A stretch of DNA of 49,903 nucleotides from Burkholderiales bacterium (GCA_012799975.1 JAAZKF010000120.1:1-49903); one strand, 5' to 3'; numbered from the stretch's first letter, positions 1-49,903 are shown. Numbers and translations: made by a program. Notes: a model not told the origin generated them from the sequence alone.

Positions 1-584
1 ACGGTGACCTGCATCAACTGGGATACGATGGGTTGACCGTCGACGGTGATCCGGATCTGTTGGGGGTTGAAGGTCGACAGGGTGGTCAGGCCCAGGCGGA
101 TGCCGGTCAGCCAGCGCCAGATCCCCACGGGTTCCTGTTCGGGAGCCAGGCTCCAGGCTTCCGAGTCGATTCCGACGCCCACGCTTTCGGTGAAGATGGG
201 GCCGTCGTCCACCTGGCCCAGGTCGATGTGTTCGTCCTGGCCATTCAAAGCTCCGAGGAGGGCCTCCAGGGGATGGTGGGGCAGGAGCAGGCTGGAGGCC
301 AGGTTGTTGAAAGTCCCCAGGGGCAGGATGCCGAGCCGGCAGTCGCTGCCGAAGATCCCGTGGATCACCTCCCGGACCGTGTCGTCTCCGCCGCCGGCAA
401 AGACCAGGGTGATGCCGGCCTGCTGATCCTTGCGGGCCAGGGCGGTGGCATGCCCCGCCCATTCCGTCACCCGCAGGACGCCGCCGCGGTTCTGGACCAG
501 GGCGCGAACCTTCTCCAGGAAGCGCTCGCCGCGACGAGCTCCAGCGGTCGGATTCAGGATGACCGAGAAAGGCGGTGGGTTCAA
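1..584 (-). CDS. Diacylglycerol/lipid kinase family protein (YegS/BmrU-like); 3' end runs off the window
   Basis: Absent from the ORF track because it is open at the window edge. Reverse-strand translation from TTG (584-582) reads LNPPPFSVILNPTAGARRGERF...LVFAGGGDDTVREVIHG...LGILPLGTFNNLA. This is the DAGK catalytic-domain pattern (NPxaG, GGDGT-like, PlGTxN). The TTG overlaps the upstream stop as TTGA. Confidence 0.7.
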   Translation of the reverse strand, partial: MNPPPFSVILNPTAGARRGERFLEKVRALVQNRGGVLRVTEWAGHATALARKDQQAGITLVFAGGGDDTVREVIHGIFGSDCRLGILPLGTFNNLASSLLLPHHPLEALLGALNGQDEHIDLGQVDDGPIFTESVGVGIDSEAWSLAPEQEPVGIWRWLTGIRLGLTTLSTFNPQQIRITVDGQPIVSQLMQVT

Positions 585-1126
585 TTCTTGTGAACCTTCG
601 ACTTGAGTTCCCGCCCTCGCCAGATGCGGCGCCCGCGTCCGCGCAGGGTCCGGACCACCCTGGTTTCCATCCAGCGGACCCCCTTCATCCACCATTGCTC
701 TTTGAGGAAAATCGGCACCACGAGGATGGTGAAAAGCCCCAGGCGGTTGCCACCCAGGATGTCGGTGAAGATCTGGTCACCCACCATGGCCGCCTGGTGG
801 GAACTCAAGCCCATCAGGTCCAGTGCCTTACGCATCGCCCGGGTGCTGGGCTTCATGGCGTCGGCCACGTAGGGGATCCCGAGGACCACGGACTGGGTTT
901 CCAGGCGCATCCAGTGGGCATTCGAGACGATGCAGAGTTGGAAGCCCTCAGCGATGGCGTGACGCACCCAGTTCTGCACCTCGTCGCTGAGCACCAGGTT
1001 GTCCCAGGCCAGGAGGGTGTTGTCCAGGTCCAGCAGGATTCCCCGGATCCCCAACTCGCGCAATTCATCCAGGTCGATTTCGAGAACCGAGCCGACCTGT
1101 CGGCAGGGCCTGAGAAGGTGGAACAT
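581..1126 (-). CDS. yqeG: YqeG-family HAD-IIIA phosphatase
   Basis: 181-aa ORF. It has DLDNTL (HAD motif I), IVSN, K...GDQIFTDILGGN and LVVP, collinear with B. subtilis YqeG as I remember it. Confidence 0.85.
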   Translation of the reverse strand: MFHLLRPCRQVGSVLEIDLDELRELGIRGILLDLDNTLLAWDNLVLSDEVQNWVRHAIAEGFQLCIVSNAHWMRLETQSVVLGIPYVADAMKPSTRAMRKALDLMGLSSHQAAMVGDQIFTDILGGNRLGLFTILVVPIFLKEQWWMKGVRWMETRVVRTLRGRGRRIWRGRELKSKVHKN

Positions 1127-1198
1127 GGCTTGGGACGCTTCGATTCAAGCGCTCCGCCTCCTGGCCGAAAGGGGGCACACCCTGAGTTCTCAGCGGGG

Positions 1199-2200
1199 CT
1201 AGGGAGTTTCCAATCTCTCGAGGGCGCGTCGGGCCATGGCCGCCCAGCAACTCTCAGGGTCGGTGCGGTCTGCCTCCTGAAAGAAGAAGCGTGCCAGGTT
1301 CAGGTCGCCCCGGGCTTGCGCCAGGCGTCCGCCTCGCAGAGCCGGCTCCCCGGCTGGCTGACCGCTCTTCAAGGCCCTCTTGAAGTGGGCCAGGGCTGCC
1401 TCGAAGTCGCCCCGCGCCTCGGCTACGGCCCCTTCGGCCATGGGGCGGTAGAGGAATCCCCTGGGTGAGGAGACCCGGACGTGAAAGTCAAGGACCCGTT
1501 CTGCCTCATCGGGTTTTCCGGTCAGGGCCAGCAGGAGGGCTTGAAGAAGGAGCAGGTCCTCTTTGTAGACGTCGGGGATTCCGCTGGTGTCGATACCCTG
1601 GACGAGCCGTCCGGCCAGTTCCAGGTCGCCGCGTCTCCAGAGCACGCGGGCCCGGGCCATCATCAGGTGCTGGACCATCACCTGATGATTCAAGGTCATA
1701 GCCTCAACCCGGGCGATGCTCCGAGCAGCCTCTTCGACCTGTCCCAGGGCCAGCTCACAAGACGAGCGGTTGAGAAGGCGCAAGGCCTCACCGTCCTGGG
1801 CCATGGACGAGGCACAAGCCGTGGGAGACAGGCAGGCTTCCGGGTCGTCGGAGACCTGCAGACCCTCGCGGTAACGGCCCTGGTAGTAGAGAGAGGCGAT
1901 GTAGCAGGCTGCGGCCAGGGGAGCGTAGGGACCGGCATCGCACAGGCGGAAGCGCAGCCGGACCCATTCGCGATTGGCCGCTTCATGGTCTCCCAGGATG
2001 CTCAAAGCGGCCAGGAGGTTGCTGCGCATCAGCACCCGGTTCCGGCGGCCGGGATAGAAAGAAGCTCCCAGACGGAAGCAGGCGGCAGCCTGCCGGGTAC
2101 GACCCGAGTGGAGGTAGTGGACTCCGGTCTGGGCAACCAGGGCCATGCCCCCCAGGTAGCCCAGGGAAGCGTAGAGGGCCAGCAGGATGAAGGGATCCAT
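1199..2200 (-). CDS. Hypothetical TPR-like helical-repeat protein with an N-terminal hydrophobic segment
   Basis: 333-aa ORF with Ala/Leu/Arg-rich repeated helix pairs (e.g. GDFEAALAHFKRAL, GDLNLARFFFQEA). High third-position GC on this strand. An AGGAGGGA Shine-Dalgarno lies upstream of the ATG at 2200. Confidence 0.55.
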   Translation of the reverse strand: MDPFILLALYASLGYLGGMALVAQTGVHYLHSGRTRQAAACFRLGASFYPGRRNRVLMRSNLLAALSILGDHEAANREWVRLRFRLCDAGPYAPLAAACYIASLYYQGRYREGLQVSDDPEACLSPTACASSMAQDGEALRLLNRSSCELALGQVEEAARSIARVEAMTLNHQVMVQHLMMARARVLWRRGDLELAGRLVQGIDTSGIPDVYKEDLLLLQALLLALTGKPDEAERVLDFHVRVSSPRGFLYRPMAEGAVAEARGDFEAALAHFKRALKSGQPAGEPALRGGRLAQARGDLNLARFFFQEADRTDPESCWAAMARRALERLETP

Positions 2201-2487
2201 GGGCTGGGCGTTTCTCCCTCCTGGTGCTGGCTCCTTCAGCTCAGTCCGGTAACGCCCCCGCCATCAGAAGGCTCGCCAGTATGGGGGCTGGCGAGCCGAC
2301 CCCGCCTCAGAGGTTACCCTGGGAGGGCTGCCGGTCGGTTCATGACCCCGGTTCCGGTCTCTTCCAGGGGGGGAAAAGGAGAACCGTGGAGGCAGTCGGG
2401 ATGATGCAGGAAGGATGCCGCGACCCGATTCGGGTGGATGAAGAGAGGAAACCCTTCCGACTGCAACCACGGTGTTCTTCTGGAAGT

Positions 2488-2496
2488 ATTATAGCA
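2488..2496 (-). promoter_or_regulatory. Candidate extended -10 promoter (TGcTATAAT on the minus strand) in an AT-rich patch
   Basis: The plus strand reads attatagca at 2488-2496, which is TGCTATAAT on the minus strand. It sits in an unusually AT-rich stretch (2470-2520) just downstream of the thioesterase stop and faces the TPR-like gene. No convincing -35 element. Confidence 0.3.
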
Positions 2497-2524
2497 CATC
2501 ATCAATCTCCAACTGTGAACCAGG

Positions 2525-2950
2525 TCACAGTGGATCCCCGGCCGGCAGTTTCGCCGGCCAGGGGGGCACTTCTGCAGGGGATACCCCGTCTTCCGTTCGG
2601 AGGGGAGTCGGCCGGCCCTCTGAATCGATGGCCACGAAGGTTACTTCCGCCTCGGTGACCTTTATCGGGACCTGTCCACGCCGTTCGGCTTCAACTTCGA
2701 CCTTGACGGTTATCGAGGTCCGTCCCAGGCGGAGCGTCTCGGCATAGAAGCTGACCAGGTCTCCGATCAGGACCGGCTCGTGAAAGACCACTTCCTTCAT
2801 GGCTATGGTGACGATGCGGTGGTCGGTGTTGCGGATGGCCTCCAGGCCGGCTGCCTGGTCGAGATGGCTGAGCAGGACGCCCCCGAAGATGGTTCCCCAG
2901 GCATTGGTGTCGCGGGGCATCATCAGGACGCGGATGGTGGGGTTGCGCAT
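2525..2950 (-). CDS. Acyl-CoA thioesterase (hotdog fold, YciA-like)
   Basis: MRNPTIRVLMMPRDTNAWGTIFGGVLLSHLDQAAG...VSFYAE...GRTSITVKVEVEAE matches the YciA/Acot hotdog pattern. The track ORF extends to 3103, but codons between 2951 and 3022 have low GC3 (about 46% against very high GC3 downstream). I therefore start at the ATG at 2950; 3022 is an alternative. Confidence 0.75.
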   Translation of the reverse strand: MRNPTIRVLMMPRDTNAWGTIFGGVLLSHLDQAAGLEAIRNTDHRIVTIAMKEVVFHEPVLIGDLVSFYAETLRLGRTSITVKVEVEAERRGQVPIKVTEAEVTFVAIDSEGRPTPLRTEDGVSPAEVPPWPAKLPAGDPL

Positions 2951-3053
2951 GGCGGCTTTTTTTTCGAGTTCGACAACCTCCTCCTGCTGAGCTGGAGGAA
3001 GTCGTCTTGATTCGCCCAACATGAGAAGACTCGTGGACTTTTGGAGGCACCTC

Positions 3054-4709
3054 ATGGCCGAGACTGCAGACTTCCCCCAGGTCACCCCGTCCAATCTGTG
3101 CAATACCCTGATCGAGGTGATGCGTCAGGTCCATATGGGCGAGGAGGATCCCTCCCTGCTCCGTCGTCTGGCCCAGGAGCGACTGGCTGAGCTCCCCGAT
3201 GTGCGCGCTCAGACCATGGACCAGATTCGTTCCGAGGGGCCGGAACACATGCAGGCTCATGCTGTGGGGGTGGCGGCCTTGGAGGCGGCCTTCCAGGATA
3301 TGGAAGTAGCCCTCCAGGCAGCCTGTCGCTATGCCGATAATCCCCAGGAAGAGACTTTCCTCAAGGCCCTGGAGGCCCTGATGAAGGCCGGTTACTCCAG
3401 CCAGTTGTCCACCGACACCTACCAGCGTTCGGAACTGGCCCATGGACCCACCGAATTTCCCCTGATCAACCTGCTCCATCGCTTGAAGGAAGGACACTTC
3501 GAGACCGGCCTGGTGTCGCGAGTCGATTTGGACGCCGGCATCGAGGGGGCCCGCCGGATGACCCTGGCCGCTGCCGAGGAAATCCGCAGTTCACAACCCG
3601 AGACGGATCAGAAGATGGCCCTCATTCGCGCCTATGAGAATATGGCGGAGGTCCTGGGTCGGGTTGCGGAAGCGGTAGATAAGGGGCAGGAGGCGGTGGA
3701 TGAGGTCCTGCAGGAGGCCGCCATGTCCGGGGCGGGAGTCCGCGCGGCCATGGAGGCCCTGGTCTTCCAGGACTCCACGGCGGGGCCGACCCGTATGGCT
3801 CACGCCAATCTGGTCCTCAAGATGGCCGAACTGCATCGGAGCGGGGGCCTTCCCGCCGAGACCTTGGCCCGCGGGCTGGAGGTCTTCCGAAACAGCCAGA
3901 AGGACCTGCTGGCCGAAATCGAGGCTCTCGCCTCGATCCCCTCGGACTCGGACGGAGTGGCTCAACAAATGGAGCCCACGCGGGCTGCCTTCAAAGCTCA
4001 TTGGGAAGCCCTGGCCCTCTTCGATCGTTACCTCCAGGGCGAACCCGAGCAGTATGATTCGGCACGGAAAGCGCTGATCTCCGCTGCGGAGGCCCTGGCC
4101 GATTGCCAGGAGGCCTTCGAGAGAATCGGCGAAATGGCCAACAAAGTTCCATGTGTGCGTTGTGGAACCCGCAACGAGCCCGCCAACCGCTCGTGTTCGA
4201 ATTGCGGAGCCCAACTCCTGATGCAGACGGGGATGGGCGCTTCGTCCTCCACCTTGTCGATCCAGGAGGATGGCGGGCAGGCTCAGATCGGCGGGGAACT
4301 GGTCATGACCGAGAACCTGATGCGGCTCTTCAAGTCGGTGAACGGTGTGGCCGAGGGGAGATTGGACCTGGAAGACTTCCAGGATGTCCTGGACTGGTTC
4401 GAGAACCTGGTCTCCGATAATCTCCTGGAGGTCCCCGAGGTTCCGGAACTCAGCCGTGACGGCCTCAACGAAGAGCAGGTCGAGCAGTTGGCCCAGGTGG
4501 AGGCGCGGCTCGCAACGGCTCGCGACGAGGTCCAGTCGGGAGGCCAGGAGCTCTTGGCGGCAATCGAGGAACTGCGTAAGTTCGTCGTCGACTCCGAGAC
4601 CCGCCATCTGGTAGAGGGCGTCCGCATGGTCCGGGATGCCTCGGTGAAGGTGCAGTTGGCCCAAGGCCTGATCGAGGAGCTGGTGGAGGCCAATCGCCCG
4701 GCCCGTTGA
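3054..4709 (+). CDS. Hypothetical helical protein with an internal zinc-ribbon (CxxC-x11-CxxC)
   Basis: Long ORF. GGAGG at 3043-3047 lies 6 nt before the ATG at 3054, whereas the track start 3021 uses rare AGA AGA codons. CVRCGTRNEPANRSCSNCG is encoded at about 4153-4209. I recognise no family. Confidence 0.6.
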   Translation: MAETADFPQVTPSNLCNTLIEVMRQVHMGEEDPSLLRRLAQERLAELPDVRAQTMDQIRSEGPEHMQAHAVGVAALEAAFQDMEVALQAACRYADNPQEETFLKALEALMKAGYSSQLSTDTYQRSELAHGPTEFPLINLLHRLKEGHFETGLVSRVDLDAGIEGARRMTLAAAEEIRSSQPETDQKMALIRAYENMAEVLGRVAEAVDKGQEAVDEVLQEAAMSGAGVRAAMEALVFQDSTAGPTRMAHANLVLKMAELHRSGGLPAETLARGLEVFRNSQKDLLAEIEALASIPSDSDGVAQQMEPTRAAFKAHWEALALFDRYLQGEPEQYDSARKALISAAEALADCQEAFERIGEMANKVPCVRCGTRNEPANRSCSNCGAQLLMQTGMGASSSTLSIQEDGGQAQIGGELVMTENLMRLFKSVNGVAEGRLDLEDFQDVLDWFENLVSDNLLEVPEVPELSRDGLNEEQVEQLAQVEARLATARDEVQSGGQELLAAIEELRKFVVDSETRHLVEGVRMVRDASVKVQLAQGLIEELVEANRPAR

Positions 4710-4749
4710 GTCTTGAAGGACGCCTGGAAGCCGGGCCGAAACCCGGGCC

Positions 4750-4956
4750 ATGCCGGATGACAGGATTCGCCTCGGTCAGTTCCTCAAATGGGCCTCCCTG
4801 GTCGGAACCGGCGGGGAAGCCAAGAACCTCATCCAGCAGGGTGAGGTCCTGGTGAACGGTGAGGTCGAGACCCGCCGTGGCCGTCAGTTGCAACCGGGGG
4901 ACCGGGTAGAGGTCGCCGGGCAGACCTTCGTGGTCCCCGAGCGCCTGATTCCGTGA
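4750..4956 (+). CDS. S4-domain RNA-binding protein (YbcJ-like)
   Basis: 68 aa. IRLGQFLKWASLVGTGGEAKNLIQQGEVLVNGEVETRRGRQLQPGDRVEV is the small S4 alpha-L motif protein pattern. Confidence 0.75.
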   Translation: MPDDRIRLGQFLKWASLVGTGGEAKNLIQQGEVLVNGEVETRRGRQLQPGDRVEVAGQTFVVPERLIP

Positions 4957-5795
4957 GCCACCCCGACTCGGCGAGGGGGGCGGTTCTCCCGGTCCTGGGA
5001 CGGCATAACCCCCGCCTGAAGCGTCTGCGGGAGTTGGACACACCGGCAGGGCGCTATCGAACAGGCTCCTTCCTGCTCGAAGGAGTCCGCATCCTGGCGG
5101 AGGCCCTGGAGGGGGGTCTCGACCTGCAGTGGCTGCTGGTCGCTCAGGGCGCATCCCGGGAGGTATTCGACCTGGCCGCTCGAGCCGCGCGCACCGGGGT
5201 CGAGGTGTGCCTTTTGGATGCCGAGGTCCTCGAACGTCTGGCTCCCACCCGCTCGAGTCAGGGTCTGTTGGGCGTGGCCCGCATTCCGCGCACGGATCTC
5301 CAGCAGGTTCTGCGGGGGAATCCGGTGCTGCTTCTGGAGGGGATCCAGGATCCTGGGAATACCGGAACCCTGCTGCGCACGGCACGGGCCGCCGGCGCTG
5401 GAGGAGCGATCCTGGTGGGAGGGGCAGATCCCTTCAACCCCCGGACGGTTCGCGCCGCGGCCGGCGCCACTTTTCGTTTTCCCCTGGTGCGTCTGGAACC
5501 GCAGCAGGTGCCCATGCTCTTGCAGGCGCTGGACCAGGCGGGCTTCGAATTGGCGTGCGCTGAGGCCCATGGTGGACAGGACCTCTATCAGGCCTCTTTC
5601 CCCAAGCGGATGGCCCTGGTCCTGGGCGGAGAGGTCCGCGGGGTCTCGGAAGCCTGTCGCCGCGCCGCGGTCGCGCGTTGGACCATTCCCCTGGCGCATG
5701 GTTGCGAGTCCCTCAACGTGGCTGCTGCTGCTGCGGTCATCCTCTTCGAGGCCCGGCGTCGCCTTCTGCAGGCCGCCAGGGAGGCAGAGGACTAG
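4953..5795 (+). CDS. TrmH/SpoU-family RNA 2'-O-methyltransferase
   Basis: SpoU motifs are present: LLLEGIQDPGNTGTLLRTA, LVLGGEVRGVS and IPLAHGCESLNVAAAAAVILFE. The GTG start overlaps the upstream stop (GTGA at 4953-4956). Confidence 0.85.
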   Translation: MSHPDSARGAVLPVLGRHNPRLKRLRELDTPAGRYRTGSFLLEGVRILAEALEGGLDLQWLLVAQGASREVFDLAARAARTGVEVCLLDAEVLERLAPTRSSQGLLGVARIPRTDLQQVLRGNPVLLLEGIQDPGNTGTLLRTARAAGAGGAILVGGADPFNPRTVRAAAGATFRFPLVRLEPQQVPMLLQALDQAGFELACAEAHGGQDLYQASFPKRMALVLGGEVRGVSEACRRAAVARWTIPLAHGCESLNVAAAAAVILFEARRRLLQAAREAED

Positions 5796-5867
5796 GAAGG
5801 CAGGCTGCCAGGCCTGGTCGGGTTGGCCCGGGAGACCATTCTGATTGTGAACAGGATGTTTCCATCG

Positions 5868-5896
5868 TTGCGCGCCTGGTACGTCTGTGCTATACT
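5868..5896 (+). promoter_or_regulatory. Candidate sigma70-type promoter (TTGCGC, 17-nt spacer, TGcTATACT)
   Basis: -35 TTGCGC at 5868-5873, 17-nt spacer, TG at 5888-5889 and -10 TATACT at 5891-5896. It lies in a locally AT-richer intergenic stretch upstream of the small yqzL-like ORF. Confidence 0.35.
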
Positions 5897-6037
5897 CCGC
5901 ACGTGGTCTGACAGTGTCTTGGAGGCGGTTTCGGCCCCCAAGCGGGGGGGAGGCTACGAAGGCTACATAACGATCCCGAGCCCCCCCGGTCCTGCAGCAC
6001 CCCGGATTCTCGGAAACCAGACGGGAGGTCTTTGACC

Positions 6038-6142
6038 TTGAGTCCCAACCCGCAACTTTTCTGGGAGATCTTCACCTCTACCGGTTCGCCGACGGCCTAC
6101 ATCCTCTATCGGAACCTCCTGACCGACCCTTCCGAATCGTAA
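6038..6142 (+). CDS. yqzL: YqzL-family small protein (34 aa, below the ORF-track size cut-off)
   Basis: TTG at 6038 lies 9 nt after GGGAGG (6023-6028). Translation is LSPNPQLFWEIFTSTGSPTAYILYRNLLTDPSES. The FW..F..TG....Y.LY+ core matches my memory of YqzL-like proteins (FTWKVFSQTGSIDTYLLFK). Confidence 0.55.
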   Translation: MSPNPQLFWEIFTSTGSPTAYILYRNLLTDPSES

Positions 6143-6313
6143 AAGCGGCTCTTCTCGGATCGAATGGCTGCCTCGCTCGCCCGGCAGGTGAGAAGCCCTC
6201 GAAGGTGAAGGTGCGTTTGACCCCGTGCTCCGGTGGTTCGGGCATGCAATCGGGGTCGGATGAATGTCCGGGCGGCCTGTAGCCCGGAGCCCGAGGGAGC
6301 CTTCTTCACCCCC

Positions 6314-7093
6314 ATGCCACGCGGTATCCTACTGCCCCTGATCATGGTCGCCCTCCTGGGCCTGGCTCTGCCCGTCCTGGCCCAGAAGAAGCCCGAGAAC
6401 ACACGGGAGCTCAAGATCCATGCGGACCGCATGGACTATGATGAGACCAGCAGGCAGGTCCGCCTGGTCGGGCACGTGCGGATAGAATCTGGCGACACCG
6501 TCATGACGGCGCCCTACGCCCGGTATCACACCGAGAAGCTTGTGGCCGAGTTCCAGGGCGGGGTTCGGGTCGCGCAACCAGGCAGTACCCTGGTCGGCAA
6601 TCGGATGAAGGTTTGGTATGGCGAGGAGCGTGCCCTGCTTTCAGGAAACGTGCGGTTGCTTACCGAGAGGTCTCCGGGCGGGGACCACCGCACACCCGCC
6701 GTGATGACCTGCCAGGAGCTGGAATACGCCTGGGCCCGGGGTATCGGAGAGGCGCGCGGGCAGGTCAAGGTCCGTCAGGGTAATCGTCGAGCCTTCTCGG
6801 ATCAGGCCCACTACGACCGGAAGGCCCAGACCATCGACATGACCGGGAACGTCCGTTTCGAGCAGGGACAGGACGATTGGCTGACCAGCCAGAGCGCCCG
6901 GATCCACCTGGAGACCGAGACCATCGTGGCCAGCGGGCAGGTGGTAGGACGTTTCCTGATAGAACAATCCGCGAAGACGCCGGCCCCCGAAGCGGAATCC
7001 ACCCTCCCCGTACCGGACGTCCTCGAACCCGAGATCCCCTTCGTGCCCGTCGAAGTCGTTCCGCCTCCGGGACTTCCGGGTCTAGAGGACTGA
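6314..7093 (+). CDS. LptA/OstA N-terminal-domain-like periplasmic protein with a Pro-rich C-terminus
   Basis: Starting at M28 of the track ORF gives a signal peptide, MPRGILLPLIMVALLGLALPVLAQ. It is followed by repeated beta-jellyroll-like segments (IHADRMDYDETSRQVRLVGHVRIESGD..., AHYDRKAQTIDMTGNVRFEQG) typical of OstA_N/LptA. Confidence 0.6.
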   Translation: MPRGILLPLIMVALLGLALPVLAQKKPENTRELKIHADRMDYDETSRQVRLVGHVRIESGDTVMTAPYARYHTEKLVAEFQGGVRVAQPGSTLVGNRMKVWYGEERALLSGNVRLLTERSPGGDHRTPAVMTCQELEYAWARGIGEARGQVKVRQGNRRAFSDQAHYDRKAQTIDMTGNVRFEQGQDDWLTSQSARIHLETETIVASGQVVGRFLIEQSAKTPAPEAESTLPVPDVLEPEIPFVPVEVVPPPGLPGLED

Positions 7094-7157
7094 TCAGCCG
7101 CTGCTTTGCACCGTGTTTCGTGCAGGGGACTCAAAGACTGGCGAGAACCGTCTCGAG

Positions 7158-8888
7158 ATGTATAGGACCCTCATGGCCCTGGCCTTCCTCCTCGTTGCGT
7201 TCCCCGCCTGGGCGGCGCCTCCGGCTGCTCCAGCCCCCGGCGCTCGTCCCGTCTTGTCCTGGTCCGGAGCGGATCCGGAGGAGATGGCCTTCGTGGCCCG
7301 GGCCGCTCTTCTCGGCCTGCCGACCCGGGAAGTGGAACTTTCGCAGGCTCGCAAGATTTTGTCGGAATTGCTGGAGACGCGTGTCGAGCCGGGAACATTC
7401 GAGGCCTCTGCGGTGGCCCGCGCCCTGGCCGAAGGGGCCGTGGCCATGCGGGAATCCGACTCCGCCCTGGCCGGTCGACTGGCCGGGGAGGCCGCTCGCC
7501 TGCTCCGACCGCTGGAATCCTGGATGGACGACTTCGGAAAGTTCACCAAGGTCCACGGATTCCAGGAGCCGGTCTGGGTCCATGGGAACCCGGATGTCCT
7601 GGCCCAGGCGGTTCTGGCCTGGATTTCCCTGGATGAGTTCCATTCGGCTCCAGACGGGCGGGAACTCATCCGCAGAGGGGCCGAGGGCCTCAAGAGCCTC
7701 TTGCGCGGGAACTTCTCCACCTATCCCTTCGGAGCTCATATTTCGGCCGTCACAGCCCAAGGCCGCCCGCGCACCTACGTAGCTCCCGGCACCGGTAACC
7801 CAGTGGCTGGTTTGTCCTGGATCGTGGAACGCAATCAGGTGGTCGCGGCCCTGTCCCGGGCCGGGCAGCTCCTGGGGGATTCCACCATGCTGGAGTCGGC
7901 CGAGCGCGAAGGACTGGGCCTTCTGGCACACCTCGCGGTGTCGGGTCGGATTCCCCACGGATTCGCTCCGCGTCCCGAATTCGAAGCCTCCAATCCGCGC
8001 AGTGTGGCAGCCGTGGTCGAAAATCTGGCCACCCTGCACCAGGCGCTCCCCAAACCGGTCTTCTCCGACCTGACGGGTCTGGCAGCGGCCCGCCTCCAGG
8101 GTGAAGGCCCCCTCTTCGAGGCCTCCCGCCTGTTGGTGGCCCGGATGCTGGCACGGGCAGGAGCCTCTCGCTGGAGCGGAGCCAGGGACCTGCGCCCTGC
8201 TTTCGGGACCCTGGTGGTCGAAGCCGAAGACGGTCGGGCCGTCGAGAAGGCTTTTGAAGCCGTACCCATCCGCTATCCGGGAGGTACCCCCGGCAAGCTG
8301 GCCGTCGTGGGGCGCGAGAACATGTTCTGGATGCGCTTCGACGTCGACCGGGAGGATGAATATCTTTTCTACCTCGCCTTCCTGAAGAGCGAGGTCTCGG
8401 GGGGGCTGGTCTCGGTCATGATGCGAATAGACGGGGACCGGATCTTCCAGGTCAACCTGGGAGGAGCCAGCGACGACCCCTACGTGGATGTGGACCTGGT
8501 GGCTGGCCCCCGCCGCCTGCGTCAGGGCCCCCACTCCTTCGGAATCCGCTTCTCGGGGCTGCTGATGCGTCAGCCTGCGGTCCTGGACTCGGTGATCGTC
8601 AAGCCGGCCGTCGCTCGCCGTTGGATGACCCTGCGGGACGGGCGCGAGATTCTGGTCATGAAGGGCATCAACTCCGAACCCCTGCAGATCCGGATGGAGG
8701 AGCTCGAGGCCGAAGGGGAGTCCCCGACCTGGAACCTGATCAGCGGGATGGGCAACCCCATCCCCGCGAAGTTGTCGACCGACCGGCGGGGCCGGGTCTG
8801 GCTGGAGATGCCCCCTGGAGGGGTGGCCATCCTGGAGTGGACCGGCCCTATTCCCGGAGTTGAGAGGTTGGATGAGGAGGCGAGGTGA
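7158..8888 (+). CDS. Hypothetical secreted protein
   Basis: The ATG at 7158 gives the signal peptide MYRTLMALAFLLVAFPAWAAP. Long ORF with normal composition. No family recognised. Confidence 0.55.
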   Translation: MYRTLMALAFLLVAFPAWAAPPAAPAPGARPVLSWSGADPEEMAFVARAALLGLPTREVELSQARKILSELLETRVEPGTFEASAVARALAEGAVAMRESDSALAGRLAGEAARLLRPLESWMDDFGKFTKVHGFQEPVWVHGNPDVLAQAVLAWISLDEFHSAPDGRELIRRGAEGLKSLLRGNFSTYPFGAHISAVTAQGRPRTYVAPGTGNPVAGLSWIVERNQVVAALSRAGQLLGDSTMLESAEREGLGLLAHLAVSGRIPHGFAPRPEFEASNPRSVAAVVENLATLHQALPKPVFSDLTGLAAARLQGEGPLFEASRLLVARMLARAGASRWSGARDLRPAFGTLVVEAEDGRAVEKAFEAVPIRYPGGTPGKLAVVGRENMFWMRFDVDREDEYLFYLAFLKSEVSGGLVSVMMRIDGDRIFQVNLGGASDDPYVDVDLVAGPRRLRQGPHSFGIRFSGLLMRQPAVLDSVIVKPAVARRWMTLRDGREILVMKGINSEPLQIRMEELEAEGESPTWNLISGMGNPIPAKLSTDRRGRVWLEMPPGGVAILEWTGPIPGVERLDEEAR

Positions 8889-9802
8889 TGACGCTTTTTC
8901 TGGCTCAGGAGACCTTCGAGAGCTATCAGGGAATCGCCGTTCACGAGAGCATCGTCAGCCGTCTGGTCAATCCCTTTGATCCCGCCAGGTTCCTGCAACC
9001 GGGCAGTTTCTTCTACCCCTTCGTGGGCAATACCATCGAGAATTTCCTGCTCTGCCTCCTCTTCGGGTTCCTGCTCTTGTGGCTCTACCGTCGGGTGAAC
9101 GACACCCCGCTCTTCCTGAATATTGCCCTTGGACTCTTCGGCCTGGGCCTGGTGTTGCTGCTCTTCTTCCGCACGGCCTTCCCCTCGACGCTGGGCATGC
9201 TGGCCCTGGCGGCGTGTCTGTACGCCGTGTTGCTCAACTTCACCGTGCTGCTCTGCGTCGCTGCGGTGCAGAAGTTGCCCTACTTCGGAGTGGACGAGAA
9301 GATGCTCTCCGACCCCCAGGACGGCTCGGTCCGGCCCTGGCTCGCCTATGCCCTGGCGGCCTTGCTGGTCCTGGGCCCCTATTGGATGATCGGCGACCTC
9401 AGCCGGGTGCTGCTCTCCATGTCCGGGGATATCAAGTTCCTGGCATGGGTCGTCCTGGCCGGTATGATCACCCTGGTCGGGATGGTGGGCAACAAGATCC
9501 TGCCTTGGCGCGTCCTGACCGATCACCCCATTCTGGGGGGTGACTACATGCGCGAGCTGGCGCCGATCTTCAGCATGCCGGGCCCGGCTACCCGGGGCGA
9601 GATCATGCTGGTCGGCATCGGGGCGTTCGTGGCCTACCTGGTCATCCTCTTCCTCTTCAAGAGCCAGATCACCGGAGCGGACATGCTAGGCCTCTTCCTG
9701 GTCTCCACAGTGGCCCTCAACATCATCCGTGCTGAGCTGGCCCGCTCGGCACGCTCGGAAGTCCCCGAGTCCAAGCCCCTGCGCAAGAGCGCCTGGCATT
9801 GA
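8885..9802 (+). CDS. Hypothetical polytopic membrane protein
   Basis: 305 aa with at least 7 hydrophobic segments. The GTG start overlaps the upstream stop (GTGA at 8885-8888), suggesting coupling to the secreted protein. Confidence 0.55.
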   Translation: MMTLFLAQETFESYQGIAVHESIVSRLVNPFDPARFLQPGSFFYPFVGNTIENFLLCLLFGFLLLWLYRRVNDTPLFLNIALGLFGLGLVLLLFFRTAFPSTLGMLALAACLYAVLLNFTVLLCVAAVQKLPYFGVDEKMLSDPQDGSVRPWLAYALAALLVLGPYWMIGDLSRVLLSMSGDIKFLAWVVLAGMITLVGMVGNKILPWRVLTDHPILGGDYMRELAPIFSMPGPATRGEIMLVGIGAFVAYLVILFLFKSQITGADMLGLFLVSTVALNIIRAELARSARSEVPESKPLRKSAWH

Positions 9803-9822
9803 ATCCCGTTTCCGGAGGTCTG

Positions 9823-10647
9823 ATGGAGTCCACCCCTTCCCTTACCGAGTCCTGCAATCCTGAGAGCAAGGATCTGGATCGCCTTTCGGTTCAGGAAATC
9901 CTGGCTTTGATGAACCGCGAGGAGGCCCACGCTGTGGAGGTGGTTCGGGAGGCACTGCCGTCGGTGGCCTCCCTGGTGGAAGCCGTGGTCGACCGCCTGG
10001 CCGGAGGAGGCCGACTCTTCTACGTCGGAGCGGGAACCAGCGGTAGACTGGGAGCCCTGGACGCGGCGGAGTGCCCCCCGACCTTCGGGACCGATCCCGA
10101 GAGGGTCCAGGCCCTGCTGGCCGGCGGCATAGGGGCCTTCGGCCGGGCCGTCGAGCATGCAGAGGATGACCCGGAGGCTGCTGCAGCAGAGCTGAGGCGT
10201 CGCGGCCTGACTGCTGGAGACTTCGTGCTGGGGATTTCCGCCTCGGGGCGCACACCATACGTCATGGGAGCCCTGCGTCTGGCCGCCGAGGTCGGCGCGG
10301 GCAGCGGTGCGCTCTTCTGCAACCCCGGAGCGCCGCTCTCCCGCCTCTGCGAGCATCCCGTACTCCTGGCGGTCGGCCCCGAGGTCCTCACCGGATCAAC
10401 CCGATTGAAGGCGGGCACGGCCACCAAGATGGTCCTGAACATGGTTTCGACCGCGGCCATGGTCCGCCTGGGGCACTGCCTGGGAAACCTGATGGTGGAC
10501 CTGCGGGCCAACTCGGCCAAGCTGCGTGACAGGCAGGTCCGCATCCTCTGCGAACGGACGGGCCTGTCCGCCGGGCCGGCCGGCGAACTTCTGGAAGACT
10601 GTGACGGGGATCTGCGCCGGGCCCTGACCCTGGCCGGCGGCGCCTGA
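9823..10647 (+). CDS. murQ: N-acetylmuramic acid 6-phosphate etherase
   Basis: GGRLFYVGAGTSGRLGALDAAECPPTFG, ISASGRTPYV and GSTRLKAGTATKMVLNM...GNLMVDL are collinear with E. coli MurQ. The ATG at 9823 lies 4 nt after GGAGG (9814-9818); the track start at 9799 is a TTG. Confidence 0.85.
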   Translation: MESTPSLTESCNPESKDLDRLSVQEILALMNREEAHAVEVVREALPSVASLVEAVVDRLAGGGRLFYVGAGTSGRLGALDAAECPPTFGTDPERVQALLAGGIGAFGRAVEHAEDDPEAAAAELRRRGLTAGDFVLGISASGRTPYVMGALRLAAEVGAGSGALFCNPGAPLSRLCEHPVLLAVGPEVLTGSTRLKAGTATKMVLNMVSTAAMVRLGHCLGNLMVDLRANSAKLRDRQVRILCERTGLSAGPAGELLEDCDGDLRRALTLAGGA

Positions 10648-10650
10648 GTT

Positions 10651-12705
10651 GTGCCTGCCCGGCTTTTGATCCCGCTTCTGGCCCTATTCGCTTTCCTGAG
10701 CCTTTCGACCTGTGTCTACGCCGGACCCGCCGCCCCGGAACCTGGTCCCGCCGGAGCAGATCGGCCCACCATCGGGGTCCTGCACTCCGAACCCACTTTG
10801 ACGGCGGGCGGATGGCGGGCTTCCTGGGATCTGCTCGGAGCCGAGAACACCTTCCGTCGCCTGGGCCTGGAGTGTCGACCGGTCCGCCCTGCCGACTTGG
10901 AGACAGGCGCCTGGACGGGAGACCTGTTGGTACTCTCGGATATCCGCTTGATCGCACCGGCCACGCTCGTGGCGGTGCGACAACACGTGGCCCGGGGAGG
11001 GCGGCTGCTGGCCACGGGGCAGACCTCCTATCGCGACCATGAGAATCGCCCCTGGCAATCTCCCGGTTTTGCCCTGGCCGAGCTCTTCGGCGCAGATTTC
11101 CACCGTTGGTCGGGGCTGGCTTCCGAAGCCGGGCTGGCGCTGGAAGAGGAACTTGGGGGGGGAAAGGTGTTGCTCGGCCGGGGCGAGGCGATGTTGGTCC
11201 GGCCGCGGCCGGACTCTCGGGTCCTGGCGCGTTTCCTCGAGCCCGCGGGCAGCGCGGCCATCCTCGAGACCCGGGCCGGGATCTACACCGGGGTCTCGCT
11301 GCTGGCCCCCGAGAATTCGGATTCCGCAGAGGTGACCCGTCTGGTCGGGGCTCTCCTGGAGAGGATCCTTCCGGAGTGGAGGGCTCCCCGAATCCTCCCG
11401 GCTCATACCCGGGTCCAACCGCGGATCCCTTTCGAAAGGGTTCCCGAAACTCCCCAGAAGACCCTGGTCTCCGTCGGTTTGCCCCCCCTTCGCGGAGAGG
11501 CCCTGGTAGCCGCGGAGGGAGGGGTGACCTGGGAGGGGGGAAAAGCCCGGGAGGTTCGGGTGCAGGCGCTGGCGACCGTGGGCAAGCCTCCGGCGGTGGC
11601 GCTTTATGACCCTCAGGGCAGCTTGTTGACCCGCTCGGAGCGCCCGATCCGTCTGCAGGGAAATCCCTGGTTGGAGCTGGTGCGCTTGAACCCCAATGGA
11701 ACCTATCGTTGGTCGGCCTGGCGTGGCGACCTGCACCTGCGGCCTGATGGTGGGTCCATCCAACTGGTAAACCACCTGCCATTGGAGGAATACCTGCGGG
11801 GAGTAGTCCCCAACGAGATGCCGGCCTGGTTCCCTCCCCAGGCGCTGCGCGCCATGGCAGTTGTGGCCAGGTCCTTCACCCTGGCCCACCTGGGAAGACA
11901 TCGGGTCCATGGTTTCGACCTGTGCTCTTCGGTCCATTGCCACGTCTATCAGGGCTTGACCAGCGAGAACCCTCGGGTGGGAGAGGCGATCGAGCAGACC
12001 CGGGATTTGATCCTCACCGACCAGGGTCAGCCCCTGGCGGCCACCTATCACGCGGTGTGCGGAGGGGTGGGCGAGGCTCCGGAAGCGGTCTGGCCTGGAA
12101 GGAAACCGGCCCGCTGCCTGCCGGGTGGACCGGATACCCGGCAGGCTTTGAAGGAAACCGACTCCCTCTCGGACGAGGTCACCCTGCGCCGCTTCCTGGA
12201 TTCACCTCCAGCGGCCTGGTGTCAAGGCGCCAGCCGCTTCCGTTGGGAGGAGACCTGGACCCTTGAGGAGCTGGGTCCGAAGGTGTCGGAGGCCCTGCCC
12301 CGTCTGCTGGGACCCCAGGCGCCGGACCTCGGGCCCCTGCGAACCCTTCGGGTACTGGCCCGCACCGCCCACGGTCGGGTGGCCACACTCCTTCTGGAGG
12401 GTGAACGCGCCAGCGTCCGGGTGCACGGGGACTCGGTTCGCTGGCTTTTGAGCGGCGGGAAGATCGGCGCCGGCGGCTTGCAGAGTTCGCTGTTCTATCT
12501 GGATCAGTCGGAGGGTCGGGTGCGCTTCCGGGGGGGGGGCTGGGGGCACGGAGTCGGGCTCTGTCAGGAAGGAGCCGCGGGTCGGGCCCGTGCCGGGCAG
12601 GGATATCGAGAAATCCTGCAGCATTATTATCCAGGGGCTTGTCTCTCGACGCTCGATGAAGGGCGCGAAGCGAAGATGGGAGAAGTGGAAGACTCCAGAC
12701 CATGA
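10651..12705 (+). CDS. SpoIID/LytB-domain protein with a long N-terminal extension
   Basis: N-terminal signal peptide. The C-terminal half carries the SpoIID pattern LEEYLRGVVPNEMP...ALRAMAVVARSF...HGFDLCSSVHCHVYQG...YHAVCGG...GHGVGLCQEGA. Confidence 0.8.
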   Translation: MPARLLIPLLALFAFLSLSTCVYAGPAAPEPGPAGADRPTIGVLHSEPTLTAGGWRASWDLLGAENTFRRLGLECRPVRPADLETGAWTGDLLVLSDIRLIAPATLVAVRQHVARGGRLLATGQTSYRDHENRPWQSPGFALAELFGADFHRWSGLASEAGLALEEELGGGKVLLGRGEAMLVRPRPDSRVLARFLEPAGSAAILETRAGIYTGVSLLAPENSDSAEVTRLVGALLERILPEWRAPRILPAHTRVQPRIPFERVPETPQKTLVSVGLPPLRGEALVAAEGGVTWEGGKAREVRVQALATVGKPPAVALYDPQGSLLTRSERPIRLQGNPWLELVRLNPNGTYRWSAWRGDLHLRPDGGSIQLVNHLPLEEYLRGVVPNEMPAWFPPQALRAMAVVARSFTLAHLGRHRVHGFDLCSSVHCHVYQGLTSENPRVGEAIEQTRDLILTDQGQPLAATYHAVCGGVGEAPEAVWPGRKPARCLPGGPDTRQALKETDSLSDEVTLRRFLDSPPAAWCQGASRFRWEETWTLEELGPKVSEALPRLLGPQAPDLGPLRTLRVLARTAHGRVATLLLEGERASVRVHGDSVRWLLSGGKIGAGGLQSSLFYLDQSEGRVRFRGGGWGHGVGLCQEGAAGRARAGQGYREILQHYYPGACLSTLDEGREAKMGEVEDSRP

Positions 12706-13535
12706 AAAGTCTGCGCTGGATTGCCTGGCTCTGCCTGATGGCGGTGGGTATAGCCTGTTCTTCCCGGCCGCCGCCGGCTGACGGACGTCTGTACTACACG
12801 ATCCAGGAGAAGAGTCACTTCCGGATCGAGTGGACCGATTCCGCGGGAACCCAGGTCCATCCCCTCCTGGGTGGACAGGATGAAGCCCGCTCACCAGCTG
12901 CGGCTCCGGACGGACGCAGCCTGGCCTATCTACGGGGCTCCCCTCCGCGGGTCCACGTCCTGGACCTGGTCACGAAAAGCGATCAGCAGGTCTCCCAGAC
13001 CCGGGACACGGTTTCCCGTCCGGCCTGGGACCGGACGGGCCGGAGGCTGGCCTACCTCTGCTTCCCCAGACGGGGCAAGGTCCGCCTTGTTCTGCAGTGG
13101 ACTGGCGGAGAGGCCGAAGTCCTGTACCAGGCCTTGAACCTCGGGCTTCCGACCTGGTCGCCGGTGGGCTCCCGGATCCTTGTCAGCGAGACCGACTACG
13201 CGGGCAGGACCAGCCTTCTCAGCATGAGGGTCGAAGGAGGCGAACCCGAGGTCGTCCTGGAGGGAGCTACTCAGCCCGCCATGGGGATGACCGGGACGCA
13301 GATCGCCCTGATCCGGGAAGACAAGCTGCAGCTCGGTGACCTTTTCAACCGGCAGTGCCGCGTCCTGGTCGATCAACCGGGGATCAGCTCACCTTCCTGG
13401 AGTCCGACCGGCAGTCAACTGGCCTTCGTCCGGGAGGGGCAGATCTGGGTGGTCAACTCAGATGGCAGTGGGATTCGCCAGGTCACCAACTCGGAGAATC
13501 CGATTCTGGATGTCTCCTGGGGAAAGGGTTCCTAG
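12702..13535 (+). CDS. TolB-like beta-propeller (PD40 repeat) lipoprotein
   Basis: Lipobox-like LMAVGIAC after the signal peptide. Repeated P(A/S)WSP(D/T)G..LA(Y/F) PD40-type motifs (PAAAPDGRSLAY, PAWDRTGRRLAY, PTWSPVGSRI, PSWSPTGSQLAF). ATGA overlap with the SpoIID gene. Confidence 0.65.
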   Translation: MKSLRWIAWLCLMAVGIACSSRPPPADGRLYYTIQEKSHFRIEWTDSAGTQVHPLLGGQDEARSPAAAPDGRSLAYLRGSPPRVHVLDLVTKSDQQVSQTRDTVSRPAWDRTGRRLAYLCFPRRGKVRLVLQWTGGEAEVLYQALNLGLPTWSPVGSRILVSETDYAGRTSLLSMRVEGGEPEVVLEGATQPAMGMTGTQIALIREDKLQLGDLFNRQCRVLVDQPGISSPSWSPTGSQLAFVREGQIWVVNSDGSGIRQVTNSENPILDVSWGKGS

Positions 13536-14227
13536 GAACCGAGTTCCAGGAGTTGGGGGGTGAAGTCCACAAAGTCGCAGGACAAGATCTGGTAGCGCAC
13601 TCCCCGGTGCAGGCCCCGGAAGGGATTGGCGCGGTGGGTGCGGTGGATATGCCCGTAGACACACAAGTCTACTCCCGCTTCCTCCATGCATGCGGTGAAC
13701 TCCGTCGTTTTGAGGTGGGGCAGCAGGGGAGGATAGTGGATCATGACCACACGGGTCTGTACCTGCGCCGGGAGAGCCTTCAAGGCCAAGCCCAGCCGGT
13801 CGATCTCCCGGCGGTAGATCTTTTCGTCCTGGGCCTGGTTGAACCCCTCTGAGCCGGGGAGGAGCCAGCCCCGGGTGGCGCAGATCCCGACGCTTCCGAA
13901 AGTCACGGCGTCGTTCTGGAGGAAGATCAGGCCCGGGAAGGCTTTGCGGATTTTGCCGATCCCCTGCCACCAGTAGTCGTGGTTTCCCCGGCTGAGCACC
14001 TTGTGTCCCGGCAGGGCTTCCAGCCATTCCAGGTCGCGCCGGGCATCCTCCAATCGCATCCCCCACGAGTGGTCCCCGGGAAGCAGGACCACGTCCTCAG
14101 GGGTCACCCGCTCTCGCCAATTGGCTTCGACCTTCTCCCAATGGCGGAACCATTGAGGGCCGAAAATCTCCATGGGTTTCTCGCCCGAAAACGAGAGGTG
14201 TAGATCGCTCAAACCGAAGAATCGCAA
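13532..14227 (-). CDS. Calcineurin-like metallophosphoesterase
   Basis: GLSDLHL (DxH), LLPGDHSW (GD) and SRGNHDYWW (GNHD/E), with later GHIH histidines. Confidence 0.8.
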   Translation of the reverse strand: MRFFGLSDLHLSFSGEKPMEIFGPQWFRHWEKVEANWRERVTPEDVVLLPGDHSWGMRLEDARRDLEWLEALPGHKVLSRGNHDYWWQGIGKIRKAFPGLIFLQNDAVTFGSVGICATRGWLLPGSEGFNQAQDEKIYRREIDRLGLALKALPAQVQTRVVMIHYPPLLPHLKTTEFTACMEEAGVDLCVYGHIHRTHRANPFRGLHRGVRYQILSCDFVDFTPQLLELGS

Positions 14228-14306
14228 GGTCGCCTGATTATAGCCAGGAGGTGCCGAGCCTGCAACTGCGCAGGGCTCGCCCGGATCCAGGCCGAAGGGG
14301 CCGCAG

Positions 14307-15143
14307 ATGAGTTCTTCGTCACCTCCCTATCAGATCGCGATCGACATACTGCCGGTCGGAGGCCGACCTTGTCGCCGATTCCAGGAGCGGATCGCGGAAT
14401 ACGCCATGGATGGCCGTCCTCGCTTCGAGTGGGAGGCGATGCGGCATCGGATGATACTCCATGGGGATCCCATGATCGTCCAGGTCTGCTCGATATGTCC
14501 CCTGAACCTGTTGCAAGGCCCCGAAGGCTGTCAGGGAACCCTGGAGAATTTCGAGGTATTCCTGCGTGCGGTGGCCCGACTGGCACCCGAGTCGCCCTGG
14601 TCCGAGCTCCCCCTTCTCCAAGAACCTCTCTCGGCTGAACAGACGCGAAACCTCTACCGGGAGCTGGCGAACCTGGAGACCGTCTTCGCTTCGTCTCCCT
14701 GGAAGGTGGCTCAGCTCTTTCGGCAGGGGACGCCGAGCCTGGATGAGTTTCCCGACGGCTCTACCCGTCCGCGCTTCCACGCCTGGAACGGCGAATCCCC
14801 GCCCCACCTCATCGCCAGCAACGAGGGCTATCAGCTCTTCCTGTGCCCTCACGGGCTGATCGTCAAGGCCCACTACGAAGACCCGGTCCCTCACGCCTTC
14901 CAGAAACTGTGGCGGGATGCCGGTGGCGTCTTCGGTCAGACCAGCCAGGGGGAGACGATCGGCTTCCAGATGACCATGGCCCGTTATCCCGAGTGGGACT
15001 CCGAGGAACCCCGGGCCGAAGGAGAGCTGGTGCTGACCGAGATGCCGGCTGCCGAAGTCTTCCGGGATACCCTGGACATGCTGGCTGTCTTCACGGGTGT
15101 CGCCGGAGAGGCCGAGACGGGCTTCCTTCTACATCCCTTGTGA
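14307..15143 (+). CDS. Hypothetical protein
   Basis: 278-aa ORF with ordinary composition. The antisense alternative (14319-14894) is Arg/Gly/Leu-skewed. No family recognised. Confidence 0.45.
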   Translation: MSSSSPPYQIAIDILPVGGRPCRRFQERIAEYAMDGRPRFEWEAMRHRMILHGDPMIVQVCSICPLNLLQGPEGCQGTLENFEVFLRAVARLAPESPWSELPLLQEPLSAEQTRNLYRELANLETVFASSPWKVAQLFRQGTPSLDEFPDGSTRPRFHAWNGESPPHLIASNEGYQLFLCPHGLIVKAHYEDPVPHAFQKLWRDAGGVFGQTSQGETIGFQMTMARYPEWDSEEPRAEGELVLTEMPAAEVFRDTLDMLAVFTGVAGEAETGFLLHPL

Positions 15144-15159
15144 ATGGAGGACTCGGGAG

Positions 15160-15660
15160 GTGAAGCTCCTGGCAGGTCGCGAACATCTATGGGCTCCCTG
15201 GAGGATGCAGATGATACGGGCTCCGAAGGAACCGGGCTGTTTCCTGTGTACCAAGGCCGCTGAGGATAAGGATGCCGAGAACCTGATCCTGGAACGGGGC
15301 CAGACCTGCATGTGCCTGATGAACCTGTACCCCTACTCCAACGGGCACCTGATGGTGACACCCTATCGCCATGTCGGGGACTTCACGGCCCTTTCGGATC
15401 AAGAGGTAACCGAGATGATGCTCATGGCCCGAAGCTGGGTTCGCGACCTCCAGAAGGTCGGAGAGCCCCAAGGCTTCAACCTGGGTTTGAACCTGGGGAG
15501 GGCGGCCGGGGCCGGGGTGGCCGACCACGTGCATCTGCATATTGTTCCCCGCTGGGGGGGAGACACCAATTTCATGACCGTCTTGGCCGAGGCCAGGGTA
15601 ATCAACCAGGCCCTGGAGGAGACCCGGCTCGAGCTGTTGCGTGCTCGCACCACGCCCTGA
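15160..15660 (+). CDS. HIT-family nucleotide hydrolase/transferase
   Basis: Histidine triad HVHLHIVPRW, and NLYPYSNGHLMV upstream. The GTG at 15160 lies 9 nt after GGAGG (15146-15150). The track start at 15097 overlaps the previous gene. Confidence 0.8.
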   Translation: MKLLAGREHLWAPWRMQMIRAPKEPGCFLCTKAAEDKDAENLILERGQTCMCLMNLYPYSNGHLMVTPYRHVGDFTALSDQEVTEMMLMARSWVRDLQKVGEPQGFNLGLNLGRAAGAGVADHVHLHIVPRWGGDTNFMTVLAEARVINQALEETRLELLRARTTP

Positions 15661-15693
15661 AAAACCTTCGCTCCGTTTGAAGAGGAGGTCTTC

Positions 15694-17274
15694 TTGTCTG
15701 ATCCATCCCCTTCGGAGCCCATTTGCGAGACGCCCCGCTTCGGGGACGTCCAGTCCGAGTTGGAGATCCTGATCCGGGCCCGCTACCCGGTGTTGTTCCT
15801 GGTTTCCTGGGAGGAGGAGCGCGTCGAGGACTGCCTTGCGGAGGTGGCCCGCAGGCGCGGCAAGAGGTTGGTCTGCTGGTCGGTCGTCCGGGGACTTCAC
15901 GTCCCGGGCGAGTCGCCCACAGCCGGCAATAGGACCTTCAACGCCTCGACCACCGACCCCCTGGTGGCGCTGGACGAGGTGCTCCGCCAGGGCGATCCCA
16001 TCATCTTCCTATTCAAGGATCTCCACCCGATGCTGCAGGACCACGCCTTGGTTCGCAAGATCAAGGAGTTGGCCCGCCATCTCAAGTCCAGCCCCAAGAC
16101 ACTGGTCCTGGTCTCGCATATGGCCTGCATCCCACCTGAACTCGAGAAGGATGTCACGGTGGTCGACTTCTGCCTGCCCGGGATGGACGAATTGGGGCAT
16201 CTGTTGGACTCCATCGTTGCGCAGGTGGCCCAACAGGGGCGATTGGAAGACGAGCCGGAACCTGCGGTCCGCCAGAAGCTTCTGCGAGCAGCGCTGGGCT
16301 TGACTCTGAAGGAGGCCGAGAACGCCTTCGCCCGGACCTTGATCCAGCGCGGTCGCCTCTCAGAAGCCGAGGTCGGGTTGATCCTGGACGAGAAGAAGCG
16401 GGTCATCCGCAAGAGCGGGATCCTGGAATACCATGACGCCCAACGCACCCTCTCCGATGTAGGGGGGCTTGAACACCTCAAGGAGTGGGTTCGCAAGCGT
16501 TCGGTGGCCTTCTCGGAAGAGGCTCGCACCTTCGGGCTTCCACCTCCCAAGGGGGTTCTGCTCCTGGGAGTTCAGGGGTGTGGGAAGAGTCTGTGTGCTC
16601 GGGCCATCAGTCAGGTCTGGAACCTGCCGCTGCTCAGGCTGGACATGGGGCGTATCTTCTCGAGCCTGGTGGGCTCGTCCGAGGAGAATATGCGTCGGGC
16701 CATTGCCACTGCCGAGTCGGTAGCACCGGCAATCCTGTGGATCGATGAGATCGATAAGGCCTTCGCAGGGACCCGTGGGGCCGACAGCGACGCCGGGACC
16801 TCTTCCCGGGTCTTTGGAACCTTTCTGACCTGGCTCCAGGAGAAGACCGCACCGGTCTTCGTGATCGCCACTGCCAACAATATCTCCACCCTGCCACCCG
16901 AGCTGCTGCGCAAAGGCCGCCTGGACGAGATCTTCTTCGTGGATCTGCCCACGCCCGAAGAACGTCAGGCGATCTTCGAGATCCATCTGCGGGCGCGGAA
17001 TCGCGACCCGCAGACTCGGGATCTTCCCCGTCTGGTAGCGCTCAGCGAGGGTTTCAGCGGTTCGGAGATCGAACAGGCGGTGATCTCGGGGCTGTATGAG
17101 GCTTTTGACCAGGGGCGGGATCTGTCGACCGGGGATATCGAGAAGGTCCTGGGCCAGACCGTCCCCCTGTCGCGGACCATGAAGGAGGATATAGATCACT
17201 TGCGTCGCTGGGCGACCTATCGGGCTCGGAGGGCTTCCGGCGAGGCCTTCCCCAAGCCCGAAACCACCCCCTGA
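15694..17274 (+). CDS. AAA+ ATPase, Ycf46-like
   Basis: 526 aa with a single C-terminal AAA module. Walker A is GVQGCGKS (about 16570-16590), Walker B is [10 protein letters not shown], and a second region of homology follows. The segment [36 protein letters not shown] resembles the cyanobacterial/plastid Ycf46 family as I recall it. Confidence 0.75.
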
Positions 17275-17324
17275 ATCCGCCGCCTGGCGTGGCCTTCGGC
17301 CGTCGAGGCGGGCCCGTCTGCGTC
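17270..17324. repeat. Intergenic element copy 1: block A (CCTGAATCCGCCG), short hairpin, 25-nt block B
   Basis: Block A at 17270-17282 overlaps the stop codon of the AAA gene. A GGCC-ttc-GGCC hairpin follows. CCGTCGAGGCGGGCCCGTCTGCGTC at 17300-17324 is identical to 40533-40557. Confidence 0.7.
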
Positions 17325-17396
17325 GTCTCACGTAGTGCTCCGCTCCCCAGAATGCACGCCTTCCCTGCATCCAGACCCGCCGGCCCCGGTTCTCAA

Positions 17397-17415
17397 GCCA
17401 GACGGCGGATTCAGG
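17397..17415. repeat. Inverted copy of block A (18/19 complementary to 17270-17288)
   Basis: GCCAGACGGCGGATTCAGG is the reverse complement of CCTGAATCCGCCGtCTGGC. Its first 15 nt are identical to block A of copy 2 (40501-40515). Confidence 0.7.
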
Positions 17416-17511
17416 ATCTTGGAGGAACCTTGCCCCTTCTCGGCGCAGGAGCCTTCGCTGCGGACGTCCAACCCGGGCAGGTTGCACCAGGCTCCGGTAT
17501 CTTTCCAGACC

Positions 17512-20500
17512 ATGCACCTTTCACGTCTCCACATCCTGTTCATCCTGCTCCTGCTCCTGGGCGGGCTCTGGCTTCCTGCCTTCCCCCATACGCCAGCCGA
17601 GCGGCTTTCGGCCGCCCAAAAGGCATTCCGGAACCAGCAGCCCGCAGAGGCCTTGGAAGCCTTCCGCTCCTATCTGGGAGTCCAACCGGAGGGACCACAT
17701 GCCACGGAGGTCCATTATCGCGTGGCCCAGTGCCTGGATCAGTTGGGGCGTTCCGGCGAAGCCCGGGCTTCGCTAGAGGACTGGCTGGCCACGGCCCCTC
17801 CCGATCCCTGGCAGACCCGCGGTTGGATCCTGCTGGCGGACCTGCGCGCCCGGGACGGTCAGAACCGCGGTGCCGAGGCCGCCTATACCCGAGCCTTGGA
17901 AGTGTCCGTGCGGGTTCCCGGCACCGTTGAAGCCCGTCTGCAGGCCTTGTTGGACCGAGGTCGCCTGCGGGCCTCGGCGTTGGAGTTCGAAAGCCGTCGG
18001 CCCGCGGCCGAGGCCGACCTTCTCGAGGTGATCCGAGGAGACTTCCGTGGGTCTCGAGGGGGCGAGGCTCGGCTGGCCCTGGGCGAGCTCTACCTGAAAA
18101 ACCCCCAGGTCTGGGACCTGACCTTGGAACGGGCTGTAGACGTCTGGCGCGAGATGGCCCGTGTTCAACCGCAGCACCCGCTGGTCCCCGAAGCTCGTCT
18201 GCGCTCGGCCCGGGCCTTCAATGCCAGCCGTCGGCATGGCGACGCGCTGGAGGACCTCGAGGCCCTGCTCCAGGATTTCCCCCGTTCGGAGCAGGCTTCG
18301 GAGGCCGCCCGGATGCTGGCCGACCTCCAGAAACCCCGCTTGAGCCTTCCTCCCTGGACGGTTTCCCGACCCGGTCGAGCCGCCCAGGTGCCTTTGCAGT
18401 TCCGCAATCTTTCAAATCTACAGATCGAGGTCTGGAAGGTCGATCTGGTGCAGGCCGTCGCCCAGGGAGCGGACCTCCAGGATCTGGCTTCCGGCCTCAC
18501 CCCGACCTCACCGTCCCGATTGCAGCTCTCTGTTCCGGGCGTGGACCTCCAGGACCACTGCTGGCATCGCCAGAGCGTAGAATTGAACTTGACCGAGGCC
18601 GGGGTGTACCTGCTGGAAGCCCGTTCGCAGGGAACCAGGAGTCGCGGGCTCCTTCTGGTCACGGATCTGGTCGGCCTCTGTCTGGCCGGATCAGAGGGAG
18701 AGGCCACTGTCTGGCTGGTGGACGCGGCCCGGGGGCAGGGAGTCTGGGAGGCCGAGGCCTGGCTGGTCTCTCCGACCGATTCGGACCGACCTCTCGAGAG
18801 TCTGACGGTGAGCGGGGCGGGACTGGTTACGATGCCCGCTCCCTCCATTCCGACCAGGAGCTTCCTCCTGGCCCGTCGCGGGCAGGACCACTTGATCCTG
18901 CCAGACCTGCGCAGCCCGGAGCGACTGCCCTCCTGGCGCGCCGTCCTGGAGACCGATCGGTCGGGGTATCGCGGAGGGGAGCGCCTGCGTTGGAAGGCGG
19001 TGGTGCGCTCCCTCAAGCCTGATGGGTATGGGGTGCCCGCAGGCCATCCCTTCCTCCTGGAGGTTCTGGATCCGAAAGGACGCCAGTTCCATCAGATTCG
19101 CCTCCAGGCCAGCTCTTTGGGAACCCTCCGCGGCGAGGTCCTGCTTCCTCAGGAGGCCCTGGAGGGCACCTGGACCCTCAACCTTCAGGAAATCGCCGGC
19201 TCGGGTCCCCCCGTGGCGATGACCCGCTCTTTTTTCTCGGTGTCTGCTTCGGATACCGACCGACTCCGCATTCGCCTCCGTCCGGCTCAGTCGTGGTGGC
19301 TGTGGGGTGAGAAGGCCCACCTGGACCTGGAGGTCCGGGATGCCTTGGAACGTCCGGTCCCGGAGGCCCGAGTCGAATGGCAGGCACGCGGTCGCACCCT
19401 CCAGATCCAGCCTCCCTTGGACCTCGAGCTGGATTGGTTCCGCCCGGTCGCACCCCTGGTCCCTTCGTCCAGTTCCGGGGTTTCTCGGGGCACGGGGCAG
19501 GCCCGGATCGATGCCAGGGGAAGGGGCACCCTGGCCATACCCCTGACCCTTCCCGATCAGGACCCGGGAATCGAAGGTTTGGAAGTCCAGGTTCGGGTCT
19601 GGGACTCTAGGAACCGTGAAGGCCTGGCCCGCACCGGGTTCGTGGTCGGTCCCAGCGCCGTGCTCCTCCAGTTGGCCCTGGAGGGGGATGTGCAGCCCGG
19701 GAATCCCGCCACTGTGCGGGTCCACGGCTGGGATCTGGAAGGGAACCCGGCCCCCGTCTCGGTTCAGCTTCGCCAGGTTCTTCCCCAGAGCCAGGACCTG
19801 GGCGTTCTGCAACTGGACCAACATGGCCGGGGCACCCTGCAATGGACCCCGCAAGGAAGCGGACCCTGGATTCTGGAGGCCCAGGCCCGCGATTCCCGAG
19901 GCGGAGGCGGGGAGGCCCACCTGTCGGCCTCCCGGACCAAACCGGCTCAGGGGGACTTCTGGATGCGGCCCGACCGCCTTCGCTATCGGCCCGGGCAGGT
20001 AGCCCGGGTGGAGCTGGGGACTCCTCGGGATGGGGCCCAGGTGCTGTTGACCATGGAGGGTCGGGGGGTGCTCCGGCGGATGGTGGTCGGGTGCCCGACG
20101 CGTACGACCCGGCTCGAATTGCCGATCGGTGAGGATCTGGCACCGGGTTTCCGCTTGCGGGCCACCACCATGCGCGACTCCGAAGAGCTGTCGGTGCACC
20201 AGGAAATCCAGGTTCCGGCCCCGGCCCAGGTCCTGGATATCCAAGTCGAGCCGTTGACTCCTCCGGCCCCCGGGCAACCAGGTCGGATCCGGGTCCGGAC
20301 CCTGGACCAGGAGAATCATCCCGTCGAGTCAGAGGTCTCACTGACCCTGGTAACTCAGGAGGCCTTGCCCGGGGAGGCTCGCCACCGTCTGGTGCCTGCC
20401 TTCTTCGGCCCGCCCTCCATGCAGACCCTGGCCATGGGCTATTCATTGGTCACCCCGCCCCTCAAGCCGGCGCTGCTGCCGCCAGCACCTGCCTCTGCTT

Positions 20501-22506
20501 CGGATTGGCAACCCACCGGTGAGACGGCTTTCTGGAGCCCTGAACTCCGGACCGGTCCGGAGGGTGCTGCGGAGGTTTCCTTGACCTGGCCCTTGCGCCC
20601 CGGGCGTTGGAAACTGCTGGCACGGGCCGTAGCAGGTAGGAACCGGATGGGTGAGTCCATGACCTTCGTGGATCTCGAGGAACGCCTCGGCTTGCGCCTG
20701 GAAGGTCCTGAGCATCTGGTGGAGGGAGACTCGGCTACCTACTCTGCCGTGTTGGAGAATCCGGGCCGGGAGGCCCTGGCTTTGAGGTTGCAGGCCCAGG
20801 CTACCAATCTCGACCTGGAAGGGACGGACCTGGTGGAGTTACAGGTTTCGGGAGGTGGTCGGGAGACCAGGCCGTTGCCCGTCCGGACTCGGGGCTCGGG
20901 TTCGGTAGATCTTGTCGTCACGGCTCAGGCTCCGGAAGTGAAGGGCCGGACCAGACGCCTCCTGCAGGTGGCGCCGGACAGCCAAATTCGCGAGCAGGTT
21001 CGCGCCGGAATGGTGGAGGATTCCGCTGTTCTGGACCTGGAGGCCCTGCCCGACTCTGTCCGGGAGTCGCGCCTGGAGTTGGCCATCTCTCCCGGACTGG
21101 CGGCGCTCCTCGGCTCGGCCGTCGAACCTCTGATGGGAACCCTGCCCAGCAACGATGGCCTGGTCTCCCGGGCCGTGCCGGCCTTGGTCCTGGTCCGCGC
21201 CCTGAAGGAATTGGAACTTCCCCGCCAGGACCTGGAAGAACGCCTGCCTGGAGTCGTGGAGGACTCCCTGCACCGCCTGGGGCACGCCCAGAACCCGGAC
21301 GGGGGATGGGGCTGGTGGGAGGGGATGCCTTCGGACATGGCAACGACCGCCTACGTGTGCCGAGGACTAGTTCAACTCGAGAAGGACGGTTTGCAGAGCG
21401 CGGCGCCGCTGCTGGAGAAGGCCTGCGTCTTTCTGAGGAAGGGTCAGGCGAAGCTCTCCGCCGAAGCGCGGCCGGCGGTTCTGCTGGCCCTCTCTGAAGC
21501 GCATCTGGTCTCGGGGCGCTCGCTCTTGTCCCTGGTCGGGCCTTCTATCCGTCTGGCCCCGGTCTCCCGAGTTAAACTGGCCCTGGCCTTGCAGAACATG
21601 GGCTACGCCGAGGCGGCCCGGGACCAACTGCGTCAGGCCCGTCAGGGCGCCGAGCACGACGCTCGGGAAGGCCTGGCCTGGTGGCCGGCCGGGGCCGGCT
21701 GGACCCAGGTCGAGGCTACGGCCTTGGCTCTGGAAGCTCATCTGCTCCTGGAGCCCGAGCACCCCCTCACCGAGGCAGCGGCCCTCTGGCTTACCCAACA
21801 GCGGGGCCTGAAGGGGTGGTCCTCTCCACGCGAGACGGCGCTGGCAGTAACGGCTTTGACCCGTTTCCTGACCTGGCTTGGCGAGAAGCCCCTGCCTTTC
21901 GGCTATGGTGTCTGGATCAACGGCAATGAGGTCGAAACAGGCCGATTCGCCCCGCAGGACTGGACCGGTACCCGTCTGCTCTCCTTGCGGGGAGCGCAGA
22001 TTCCCGAGGGTCCTCTGCGGGTAGATATCCGCAAGGGGGGAGGCGGTCGGTCCTGGTGGTGTCTCCGCCTCTCCTCGACGGGTCCCCGGCTGGTCGGAAA
22101 CCTGCCCTTGTCTCGAAGGCACTACCGCCTGCATCCTTCAGGGAAACGCCAACTGCTGGAGGATGGGAGCCTGCTTCAGGTTGGCGAGCGGGTGGAGACC
22201 ATCTTGGAGCTGAAGGCCCCTCGTCGTCTGCGTTACCTGGCGATCGAAGAGTCTTCCGCTGCCGGACTGGAGCCGGAACCGCCTTGGTCCCTTCCGGCTG
22301 GAGCCCGGGTTCAGATGCGTCCCCAGGGGCCGACCTTCTACTTTCAGGAGGTCCCCCCGGGCCTGACGCGGCTGGCCTGGAAGTCGCACGTCACTTCAGC
22401 CGGAGGGTTCACCTCGCTTCCAGCTCGGGCCTGGGAGGTCCACGAGCCCCAGGTTCACGGAGCCAGTTCGCCCTGGAAGGTGAGCATCGGGAGGGGCGAG
22501 CGATGA
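17512..22506 (+). CDS. Bacterial alpha-2-macroglobulin family protein with an N-terminal TPR-like region and no thioester motif
   Basis: The ATG at 17512 gives the signal/anchor MHLSRLHILFILLLLLGGLWLPAF. The protein is about 1,660 aa with long beta-rich repeats, then an alpha-helical TED-like region with NPDGGWGWWEG (about 21292-21324). At the position expected for GCGEQ it reads PSNDG, and no CxEQ occurs anywhere in the protein. Confidence 0.75.
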   Translation: MHLSRLHILFILLLLLGGLWLPAFPHTPAERLSAAQKAFRNQQPAEALEAFRSYLGVQPEGPHATEVHYRVAQCLDQLGRSGEARASLEDWLATAPPDPWQTRGWILLADLRARDGQNRGAEAAYTRALEVSVRVPGTVEARLQALLDRGRLRASALEFESRRPAAEADLLEVIRGDFRGSRGGEARLALGELYLKNPQVWDLTLERAVDVWREMARVQPQHPLVPEARLRSARAFNASRRHGDALEDLEALLQDFPRSEQASEAARMLADLQKPRLSLPPWTVSRPGRAAQVPLQFRNLSNLQIEVWKVDLVQAVAQGADLQDLASGLTPTSPSRLQLSVPGVDLQDHCWHRQSVELNLTEAGVYLLEARSQGTRSRGLLLVTDLVGLCLAGSEGEATVWLVDAARGQGVWEAEAWLVSPTDSDRPLESLTVSGAGLVTMPAPSIPTRSFLLARRGQDHLILPDLRSPERLPSWRAVLETDRSGYRGGERLRWKAVVRSLKPDGYGVPAGHPFLLEVLDPKGRQFHQIRLQASSLGTLRGEVLLPQEALEGTWTLNLQEIAGSGPPVAMTRSFFSVSASDTDRLRIRLRPAQSWWLWGEKAHLDLEVRDALERPVPEARVEWQARGRTLQIQPPLDLELDWFRPVAPLVPSSSSGVSRGTGQARIDARGRGTLAIPLTLPDQDPGIEGLEVQVRVWDSRNREGLARTGFVVGPSAVLLQLALEGDVQPGNPATVRVHGWDLEGNPAPVSVQLRQVLPQSQDLGVLQLDQHGRGTLQWTPQGSGPWILEAQARDSRGGGGEAHLSASRTKPAQGDFWMRPDRLRYRPGQVARVELGTPRDGAQVLLTMEGRGVLRRMVVGCPTRTTRLELPIGEDLAPGFRLRATTMRDSEELSVHQEIQVPAPAQVLDIQVEPLTPPAPGQPGRIRVRTLDQENHPVESEVSLTLVTQEALPGEARHRLVPAFFGPPSMQTLAMGYSLVTPPLKPALLPPAPASASDWQPTGETAFWSPELRTGPEGAAEVSLTWPLRPGRWKLLARAVAGRNRMGESMTFVDLEERLGLRLEGPEHLVEGDSATYSAVLENPGREALALRLQAQATNLDLEGTDLVELQVSGGGRETRPLPVRTRGSGSVDLVVTAQAPEVKGRTRRLLQVAPDSQIREQVRAGMVEDSAVLDLEALPDSVRESRLELAISPGLAALLGSAVEPLMGTLPSNDGLVSRAVPALVLVRALKELELPRQDLEERLPGVVEDSLHRLGHAQNPDGGWGWWEGMPSDMATTAYVCRGLVQLEKDGLQSAAPLLEKACVFLRKGQAKLSAEARPAVLLALSEAHLVSGRSLLSLVGPSIRLAPVSRVKLALALQNMGYAEAARDQLRQARQGAEHDAREGLAWWPAGAGWTQVEATALALEAHLLLEPEHPLTEAAALWLTQQRGLKGWSSPRETALAVTALTRFLTWLGEKPLPFGYGVWINGNEVETGRFAPQDWTGTRLLSLRGAQIPEGPLRVDIRKGGGGRSWWCLRLSSTGPRLVGNLPLSRRHYRLHPSGKRQLLEDGSLLQVGERVETILELKAPRRLRYLAIEESSAAGLEPEPPWSLPAGARVQMRPQGPTFYFQEVPPGLTRLAWKSHVTSAGGFTSLPARAWEVHEPQVHGASSPWKVSIGRGER

Positions 22507-22940
22507 AGTCCGGACGGAGCCTCTTCCCCATCCTGTTCCTCGCTATTCTGGCACTTTCCCTGGCCTGCGGGCCTCGTCCGCTCCCGGGGCCTGACGCAGC
22601 CGACCTTCGACCCGAGGAGACGGCTCATGCCTTCGCTGCGGCCGTCCTGGAAAAGAGCGAGTTGAGCGAGGCCATGCGCTGGGCCGATGCCCGGGCCGAG
22701 TTGGCCGTCAGGTCCCAGATCGGCTTCCTGGGAGCCTCCCGACGACAGGCTGTCTACCAGGTCGGCATCCCGTCCCGGAAGGGAAGCCTGTGGTCCGTTC
22801 CGATCCACATCGAAGCCCTGGAGGTGGCCGGAAGCCGCTACCAGGGGGAGCTGCTGCTGGAATTGGGCCCGGAGGGTCGCCGGGTGTACGGCTCCAGCCT
22901 GGTCCTGGAACGCTCGGACGGGGTGCGCTTCTCGATATAG
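22503..22940 (+). CDS. Small lipoprotein, translationally coupled to the A2M gene
   Basis: The ATG at 22503 overlaps the A2M stop (ATGA). MKSGRSLFPILFLAILALSLAC gives a signal peptide plus lipobox (LSLAC). The track ORF from 22056 is an out-of-context extension. Confidence 0.6.
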   Translation: MKSGRSLFPILFLAILALSLACGPRPLPGPDAADLRPEETAHAFAAAVLEKSELSEAMRWADARAELAVRSQIGFLGASRRQAVYQVGIPSRKGSLWSVPIHIEALEVAGSRYQGELLLELGPEGRRVYGSSLVLERSDGVRFSI

Positions 22941-22946
22941 GAGCCT

Positions 22947-23879
22947 TCAGGTGGGGGAGGGCTCGTTGAAGACTTCTTCCAGGAAGCGGAATACCTCCCC
23001 CCAGGCGGCTTCCGCCTGAGCCTTCTCTTGGGGAGTGACATCCCGGGTCAGGTAGGGGGCATAGACCAGGAAGCCGTGCAGGGCGTCAGGGTAGAGGTGG
23101 ATTCGGTTGGAGACGCCCTGGCGGTCCAGGGCCTTCTTCAAGAGGTGGGCCTGTTCCGGTGGGGTTATCTCGTCCAGGAGTCCCTGGAGGATGAGGACCG
23201 GCGCCTGGAGGCCAGCCAGTTGGTCTACTGCATTTCGAATCCGGAAGGACTCCGGTCGGTCCTGAGGCCCGTCGCCATAGGTCCTCCGGGTGATCGGGTC
23301 CCGTCCCAGCTTCCCCCGGGCTTTGAGGTGGTGCCACCAGCGGGGTAGGTCGGCCACACCATAGGCGAAGACGACCCCTGCGATCTGCGGCTCGCGGGAG
23401 GCCGCCAGCAGGCTGATCAACGCACCGTGGGAGGCACCCACCATGGCGATCCGGTCGGGGTCGGCCTCGGGAAGGCCACGCAGCAGGGGCAGTGCGTTCA
23501 GCACGTCACGGACCTCGCCTTTGGCGATCTCCACCATCCCTTCGGAACCGTCCTCTCCCCGGTAGGAGGGGGAGAAAACCACGTAGCCCCGCCGGGCCAG
23601 GCGCAGGCTGCTCAGGTGATGCTCGCGCGAGATCCCCGAAATCCCATCGTGGTTGAAGACCACCACGGGCCTTCTCCCGTCCCGGTTGGGCAGATACAGC
23701 CTTCCTTTGACCCTCAGGCCGTCGGAGAGATAGGTCCAGGCGCGGACCTCGACGCCCTGTTGCTGACCAAGGGGGCGTTCCCGGAGGGGCCGGGGTGGCT
23801 CGGCAGCGCGAATCGGCCAGGAAGGGAGGAAAAGCACCAAGCACAGGGTGGTCAGGAGGACACGCAGGGAAACTCGCAT
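22947..23879 (-). CDS. Secreted alpha/beta hydrolase (prolyl oligopeptidase S9 / dienelactone hydrolase-like)
   Basis: Starting at M57 of the track ORF gives the signal peptide MRVSLRVLLTTLCLVLFLPSWPIRA. Nucleophile elbow MVGASHGA. C-terminal D...H context (HLYPDALHGF). Confidence 0.75.
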   Translation of the reverse strand: MRVSLRVLLTTLCLVLFLPSWPIRAAEPPRPLRERPLGQQQGVEVRAWTYLSDGLRVKGRLYLPNRDGRRPVVVFNHDGISGISREHHLSSLRLARRGYVVFSPSYRGEDGSEGMVEIAKGEVRDVLNALPLLRGLPEADPDRIAMVGASHGALISLLAASREPQIAGVVFAYGVADLPRWWHHLKARGKLGRDPITRRTYGDGPQDRPESFRIRNAVDQLAGLQAPVLILQGLLDEITPPEQAHLLKKALDRQGVSNRIHLYPDALHGFLVYAPYLTRDVTPQEKAQAEAAWGEVFRFLEEVFNEPSPT

Positions 23880-24073
23880 CTCCGGAGATTCCGTCCGCCA
23901 TACAGGGAAACCTCTCCCAGGAGGGGATCCCGGTGCGTTGCAGGAAAATCGGGACCTGCCCGGTCCTCGGCGAGTGACGAGGTGACCGAGGGGGGGCAGC
24001 TGTGTTCCCGGCACCCCGTTGGACGAGGCGACCGACGTGATATTCACACAGACTGCGAGGGAGGAGTTTTGCT

Positions 24074-24385
24074 ATGAGGGCAGACCTGCCCGTTTGGGTA
24101 ACCTGGCTGGTGCTGACGGCCTTCGTGCTGTTGGCCCTGTTCCCGACCCGCCTGCACTTTGCCCTGCGCTTCCTGGCTCTCTTCGGATTCGCGGCGGCGC
24201 TCTTCATCCTGGGGGTCTTGGCGCCTGACGTGTATTTTGGCGCCTTTCCCCCGTTGGATGACATGATGGGCTCGTTGAACGGATGGATCGTGGGCCTCAT
24301 GGGGTTCCTCGTGGGGGTTCCGGTGGCGGTGCTGGCCTGGGGGATCCGCAGGTTGCTGACCCGACGCCAGGAGGCCGAGGGCTGA
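24074..24385 (+). CDS. Small hypothetical membrane protein (3 predicted TM segments)
   Basis: 103-aa ORF. GGGAGGAG Shine-Dalgarno 7 nt upstream. Strongly hydrophobic segments. Confidence 0.5.
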   Translation: MRADLPVWVTWLVLTAFVLLALFPTRLHFALRFLALFGFAAALFILGVLAPDVYFGAFPPLDDMMGSLNGWIVGLMGFLVGVPVAVLAWGIRRLLTRRQEAEG

Positions 24386-24478
24386 GGAGGACTCCTCCCC
24401 TCCGAAGGACTTGCCCCGGCTGGATGCGAACCTGGACCCGCAGGAGATGTCGCCCCGATCCCGGGGTTGGGAGGTAGG

Positions 24479-24706
24479 ATGGAAGGGTTTGATGCGCGCC
24501 GGACTCCACCCTGGGTCTGGCTTTCTTTGGGCCTCGGGTCGGGGTTGCTGATCACCCTGCTCCTGCGTCGCGCCATGCGCCGGACGAAACCGCGCCGGAG
24601 GATGGACCCCCGAGCCCGCCAGGTCCAGGAGCTTCTGGCGGAGGCCGAGCGTCTGCTGCACCAGGGGCGCCGAGCCCGCCCCGCGTCGGATTCGCTGGAA
24701 CCATAG
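24479..24706 (+). CDS. Small hypothetical single-pass membrane protein
   Basis: The ATG at 24479 lies 5 nt after GGGAGG (24468-24473). One TM segment (WVWLSLGLGSGLLITLLL), then a basic helical tail. Weak call. Confidence 0.35.
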   Translation: MEGFDARRTPPWVWLSLGLGSGLLITLLLRRAMRRTKPRRRMDPRARQVQELLAEAERLLHQGRRARPASDSLEP

Positions 24707-24718
24707 ACAGCCTCTGCG

Positions 24719-25474
24719 ATGCGAATCTTGCTGACCAATGATGACGGGATCCACGCTCCCGGGCTGGATGCCCTCCTGGAGGCCTTGCGCCCCTTGGGCC
24801 ACGTAACGGTGGTGGCCCCGGACCGCGAACGCAGCGCCGTGGGTCACGCCCTGACCTTCCACTCGCCCCTGAGGGTTCGTGAGTTGTCAGGAGAGGAAGG
24901 CCTGGCCCGCTTCGTGACCGACGGCACGCCCACCGACTGCGTCCTGCTGGCCTTGTATTCCTTGATGCCAGAGAAGCCGGACCTGCTCTTCTCGGGCATC
25001 AACCGCGGGGCCAACCTGGGCGATGACGTCACCTATTCCGGGACCGTCTCGGCGGCCTTGGAGGGGCTTATCCACGGGATTCCCTCGATCGCCGTCTCGC
25101 AGGTGGGACGCCAGCCGCAGCACTACTTGACGGCGGCGAACTTCGCGGCTCGCCTGGCCGAGCGTCTGGCCCACCACATCCGGATGCCTCCGCGCACCTT
25201 GCTGAACGTCAACGTGCCGGACCTTCCCCCGGAGGCCATCCGGGGGGTGCAGGTCACCCGCCAGGGACATAGTCTATATGACCAAAAGATCGTCAAACGG
25301 GTGGATCCCCGTGGACACGAATATTATTGGGTTTCCGGTTCGATGCCCGGGGGCAACACCGAGGAGGGGACCGATTTTCGCGCCATCCAGGAGGACTGCA
25401 TCTCGGTAACCCCACTCCAGACCAACATGACCCACCACGCCCTGCTTGAGGAAATAGACTCGTGGGGTCTGTGA
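24719..25474 (+). CDS. surE: 5'/3'-nucleotidase SurE
   Basis: MRILLTNDDGIHAPGLDAL...VVAPDRERSA...SGINRGANLGDDVTYSGTVSAA is a canonical SurE pattern. Confidence 0.9.
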   Translation: MRILLTNDDGIHAPGLDALLEALRPLGHVTVVAPDRERSAVGHALTFHSPLRVRELSGEEGLARFVTDGTPTDCVLLALYSLMPEKPDLLFSGINRGANLGDDVTYSGTVSAALEGLIHGIPSIAVSQVGRQPQHYLTAANFAARLAERLAHHIRMPPRTLLNVNVPDLPPEAIRGVQVTRQGHSLYDQKIVKRVDPRGHEYYWVSGSMPGGNTEEGTDFRAIQEDCISVTPLQTNMTHHALLEEIDSWGL

Positions 25475-26733
25475 ATCGGGAGGCTTTCGAGGAGTACCCC
25501 GAGGTTGGATTCCTGCGGGATGAACTGACGGGTCTACCGATTCTCAACTCGGTCCTTGAACAGGTCGATTTCCATCTGCAGCGCCGAGACCAGGTCGGCT
25601 TCCTTTATTTCGACGTGGTCCAGTTCCATCTCCTCAAGGAGACCTACGGTCGGGAGATCTCCGAGGCCTTGCTCGAGGAGTCGGGGCAGGCCTTGGCCCG
25701 GCTGCGCGGCAGGCTCTTTCGCGACCGGGACCTGGTGGCAGTCGGGGGGCGCGGGACAGACTATTTCGTGATTTTCCTGTTCTCCCCCCCGCGCCACAAA
25801 GCCAGCTTCTCGCAGTCGGACCTCAAGATGGTTTCCTGTAGGGTGGTCCAGAAACTGACCAACCTTATCAACGAGAAGGCCGCCTCTTTGGGGGTCAAGG
25901 AGAAGATCGACTTCCATTCCGGCTATACGGTGATCGTCCACGATCCCGAGACCCCGGTCGAGCGCCTGGTCTACGAGGCCCAGAAGGAGGCTGCACTCCA
26001 GAGCGATCTGGACGAGGTCCTGGTGACCTTCGTCTCCAACCTCACCCACGAGCTGCGGACTCCTCTGACGTGTATCAAAGGCTACGCCGAGACCTTGCTG
26101 GAAGGCGCCTTGGAGGATCGCGACCTGGCCCGTCGTTGGCTGCAGGTAATCAGCGAAGAGGCCGAGCGCCTGGAGCGCTTGATCAACGATTTGTTGGACG
26201 TTTCCATGATGGAGGCCCAACAGGTCGAGTTCCATTTCGAGCCCACCGACCTGTTACTCCTGGCCCAGCGTACCGCCGAGGTGCTCATGCCCCACGCCTC
26301 CAAGTCCGGGGTGACCCTGGCCGTACGCGGGACCGACGCGCTTCCGCTGATCCAGGGGGACCGGGACCGGCTCAACCAGGTCCTCTTGAACCTGGTCGAC
26401 AACGCCGTGAAGTATTCTCCTCCTGGAAGCGAGGTGATCCTGCGCTTGGGGCTGGGAGCCCCGGGTTGGGTCTTCTTGGAGGTCCTGGACCGCGGGACCG
26501 GTATCCCCGCGAGCCAACTCCCGAGGATCTTCGAGCGCTTCTATCGCATCGAGAAGGGGCGCGGAGCTCGCCACGGCGGTCGCGGCCTGGGGCTGTCCAT
26601 CGCCAAGAGGATCGCCGAAGCCCACGGAGGCGACCTGTCGGTGGAGAGCCAGATGGGCTCGGGCAGTGTCTTCCGTCTGGACCTGCCGGTGAGGGGGCCC
26701 TTCATCGAGGAAGGTCGCGACGAGGAAGATTGA
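25471..26733 (+). CDS. Sensor histidine kinase with a degenerate GGDEF-like N-terminal domain
   Basis: H-box SNLTHELRTPLT, N-box LNLVDNAVKYS, G1 DRGTGI and G2 GGRGLGLSIA. The N-terminus has LTGLPILNS and VGGRGTDYFVIF in place of LTGLxNR and RxGGDEF. The GTG at 25471 overlaps the surE stop (GTGA); GTG at 25462 is an alternative. Confidence 0.8.
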   Translation: MNREAFEEYPEVGFLRDELTGLPILNSVLEQVDFHLQRRDQVGFLYFDVVQFHLLKETYGREISEALLEESGQALARLRGRLFRDRDLVAVGGRGTDYFVIFLFSPPRHKASFSQSDLKMVSCRVVQKLTNLINEKAASLGVKEKIDFHSGYTVIVHDPETPVERLVYEAQKEAALQSDLDEVLVTFVSNLTHELRTPLTCIKGYAETLLEGALEDRDLARRWLQVISEEAERLERLINDLLDVSMMEAQQVEFHFEPTDLLLLAQRTAEVLMPHASKSGVTLAVRGTDALPLIQGDRDRLNQVLLNLVDNAVKYSPPGSEVILRLGLGAPGWVFLEVLDRGTGIPASQLPRIFERFYRIEKGRGARHGGRGLGLSIAKRIAEAHGGDLSVESQMGSGSVFRLDLPVRGPFIEEGRDEED

Positions 26734-26811
26734 GATTCTGGCCTGGGGGAACTTTTCAGGGAGGCTGCTGGACCAGGATCCCCTGGCCGATGTCGAGAAC
26801 GCAGCGCGGCG

Positions 26812-27597
26812 ATGTCTTCTTTGACTGAATCCACTCCCACCGCCTTGCGCGTGCTCGGAGTCAAGCTGCACGCCGTCTCTATGGATCAAGCGGTGGAAAG
26901 GGTCCTGGCCCTGATTCAACGCCCCGGTTTCCATCTGGTCGTGACCCTGGGCACCGAGATGGTGATGCGGGCCCAGGATGACCCGGAGTTTCGCGAACTG
27001 GTCAACGGAGCCGATTTGGTGGTTGCCGACGGGGCGGGGTTGCTGTGGGCGGCCCGGAGATGTGGCCTGAACCTTCCTGAGCGCGTGGCCGGTATCGATC
27101 TGGTCTGTCGTCTGGCCGAGGCCCTGGCCGGATCGCAGGGCTCCCTCTTCCTGCTGGGGGCGGCACCGGGAGTGGCCGAGGAGGCCGCCCGGGCCCTCTG
27201 CAATCGTTATCCCGGTCTGCAGATCGCGGGTTCCCAGGATGGTTTTTTCCAGGAGGACGGCCCGGTCGTGCAGGCTATTGCGGCTTCGGGAACCCGCCTG
27301 CTCCTGACGGGTCTGGGGTCGCCTCGCCAGGAACGCTGGATGCGTCAGCACCAGGATCGGCTGGGCGTAGGGGTGGGTATCGGGGTGGGCGGCAGCTTCG
27401 ATGTGCTGTCGGGTCGCAAGACCCGGGCGCCGGGGTGGATGATCCGACTGCACCTGGAGTGGTTGTTCCGCCTGGCTTGCGAGCCCTCCCGCCTGTTGCG
27501 GATGATGGCCTTGCCACGTTTCATGGTTCGGGTTCTGGGCTCGCGTGGCCAGGCCGTGACGCTTTGGAATGAGCCGCTCCGCCCGGACCCCCCTTGA
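26812..27597 (+). CDS. WecG/TagA/CpsF-family glycosyltransferase
   Basis: LGVKLHAVSMDQAV, VVTLGTEMVM, ADLVVADGAGLLWAAR, LLGAAPGVAEEAA and PRQERWM are collinear with the TagA/WecG family. Confidence 0.85.
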   Translation: MSSLTESTPTALRVLGVKLHAVSMDQAVERVLALIQRPGFHLVVTLGTEMVMRAQDDPEFRELVNGADLVVADGAGLLWAARRCGLNLPERVAGIDLVCRLAEALAGSQGSLFLLGAAPGVAEEAARALCNRYPGLQIAGSQDGFFQEDGPVVQAIAASGTRLLLTGLGSPRQERWMRQHQDRLGVGVGIGVGGSFDVLSGRKTRAPGWMIRLHLEWLFRLACEPSRLLRMMALPRFMVRVLGSRGQAVTLWNEPLRPDPP

Positions 27598-28229
27598 AAA
27601 AGGCGGGCTGGCCTGGTTGGTGGCAGGCGGCTCTGGACTGGCTATTCCCTCCACACTGTCCGGGATGCGGTCACGCCCCGGGGCGGCGTTTCTGCGCTGC
27701 CTGCCTGGAGGGCCTCGAGCCTTGTCGTCTGAAGGCACCCGGTGGTTTGGAGGTCTTCGCGGCAGGCTACTACCGTGGCCCCCTGCGCCGGGCCGTCCTG
27801 GATCTCAAGCACGGCGCCCGCACTTCCTCGGTCCCGGCCCTGGCGGAGTTGATGCAGCGGGCTTGGAGGGGCCGGCTTCCCGATGCGTTGGTCCCGATTC
27901 CTCCCGAGCCGCGACGCCGTCGGCTGCGGGGACTCTCCGTTCCAGGCCTGCTGGCAGAAGAATTGGGTTGTCGCCTGGGGGTGCCGGCCCGGTCCGACCT
28001 GTTGGTCCCCGCCCGGCTCCTGGCCTCCCAGAAGAACCTGTCCCGGGGGGAACGTCGCGAGAACGTGCGTGGGGGCTTCCGGACCGGCGCAGTCGGGGGA
28101 CTGGATCTTCTGCTGGTGGATGATGTGATGACGACCGGTTCAACCCTGGCCGAGGCCGCCCGGGTGCTGCGCGCGGCCGGGGCCGGTCGGGTTCATGCCC
28201 TGGTTCTGGCGGTGGTGGAATCCGGGTGA
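27594..28229 (+). CDS. ComF-family protein (phosphoribosyltransferase domain)
   Basis: N-terminal CPGCG...CAAC zinc-finger-like pairs. PRTase motif LLLVDDVMTTGSTLAEAA. The TTG start overlaps the upstream stop (TTGA). Confidence 0.8.
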   Translation: MKKAGWPGWWQAALDWLFPPHCPGCGHAPGRRFCAACLEGLEPCRLKAPGGLEVFAAGYYRGPLRRAVLDLKHGARTSSVPALAELMQRAWRGRLPDALVPIPPEPRRRRLRGLSVPGLLAEELGCRLGVPARSDLLVPARLLASQKNLSRGERRENVRGGFRTGAVGGLDLLLVDDVMTTGSTLAEAARVLRAAGAGRVHALVLAVVESG

Positions 28230-28245
28230 GAACCTCTCTCCTGGA

Positions 28246-28830
28246 TCACGGCATGACCGGAGTCGCCACCATGATCTGGGTGACCGAGGTACCCCGAATC
28301 GAGAAGTGGATGCCCTGCGACCAGTAGTGCAGCCAGTACTCTTCAGAGCCTCGAGCCTCGTATTCATAGCGTTCGCCGTATCTGCGCAGGATCTGGTCGA
28401 CGTCCGAACCCACCGCGATGCCCTCGGCTGTCTGCAGGTCGGGAGTCTGGACCAGGATCGACTGCACCCTTCCCTTCCGGGTGGCCACGTGGACTCCGAC
28501 CTTCTCGAAGAGGTAGATCTGGGAATCCGCCTGGGGGCGGATTTTGCCCGCACCCAGTACCTCCTCCACCTGGGTAATCGGCAGGTTCAAAGTGATGAAA
28601 TCCACCTTCTGGCCGGCCACGATCCTCCCGTCCCGACGGGCCGGTCTCGCATCGGGTAGGGGAGTTTCCGGATGGTCTTCCTGGAACTGGCCCAGGGCAG
28701 CCAGGCATCCGACCAGCATCGCTGCCACCATCAGGACGACCAGGGGGCGGGAGACGCGACGAGAGGGCAAGGCATCGGTCTGGGGCGTCGAGTCACGGGT
28801 CATCCCAGAACCTTCCAGGCAGGACGGCAT
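28246..28830 (-). CDS. Hypothetical membrane-anchored protein
   Basis: The ATG at 28830 lies 5 nt after GGAGG on the minus strand. One TM segment (LVVLMVAAMLVGCLAAL) followed by a soluble beta-rich domain. The track start at 29076 would overlap the upstream gene. Confidence 0.5.
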   Translation of the reverse strand: MPSCLEGSGMTRDSTPQTDALPSRRVSRPLVVLMVAAMLVGCLAALGQFQEDHPETPLPDARPARRDGRIVAGQKVDFITLNLPITQVEEVLGAGKIRPQADSQIYLFEKVGVHVATRKGRVQSILVQTPDLQTAEGIAVGSDVDQILRRYGERYEYEARGSEEYWLHYWSQGIHFSIRGTSVTQIMVATPVMP

Positions 28831-28853
28831 GGATTCCTCCAGGTCCCGGCTCT

Positions 28854-29615
28854 TCAAGGGGAGGACCCCTGAAATTGGGCTCCGCTGAAGTCGGGGTGGG
28901 TATCGCCTCGTCGCCAGCGCGACAGCCACAAGCCCCACATCGAACCGAGAATCGACAGCCCGCCGACCAGCCAGGGGTCCGCCGCGGCCGGAGGGGGAAT
29001 TGAGAGAACTCGGGCCAGGGAGTCTGCGACCACTCCCGCAGCGGGGAGGGCCATCAGGAGTCCCAGCACCGCCCACAATGGGCGGCGGACGGGCCAGCGG
29101 ACGTCGGCCAGCAGGGTCAGGATGAGCGCCACTGGGAAGGCCAGCGGCGCGGCTGCCTCCAGGAAGAGGCTCCAGACCACCCAGGAGACCCCTCCCACCG
29201 AGGCGGTCACCTGGCAGCCGCGACCCAGCTCGCGCAGCAGGCGGGCCATCCCTCCCAAGGCCGTGCGTTCCTCGTGCCCCAGGGGGAAGACCACCCAGGA
29301 CTCACCCAGCCGGGCACCTGCATACCAGGAGGCCGCGGCGGGCAGGAGCAGGATCGCCTGGGCGGTCCATTTGTCGGGCGGCGTGGCGTGAAAGGCCCCG
29401 GCCACGGACAAAGCGCAACCCGCTACGAAGATGTCCCAACCCGGGAAGTGTTGCCAGCAGACCACCGCCGTCAAACCGCCGGCCAAGGCGGCCAGGGCCA
29501 CGACCCGCCAGTCGTCCGCGGGCGCCAGCAGGAAGAGGGGGACGAAGAAGAGCAGGGCCGCAGCCAAGGCGGCCAGGGCCCGGTGTTCATCGGCCAGACG
29601 GGGCCAGGAAATCAT
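28854..29615 (-). CDS. Hypothetical polytopic membrane protein
   Basis: 253 aa with about 7 hydrophobic segments. The antisense plus-strand ORF (29274-30608) has Gly/Arg/Pro-skewed shadow composition. Confidence 0.5.
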   Translation of the reverse strand: MISWPRLADEHRALAALAAALLFFVPLFLLAPADDWRVVALAALAGGLTAVVCWQHFPGWDIFVAGCALSVAGAFHATPPDKWTAQAILLLPAAASWYAGARLGESWVVFPLGHEERTALGGMARLLRELGRGCQVTASVGGVSWVVWSLFLEAAAPLAFPVALILTLLADVRWPVRRPLWAVLGLLMALPAAGVVADSLARVLSIPPPAAADPWLVGGLSILGSMWGLWLSRWRRGDTHPDFSGAQFQGSSP

Positions 29616-29699
29616 GGCCGTGCCTTCTTCCTGTCGGGCGGACTCCCTTCGTGCCGACCCGGCAGGCGGCCGAGGGGTTTCCGGCTGGGCTCCAGGCGA

Positions 29700-30614
29700 T
29701 CAGGGCATCGGCCAGGCCTCGGCGTGCAGGTGCGGACCCGTCCACCAGGTAGAGCCCTGCAGATACTCGTTGAGCGTCTCGAAGCCGCTCTGGCGGGCCA
29801 GTTTCTCCAGATGCGAACTGTCGAACTCGTGGGTGTCGGGTCGGTAGCCGTCGCGGATTCGCTCCAGGACCAGGTCCAGGGCGCGTCCCTCCCCGTGAGC
29901 TGTTCCCGCGTGCTTCCCGCCGGTGGTGCAGGTTATCGCCAGACGATATCCGGGGAAATCCTGTCCCACTGCCTTTTCCAGCGCCAGGAAGCGCTTGAAG
30001 GTCAGGGCTCGGGCTTCAAAGCCCCGGTAGCGCACCATGAGGTTGGGGTTGCTGGCCGCCACGCGACGGACTTGTTCCGGGCTCAACCCGTCCTCTTCCC
30101 CGCGCAGGGGGTAGCCATTGGCCAAGGCGCGTTGGTAGGCCTCCTCCTGGCCTGCTCGCCGGAGGTGGCGGGGTCTTCCGTCCGGGTTCTTGATCCAGAA
30201 TTCGCCGCTGTGCACTTCGTCCAGGAGCTTCTCGGTAGCGGAGTCCAGACTGCGTCCGTCCACCCCGGTCCCGAGAACCTTCTTGAAGAAGGTCAGGGCT
30301 TTGGCGGTCTGGGGGCCGTAACACCCGTCCTCCGCCAGGATTCCCCTCCAGCCCGGCATCCAACGGAGGAGGTCCTCCTGCAGGCGCAGAACTTCCGGGC
30401 CCTGGTCGCCGAGTCTGAGTTTCGGGGGTTTCGGGACCTGGGGACTGGCCTGGAGCAGCGCTCGGGCCTGCGGGGAGAGTTCGAGTCGGTCGCCCTGCGA
30501 CCCCCCTGGCTCTTCACCCTGGCTCTGGAACTGGCAGGTTCCAGGTTGCCGTGTCCTGAGGGGTCGAGGGACCAGGCAGGGGGTAGCCGGCGCGGGATTC
30601 TTCAATGACTCCAT
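29700..30614 (-). CDS. Peptidoglycan-binding-domain protein with a LAS/M15-like zinc peptidase C-terminus
   Basis: PG_binding_1-like LRLGDQGPEVLRLQEDLL...DGCYGPQTAKAL. The C-terminus has AHGEGRALD (HxxGxAxD) and PHLHAE (HxH), as in M15/LAS peptidases. The start was chosen at the ATG at 30614 (MESLKNP); the longer start at 30839 would run through the fabZ promoter/start region. Confidence 0.55.
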   Translation of the reverse strand: MESLKNPAPATPCLVPRPLRTRQPGTCQFQSQGEEPGGSQGDRLELSPQARALLQASPQVPKPPKLRLGDQGPEVLRLQEDLLRWMPGWRGILAEDGCYGPQTAKALTFFKKVLGTGVDGRSLDSATEKLLDEVHSGEFWIKNPDGRPRHLRRAGQEEAYQRALANGYPLRGEEDGLSPEQVRRVAASNPNLMVRYRGFEARALTFKRFLALEKAVGQDFPGYRLAITCTTGGKHAGTAHGEGRALDLVLERIRDGYRPDTHEFDSSHLEKLARQSGFETLNEYLQGSTWWTGPHLHAEAWPMP

Positions 30615-30816
30615 GGGGCACCTCGTTGTCCGGGAAGAACTTCCCTGGTTATGTGTCACGAGGCTTCTTGACGACGATGCGCGGTGGGGTAGAGATCCTG
30701 GATGTTTCTGGTCCCTTGCCGGGCTGTTGCTATTTGATGAACCTCGAGGGGAGGGCGGGCAGGGCGCCTGCCCAGGGCGTAGAAAGGCTCCTGCGAACCT
30801 TCCCCAGGAGGCATCA

Positions 30817-31305
30817 GTGTCGCAGAATCCGGTTCCCACTACTCAAGGCCAGGACGGCGCCATGGACCTTCAACAGATCATGGAAGTCCTGCCTCATCGC
30901 CATCCCTTCCTCCTGTTGGATAGGATCCTGTGCCGGGATGGCCTGCAGTCTGCCCGAGGCGTCAAGAACCTGACGGCCAATGAAGAGTTCTTCCAAGGCC
31001 ACTTTCCCGGTCGCCCCGAGATGCCCCGGACCCTCCTGGTGGAGTGTATGGCCCAGGCCGGTGCCGCCGCAGTTCTGGCAGCCGAGGCGAATCGCGGGAA
31101 GAATGCCTTGTTCGCTTCGATCGACCGGTGTCGTTTCGGCCGAGCCGCGGTTCCAGGTGATGTCCTGGAGATCGACGTCGAGACGCTCAGCATGAGACGC
31201 GACATGGGCAAGATGCGCGCCATCTGCCGGGTCGGTCAGGAAGAGATCGCCCGCGGGGAGCTGATGTTTGCCCTGGTCGACTCTCCCGCCGAGGACCTGA
31301 AGTAG
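30817..31305 (+). CDS. fabZ: 3-hydroxyacyl-ACP dehydratase FabZ
   Basis: LPHRHPFLLLDRI, ANEEFFQGHFPGRPEMP and LLVECMAQAG. The GTG at 30817 lies 5 nt after AGGAGG (30806-30811); ATG at 30862 is an alternative. Confidence 0.85.
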   Translation: MSQNPVPTTQGQDGAMDLQQIMEVLPHRHPFLLLDRILCRDGLQSARGVKNLTANEEFFQGHFPGRPEMPRTLLVECMAQAGAAAVLAAEANRGKNALFASIDRCRFGRAAVPGDVLEIDVETLSMRRDMGKMRAICRVGQEEIARGELMFALVDSPAEDLK

Positions 31306-31313
31306 GCGGGGTT

Positions 31314-31742
31314 CTACTGGCCGGGTTCCCAGCGGGGGAGGCCCACCTCCTGGCACATCCGGCGCGGCAGCTCGGTCGGGTAGGGGTCTATGAAGGCTTC
31401 CACCACCACGCCCACGTGAGCCTCCAGAAGATGACCGCCCTTCACCGCGAAGTCGGGCCCCGAGAGGGTCACATGCGCGTGCAGGAAAGGCCGGCCCTCC
31501 AGAAGCGCGAGGTTGCCGTTCAGGGAGAGCATCTCCCAGATCCCGGGAAAGACCTGCTTGTTGTAGAGCCGGGCCTTTGCGTCCCAGTAACCCAGTTCCG
31601 GGTTTTCCAGGGCCCCGATCGCGCTGATGCGGGCACCGACCAGTCCCAGGTCGGCGGCCAGGCCCTCCACGGCTGACCGCAGGTCTTCGCCACGGTCCAG
31701 GTTCAACAGGATGCGTCCGTCGGTTTCGCGATGCCACTTCAT
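31314..31742 (-). CDS. PPC-domain (DUF296) protein
   Basis: 142 aa. The pattern GEDL...L......G...A.I.AIGAL....LGYWD......Y.......E.LSL.GN.....G.PF.H.H..L is typical of PCC/DUF296 proteins. Confidence 0.7.
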   Translation of the reverse strand: MKWHRETDGRILLNLDRGEDLRSAVEGLAADLGLVGARISAIGALENPELGYWDAKARLYNKQVFPGIWEMLSLNGNLALLEGRPFLHAHVTLSGPDFAVKGGHLLEAHVGVVVEAFIDPYPTELPRRMCQEVGLPRWEPGQ

Positions 31743-31862
31743 GATTGTTTTCCTTCGGGTCCGGTCGGTCGAGTCCTGGCCTCCCGATTACGGTCGCTCC
31801 CCCGGACGGATGAGGTCAGGGGGAGCGACCTGCTCGGGGCATGGGGCTCGTGAGAGCTTGCT

Positions 31863-33092
31863 TCAGTCCAGAGCGTGGCTGACGATGGAGTCGCGCAGCT
31901 TGGGTTCGAACCAGGTCGACTTGGGCGGCATGATCTCGTCGGCATCCGAGATGGCCATCAACTCGTCCAGTGAGACCGGATACATCGAGAAGGCCACGGC
32001 GGCACGGCCTTCCTCAACCCTGCGGACCAGATCCTCGGTGCCGCGGATTCCCCCGACGAAGTCGATCCTTTCGTCCGTGCGCGGGTCTCCGATCCCCAGG
32101 CATGGGGCCAGGATGTGGTCCTGCAACAGGGCGGCGTCCAGGCGTTGGGCTGGACTGCTGGCATCAGCCTTCAGTTTGTTGAGGTCCAGATCGTGCCAGG
32201 AGCCGGAAAGATACATGCTGACGTGCCCGGGGGTCTGCGGCGAGGGGGAGGCGCCCGCCTGGAGCGGAACCCGGGCCCCGATGGCAGCGAGCAGAGCTTC
32301 CGGCGTCTGCCCGTGCAGGTCGGCCACCACGCGGTTGTAGGACATGATCCTCAACTGGTCCGCGGCGAAGGCCACGGCCAGGAAGAAGTTTGCCGGCTCC
32401 TGGCCGCTCCACTCGGCGGCCTGCGAGCGCAGCTCCGCCCGGGTCCGGCTGGCACTGGCGGCCCGGTGGTGGCCGTCGGCGATGTACATCCGGGGGATTT
32501 CGGTGAAGGCCTGCACCAGCGGGCCCGTGGTGGTCACCCGCCAGGTGGTGTGACGGATCCCGTCGGGGGAGGTGAAGTCATACAGCGGGTCACCTTGGCA
32601 GGCGGTCTCGACCAGGGCCTCGAGCTTCGGGGTCCCCCGGTAGGTGAGGAAGACCGGGCCGGTCTGGGCCCGGGTGGCCAGGATATGACGGGTGCGGTCG
32701 TCCTCCTTGGCCTTCCGGGTCTTCTCGTGTTTCTTGATCCTATCCTGATCATATTCGTCTACCGAGAAGGTCCCGGCGACGCCCGTCTGGACGTGGTCGC
32801 CCATCTGGAGGCGGTAGATGTACAGCGCCGGCTGCTCATCCAGGAGCAGAATCCCTTCGTCGCGAAGACGGGCAAGGTTCTCGGCCGCCTTGCGGTACAC
32901 GGCCGGATCGTAGGGATCGACGCTTTCGGGCAGGTCGATTTCGGCACGCGATACGTGTAGGAAACTCATGGGCTGGCCTTCGGCCAGGGCGGCGGCTTCA
33001 CTCCGATCCACCACGTCGTAGGGGACGGCGGCCACGCGGGCGACATGCTCGGGAGTGGGGCGCAAGGCACGGAATGGGCGTAGGATCGACAT
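31863..33092 (-). CDS. DUF1015-domain protein
   Basis: The start at M30 of the track ORF gives MSILRPFRALRPTPEHVARVAAVPYDVVDRSEA, the characteristic DUF1015 N-terminus. Length is about 410 aa. Confidence 0.8.
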   Translation of the reverse strand: MSILRPFRALRPTPEHVARVAAVPYDVVDRSEAAALAEGQPMSFLHVSRAEIDLPESVDPYDPAVYRKAAENLARLRDEGILLLDEQPALYIYRLQMGDHVQTGVAGTFSVDEYDQDRIKKHEKTRKAKEDDRTRHILATRAQTGPVFLTYRGTPKLEALVETACQGDPLYDFTSPDGIRHTTWRVTTTGPLVQAFTEIPRMYIADGHHRAASASRTRAELRSQAAEWSGQEPANFFLAVAFAADQLRIMSYNRVVADLHGQTPEALLAAIGARVPLQAGASPSPQTPGHVSMYLSGSWHDLDLNKLKADASSPAQRLDAALLQDHILAPCLGIGDPRTDERIDFVGGIRGTEDLVRRVEEGRAAVAFSMYPVSLDELMAISDADEIMPPKSTWFEPKLRDSIVSHALD

Positions 33093-33203
33093 GAGGTGTC
33101 CTTTCAGGGATTTTGTGCGCCGGAAACAGGCGCCTTTAGAGGGGAATAGGCAGAGCCTGCCGGAGGGCGGCTTCCCCATCCACCCTCGGAGGCCCTTTCG
33201 CGA

Positions 33204-34595
33204 TCAGCTCTCGGGTTCCAGACACCATCCGGAGGGACGGCACAGGGGCTCGAGATCCGCGGTGAAGTGGCGCAGGAACGGGGGCTCCTGGACGATTCGG
33301 TAGCCGGGGATCTGCGCTTTGTGGGTGGCGACCCGCTGGGCGACCTCCAGGACGTAGTCGATGTGGGATTGGGTATAGACCCTGCGGGGAACAGCCAGTC
33401 TCAAGAGCTGCAGGCGAGCCTCGGGGAACATCAGAGAGCCTACCTCCACGCTCCGGATTCCGCCTTCCAGGTAGAGGGCATTGGCCAGTGAGACTCCAGG
33501 GAACTGCGTCGCCTCGAGGTGTGAGAGCAGGCGCCCTGCGTCTACGAAGACCGCGTGTCCCCCGGGCGGGCGCACGATGGGGAAACCCGCTTTTTGGAGG
33601 CCTTCGGCGAAGTAGGCGATGCTTCGCGTCCGGTAGCGCAGGTAATGGGGGTCTAGGGATTCCTCCAGGCCCACCGCCATGCACTCCAGGTCCCGGCCGG
33701 CCAGCCCCCCGTAGGTCAGATAGCCTTCTCCGAGGATAAGTTCATTGCGGAACAGGGCCGCCCAATCGTCCCGACGGGTCGCCAGGATACCCCCGATATG
33801 CACGATGGCGTCCTTCTTCGCGGACATGGTGAATCCGTCGGCCAGGTCGAAAATCTTCCGGGCGATCTCTGGCAGGGCCCAGTCAGAATACCCCGGCTCA
33901 CGGGTGTGGATGAACCAGGCGTTCTCGGCAAATCGGGCGGCGTCCAGGAAGAACGGAACCCCGGCCTTACGGCAACGCTCGGAAACCGCCTCGAGGTTGG
34001 CCATGCTGACGGGCTGGCCTCCTACCGCGTTGTTGGTCAGGGTCATCATGACCAGGGCGATGCGCTCCCGTTCCGTGTTCAGGGCCCGGTCCAGCGCTTC
34101 AAGGTCCATGTTGCCTTTGAAGGGCTCTTCCAGTTCGGGGTTCAGGGAACACGGCGCGGGCAGGTCGTGGGCGACCCCGCCGACCTGCTCGATGTTGGCT
34201 CGGGTGGTGTCGAAGTGGGTGTTGTTCAGGACGATCCTTCCAGGGGTCAGGATCGTTCGGACCAGGATGCGCTCCGCAGCCCGCCCCTGATGGACCGGCA
34301 GGATGTGGGGGAATCCGGTCAGGCGGCGGACCACCGACTCGAATCGGCGAAACGAGGTGGCCCCGGCGTAGCTCTCGTCGCCTTGCATGAGGGCAGACCA
34401 TTGGATTGCGCTCATGGCACCCGTGCCCGAGTCGGTCAACAGGTCGATGGTGACCTCGGTAGAATTCAGTTTGAACAGGTTGTGGCCGGCGCGCTCCAAA
34501 GCGTGAAGCCGGGCCGTGGCATCCAGGATCGGGATGGGCTCGACGGATTTGATCCGGAAGGGTTCGACGATCGTCTTGTATCCCCAGTCTTTCAC
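33204..34595 (-). CDS. Beta-eliminating lyase (tryptophanase / tyrosine phenol-lyase family, PLP-dependent)
   Basis: EPFRIKSVEPI, IDLLTDSGTGAMS, GDESYAG, HQGRAAE, NNAVGGQPVSMANL, DAARFAENAWFI, MSAKKDAIVHIGG (PLP lysine), YGGLAGRD and RLAVPRRVYTQSHIDYV are collinear with TnaA/TPL. I cannot decide substrate specificity by eye. Confidence 0.85.
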   Translation of the reverse strand: MKDWGYKTIVEPFRIKSVEPIPILDATARLHALERAGHNLFKLNSTEVTIDLLTDSGTGAMSAIQWSALMQGDESYAGATSFRRFESVVRRLTGFPHILPVHQGRAAERILVRTILTPGRIVLNNTHFDTTRANIEQVGGVAHDLPAPCSLNPELEEPFKGNMDLEALDRALNTERERIALVMMTLTNNAVGGQPVSMANLEAVSERCRKAGVPFFLDAARFAENAWFIHTREPGYSDWALPEIARKIFDLADGFTMSAKKDAIVHIGGILATRRDDWAALFRNELILGEGYLTYGGLAGRDLECMAVGLEESLDPHYLRYRTRSIAYFAEGLQKAGFPIVRPPGGHAVFVDAGRLLSHLEATQFPGVSLANALYLEGGIRSVEVGSLMFPEARLQLLRLAVPRRVYTQSHIDYVLEVAQRVATHKAQIPGYRIVQEPPFLRHFTADLEPLCRPSGWCLEPES

Positions 34596-34790
34596 AAAGC
34601 CTCCAGGTCGGGCGTTGATTCCCCCGCGGGCGCGGTGGTCGAATCGCGACAGGCTCCATGCCAGTCGGATTGGGTGCTGGAGGCAATGATCCGAATCACC
34701 CCGCTCTACTCCGGCTCCCCTGGCCCGGTCTTGGAGGAAGCCGGAGAATCTGCCAGGAATGGGGCCGCCTCCTCAGGAGGATTTCCCCCG

Positions 34791-36503
34791 ATGCAGGAAA
34801 CCCACCCGGTCCGCCCCTGGGAAATCGCGTCCGTGCTGTTGGCCCTGGTGATTACCCTGGGGCTGGCCATGCTCTGGGTCCTGAATGACAAGGGCCCGCT
34901 GCTGGAGCACTCTGGGCGCTCGATCCAGGACAGCATCCTCTTGTGGAGGCGTCTGGCCACAGGTCTGAGTTTCGTGCCGGATGATTATCCGCCGCTGTCC
35001 TCGCTGGTCAGCGCGGTGTTCTACTCCATCTGGGGACCTTCGCGCCTGGTGGCCCTGGTGTCCCAGTTCGTCTTCCTGGTCCCCTACCTGGCCGGAACCT
35101 GGTGGATCGGGCGTGAGCTGGGCGGGCGAGCTGGAGGGATGCTGACGCTGCTGGCCGCTGCCGGAAATCCCTGGATGAGTCTGCACCTTCACGGATACTA
35201 CCTGGAGGTGGGGACCACTTCTCTGGTGGCCCTGGCCTTGGCTTTGCTCCTGGCCTCACGGGGAGGCAGGAAACCGGCACCAACCCTGGCCCTGGGTGTG
35301 GTGGTGGGTCTGGGAATGCTCTCTAAGTGGTCCTGGTGGCTCTTCCCGGGACCGGGGCTTCTCTGGCCATTGGTCCTGGCCTGGAAGGCTGGTCCCAAGG
35401 AGCGCCGGATGGGAGGCGCCGCCTTGGCCTGCCTGGTCTTTACCCCCCTGATGGTCCTGGTCGCCTGCCCGGAAGCCTCCCGCGGATTCCCCTGGTTGCC
35501 CTATGGCCTGTGCCTGGTGGCCTGGTCGCTTCTGGGTACCTTGGCAATGCGGAGTTGGAGGAGGGCCGGATGGAGCCCGGCAGCAGGCATCGCCTTGTCC
35601 TGGGGGTTGGCCTTCCTGGTCAGCGCCTGGTGGTATTTCCTGTCGGCAGGGGAACTGCAGACCAAGGCAGCGGGGGACGCCGGACAGGGTGTCGCCGTTG
35701 GGGTCTGCCTGGCCCGTCTGCTGGCCACGCTTTCCACCTGTACCTGGGCCGCGCCGCTCTGGTTTGCCCTGGGTTCCCTGGCTGCAATCAGAATTCGGGA
35801 ACTCCGCGTTCCCACTCTGCTCGCCTGGTCGGGGCTGGCGCTTTTCTTGGGGTTCTATGCTCTCTGGCAGGTGCCACCCGGCCCTCGCTACGCCCTGCCG
35901 GCGACGGTCCTGGTCCTGACGCTTTCCTTTTCCTGGTTGGGTAGGTTCCCCAGGTGCGCCTTCCTGACAGGTCTCCTCCTGCTGGTGGTGGGGTGGTTGC
36001 AGGTCGGCTCCTGGACCCTGCAGACCCCCTGCGTTTCGTGGGCTGCGGGCCCCGAACTGGCGCAGAACCGATGGCTGCTCCGTCTCTCTCCTCCCCGGCC
36101 TTCAGGGCCACCTATGGGCGTCACGGCTGAAAGGATCCTGGCTGAGTTGGAGGGCACCGGGGAGAGCGAGATTACCTCGATCCTCCTTCCGGAAGGGCGC
36201 CTGGACCCCGACTCCTTGCTCCTCGAGTCGATCCTGCGCGGGCGTGAAATCGACATCTACCACGTTCTGGACCCGGATCCGACGCGGCCGGTCCGGACCT
36301 CGCTTCTCCTGCTGATCGGGGAAGCCCCTCCGTCTTCTCCCTGGCTCGCTGATTTCCACCAGGTGGAAACTTGGGAGGCCAGTGGCTGGGGGACCTGGTC
36401 CCTCTACCGTAGGACGGCCCCGGATATGGGGCAGCCGACTGGAAGTCCGGGTCTGGCACCACCGCCGGGAGCGGACAGGAGTCGCCTGCCCTCCGGGGAA
36501 TGA
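34791..36503 (+). CDS. GT-C fold membrane glycosyltransferase (family 39 / ArnT-PMT_2-like)
   Basis: The ATG at 34791 lies 10 nt after AGGAGG. At least 10 TM segments. The first extracytoplasmic loop carries DDYPPLSSLV (the D-x-hPPL motif typical of PMT_2/ArnT-type enzymes). Track ORF residues before 34791 are antisense to the lyase gene. Confidence 0.6.
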   Translation: MQETHPVRPWEIASVLLALVITLGLAMLWVLNDKGPLLEHSGRSIQDSILLWRRLATGLSFVPDDYPPLSSLVSAVFYSIWGPSRLVALVSQFVFLVPYLAGTWWIGRELGGRAGGMLTLLAAAGNPWMSLHLHGYYLEVGTTSLVALALALLLASRGGRKPAPTLALGVVVGLGMLSKWSWWLFPGPGLLWPLVLAWKAGPKERRMGGAALACLVFTPLMVLVACPEASRGFPWLPYGLCLVAWSLLGTLAMRSWRRAGWSPAAGIALSWGLAFLVSAWWYFLSAGELQTKAAGDAGQGVAVGVCLARLLATLSTCTWAAPLWFALGSLAAIRIRELRVPTLLAWSGLALFLGFYALWQVPPGPRYALPATVLVLTLSFSWLGRFPRCAFLTGLLLLVVGWLQVGSWTLQTPCVSWAAGPELAQNRWLLRLSPPRPSGPPMGVTAERILAELEGTGESEITSILLPEGRLDPDSLLLESILRGREIDIYHVLDPDPTRPVRTSLLLLIGEAPPSSPWLADFHQVETWEASGWGTWSLYRRTAPDMGQPTGSPGLAPPPGADRSRLPSGE

Positions 36504-36537
36504 TTCCAACAGGCCAGCCCTGGGAGGTGAGCGGACC

Positions 36538-37080
36538 GTGGCAGACATAAAGGACGAGCATTGCCTGGACGGGTTCTCCGGCCGGATCGGCCAGAGTCTG
36601 CGCCTCCTGGAAACAGCGGATGGCCGTCGGCAGGTTCGGGCCCTGGACTGCCCCTGTGGACATGACCCGGTCTGTTGGGAGTCCTTCCAGGAGGCCCTGG
36701 CCTACGCCCGAGGAGCCCGCCATCATCCGGAGTACCGCAAGACGGCTCGCCAGAGGAGGGCCTCTGCCATGCAGGTGGCCACCGCGGACTTCCTGCACGC
36801 TCCGGAAATCCACCGCATCGACCTGGAGGACTACCACGGTCGACCCGGCGACCTCATCCGCATCCATGCCTCGGACGACGTGGCCGTCACCAGCCTGGGC
36901 ATCCTGATCGTCGACTCCGCCAACCACCTGATCGAGATGGGCATGGCGCGGCATGAAGGGGGAGATACCTGGATCTACCGCGCCACCCGCCAGGCTCCGG
37001 GCGAGCATGTCCGGGTCATCGTCGACGCCGCCGATCTTCCCGGTCATCTGACGGAAGGTCGGGCCGAAAAAAATATTTAG
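36538..37080 (+). CDS. Hypothetical protein (Cys-containing N-terminus, beta-sandwich-like C-terminus)
   Basis: The GTG at 36538 lies 10 nt after GGGAGG (36522-36527), avoiding overlap with the glycosyltransferase gene. No family recognised. Confidence 0.45.
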   Translation: MADIKDEHCLDGFSGRIGQSLRLLETADGRRQVRALDCPCGHDPVCWESFQEALAYARGARHHPEYRKTARQRRASAMQVATADFLHAPEIHRIDLEDYHGRPGDLIRIHASDDVAVTSLGILIVDSANHLIEMGMARHEGGDTWIYRATRQAPGEHVRVIVDAADLPGHLTEGRAEKNI

Positions 37081-37088
37081 GAGTCCCC

Positions 37089-37421
37089 ATGTCTGGATTC
37101 TCGGTGTGCATGGTAACCGCACCTTCCATGTCTGAAGCCCGCGAAATTGGGCGAAGCCTCTTGGAAGAGCGCCTGGTGGCGTGCATCAACCTGCTCCCTT
37201 CCGTGAGCTCGATGTACTGGTGGGAGGGGCAGATCGAGGAGGCGGACGAGGTCCTGATGGTCCTCAAGACCCGTACCCAACTGCTCGACAGGTTGGTCGG
37301 GCGGGTCCGCGAGCTGCATCCCTACAGCGTTCCCGAAGTCCTGTCCTGGCCCCTGGGGCCGGGCAACCCCGAATATCTGGATTGGTTGGCCTCCGAGGCC
37401 ACCGGATCGAGGATTTCCTGA
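37089..37421 (+). CDS. cutA: Divalent-cation tolerance protein CutA
   Basis: LVACINLLPSVSSMYWWEGQIEEADEVLMVLKT...HPYSVPEV is the canonical CutA1 pattern. AGGAG Shine-Dalgarno upstream. Confidence 0.85.
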   Translation: MSGFSVCMVTAPSMSEAREIGRSLLEERLVACINLLPSVSSMYWWEGQIEEADEVLMVLKTRTQLLDRLVGRVRELHPYSVPEVLSWPLGPGNPEYLDWLASEATGSRIS

Positions 37422-37428
37422 AAATCGG

Positions 37429-37458
37429 TTGACTTCCCGGAAATCTGTCGTGATGAAT
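37429..37458 (+). promoter_or_regulatory. Candidate promoter (TTGACT, 18-nt spacer, ATGAAT)
   Basis: -35 TTGACT at 37429-37434 and a weak -10 ATGAAT at 37453-37458, in the 80-nt gap before the PLD-like gene. Confidence 0.25.
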
Positions 37459-37501
37459 CGGGGGATAGGTTCCGCGAATGGTCTGTCTTGGAGGCTCCCC
37501 C

Positions 37502-39799
37502 ATGGATGCGATTGATCCCCGTCTGCACCTTGGCCAGGTCGGTCCGGTCCTGCCGCGCATTTCACGCGAGGTTGTGACTCGTAACGAGGAGAATCCGCCG
37601 GCGGCTCCCACCGAGAGCTTCCTCCCCGGTGAGGTGGGCGAAGCGGGGACCATCGGCCTCCCGAAATCGCCGAGGCAGACCGCCTCTGGCGTACCAGCCT
37701 CTTTCGAGTTCGGTTCGGATGCCGAGTCCCTGCGCAACATGCGCCTCATGGCCGAGGAACTGCGCCAGACCCGCAAGGATCTCAAGGCCGAGCGCAAGGA
37801 TCTGCGTCAGGAGAACGGTTCGGTCTCAGACAAGGCCCGGGTCCACGGGGGGCTTCAGGATGTCGATGCGGCCCTCGAACGGATCGAGCTGGCCCACCGA
37901 GACTCCCGATGGGCCCAGGTGGCTTCCGCCGTGGAAGGCGAGGTCTCCCCGGTCTATCGCTCCTATTTCCTCCACGGTCGGACTCCGGTCCGTGAGATGC
38001 AGGAGGTCCTGCGCACTGCCCAGGATCTGGCCAATCCGGATTCCCAGTTGCGCCTGAAGGGGAACGACATCCAGCCACTGGTCCGCGACGAGATCTGGAA
38101 GACCAAGATGGAGCGCCTGGAGGAGGTGGCACGTCAGCCCATCCGGGACGGTAAACCCGTCGAGATCGATGCCGAATACTATGAATTGGCCAGCCCTGAT
38201 TTCATCGAGAAGCTGGCCCGGGCTTCGCGGGGCGGAGCGGACGTCAAGGTCCTCATGGACCCCGGGACGGTCTCGCGCATGAGCGGAACCCCGGATGCCA
38301 CCTCGCTGGCCTCCCGGCTCAACACCGTCCGCCGCCTCGAGGAAGGCTCTGGCGGCCGCGCGGGGATTCAATTCTTCGCCAACCGTGAGGTCCTGGGTGG
38401 GCGGGACGAGATCATGCACCGCAAGCTTCTCCGGGTCGGCGACGGGGTGGTCTTCGGCGGGATGAACGCCAACCAGGGATCAGGCGAGAACGTGGATTTC
38501 GGGATGGAGATCCAAGGACCCGGAGCTGCCCGCTTCGTCGAGATCTTCCGCCAGGATGTGGAACTCTCCCGAGGTCGCTCGGTAGAAGCCATCTACGGCT
38601 CGCAGCTCGAGGATCTGCGCCAGACCGAGGGAGTGGTCCTGCAGACTCGGGGGGTCCTGGACCTGCTGGAGTCCCAGATTCCGGGAGGCCCCCGGACTGG
38701 GGAATCCTGGGACCAGAGGGTCGATCGGGTGCTGGAGAACGCCTCCTACCAGGGACTTCGGGTCTCTGACCTGGTGGAGCTTCCCAACGCCACGCCAGGT
38801 CAGGCTCCTACCGCCGAGCAGGAGAGGGCCTGGCTGCTGGCAGGGCGCGGAGATGCCGTGCTGACCGAGAAGGGACGCCATCTGCTGGCCGACGGCATGG
38901 AAGCAGCCGTCAACCGGATGAACTCTGCTGCCAACCAGGAAACCCTGCAGGCCATCCGCCCGCCCAGTGCGCAGAAGGTCGGCAACGAGACCATGGCCAT
39001 CGGAGACACCTCCGTCGAGCGGCAGGCGATGGTCCTGCACGCCATCGATTCGGCAGAGAAATACATCAAGGTCTCGGCCTTTGTCTTGAACGAGGACCTG
39101 GCACGTCTGCTGGTCGAGAAGAAGGAGGCCATGGAAGCCCAGGGCAAGCCCTTCGAAGTGCAGGTCGTCATGGACCCGGGGGTTTATCCTTACGGGGGCT
39201 CTCCGAATGAGGCCGCCTACCACCTGCTCGAGGATCGGGGGGTCGAGGTCCGCTGGGCCGCCCTGGATCGCAGCTCTCCCGACCACGACCGCAAGGTCCA
39301 TGCCAAGCTCCTGCTGACCGACCAGATGATGGTCGCGGGAAGCACCAACTTCTCCCACAAGGGGCTGCGGGACAACTGGGAACTCTCGGATGTCACCTTC
39401 TTCCAGGACGAAGCCAGTCGTGCTGACCAGCAGAAGGTGGAGGCGGACTTCCAGCACCTTTGGGAGCGGGAATCCCTGGCCATCGACACGCGAGCACTGG
39501 CCGAGTCCAAGCATGGAACAGGCCAGGACCCCGAGTCGGTCTACCTCCGGGATGAAGAACGCACCCGCAGCCTGCGCAGCTTCCTGCGCGGGATCGGGAA
39601 CCTGGAGAAGGAGATCGGCAGTCAGGTCCAGGAACTCCGGGCCTCCGACCCGGTCCTGGCCTATACGGTGGACCAGAGGGTTCGCGAGGGGCACTCGGAA
39701 GGCTACGCGACGCTGAATGCGATCGGCGAGGATCGTCTGGCCCAGATTCGCTACGAGTCCTCCGCCTGGCAGACCCTCCAGCAGATGGTCACGGCCTGA
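37502..39799 (+). CDS. Phospholipase D-superfamily protein with two HKD motifs and a roughly 220-aa N-terminal region of unknown function
   Basis: The ATG at 37502 lies 7 nt after GGAGG (37490-37494). HKD-like motif 1 is HRKLLRVGD...GGMN (about 38416-38442; one extra residue between K and D). Canonical motif 2 is HAKLLLTD...GSTNFS (about 39299-39322). Confidence 0.75.
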   Translation: MDAIDPRLHLGQVGPVLPRISREVVTRNEENPPAAPTESFLPGEVGEAGTIGLPKSPRQTASGVPASFEFGSDAESLRNMRLMAEELRQTRKDLKAERKDLRQENGSVSDKARVHGGLQDVDAALERIELAHRDSRWAQVASAVEGEVSPVYRSYFLHGRTPVREMQEVLRTAQDLANPDSQLRLKGNDIQPLVRDEIWKTKMERLEEVARQPIRDGKPVEIDAEYYELASPDFIEKLARASRGGADVKVLMDPGTVSRMSGTPDATSLASRLNTVRRLEEGSGGRAGIQFFANREVLGGRDEIMHRKLLRVGDGVVFGGMNANQGSGENVDFGMEIQGPGAARFVEIFRQDVELSRGRSVEAIYGSQLEDLRQTEGVVLQTRGVLDLLESQIPGGPRTGESWDQRVDRVLENASYQGLRVSDLVELPNATPGQAPTAEQERAWLLAGRGDAVLTEKGRHLLADGMEAAVNRMNSAANQETLQAIRPPSAQKVGNETMAIGDTSVERQAMVLHAIDSAEKYIKVSAFVLNEDLARLLVEKKEAMEAQGKPFEVQVVMDPGVYPYGGSPNEAAYHLLEDRGVEVRWAALDRSSPDHDRKVHAKLLLTDQMMVAGSTNFSHKGLRDNWELSDVTFFQDEASRADQQKVEADFQHLWERESLAIDTRALAESKHGTGQDPESVYLRDEERTRSLRSFLRGIGNLEKEIGSQVQELRASDPVLAYTVDQRVREGHSEGYATLNAIGEDRLAQIRYESSAWQTLQQMVTA

Positions 39800-39908
39800 A
39801 ATCTGCCAGCGGAAGGGATCCCGCTCCGGAACTGGAACGCTCCCCTGCCTGTCGGGTGCGACGCTTCCCGGTTGAACACAGGTTCTTGAAGAGGATTCCC
39901 GGCCCCTT

Positions 39909-40496
39909 ATGATGATCCCGGCAACCCCGGTGCGAAGGCACGTTCTGGCTTGGAGCCTGACCAGTTGGGTCAAGGTCTCCCTCATGTCCAGCTTGGCGAC
40001 GGTGCTGATGCTGGCACTGCAGGTACCCTTGTTCCCTTGTGCCCCCTTTCTGACCTACGACCTGTCGGATGTGCCCGCGGTCATCGCGGGGTTCGCCATG
40101 GGACCCTGGCAGGGGATGATGGTGGTGGTCCTCAAGAACCTGCTCTTCCTGATCCAACGCCCCCAGGCCACCGAACTGATCGGGATCCCGATGAATATCG
40201 CGGCGGGAGTGACCATGGTCGGCGTCTCGGCCTCCTTCTACTGGCACCGCAAGTCGCGCTTCAGCGCGCTTCTGGGCCTGCTGCTGGGAACCTTGGCCAT
40301 GGCAACCATCATGATCCCGGTGAACCTGCTGGTCTATCCCTTCTTTGCGTGGGTCTTCGGCATTCAATCCGAGTTGGACCTGACGACCTTCGTCCTAGGG
40401 ACGGTGACCCCGTTCAATCTTCTCAAAGGGGCCCTCACGGCGCTTCTGACCTTGCCCGTCTATAAGCGTTTCTCGTCTTTCCTCAAACTCTGGTAG
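39909..40496 (+). CDS. ECF-transporter substrate-specific (S) component, substrate unknown
   Basis: 195 aa with 5-6 TM segments. The layout is typical of S components (...YDLSDVPAVIAGFAMGPWQG..., C-terminal TPFNLLKGALTALLTLPVYKRF). No EcfA/EcfT genes are adjacent. Confidence 0.65.
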   Translation: MMIPATPVRRHVLAWSLTSWVKVSLMSSLATVLMLALQVPLFPCAPFLTYDLSDVPAVIAGFAMGPWQGMMVVVLKNLLFLIQRPQATELIGIPMNIAAGVTMVGVSASFYWHRKSRFSALLGLLLGTLAMATIMIPVNLLVYPFFAWVFGIQSELDLTTFVLGTVTPFNLLKGALTALLTLPVYKRFSSFLKLW

Positions 40497-40500
40497 TCAG

Positions 40501-40557
40501 CCTGAATCCGCCGTCGGGTTTGAGAATCGAAACCGTCGAGGCGGGCCCGTCTGCGTC
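40501..40557. repeat. Intergenic element copy 2: block A, hairpin, 25-nt block B
   Basis: CCTGAATCCGCCG at 40501-40513. A GGTTT-gagaatcg-AAACC hairpin follows. The 25-mer at 40533-40557 is identical to 17300-17324. Confidence 0.7.
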
Positions 40558-40686
40558 TCTGATATACGGGAATCCGCAGGGTTTCCAGGGGCTTCTGGCC
40601 TGGTTCCCAGGAAGGGGCCGGCCCTTCGAACGAGAAGAGGCGGGTCCCCCGGTCTTCTGAAGCTTCCGCCGGGGTCGGAGCCCCGC

Positions 40687-41523
40687 TTGCTGGAGATCAC
40701 CCGCTTCTTCCAGGACATCACCTTCAGGGATCTCTTTGATGTATCCCTGGTTGCGCTATGCCTGTACTACCTGCTGCTGGCCTTGCGCGGAACCCGTGCC
40801 ATCCAGATCCTCCAAGGTTTGACGGTCCTGTTCATCCTGCTGGCCATCGCCTACCTGGCCCGCCTGCAGACGCTGACCCATCTGTTGAACGGTGTCCTGG
40901 TCTCGACGGCAGTGGCCCTGCCCGTCGTCTTCCAGCCCGAGTTGCGGCGGACGCTGATGCGCTTGGGTCAACAAGGGCTGCTGACACCCGGTTCCCTGCG
41001 CAACCTGGGCAAGGAGGAACTCGGCCGCCTGGTAGACGAGGTCTCGTTTGCCGCTTTGAACCTTTCGCTGGCTCGTTTCGGCGCTTTGGTGGTGCTCGAA
41101 CAGGAGACGGGCCTGGAGGAAATAACCGAGACCGGCCAGGCGATCAACGGGATTATTTCCGCCAAGCTTCTGCAGACCATCTTCCACCCCAAGACTCCGC
41201 TTCACGACGGGGCGGTGGTGATCCGGGGCACTCAACTGGTGGCGGCAGCATGTTACCTGCCTTTGACCGAGCAGGTGGTGGACGCCCGCTTCGGGACCCG
41301 TCATCGAGCGGCGCTGGGAATCACCGAACAGACCGATGCCGTGGTCGTGGTGGTTTCGGAGGAGACCGGTGATATCCGGATCGCCCATGAGGGGCACTTC
41401 TCTCGACCCATGACCGAGGAGGCCGAAGTCCGCAAGGTCCTCAACCAGTACCTGGTGGCCGAGGTCTACCGGAGTCGCACCCCGCGGGTCCGCCCGGCCA
41501 CCATCCCGGAGTCCGGCTCATGA
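40687..41523 (+). CDS. cdaA: Diadenylate cyclase CdaA (membrane-anchored DAC domain)
   Basis: Three N-terminal TM segments. DAC motifs LHDGAVVIRG, GTRHRAALGITEQTDA and VVVSEETGDI. TTG start at 40687. Confidence 0.9.
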   Translation: MLEITRFFQDITFRDLFDVSLVALCLYYLLLALRGTRAIQILQGLTVLFILLAIAYLARLQTLTHLLNGVLVSTAVALPVVFQPELRRTLMRLGQQGLLTPGSLRNLGKEELGRLVDEVSFAALNLSLARFGALVVLEQETGLEEITETGQAINGIISAKLLQTIFHPKTPLHDGAVVIRGTQLVAAACYLPLTEQVVDARFGTRHRAALGITEQTDAVVVVVSEETGDIRIAHEGHFSRPMTEEAEVRKVLNQYLVAEVYRSRTPRVRPATIPESGS

Positions 41524-42458
41524 GGTTCCTGCGGCAGAATCTGGGTCTGAAGCTTCTGGCCTTGTTCCTGGCCCTGTGCGCCTGGAGCATCGTCCGCCTG
41601 ACGGCGGCCCCGACGGGCGAGACTCCGGCTCAGCGGGTTTTCTTCAAACCCCTCCAGGTCATTCCCCCGGAAGACCCGGATCTGGTCTACAAGGTGGGCC
41701 ACCAGGAGGTGGTCATCACCCTGCGCGGACGCCGGGGCGTCCTGGAGAAGATCGATCCCGGCCAGATTTCGGTGGATGTCGACCTCTCCAAGCGCGTGGC
41801 CGGAGACTACATGGCCAAGGTGGACGTGCTGGCCCCCGGTGGGGCAGAAATTTCGGATGTCCATCCGACGCATATCTGGGCCCAGATAACCCGCAACGAG
41901 GCCGCCTTCAAACCGGTGCGGGTGCAACTTTTGGGGCGTTCCGCCGAGGGAACCCATGTCGGGACTCCGGCTGCCGAGCCCCGGAACGTCCGGATTACCG
42001 GTCCCCCGGCCAACGTTGAGGAAGTCCAGGCCGTCGTCGCACCGGTCAACCTGGCTGCCCTGGATCGGACCTTCAGCACCCGGGCTCGAGCCTTGGAAGC
42101 GGTCGATGCTAATGGCCGAGCCATCGAGGGCGTCGAAATCCACTCGGAGGGTGTCGATATCACGGTGCCGATCGGGATCGTGCACGAAGCCCGGGTCCAG
42201 ACCGATCAGGTCACCGTCAAGAGAGCCCCGGGTTGGACCTACTCGATTTCCGCGGACCCTCCCAAGGTGCCCCTGGAAGGGCCGGTCGGTTTTGAGATGC
42301 CGGATGTCGTGCACACCGAGCCCTGGACCTTCCAGCATGACACTCAGCCCCAGACTCGGGAACTGCGTCTCGTGCTTCCCGAAGGACTTCAGTTCGCCGG
42401 GGAGACTCGGGTACTGGTCTCGGTCCTTCCGACCCGGACCAGCTCGCCGGCACCCTGA
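41520..42458 (+). CDS. cdaR: CdaA regulatory protein CdaR (YbbR-like domains)
   Basis: ATGA overlap with cdaA. N-terminal TM segment (LKLLALFLALCAWSIV) followed by repeated YbbR-like beta modules. It occupies the conserved position between cdaA and glmM. Confidence 0.8.
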   Translation: MRFLRQNLGLKLLALFLALCAWSIVRLTAAPTGETPAQRVFFKPLQVIPPEDPDLVYKVGHQEVVITLRGRRGVLEKIDPGQISVDVDLSKRVAGDYMAKVDVLAPGGAEISDVHPTHIWAQITRNEAAFKPVRVQLLGRSAEGTHVGTPAAEPRNVRITGPPANVEEVQAVVAPVNLAALDRTFSTRARALEAVDANGRAIEGVEIHSEGVDITVPIGIVHEARVQTDQVTVKRAPGWTYSISADPPKVPLEGPVGFEMPDVVHTEPWTFQHDTQPQTRELRLVLPEGLQFAGETRVLVSVLPTRTSSPAP

Positions 42459-42505
42459 AGGGGCTGGGGAACTGGCGACGAAAGCGCGCGGCCATTCAGC
42501 CGCCA

Positions 42506-43936
42506 ATGGAGTCTTCCATGTCCTCACTCTTTGGAACCGACGGAGTCCGCGGGGTCGCCAACCGGGACCTGACCCCCGAGCTGGCTTTCCGGATCGGGCG
42601 GGCCCACGGTCATCTCTTGAGCCCCCCTGGGCGCCGTCCTCGCGTCGCTATCGGGCGCGATACCCGGGTCAGCGGTCAGATGCTGGAGGCAGCCTACGTG
42701 GCGGGTCTATGCTCGTCGGGGGCAGACGTGATCCTGCTGGGCATCATGCCCACCCCCGGGGTCGCCTGGCTGGTCGTTCAGCTCCAAGCCGACGGCGGCG
42801 CGGTGATTTCAGCCAGCCACAACCCGGTGCAGGACAACGGGATCAAGCTTCTCAATGACCAGGGTTTCAAGCTTTCCGATGAGGAGGAAGAGACCCTGGA
42901 AGCGTTCGTCACCCGGGCTGACGAGCTTCCCCGCCCCATCGGAGCCGACCTGGGCCGGGTTGAGTCCCGCTCGGAAGAGGCCGAGGACCTCTATGTGGAT
43001 CACCTGTTCCGCAGCGCTCCCTCGCGCCTGGATGGCCTGGAGGTCGTCCTGGACTGCGCCAACGGCGCGGCCTGTCGGGTGGCTCCACGGGTCTTTGAGG
43101 CTTTGGGAGCCCGGGCCACGGTCCTGTCGGCTCGCCCCGATGGGATCAACATCAATCGGGACTGCGGATCCACCCACCCCGAGGAAATGCTCAGGACCGT
43201 CTGCCAGACCCGCTCCCGCCTGGGCCTGGCCTTTGATGGCGATGCCGATCGCTGTCTGGCCTCCGACGAGGAAGGGAACCTGGTGGACGGGGATCCCATG
43301 CTGCTGCTCTTCGCACGCTGGTTGCGCCAGCACGGTCGTCTGCCCGGCGACATCCTGGTCACCACCGTAATGGCCAACTTCGGCTTGGAAGAAGCCTTGC
43401 GCCGGGAAGGGATCGGGATGGTCCGGACCCCGGTAGGTGATCGCTACGTGCTGGCCGAGATGCGACGCTGCGGTGGGACCTTGGGCGGGGAACAATCGGG
43501 TCACATCATCTTCCTGGATCACGCCACCACTGGCGACGGAGTCCTGACCGGGGTGATCCTGGCTTCTATCGTTCACCAGGCGACCGAACCGCTCTCCTGT
43601 ATGGTTCGGGCCATGACCCGCATGCCTCAGGTCCTGGTCAACGTCCCGGTCCGCGACAAGTCGCTGTGGGACAAGGACCCCGAGATCGCCCAGGCCGTGG
43701 CTCAAGGCCAGGATCGGCTCCGCGAACGCGGGCGCATCCTGGTCCGCCCTTCGGGCACCGAGAACCTGGTGCGGATCATGCTGGAAGGTCCCGATCGAGA
43801 AGAGCTTGATCGCCTGGTAGGCGAGATCCGACAAGTCATGGAAGAGCGCCTGGCCGTTCAGGGAACGGCCTGCTGTCATGGCTCCACCCCAGACCGGGAG
43901 CATCCGTCAGAGGGCAACCCCGGTTCGCCACCCTGA
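42506..43936 (+). CDS. glmM: Phosphoglucosamine mutase
   Basis: LFGTDGVRGVAN, ISASHNP (phosphoserine loop), FDGDADR, GGEQSGH and RPSGTE. An alternative ATG lies 12 nt downstream. Confidence 0.9.
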   Translation: MESSMSSLFGTDGVRGVANRDLTPELAFRIGRAHGHLLSPPGRRPRVAIGRDTRVSGQMLEAAYVAGLCSSGADVILLGIMPTPGVAWLVVQLQADGGAVISASHNPVQDNGIKLLNDQGFKLSDEEEETLEAFVTRADELPRPIGADLGRVESRSEEAEDLYVDHLFRSAPSRLDGLEVVLDCANGAACRVAPRVFEALGARATVLSARPDGININRDCGSTHPEEMLRTVCQTRSRLGLAFDGDADRCLASDEEGNLVDGDPMLLLFARWLRQHGRLPGDILVTTVMANFGLEEALRREGIGMVRTPVGDRYVLAEMRRCGGTLGGEQSGHIIFLDHATTGDGVLTGVILASIVHQATEPLSCMVRAMTRMPQVLVNVPVRDKSLWDKDPEIAQAVAQGQDRLRERGRILVRPSGTENLVRIMLEGPDREELDRLVGEIRQVMEERLAVQGTACCHGSTPDREHPSEGNPGSPP

Positions 43937-43948
43937 GGAGGCATCCCG

Positions 43949-44827
43949 TTGAATCCTGACTCCACCTCCGAGGTCCTCTCGGCGCTTCGAGATGCCCAGA
44001 AGCGCCTCACCGATATCGCACGCCCCTTCAAGGATGCCGAGCGTCTCCTCAAGGAACTTTCCGATCCTCGGACCCGACGAAACCTGAAGAAGATCGGTGT
44101 GTCCCTGTCCCGACTGCGCGCCCTGCCACCGGTCCAGACTGAGTTGACGGCCGAGCTGGGTCCCCTGATCGAGACCCTGGAAGCTTTCGTCCAGGAGCAG
44201 GAGCGCAGCCGCCCGCTGTACTTCGGGCGCAGCCTGCGCGAGGCGGCCGAGGCCCAGCAAATCGCGTTTTCGGTGCTGACCTCCGAACCCCCCGAATACC
44301 GCCTGGCCCCCTTCAGCGTCGGCGCAGACTTCCGTAAGGGCAGGGCTGAACTGCGCTACGCCCGTCTGGCGCTATGCGAGGTAGACCTGGACCCCGAGTC
44401 CCTGTTGAAGGCTCGTTTGAAGATGCTGGAGGCCTTGGATACCAAGGATTTCTGCCCCGAGCGCTTTTTCGACCGCCTGCTGGAGGCCTACCGCAGGGTC
44501 CTGGAAGGACGATCGATGGGGGAGCGGGTCAACCTGGTGGACCTGCTCCCCGAGTTGGCTTTCCTGGGCCAATCCGAGCGCTTCCGCAAGGATCCCATCC
44601 GCGACCACTATCAGCCCTACGGCCGGGTCCGACTGGCCTGGGATCTGGCCCGCTTGCGGCGCAGCGGTTCCTTGTCCCGCAAGGGGTTGCGCCTGGGCCT
44701 GGGCACTGCCACCATGTCCACGACCCGGAAAAAGGAGGGCGTGCTCTTCCTGGAGGACGAGACGGGTCGCGGACAATATTACCTGAGTTTGTGCTTTGCT
44801 CCCGACCCGACACCCCAAGGAGCCTGA
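43949..44827 (+). CDS. Hypothetical protein, first gene of the ATPase-ATPase-helicase cluster
   Basis: The TTG at 43949 lies 7 nt after GAGGAGG (43935-43941), which overlaps the glmM stop. 292 aa, helical and Arg/Leu/Glu-rich. No TM segment, signal peptide or catalytic motif recognised. Confidence 0.55.
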   Translation: MNPDSTSEVLSALRDAQKRLTDIARPFKDAERLLKELSDPRTRRNLKKIGVSLSRLRALPPVQTELTAELGPLIETLEAFVQEQERSRPLYFGRSLREAAEAQQIAFSVLTSEPPEYRLAPFSVGADFRKGRAELRYARLALCEVDLDPESLLKARLKMLEALDTKDFCPERFFDRLLEAYRRVLEGRSMGERVNLVDLLPELAFLGQSERFRKDPIRDHYQPYGRVRLAWDLARLRRSGSLSRKGLRLGLGTATMSTTRKKEGVLFLEDETGRGQYYLSLCFAPDPTPQGA

Positions 44828-44831
44828 AGTC

Positions 44832-46112
44832 TTGAAGGATGAGACCGATACCCTGGACGCCGCTCTGGCCGGGCACATCCTGGCGCGCATGGGCGAGGCG
44901 GGACAACCCCCCGAGCACGGGATCCGCCACGTCAACGTGGGCAATGAGCACTTCCTGGAGATCCTGCGCGTCGAGTATCTCGACCGCCTGCTGAGCCAGT
45001 CCCGGGGATCGGCCTTCAAACTTGTCCAAGGTTATTATGGAGGGGGGAAGACCCACTTCCTGTACTGTGTCCGTGATCTGGCCTGGGAGAAGGGTTTCCT
45101 GACGGCCCTGGTCAGTCTTTCTCCCCAGGAGTGCCCTTACGAGGACCCCTATCTGGTCTATCGGGCCGTCGCCGGCCAGGTGGCCGCGGCGCCAGCCGGG
45201 CCGGGGCTGGAACAGACGCGCGGCATTGCGGACGTTCTGCGCGATCTGGTCGAAGAGGTCCTGCTCCCACTGCCAGCGGCCGAGCGGGCTCACTGGCTCA
45301 GCCGGAGCGCCCTGCGCTTCCCGGTTGACAGTCACAGCTACCGGCGTGCCGCCGCGGAGTTCCTGCGCTGCGTGGTGGAGGAGGATCGCGAAGGCGAGTT
45401 GATCCTGGAAGCCTGGTTGCGCGGGGATGCCGTTCCCCGCAGTGATCTCCGTCGTTTCGGAATTTTCGAGACCATCGAACGGCCCAACTCCTTCCAGGCC
45501 CTGCGCAGCCTGTGCCAGGTCCTGGTGGGCTATGGGTTCCCCGGGCTGGTCCTTATGTTCGACGAGGCGGATCGCAATCTGTCGATCTCCAGTCGTCGCA
45601 TCCAGGCCTTGGGGGATAACCTCCGCCAGGTGATCGACCTTTGCGGTGCTTCGCAGTTGCCTGGGGTCCTTTTCCTGTATGCCGTGCCCCCCGAGTTCCT
45701 CCGCCTAGTGGTTCCCGAGTATCCGGCCTTGGATCAGCGCCTGCGCAGCCCGGTGCCCATGTCCCGACACAGCCCCCAGGCGGCATTGATCGACCTCGAG
45801 CAGATGTCCCTGGGGACCGAGAGCCTGTTGGAGGGGATCGGCACGAAACTCCTGGCGGTCTTCAAAGCGGCCTATGACTGGGAACCCACCCTGGCCATAC
45901 AGCAGGGTAACCTGCAGGCCCTGGCCCGGGCTTCGGCGCGCTTCAGCCTGGAGATCGGCCATCGCCGGCACTTCGTCAAGACCTGGGTGGCCTTTCTTCA
46001 GCAACAGAGGTTGCGAGGCGAGTCATGGCTCTCGGACGAGGGTGCCGAGGCCCTGCTCTCCCAGGGCTTCCTCGCGGCTTCGTCCGATGATCAGGACTTC
46101 TCCGATGTCTGA
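44832..46112 (+). CDS. P-loop NTPase, tentatively DUF2791/BrxD-like (paralog 1)
   Basis: The TTG at 44832 lies 9 nt after AAGGAG and 4 nt after the upstream stop. Walker A is QGYYGGGKTHF (about 45030-45056) and Walker B is LVLMFDEADR (about 45546-45572). It is collinear with the next gene (VG.E...L, G.YG.GKTH.L, VYRA, hhhFDEA). Confidence 0.65.
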   Translation: MKDETDTLDAALAGHILARMGEAGQPPEHGIRHVNVGNEHFLEILRVEYLDRLLSQSRGSAFKLVQGYYGGGKTHFLYCVRDLAWEKGFLTALVSLSPQECPYEDPYLVYRAVAGQVAAAPAGPGLEQTRGIADVLRDLVEEVLLPLPAAERAHWLSRSALRFPVDSHSYRRAAAEFLRCVVEEDREGELILEAWLRGDAVPRSDLRRFGIFETIERPNSFQALRSLCQVLVGYGFPGLVLMFDEADRNLSISSRRIQALGDNLRQVIDLCGASQLPGVLFLYAVPPEFLRLVVPEYPALDQRLRSPVPMSRHSPQAALIDLEQMSLGTESLLEGIGTKLLAVFKAAYDWEPTLAIQQGNLQALARASARFSLEIGHRRHFVKTWVAFLQQQRLRGESWLSDEGAEALLSQGFLAASSDDQDFSDV

Positions 46113-46127
46113 GCGGGACTTTCGAGC

Positions 46128-47618
46128 ATGAACGCTCCGTGGCAGCCCGGCGATGAGGTCTTCCATCCGGCCTATGGTCGAGGGCGGGTGAACCGCCTGA
46201 TCCGGGGAGGCCGCTACCTGCTAGTCCTCTTTGAAGGCCGGCGACTTCTCTCCCAGGTCTCTGCTCATGAGCTGGCCGGGCCTTCCCGCCCGAGGCTGGC
46301 CCCGGCACGTGCTCCGAAGGGATGGACGCCCCGTCGGGACTCGCCTCCGCCTGCCCGGGTTTCGGTAGAAGCCCTGTTGCCTCGGGGGGTTTCCGGCGAG
46401 CATCAAGCCTTGCAGGTTCTGGAGGCCTTGCGGGTGGGCGTGGCTCCCCGACAACTGGTGGAACTGTACACGGTGGGCCGAGAACGGGAGATGGCCCTGG
46501 TGGACGCGGATCTGGACCAGGTCCCTGGAGGGGGGGCGGCCCGGGTCTTCCTGGGCGACTATGGCGCCGGCAAGACCCACATGTTGGAGTGCATCGAGGA
46601 ACGGGCCCTGCGCCGGAATCTGCTGGTGGCCAGAGTGACCCTGGACGAGAGGGAGGTGGCGGCCAGCCATCCGCGTCGGGTCTATCGGGCCCTGGTGCAG
46701 AACCTGGCATATCCGGACCGGGTCGACCGGCCAGGTCTGGAACCGTTGCTGGAGGCCGCCTGCGAGAAGAACCTGGACCGCTGGTTGCGGCGCGGGTCGC
46801 CGCGCCATCACCACTACCTCTCACCGGCGCTGGCCTACTTCCGGGAACTGCGCGAGCCCCAGAAGGACCGGCCCTTGCGAGAGTCTCTGTTGGACTGGCT
46901 GGAAGGCCATCCGACGGTCTCCAATACCGAACTGGGCCCGGCCTTGCGCCGGGCTACGGGCCTGCGAGGTCAGCGCCTGTACGCGTTGCAGGACCACCGC
47001 ACCCTGGCCCACCTGTATGCCTACCTCCTGGGAGGGATATCGGTCCTGGCTCGCGATCTGGGATACGCCGGGTTGGCCGTCCTCTTCGATGAGGCGGAAT
47101 TCTACAGCCTGCTCTCCGGACAGGGGCGCGAGTTCGCCAATCTGCTTTTCGGTTACTACGCGGCAGCGGCCCTGGGGCCCGAGAAGGTTGCCTTTGACAT
47201 CCACTCGGCGGCTCGGGGAGGGCACCTGGTCCACCGGTCCTTTCCCCCGATCTTCGCTCCGGTCCAAGGCATCTACTGCGTCTTCGCCTTGACCGAGGAC
47301 CCCGTCGGATTGCAGGCCTTGCAGACCATCCTGGGGGAAGAGTATTTCACCCGCCTGACTCCCCTGGACCTGGAGCACTTCCAGGAACTGTGTCGCCGGG
47401 TGCTGGAACTCTATCGCCGGACCTATCCGGCCTTTACCGCGGCCGACCAGGTCGATCGCCCCATGGGTGAGGTCGTCTATCAGGGAGTCGAGCGGGGTGT
47501 CTTCGAGAATCCTCGTCAGGTTTTGAAGTTCGTGGTAGAACTTCTGGACTACTCGCGTCTCTGCCGGGACAGGATCCCCGAGTACGTGCGCGAGTTGCGA
47601 GGGCACCTGACAGGGTGA
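46128..47618 (+). CDS. P-loop NTPase, tentatively DUF2791/BrxD-like (paralog 2), with an N-terminal Tudor/SH3-like domain
   Basis: The N-terminus PGDEVFHPAYGRGRVNRLIRGGRYLLVLFEG (about 46140-46277) fits the GDxVxHxx(F/W/Y)GxGxV pattern of the PcrA/UvrD C-terminal Tudor domain. Walker A is GDYGAGKTHM (about 46554-46580) and Walker B is LAVLFDEAEF (about 47073-47102). Confidence 0.65.
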   Translation: MNAPWQPGDEVFHPAYGRGRVNRLIRGGRYLLVLFEGRRLLSQVSAHELAGPSRPRLAPARAPKGWTPRRDSPPPARVSVEALLPRGVSGEHQALQVLEALRVGVAPRQLVELYTVGREREMALVDADLDQVPGGGAARVFLGDYGAGKTHMLECIEERALRRNLLVARVTLDEREVAASHPRRVYRALVQNLAYPDRVDRPGLEPLLEAACEKNLDRWLRRGSPRHHHYLSPALAYFRELREPQKDRPLRESLLDWLEGHPTVSNTELGPALRRATGLRGQRLYALQDHRTLAHLYAYLLGGISVLARDLGYAGLAVLFDEAEFYSLLSGQGREFANLLFGYYAAAALGPEKVAFDIHSAARGGHLVHRSFPPIFAPVQGIYCVFALTEDPVGLQALQTILGEEYFTRLTPLDLEHFQELCRRVLELYRRTYPAFTAADQVDRPMGEVVYQGVERGVFENPRQVLKFVVELLDYSRLCRDRIPEYVRELRGHLTG

Positions 47619-49669
47619 AGGACCTGCGGGCCTGCCTGCCGCGGACCTGGTATGCCTTCCTGGCCCGCCATCCGCGTCCCCGCCCCATCCAGGTCCTGGC
47701 TGCCCGGCCGATCCTGGAGGGGAAGGCTGTCCTGCTGGCTTCGGCCACCGCCTCCGGCAAGACCGAGGCTTATGTGGCGCCCCTGGTGGAACTCTGGCTG
47801 GAGGACATGCGCGCCGGGGTGACCCGCATCCTGGTCGTCAGCCCTACCCGGGCCTTGGTCAACGACCTGGCCCGGCGCCTGGAGACTCCATTGCGCCGCT
47901 GTGGGGTTCGCGCTCAACGGCGCACCGGCGACCATCCCCGACCCCTGGAGGGCTCGCGCGCCGGGATCCTGCTGACCACCCCCGAGTCCCTGGACTCGCT
48001 GCTCTCGCGTCATGCCCGCAACCTGGGAGCGGTTCGCGCCGTGGTCCTGGACGAGCTCCATGTCTTGGAGGGAAATGCCCGGGGAGACCAGCTCCGGGTC
48101 CTGCTGGAACGTCTGGAACGGGTAGTCCAGGCCTTGGGCGGTCCGGCCCCCCAGCGCCTGGCGGCGACAGCCACCTTGGGGCGGGCCTCGGAGGTAGCTC
48201 AGCAATTCCTGGGTGCCGGCGCCGTGCTGGCCCAGATAGAGTCCCCCCGGGACATCCAGATGCATATCCGGACCGTGGAGACCCCCGGACTCCTCCAGAG
48301 CAGCCTGCTGCAGGCGTGCCTGGAGCTGTCGGCCCGCAAGGTCCTGGCCTTCGTCCCTTCCAGGGCGGATGCCGAGGACCTGGCCGTGGTCCTGGCCGGT
48401 CGCCCTCCCTTTCATTCGGCTGTGAAGGTGCATCACGGCAGCCTCTCCCGCCAGGAACGCGAGCACGTCGAGCAGACCCTGCTTCGGGCGGAGGCGGCTT
48501 TGTGCCTGACGACTCCGACGCTGGAAGTGGGAATCGACGTGGGAGATGTGGATCTGGTGGCCCTGCTGGGACCCCCTCCGGACGTGACCTCCTTCCTGCA
48601 GCGGATCGGCCGGGGGAATCGCCGTTCGGGAGCCTGCCAGGTCCTGGCCCTGGCGCGTTCGGTGGGCGAGGCGGCCCGCTTTGCCCACCTGGCGGAGTGC
48701 GCGCGGGCGGGGCGCCTGCTGCCTCAGGTGCGCCCTTTCCGAAGTTCGGTGCTGGTGCAACAAGCCTTCTCCTTGCTCTTCCAGAACCCTCGTCGTTTCG
48801 TGTCCGGGGCCGCCTTAAGCGGAAGGCTCCCCCCTGGTCTGGTCCGCCGTTTCGGACCCGAGCGCTGCGACGAATTGTTGGCCCACCTCTGCGATGAGGA
48901 GTGGCTGGTTCCCGTCGCTACCGGCCGCTTCGGTCCCAGTCCCCGATTGTTGCAGTTCTTCGAAAGGGGGAAGATCCACCACAACCTGGATGCCGAGGGC
49001 TCGGAGGAAGATCGGGTGGAGGTGGTCGACGAACAGACCGGGCGTCTGTTGGGCCACGTGTATCGGGATGCCCAGGGCAATCTGCCGGAGGAGATCAGCC
49101 TGGGGGGACATAGACGTCGCATCGTGGCAGACCACGGTCGCCAGATCCGCTCGCGAGCGACCGGGAAGGGCCGGGCAGAGTTCCGCTCCCGGGGCTCTGC
49201 CGAGGTTTCGGCCGAATTGGCGGCAGACCTGGCCCGCTACCTGGGCGTCGACCCGCGGCACCTTCCCACCGTCAGGAAGGATGGGAGCTTGCTGGTAGGT
49301 CACTTCCTGGGTTCGGCTCGGGCTCGCCTGCTGCGCGAGGCCCTGCGGGATGCGGTCGGGACCGGTGCCGGGGCAGGTCCTTTCCTGGCCTGGCTTCCGA
49401 TCTCGGCCGACTGGCCGGGAAATCTGGACACCGCCAGCCTGCGACGACTGCTTGCGAGTCGCCGCCGCAGGCTGGGACGCTCCCTCGGAGCGGGCCCCTG
49501 GGCCAGCGCCTTGCCCGGCGACTGGTTGTTGGAGGACCTGGAGGCTATGGCGGATCCCCAGGGGACGGCGCAGTCCCTGGCCGGCCGGGTGCTGACCCCG
49601 GCGGAGCCGCACCTGGCCGAAATCCTGGTGGGCCTGCTGCCCTCGTGGAAGAGCAAATCCGCCCTGTAG
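47615..49669 (+). CDS. Superfamily-2 DExH-box helicase (Lhr/BrxHI-like)
   Basis: The GTG start overlaps the upstream stop (GTGA at 47615-47618). Motif I is ASATASGKTEAY (GKT at 47756-47764), motif II is VVLDELHVL (about 48041-48061), motif III is ATATLG and motif VI is LQRIGRGNRR (about 48599-48625). The stop lies at the composition break with the IS21 end. Confidence 0.8.
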   Translation: MKDLRACLPRTWYAFLARHPRPRPIQVLAARPILEGKAVLLASATASGKTEAYVAPLVELWLEDMRAGVTRILVVSPTRALVNDLARRLETPLRRCGVRAQRRTGDHPRPLEGSRAGILLTTPESLDSLLSRHARNLGAVRAVVLDELHVLEGNARGDQLRVLLERLERVVQALGGPAPQRLAATATLGRASEVAQQFLGAGAVLAQIESPRDIQMHIRTVETPGLLQSSLLQACLELSARKVLAFVPSRADAEDLAVVLAGRPPFHSAVKVHHGSLSRQEREHVEQTLLRAEAALCLTTPTLEVGIDVGDVDLVALLGPPPDVTSFLQRIGRGNRRSGACQVLALARSVGEAARFAHLAECARAGRLLPQVRPFRSSVLVQQAFSLLFQNPRRFVSGAALSGRLPPGLVRRFGPERCDELLAHLCDEEWLVPVATGRFGPSPRLLQFFERGKIHHNLDAEGSEEDRVEVVDEQTGRLLGHVYRDAQGNLPEEISLGGHRRRIVADHGRQIRSRATGKGRAEFRSRGSAEVSAELAADLARYLGVDPRHLPTVRKDGSLLVGHFLGSARARLLREALRDAVGTGAGAGPFLAWLPISADWPGNLDTASLRRLLASRRRRLGRSLGAGPWASALPGDWLLEDLEAMADPQGTAQSLAGRVLTPAEPHLAEILVGLLPSWKSKSAL

Positions 49670-49903
49670 ATGTAAACAGTGCCTCGAGTGTCCGCGCTAC
49701 TCTAAAACAGACCCCTTTGAAGCCAAACGCTAGCTGAAAAGAGACCCCCCCTTGAGCCCGAAAGTCTGACCCGAGCCAGTGGAAATTTTTCAAGTTTTCT
49801 GGCTTTCGGGAGAGAGGATGCTCAATGTGGTAGATTACGAGGTCATTCGAAGGCTGCACTTCAAGGAGCACTGGTCGATCAAGAGGTTGGCCCGGGAACT
49901 CGA
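49665..49903 (+). mobile_element. Left end of an IS21-family insertion sequence (partial; continues beyond the window)
   Basis: GC drops sharply after about 49670. TGT-initiated candidate termini lie at 49665 and 49671. Two direct repeats, AAAACAGACCCCTTTGAAGCC (about 49704-49724) and AAAAGAGACCCCCCCTTGAGCC (about 49737-49758), resemble the multiple IstA-binding repeats at IS21 ends. The istA N-terminus follows. Confidence 0.6.
49818..49903 (+). CDS. istA: IS21-family transposase IstA, N-terminal HTH (partial)
   Basis: The ATG at 49818 follows GAGAGAGG. MLNVVDYEVIRRLHFKEHWSIKRLAREL matches the typical IstA start (M..V.....IRRLH.-EG.SIK.IAREL). The ORF is open at the window end. Confidence 0.7.
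   Translation, partial: MLNVVDYEVIRRLHFKEHWSIKRLAREL

Follow-up and report, generated by a model that had tools for sequence, protein, structure and literature searches.

The window, the whole stretch of 49,903 nucleotides that was analysed, carries near its end a four-gene operon (g1–g4) that is conserved across phyla and has been undescribed so far. The cluster is a TerB-less, Shango-like ATPase–helicase operon, in which a new signature protein, g1, replaces the TerB or Pgl proteins. As the preliminary description had supposed, no described system covers the set: the PADLOC, Pfam and NCBIfam models do not include g1, and the set is not described in any paper found in a literature search. 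By analogy with its relatives, the operon may encode a resident surveillance complex, stand-alone and related to the Shango and type 2 BREX modules, that loads a helicase in an ATP-gated manner, and we judge the chances of this reading to be about even.

The preliminary description reported four co-directional genes with gaps of 4 nt and 15 nt and a GTGA overlap, and both the ORF list and the sequence agree with it (Table 1). The TTG start of g2 is preceded by GGAG at 44819 and follows the g1 stop codon after the 4-nt gap; an alternative longer g2 ORF from 44796 would overlap g1. The 15-nt gap separates g2 from g3, and the GTGA overlap forms the junction of g3 and g4. According to the translations, the reported GGGKTH motif corresponds to residues 70–75 of g2 (nt 45039–45056), and GAGKTH corresponds to residues 146–151 of g3 (nt 46563–46580). 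The MFDEAD and LFDEAE motifs, as well as DELH and QRIGRGNRR of g4, were also found, and the GKT motif of g4 reads ASGKTEA in context. Upstream of the operon, the cdaR start overlaps the cdaA stop by 4 nt. Between the end of glmM and the start of g1 there are 12 nt, in which neither a promoter-like nor a terminator-like site was detected. Because of the short gap and the lack of a terminator-like site in it, cdaA-cdaR-glmM and the system are probably transcribed as one unit.

Table 1. Features at the right-hand end of the window.
Feature	Coordinates	Strand	Remarks
cdaA, diadenylate cyclase	40687..41523	+	ORF; PF02457 DAC/CdaA_N in the identical contig L054 and relatives
cdaR, YbbR-domain regulator of CdaA	41520..42458	+	PF07949 YbbR
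glmM, phosphoglucosamine mutase	42506..43936	+	PGM_PMM I–IV domains
g1, uncharacterised family	43949-44827	+	292 aa, TTG start
g2, BrxD/SngB-like AAA+ ATPase	44832-46112	+	426 aa, PF10923
g3, second BrxD/SngB-like AAA+ ATPase	46128-47618	+	496 aa, PF10923
g3 Tudor-like domain, residues 1–52	46128..46283	+	Putative; PcrA/UvrD / CarD-TRCF RID type, profile matches
g4, SF2 DExH helicase, BrxHI/SngC/Lhr kind	47615-49669	+	684 aa, DEAD and Helicase_C
IS21-family element, left end	49672..49903	+	IstA start codon at 49818; window and contig end inside

The linkage was counted in 40 independent species-level loci, which belong to Vulcanimicrobiota/UBP9, Desulfobacterota, Myxococcota and Armatimonadota. 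g1 and g2 are adjacent in all 40 loci, g3 is the next gene in 36 of 36, and g4 is the next in 28 of 36; the genes co-occur as a unit, as had been proposed. Since the arrangement recurs in 40/40 independent loci, the gene order is not due to chance. In eight of the 36 loci, no g4 homolog was found within 10 kb, and thus g4 is not the universal output of the system. The obligate core is g1, g2 and g3, and the helicase is the usual fourth gene but not an obligatory one. In one clade, a receiver-domain gene takes the place of the helicase; the helicase-less loci with an annotated downstream gene (L004/L013, L014 and L050) carry a stand-alone receiver domain after g3. A six-gene form is present in Desulfobacterota and Myxococcota, to which an SNF2 helicase and a zinc-ribbon protein are added; the SNF2 gene is missing in the window. 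The upstream SNF2 protein of this form scores 262 bits with DrmD and 238 bits with RapA, far below all of the cutoffs (950, 610 and 576). The g1-family system is seldom found and is unevenly scattered among phyla, a distribution more in line with an accessory system than with a core function.

In the lineage of the window, the operon does not lie in a variable island, a location that had been envisaged for it, but is fixed between glmM and glgA. The order cdaA-cdaR-glmM-[system]-glgA is retained from 99% down to approximately 31% g1 identity. The identities of g1–g4 between relatives track those of the neighbours, the dN/dS values are 0.10–0.24 for g1–g4 and 0.08–0.23 for the flanking genes, and the dS values are equal. 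Purifying selection acts on g1–g4 and on their neighbours alike, and no compositional anomaly was found across the locus. These results indicate that the operon is inherited in this lineage like a housekeeping gene set.

The cluster ends at an IS21 element, as described previously. The ORF at 49818 (MLNVVDYEVIRRLHFKEHW...) is incomplete and corresponds to the N-terminal part of a 512-aa IstA, of which the window carries the first 28 codons only. In 98%-identical contigs, the IstA ORF is full-length (512 aa in L051; 244 bits with NF033546, cutoff 160) and is followed by an IstB_IS21 gene. The alignment with an IS-free relative (L001) stops at the g4 stop codon, and according to the identical contig (L054) the source contig ends inside the IS21 element.

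g1 gave no match in the Pfam, PADLOC or NCBIfam models. TerB was sought in g1 and 45 homologs with PADLOC and Pfam (E up to 0.1–1), and none was found. The AF2 models of g1 (pLDDT 92.8 and 92.5) predict a long N-terminal helical hairpin (residues 3–102) and an alpha+beta globular part (residues 103–285). Using the model, Foldseek found no neighbour below E 0.2 in the PDB or below 0.025 in BFVD. The matches to Cdt1 and to the ORC winged helix have E values above 0.9 and TM scores of 0.3 or less, and homology of g1 to Cdt1 is not proposed. An exhaustive HMM search yielded 1018 cluster representatives of the g1 family, whose median pI is 9.0. Arg, Thr, Gln and Gly residues are invariant and Tyr and Lys are near-invariant, and the family alignment contains zero invariant acidic residues. 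Since a conserved acidic catalytic set is absent, an enzymatic effector role of g1 is unlikely. Based on the confident model, the lack of catalytic acidic residues and the basic pI, we propose that g1 is an adaptor or a nucleic-acid binder. In one variant, a g1 paralog and a third ATPase have been acquired together, which suggests that g1 pairs with an ATPase.

The preliminary description placed both ATPases in the DUF2791/BrxD-like family, which was confirmed using PF10923 (BrxC_BrxD/DUF2791; gathering threshold 22.2 bits), which gave 1.6e-32 (113.4 bits) for g2 and 5.7e-34 (118.2 bits) for g3. With the PADLOC models, BrxD gave 4.6e-26 for g2 and 1.3e-26 for g3, and SngB gave weaker values of 2.3e-16 and 9.5e-20. 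The scores with the NCBIfam BrxD model NF033438 (90.1 bits for g2 and 93.5 bits for g3) are below the equivalog cutoff of 350. Judging from these profile scores, g2 and g3 share the Pfam family of SngB but make up a separate subfamily. The two proteins are collinear paralogs, as stated before; their alignment runs from Walker A to Walker B and shows 29% identity in 207 aa (E 5e-11). Paralogous ATPase subunits suggest a hetero-oligomer by analogy with ORC/Cdc6. GGGKTH and the DE of Walker B are kept across 53 orthologs of g2, and GAGKTH and FDEAE are kept across 39 orthologs of g3. g2 is acidic and is the most conserved protein of the set; its orthologs in Desulfobacterota show 52–55% identity. 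In g3, a predicted Tudor domain is followed by a Pro/Lys-rich linker and the PF10923 ATPase.

This N-terminal domain of g3, overlooked in the first reading, is predicted to be a Tudor domain of the PcrA/UvrD type. A profile of 22 orthologs matches the Tudor domains of UvrD1, UvrD and PcrA in seven PDB entries with E values from 2.7e-6 to 5e-3 (9dqs, 2.7e-6; 6yi2, 3.2e-5; 7egs, 4.7e-5; 5dma, 2.8e-3). The profile match is short, and in Pfam 14 of the 22 members match CarD_TRCF_RID and 13 match PcrA_UvrD_tudor, sub-threshold wherever scores are shown (16.6 bits against a cutoff of 23 on single sequences). Nearly every g3 ortholog has this domain; it is missing in five helicase-less loci. The invariant H13 and residue 16 of g3 are aligned with the His and Trp of the PcrA HRKWG motif, and residue 16 is Tyr both in g3 of the window and in the consensus of the profile. 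We take their equivalents to be PcrA H681 and W684, according to the spacing and the PcrA numbering. The equivalent of PcrA K712 is not conserved in the g3 Tudor alignment. RNA polymerase is not the only binding partner of Tudor domains. PcrA contacts RNA polymerase elongation complexes via its Tudor domain, and H681 and W684 are among the conserved residues mutated to test this binding (PMC5397179, PMC8318588). The Tudor domain on g3 is the only direct sequence support for the transcription/replication-conflict alternative of the preliminary description.

g4 is an SF2 helicase, in agreement with the earlier assignment; the DEAD (8.5e-30, 104 bits) and Helicase_C (1.5e-14, 54.6 bits) matches are both above threshold. 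PADLOC BrxHI, a model without a curated cutoff, gave 5e-64 (215 bits) over residues 20–537, and SngC gave a close score (1.5e-59, 200 bits). The top NCBIfam match is the Lhr-type ligase-associated helicase with 162 bits against a cutoff of 850, and the Lhr-type models gave 162 and 137 bits against cutoffs of approximately 850. The nearest solved structures are those of Lhr (5v9x, 1e-25; 7lhl, 6e-25), followed by YprA (6znp, 1e-17), which we take to be MrfA. In the ortholog profile, the helicase motifs are conserved and the C-terminal half is poorly conserved. By these comparisons, g4 is a member of SF2 and not an Lhr ortholog.

In the helicase-loading surveillance complex proposed here, g2 and g3 would form a hetero-oligomeric ORC/Cdc6-type ATPase assembly, and the basic, coiled-coil g1 would serve it as an adaptor or as a partner that binds nucleic acids. 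Through the Tudor domain, this assembly would be tethered to RNA polymerase or a different protein with the helicase-interaction motif. ATP binding and hydrolysis would then load or license g4 on a DNA or RNA:DNA structure at the tether site. The target may be foreign DNA, the immunity being resident and not island-borne, and we place this just short of an even chance; the cluster contains no nuclease or toxin to destroy an invader. Endogenous structures associated with transcription, for example R-loops, stalled RNA polymerase or replication conflicts, are a tentative candidate, with somewhat less than an even chance. It is also possible, if doubtful, that g1-g2-g3(-g4) is an RNA polymerase-coupled helicase-loading machine serving housekeeping genome maintenance in UBP9/Vulcanimicrobiota. 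In that case, an adaptor of unmatched fold would hold the ORC/Cdc6-type hetero-oligomer, the UvrD-type Tudor domain would dock on transcribing RNA polymerase, and the Lhr-like helicase would be deployed at R-loops or stalled complexes.

One rival explanation is ordinary defence against phages or plasmids. The operon would then be a Shango variant in which TerB has been exchanged for another sensor, there would be no link to transcription, and the fixed position would be incidental. The nearest characterised relatives of both enzymes belong to validated defence systems: Shango confers phage protection, and SngC, BrxHI, DruE and DpdJ are described as an SF2 clade defined by immune function (PMC12278908). 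The helicase, the ATPase copies and the receiver domain are gained and lost as modules, as is typical for defence systems. The Desulfobacterota versions have the DrmD-like SNF2 helicase, and in locus L048 the system is located between EVE-McrB/McrC and a ThsA/LmuA-like SIR2 gene. However, 87 ORFs flanking 19 non-UBP9 loci contained no recurrent defence family. The class-deep synteny amid housekeeping genes, with co-divergence and equal dS, also argues against this explanation, as do the probable co-transcription with glmM, the GlmM–g1 fusions and the absence of both a compositional anomaly and a recognisable effector. Moreover, the Tudor domain is left unexplained. We regard ordinary defence as rather unlikely.

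A function tied to cdaA-cdaR-glmM, in the control of c-di-AMP or envelope precursors, would make the ATPases regulators or chaperones and not nucleic-acid enzymes. The constant place right after glmM agrees with such a function, together with the stand-alone receiver domains and the in-frame GlmM–g1 fusions (P0284 and P0312, in at least two 50%-identity clusters, and loci L032/L033). However, 30 of 57 loci, outside the UBP9 lineage, carry the system without cdaA or glmM nearby, and its companions there are helicases, namely SNF2 and g4. All three families involved (ATPase, helicase and Tudor) indicate nucleic acids, and we consider this explanation improbable.

The reported absence of BREX and Shango partners was upheld. 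The ten largest upstream ORFs correspond to SpoIID, AAA, alpha-2-macroglobulin, PMT_2, PLD, GGDEF-histidine kinase and DUF1015 proteins, and of the remaining three one has a weak zinc-ribbon match and two have no Pfam match; PglX, PglZ, PglW and BrxC are not among them. In the 10-kb flanks of the relatives on both sides, no PglX, PglZ or BrxC/PglY was found. As for PglW, neither the window nor the flanking DNA of the relatives holds a kinase or NERD-type large ORF. No TerB was found in the Pfam-annotated 10 kb upstream, a scan that does not include the small ORFs of window 1–34 kb. The partners are not located beyond the IS21 element either, as glgA comes directly after the system in the IS-free relatives (67–92% protein identity), followed by an RNase T-like gene, Usp and HD. 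A remnant of type 2 BREX (Pgl), namely a BrxD–BrxHI dyad left after loss or IS21 separation of its partners, is refuted in practice, since, although BrxD and BrxHI are the top PADLOC matches and IS21 adjoins the helicase, the partners are missing on both sides, the stand-alone set is found again in 40 loci of several phyla, the BrxD scores stay below the equivalog cutoff, and purifying selection acts on all genes.

Among known systems, the ORC/Cdc6–MCM and DnaC–DnaB pairs are functional analogies only: an initiator-type AAA+ protein is encoded beside the helicase that it supposedly loads, whereas the cluster gives no evidence of a replication role, and g4 is of the monomeric SF2 type and not a ring hexamer. 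The Lhr and YprA repair helicases are closest to g4 among solved structures, but the C-terminal half of g4 is unlike that of Lhr, and we know of no joint action of Lhr or YprA with PF10923 ATPases. Compared with the PcrA/UvrD Tudor domain, which is C-terminal on an SF1 helicase, and with Mfd/CarD, the domain of g3 is found at the N-terminus of an AAA+ ATPase; the His and an aromatic residue of the HRKWG alignment are retained, and RNA polymerase binding by the g3 domain is putative. The SNF2 protein of the six-gene form resembles DISARM DrmD and RapA in its scores, but its N-terminus is TPR and not Tudor, and DrmA, DrmB, DrmC and the methylase are absent from that form.

Type 2 BREX shares with the cluster a tightly linked ATPase–helicase pair; the BrxD–BrxHI dyad is tightly linked, and BrxD is an ORC/Cdc6-type AAA+ protein proposed as the loader or activator of BrxHI (PMC12839542). 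Unlike type 2 BREX, the cluster has no PglX, PglZ, PglW or BrxC, and its ATPases are below the BrxD equivalog threshold. Descriptions of BrxD give a stand-alone ATPase with no additional domain; g3, in contrast, has the predicted Tudor domain and the linker. Shango has the same order, an accessory protein followed by a PF10923-type ATPase and an SF2 helicase; it also stands alone without a methyltransferase, and a SngC-type helicase is present in both. On the other hand, the first gene of Shango, SngA, is a TerB-domain protein, whereas g1 has an unmatched fold without TerB. Shango has one ATPase, and the cluster has two paralogs (three in one variant), one of them with the Tudor domain. The helicase of the cluster is dispensable in one clade, and Shango is located in defence hotspots, whereas the cluster is chromosomally fixed between housekeeping genes. 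If the RNA polymerase-coupled reading is true, the operon would be a non-immune sibling or ancestor of the BrxD–BrxHI and SngB–SngC phage-defence modules.

The four co-directional genes are g1 (a protein without family match), g2 and g3 (BrxD-like ATPases) and g4 (an Lhr/BrxHI-like SF2 helicase). According to the ORF coordinates, the junctions are those of the preliminary description: gaps of 4 nt (g1/g2) and 15 nt (g2/g3), and a GTGA overlap (g3/g4). The TTG at 44832 is the start of g2; GGAG is located before it at 44819, and the 426-aa product matches those of the gene callers in relatives.

Positions of the four genes in the window
Gene	Position	Strand	Product	Remark
g1	43949-44827	+	292 aa	
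g2	44832-46112	+	426 aa	ORF list gives TTG at 44796
g3	46128-47618	+	496 aa	
g4	47615-49669	+	684 aa	

The motifs described previously were all found in the translations: the Walker A motifs GGGKTH (45039-45056) and GAGKTH (46563-46580), MFDEAD and LFDEAE of the ATPases, and GKT, DELH and QRIGRGNRR of the helicase. The DUF2791 assignment of g2 and g3 in the preliminary description is confirmed by PF10923 (113 and 118 bits against a gathering score of 22.2). A Pfam search showed that g4 carries DEAD and Helicase_C. In the PADLOC check proposed for the locus, g2 and g3 match BrxD first and SngB second, g4 matches BrxHI (5e-64) and next SngC (1.5e-59), and g1 has no match. The NCBIfam BrxD equivalog model gives 90-93 bits for g2 and g3 (cutoff 350), and NCBIfam models of Lhr-type helicases give 162 and 137 bits for g4 (cutoff about 850). 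Because these scores are far under the equivalog cutoffs, g2, g3 and g4 are judged from sequence to be relatives of BrxD and Lhr-type proteins, not their orthologs. The closest solved structures to g4 are Lhr (5v9x and 7lhl), and then YprA (6znp); the g2 profile has no match among PDB sequences. g2 and g3 are aligned collinearly from Walker A to Walker B with 29% identity (E = 5e-11). Orthologs of both ATPases keep Walker A and B, and those of g4 keep the helicase motifs. Both PF10923 ATPases are apparently active.

A word-indexed search with g1 detected 145 relatives, none of which has a Pfam domain or an informative name. An exhaustive profile search detected 1018 cluster representatives (E up to 1e-3), nearly all of them stand-alone proteins of 270-320 aa. 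For the locus sample, one genome per species was scanned using a 17-sequence g1 alignment and two peptide patterns, and the 40 loci obtained were screened with the four window proteins. Because the scan used the 17-sequence alignment, distant members of the family are under-represented in this sample. Co-occurrence in other genomes, on which the proposal of a system depended, was observed: g2 comes after g1 at all 40 loci, and g3 is next at 36 of the 36 loci with a continuing contig. The obligate trio is g1 and two different PF10923 ATPases, and the Lhr/BrxHI-like helicase is usual yet dispensable.

The g1-g2-g3-g4 form is present at 17 loci, in UBP9 relatives (the Vulcanimicrobiota lineage of the window's close relatives), Desulfatiglandales, other Desulfobacterota (including Delta proteobacterium NaphS2), Myxococcales and Armatimonadetes. 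The g1-g2-g3 form, without a g4 homolog within 10 kb, is present at eight loci of Vulcanimicrobiota. At the helicase-less loci with an annotated downstream gene (L004/L013, L014 and L050), g3 is directly followed, within about 400 nt of its end, by the gene of a stand-alone receiver-domain protein (about 110-130 aa). At L014 and L050, a ~1650-aa protein without Pfam match comes after the receiver gene, and L030 has ORFs that agree with it in size.

At 11 loci of gut and rumen lineages (L034, L036-L045; e.g. L039 8875-17150), the gene order is g1'-g1-g2-g3-g2'-g4. g1' (284 aa, upstream of g1) is a distant paralog of g1 (hhalign probability 96.5%, E = 9e-10), and g2' is a third ATPase between g3 and the helicase. 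The window g2 resembles g2' more closely than it does the first g2 copy of this form. At the Desulfobacterota/Myxococcota loci (L019-L031, L049; e.g. L021 6401-9995), two extra co-directional genes are located directly before g1, and the arrangement points to a six-gene form. One product is an SNF2 helicase (about 800 aa) whose N-terminus is TPR; the other (about 385 aa) carries a zinc ribbon at its C-terminus and matches no family. The DrmD and RapA models score the SNF2 protein about equally, both far under the cutoffs.

The models of g1 show pLDDT values of 92.8 for the whole protein and 92.5 for residues 103-292. An N-terminal long helical hairpin is followed by an alpha+beta body. Foldseek searches (full-length model against PDB and BFVD, globular part against PDB) gave nothing below E = 0.2 in PDB or below 0.025 in BFVD, and the TM-scores are 0.31 or less among the PDB matches examined. 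According to these models, g1 is a structural orphan. Weak matches to ORC/Cdt1/Stn1 winged-helix domains (E > 0.9, TM-score of 0.31 or less) were taken as noise, and the g1 profile gave coiled-coil noise alone against PDB sequences. Identity with TerB/SngA is ruled out, as neither g1 nor 45 homologs gave a PADLOC, Pfam or NCBIfam match. In the g1 family, Arg, Thr, Gln and Gly are invariant, and Tyr and Lys are near-invariant. The alignment contains no invariant acidic residue, and the proteins are basic (median pI 9.0). Because of the orphan fold, the absence of an invariant acidic residue and the basic pI, g1 would fit the role of an adaptor or binder better than that of an enzyme.

Residues 1-52 of g3, missed in the preliminary description, make up a small domain whose pattern is GDxVxHxxYGxGxV...GGR...F. 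A Pro/Lys-rich linker follows, and the domain is kept in nearly all orthologs. A profile of 22 g3 N-terminal domains matches the solved Tudor domains of UvrD1, UvrD and PcrA (E = 2.7e-6 to 5e-3). CarD_TRCF_RID matches 14 of the 22 members and PcrA_UvrD_tudor matches 13, under the curated cutoff where scores are shown. The assignment of a putative UvrD-type Tudor domain to g3 rests on a short profile match. In the alignment, the H of the PcrA HRKWG motif lies at the invariant His13 and its W at residue 16, which is Tyr both in the window and in the consensus of the profile; we take this H and W to be H681 and W684. H681 and W684 were selected for mutation by Sanders et al. in testing RNA polymerase binding (PMC5397179). 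The PcrA Tudor domain binds elongation complexes and suppresses R-loops (PMC8318588), and BrxD is reported to be without an accessory domain (PMC12839542). The g3 Tudor domain is absent from five helicase-less loci.

BrxD has been put in the ORC/Cdc6 clade and proposed as the loader of BrxHI (PMC12839542). By analogy, g2 and g3 may assemble as a hetero-oligomeric ORC/Cdc6-type complex, and g1 would be the adaptor of this assembly. Pairing of g1 with an ATPase is suggested because the genes adjoin and g1 and g2 duplicate jointly. The Tudor domain would dock the assembly on RNA polymerase or another helicase-interaction-motif partner, and ATP turnover would license g4 on DNA or RNA:DNA structures. 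In the helicase-less forms the output would necessarily be different, perhaps via the receiver-domain protein.

The gene glmM is located directly upstream of g1 with a 12-nt gap (glmM and g1 together span 42506-44827), and cdaR and cdaA precede it. No promoter- or terminator-like site was detected between glmM and g1 by consensus scan, and g1-g4 are probably co-transcribed with glmM. The window GlmM (476 aa) has a C-terminal tail of about 24-28 aa, and 88%-identical relatives (448 aa) are without it. The base composition of the window is even, without anomaly. According to Pfam, the ten largest ORFs farther upstream include SpoIID, AAA, alpha-2-macroglobulin, PMT_2, PLD, GGDEF-histidine kinase and DUF1015 proteins; of the remaining three, one has a weak zinc-ribbon match and two have no Pfam match. 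PglX, PglZ, PglW and BrxC are not among these ten, in agreement with the reported absence of BREX partners upstream. The alpha-2-macroglobulin (17335-22506, 1723 aa) contains MG2, A2M_BRD, A2M, TED and bMG10, with an N-terminal TPR region. Two of the upstream proteins have an unusual architecture: a hybrid GGDEF-HisKA-HATPase_c protein (25462-26733), in which a diguanylate-cyclase-like domain is fused to a histidine kinase, and the 684-aa SpoIID-domain protein (10651-12705), in a lineage for which sporulation is not known. For two long ORFs (7113-8888, 591 aa; 29274-30608, 444 aa), Pfam gives no match with E up to 0.001; they may be real genes or high-GC artefacts.

The window is the terminal part of a 52-kb contig from a biogas fermenter, and the end of an IS21 element, as described previously, makes up its final 230 nt. 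In contigs of 98% identity, the ORF of this element reads as a 512-aa IstA above the IS21 equivalog cutoff, and an IstB gene comes next. In IS-free relatives (67-92% protein identity), g4 is directly followed by glgA, an RNase T-like gene, Usp and HD. Thus, the IS21 insertion separated nothing from the cluster, and a BREX remnant split by IS21 is ruled out. The element (49672-49903) adjoins the g4 stop codon, and the contig ends inside it. The 98%-identical JGI contigs (L051 15722-18526) have 825 bp extra between window positions 49689 and 49690, encoding a 77-aa HTH-like ORF that resembles a truncated second IstA N-terminus. This difference points to a deletion in the IS21 copy of the window, or to copies that are nested or in tandem.

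The expectation that the genes sit in variable islands was not borne out here. The order cdaA-cdaR-glmM-(system)-glgA is found at g1 identities between 99% and about 31%, the gut-lineage variant included. The identities of the g1-g4 proteins parallel those of the flanking genes: 82% (g2), 75% (glmM) and 82% (cdaA) between the window and L047, and 42% (g2), 54% (glmM) and 37% (cdaR) between the window and L039. The dN/dS values of g1-g4 are 0.10-0.24, those of the flanking genes are 0.08-0.23, and dS is equal. In-frame fusions of GlmM with g1 occur in one lineage (about 730 aa; family members P0284 and P0312, L032 3-1892 and L033 8390-10627), and the GlmM part has PGM_PMM domains I-IV. A cdaR-based presence/absence scan of metagenome contigs gave three close relatives, and is uninformative on prevalence. 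Inheritance of the system across a deep lineage resembles that of a housekeeping operon.

The genes g1-g4 may nevertheless be a phage or plasmid defence system. The nearest characterised relatives are components of Shango and type 2 BREX; Shango shares the gene order and protects against phages, and SngC and BrxHI are placed in an SF2 clade described as immune (PMC12278908). The architecture is modular, and at L048 (2861-18460), a locus of the g1-g2-g3 form, the neighbours are EVE-McrB and McrC at one end, and a SEC-C protein with a ThsA/LmuA-like SIR2 gene at the other. However, this is the sole defence-island-like context among the loci examined, and the remaining contexts with Pfam annotation are of a housekeeping or regulatory kind. 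When 87 flanking ORFs at 19 loci outside the UBP9 lineage were scanned with PADLOC, the 25 families listed included no recurrent defence family beyond the SNF2 gene of the system itself; two other families had two members each. With crude ORF calls, this evidence is weak. The deep synteny and co-divergence with neighbours, the probable co-transcription with glmM and the GlmM-g1 fusions also speak against defence, and the system is without a recognisable effector.

The phage-defence role of the ATPase-helicase pairs in Shango and type 2 BREX has been validated, but their mechanism is poorly understood. In the window's relative, this module is pared to its own core, with the addition of a signature protein (about 1000 sequence clusters, fold without known match) and of a recognisable docking domain on one ATPase; both additions are concrete experimental handles on the module. 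According to the housekeeping-like inheritance and the GlmM fusion, either ATPase-helicase modules can be long-term residents, or a non-immune function is the source of the defence versions. The models of PADLOC v2, Pfam and NCBIfam leave g1 uncovered, and this gene set was not found described in the full-text literature on DUF2791, BrxD, SngB, SngC and BrxHI. Annotation pipelines call these genes 'BREX system ATP-binding domain-containing protein' despite the absence of BREX. Unlike Shango, the window's system has no TerB among the ORFs scanned; unlike type 2 BREX, it has no PglX, PglZ, PglW, BrxC or BrxD equivalog. The system resembles Shango and the BrxD-BrxHI dyad of type 2 BREX in its working, and is a member of neither.
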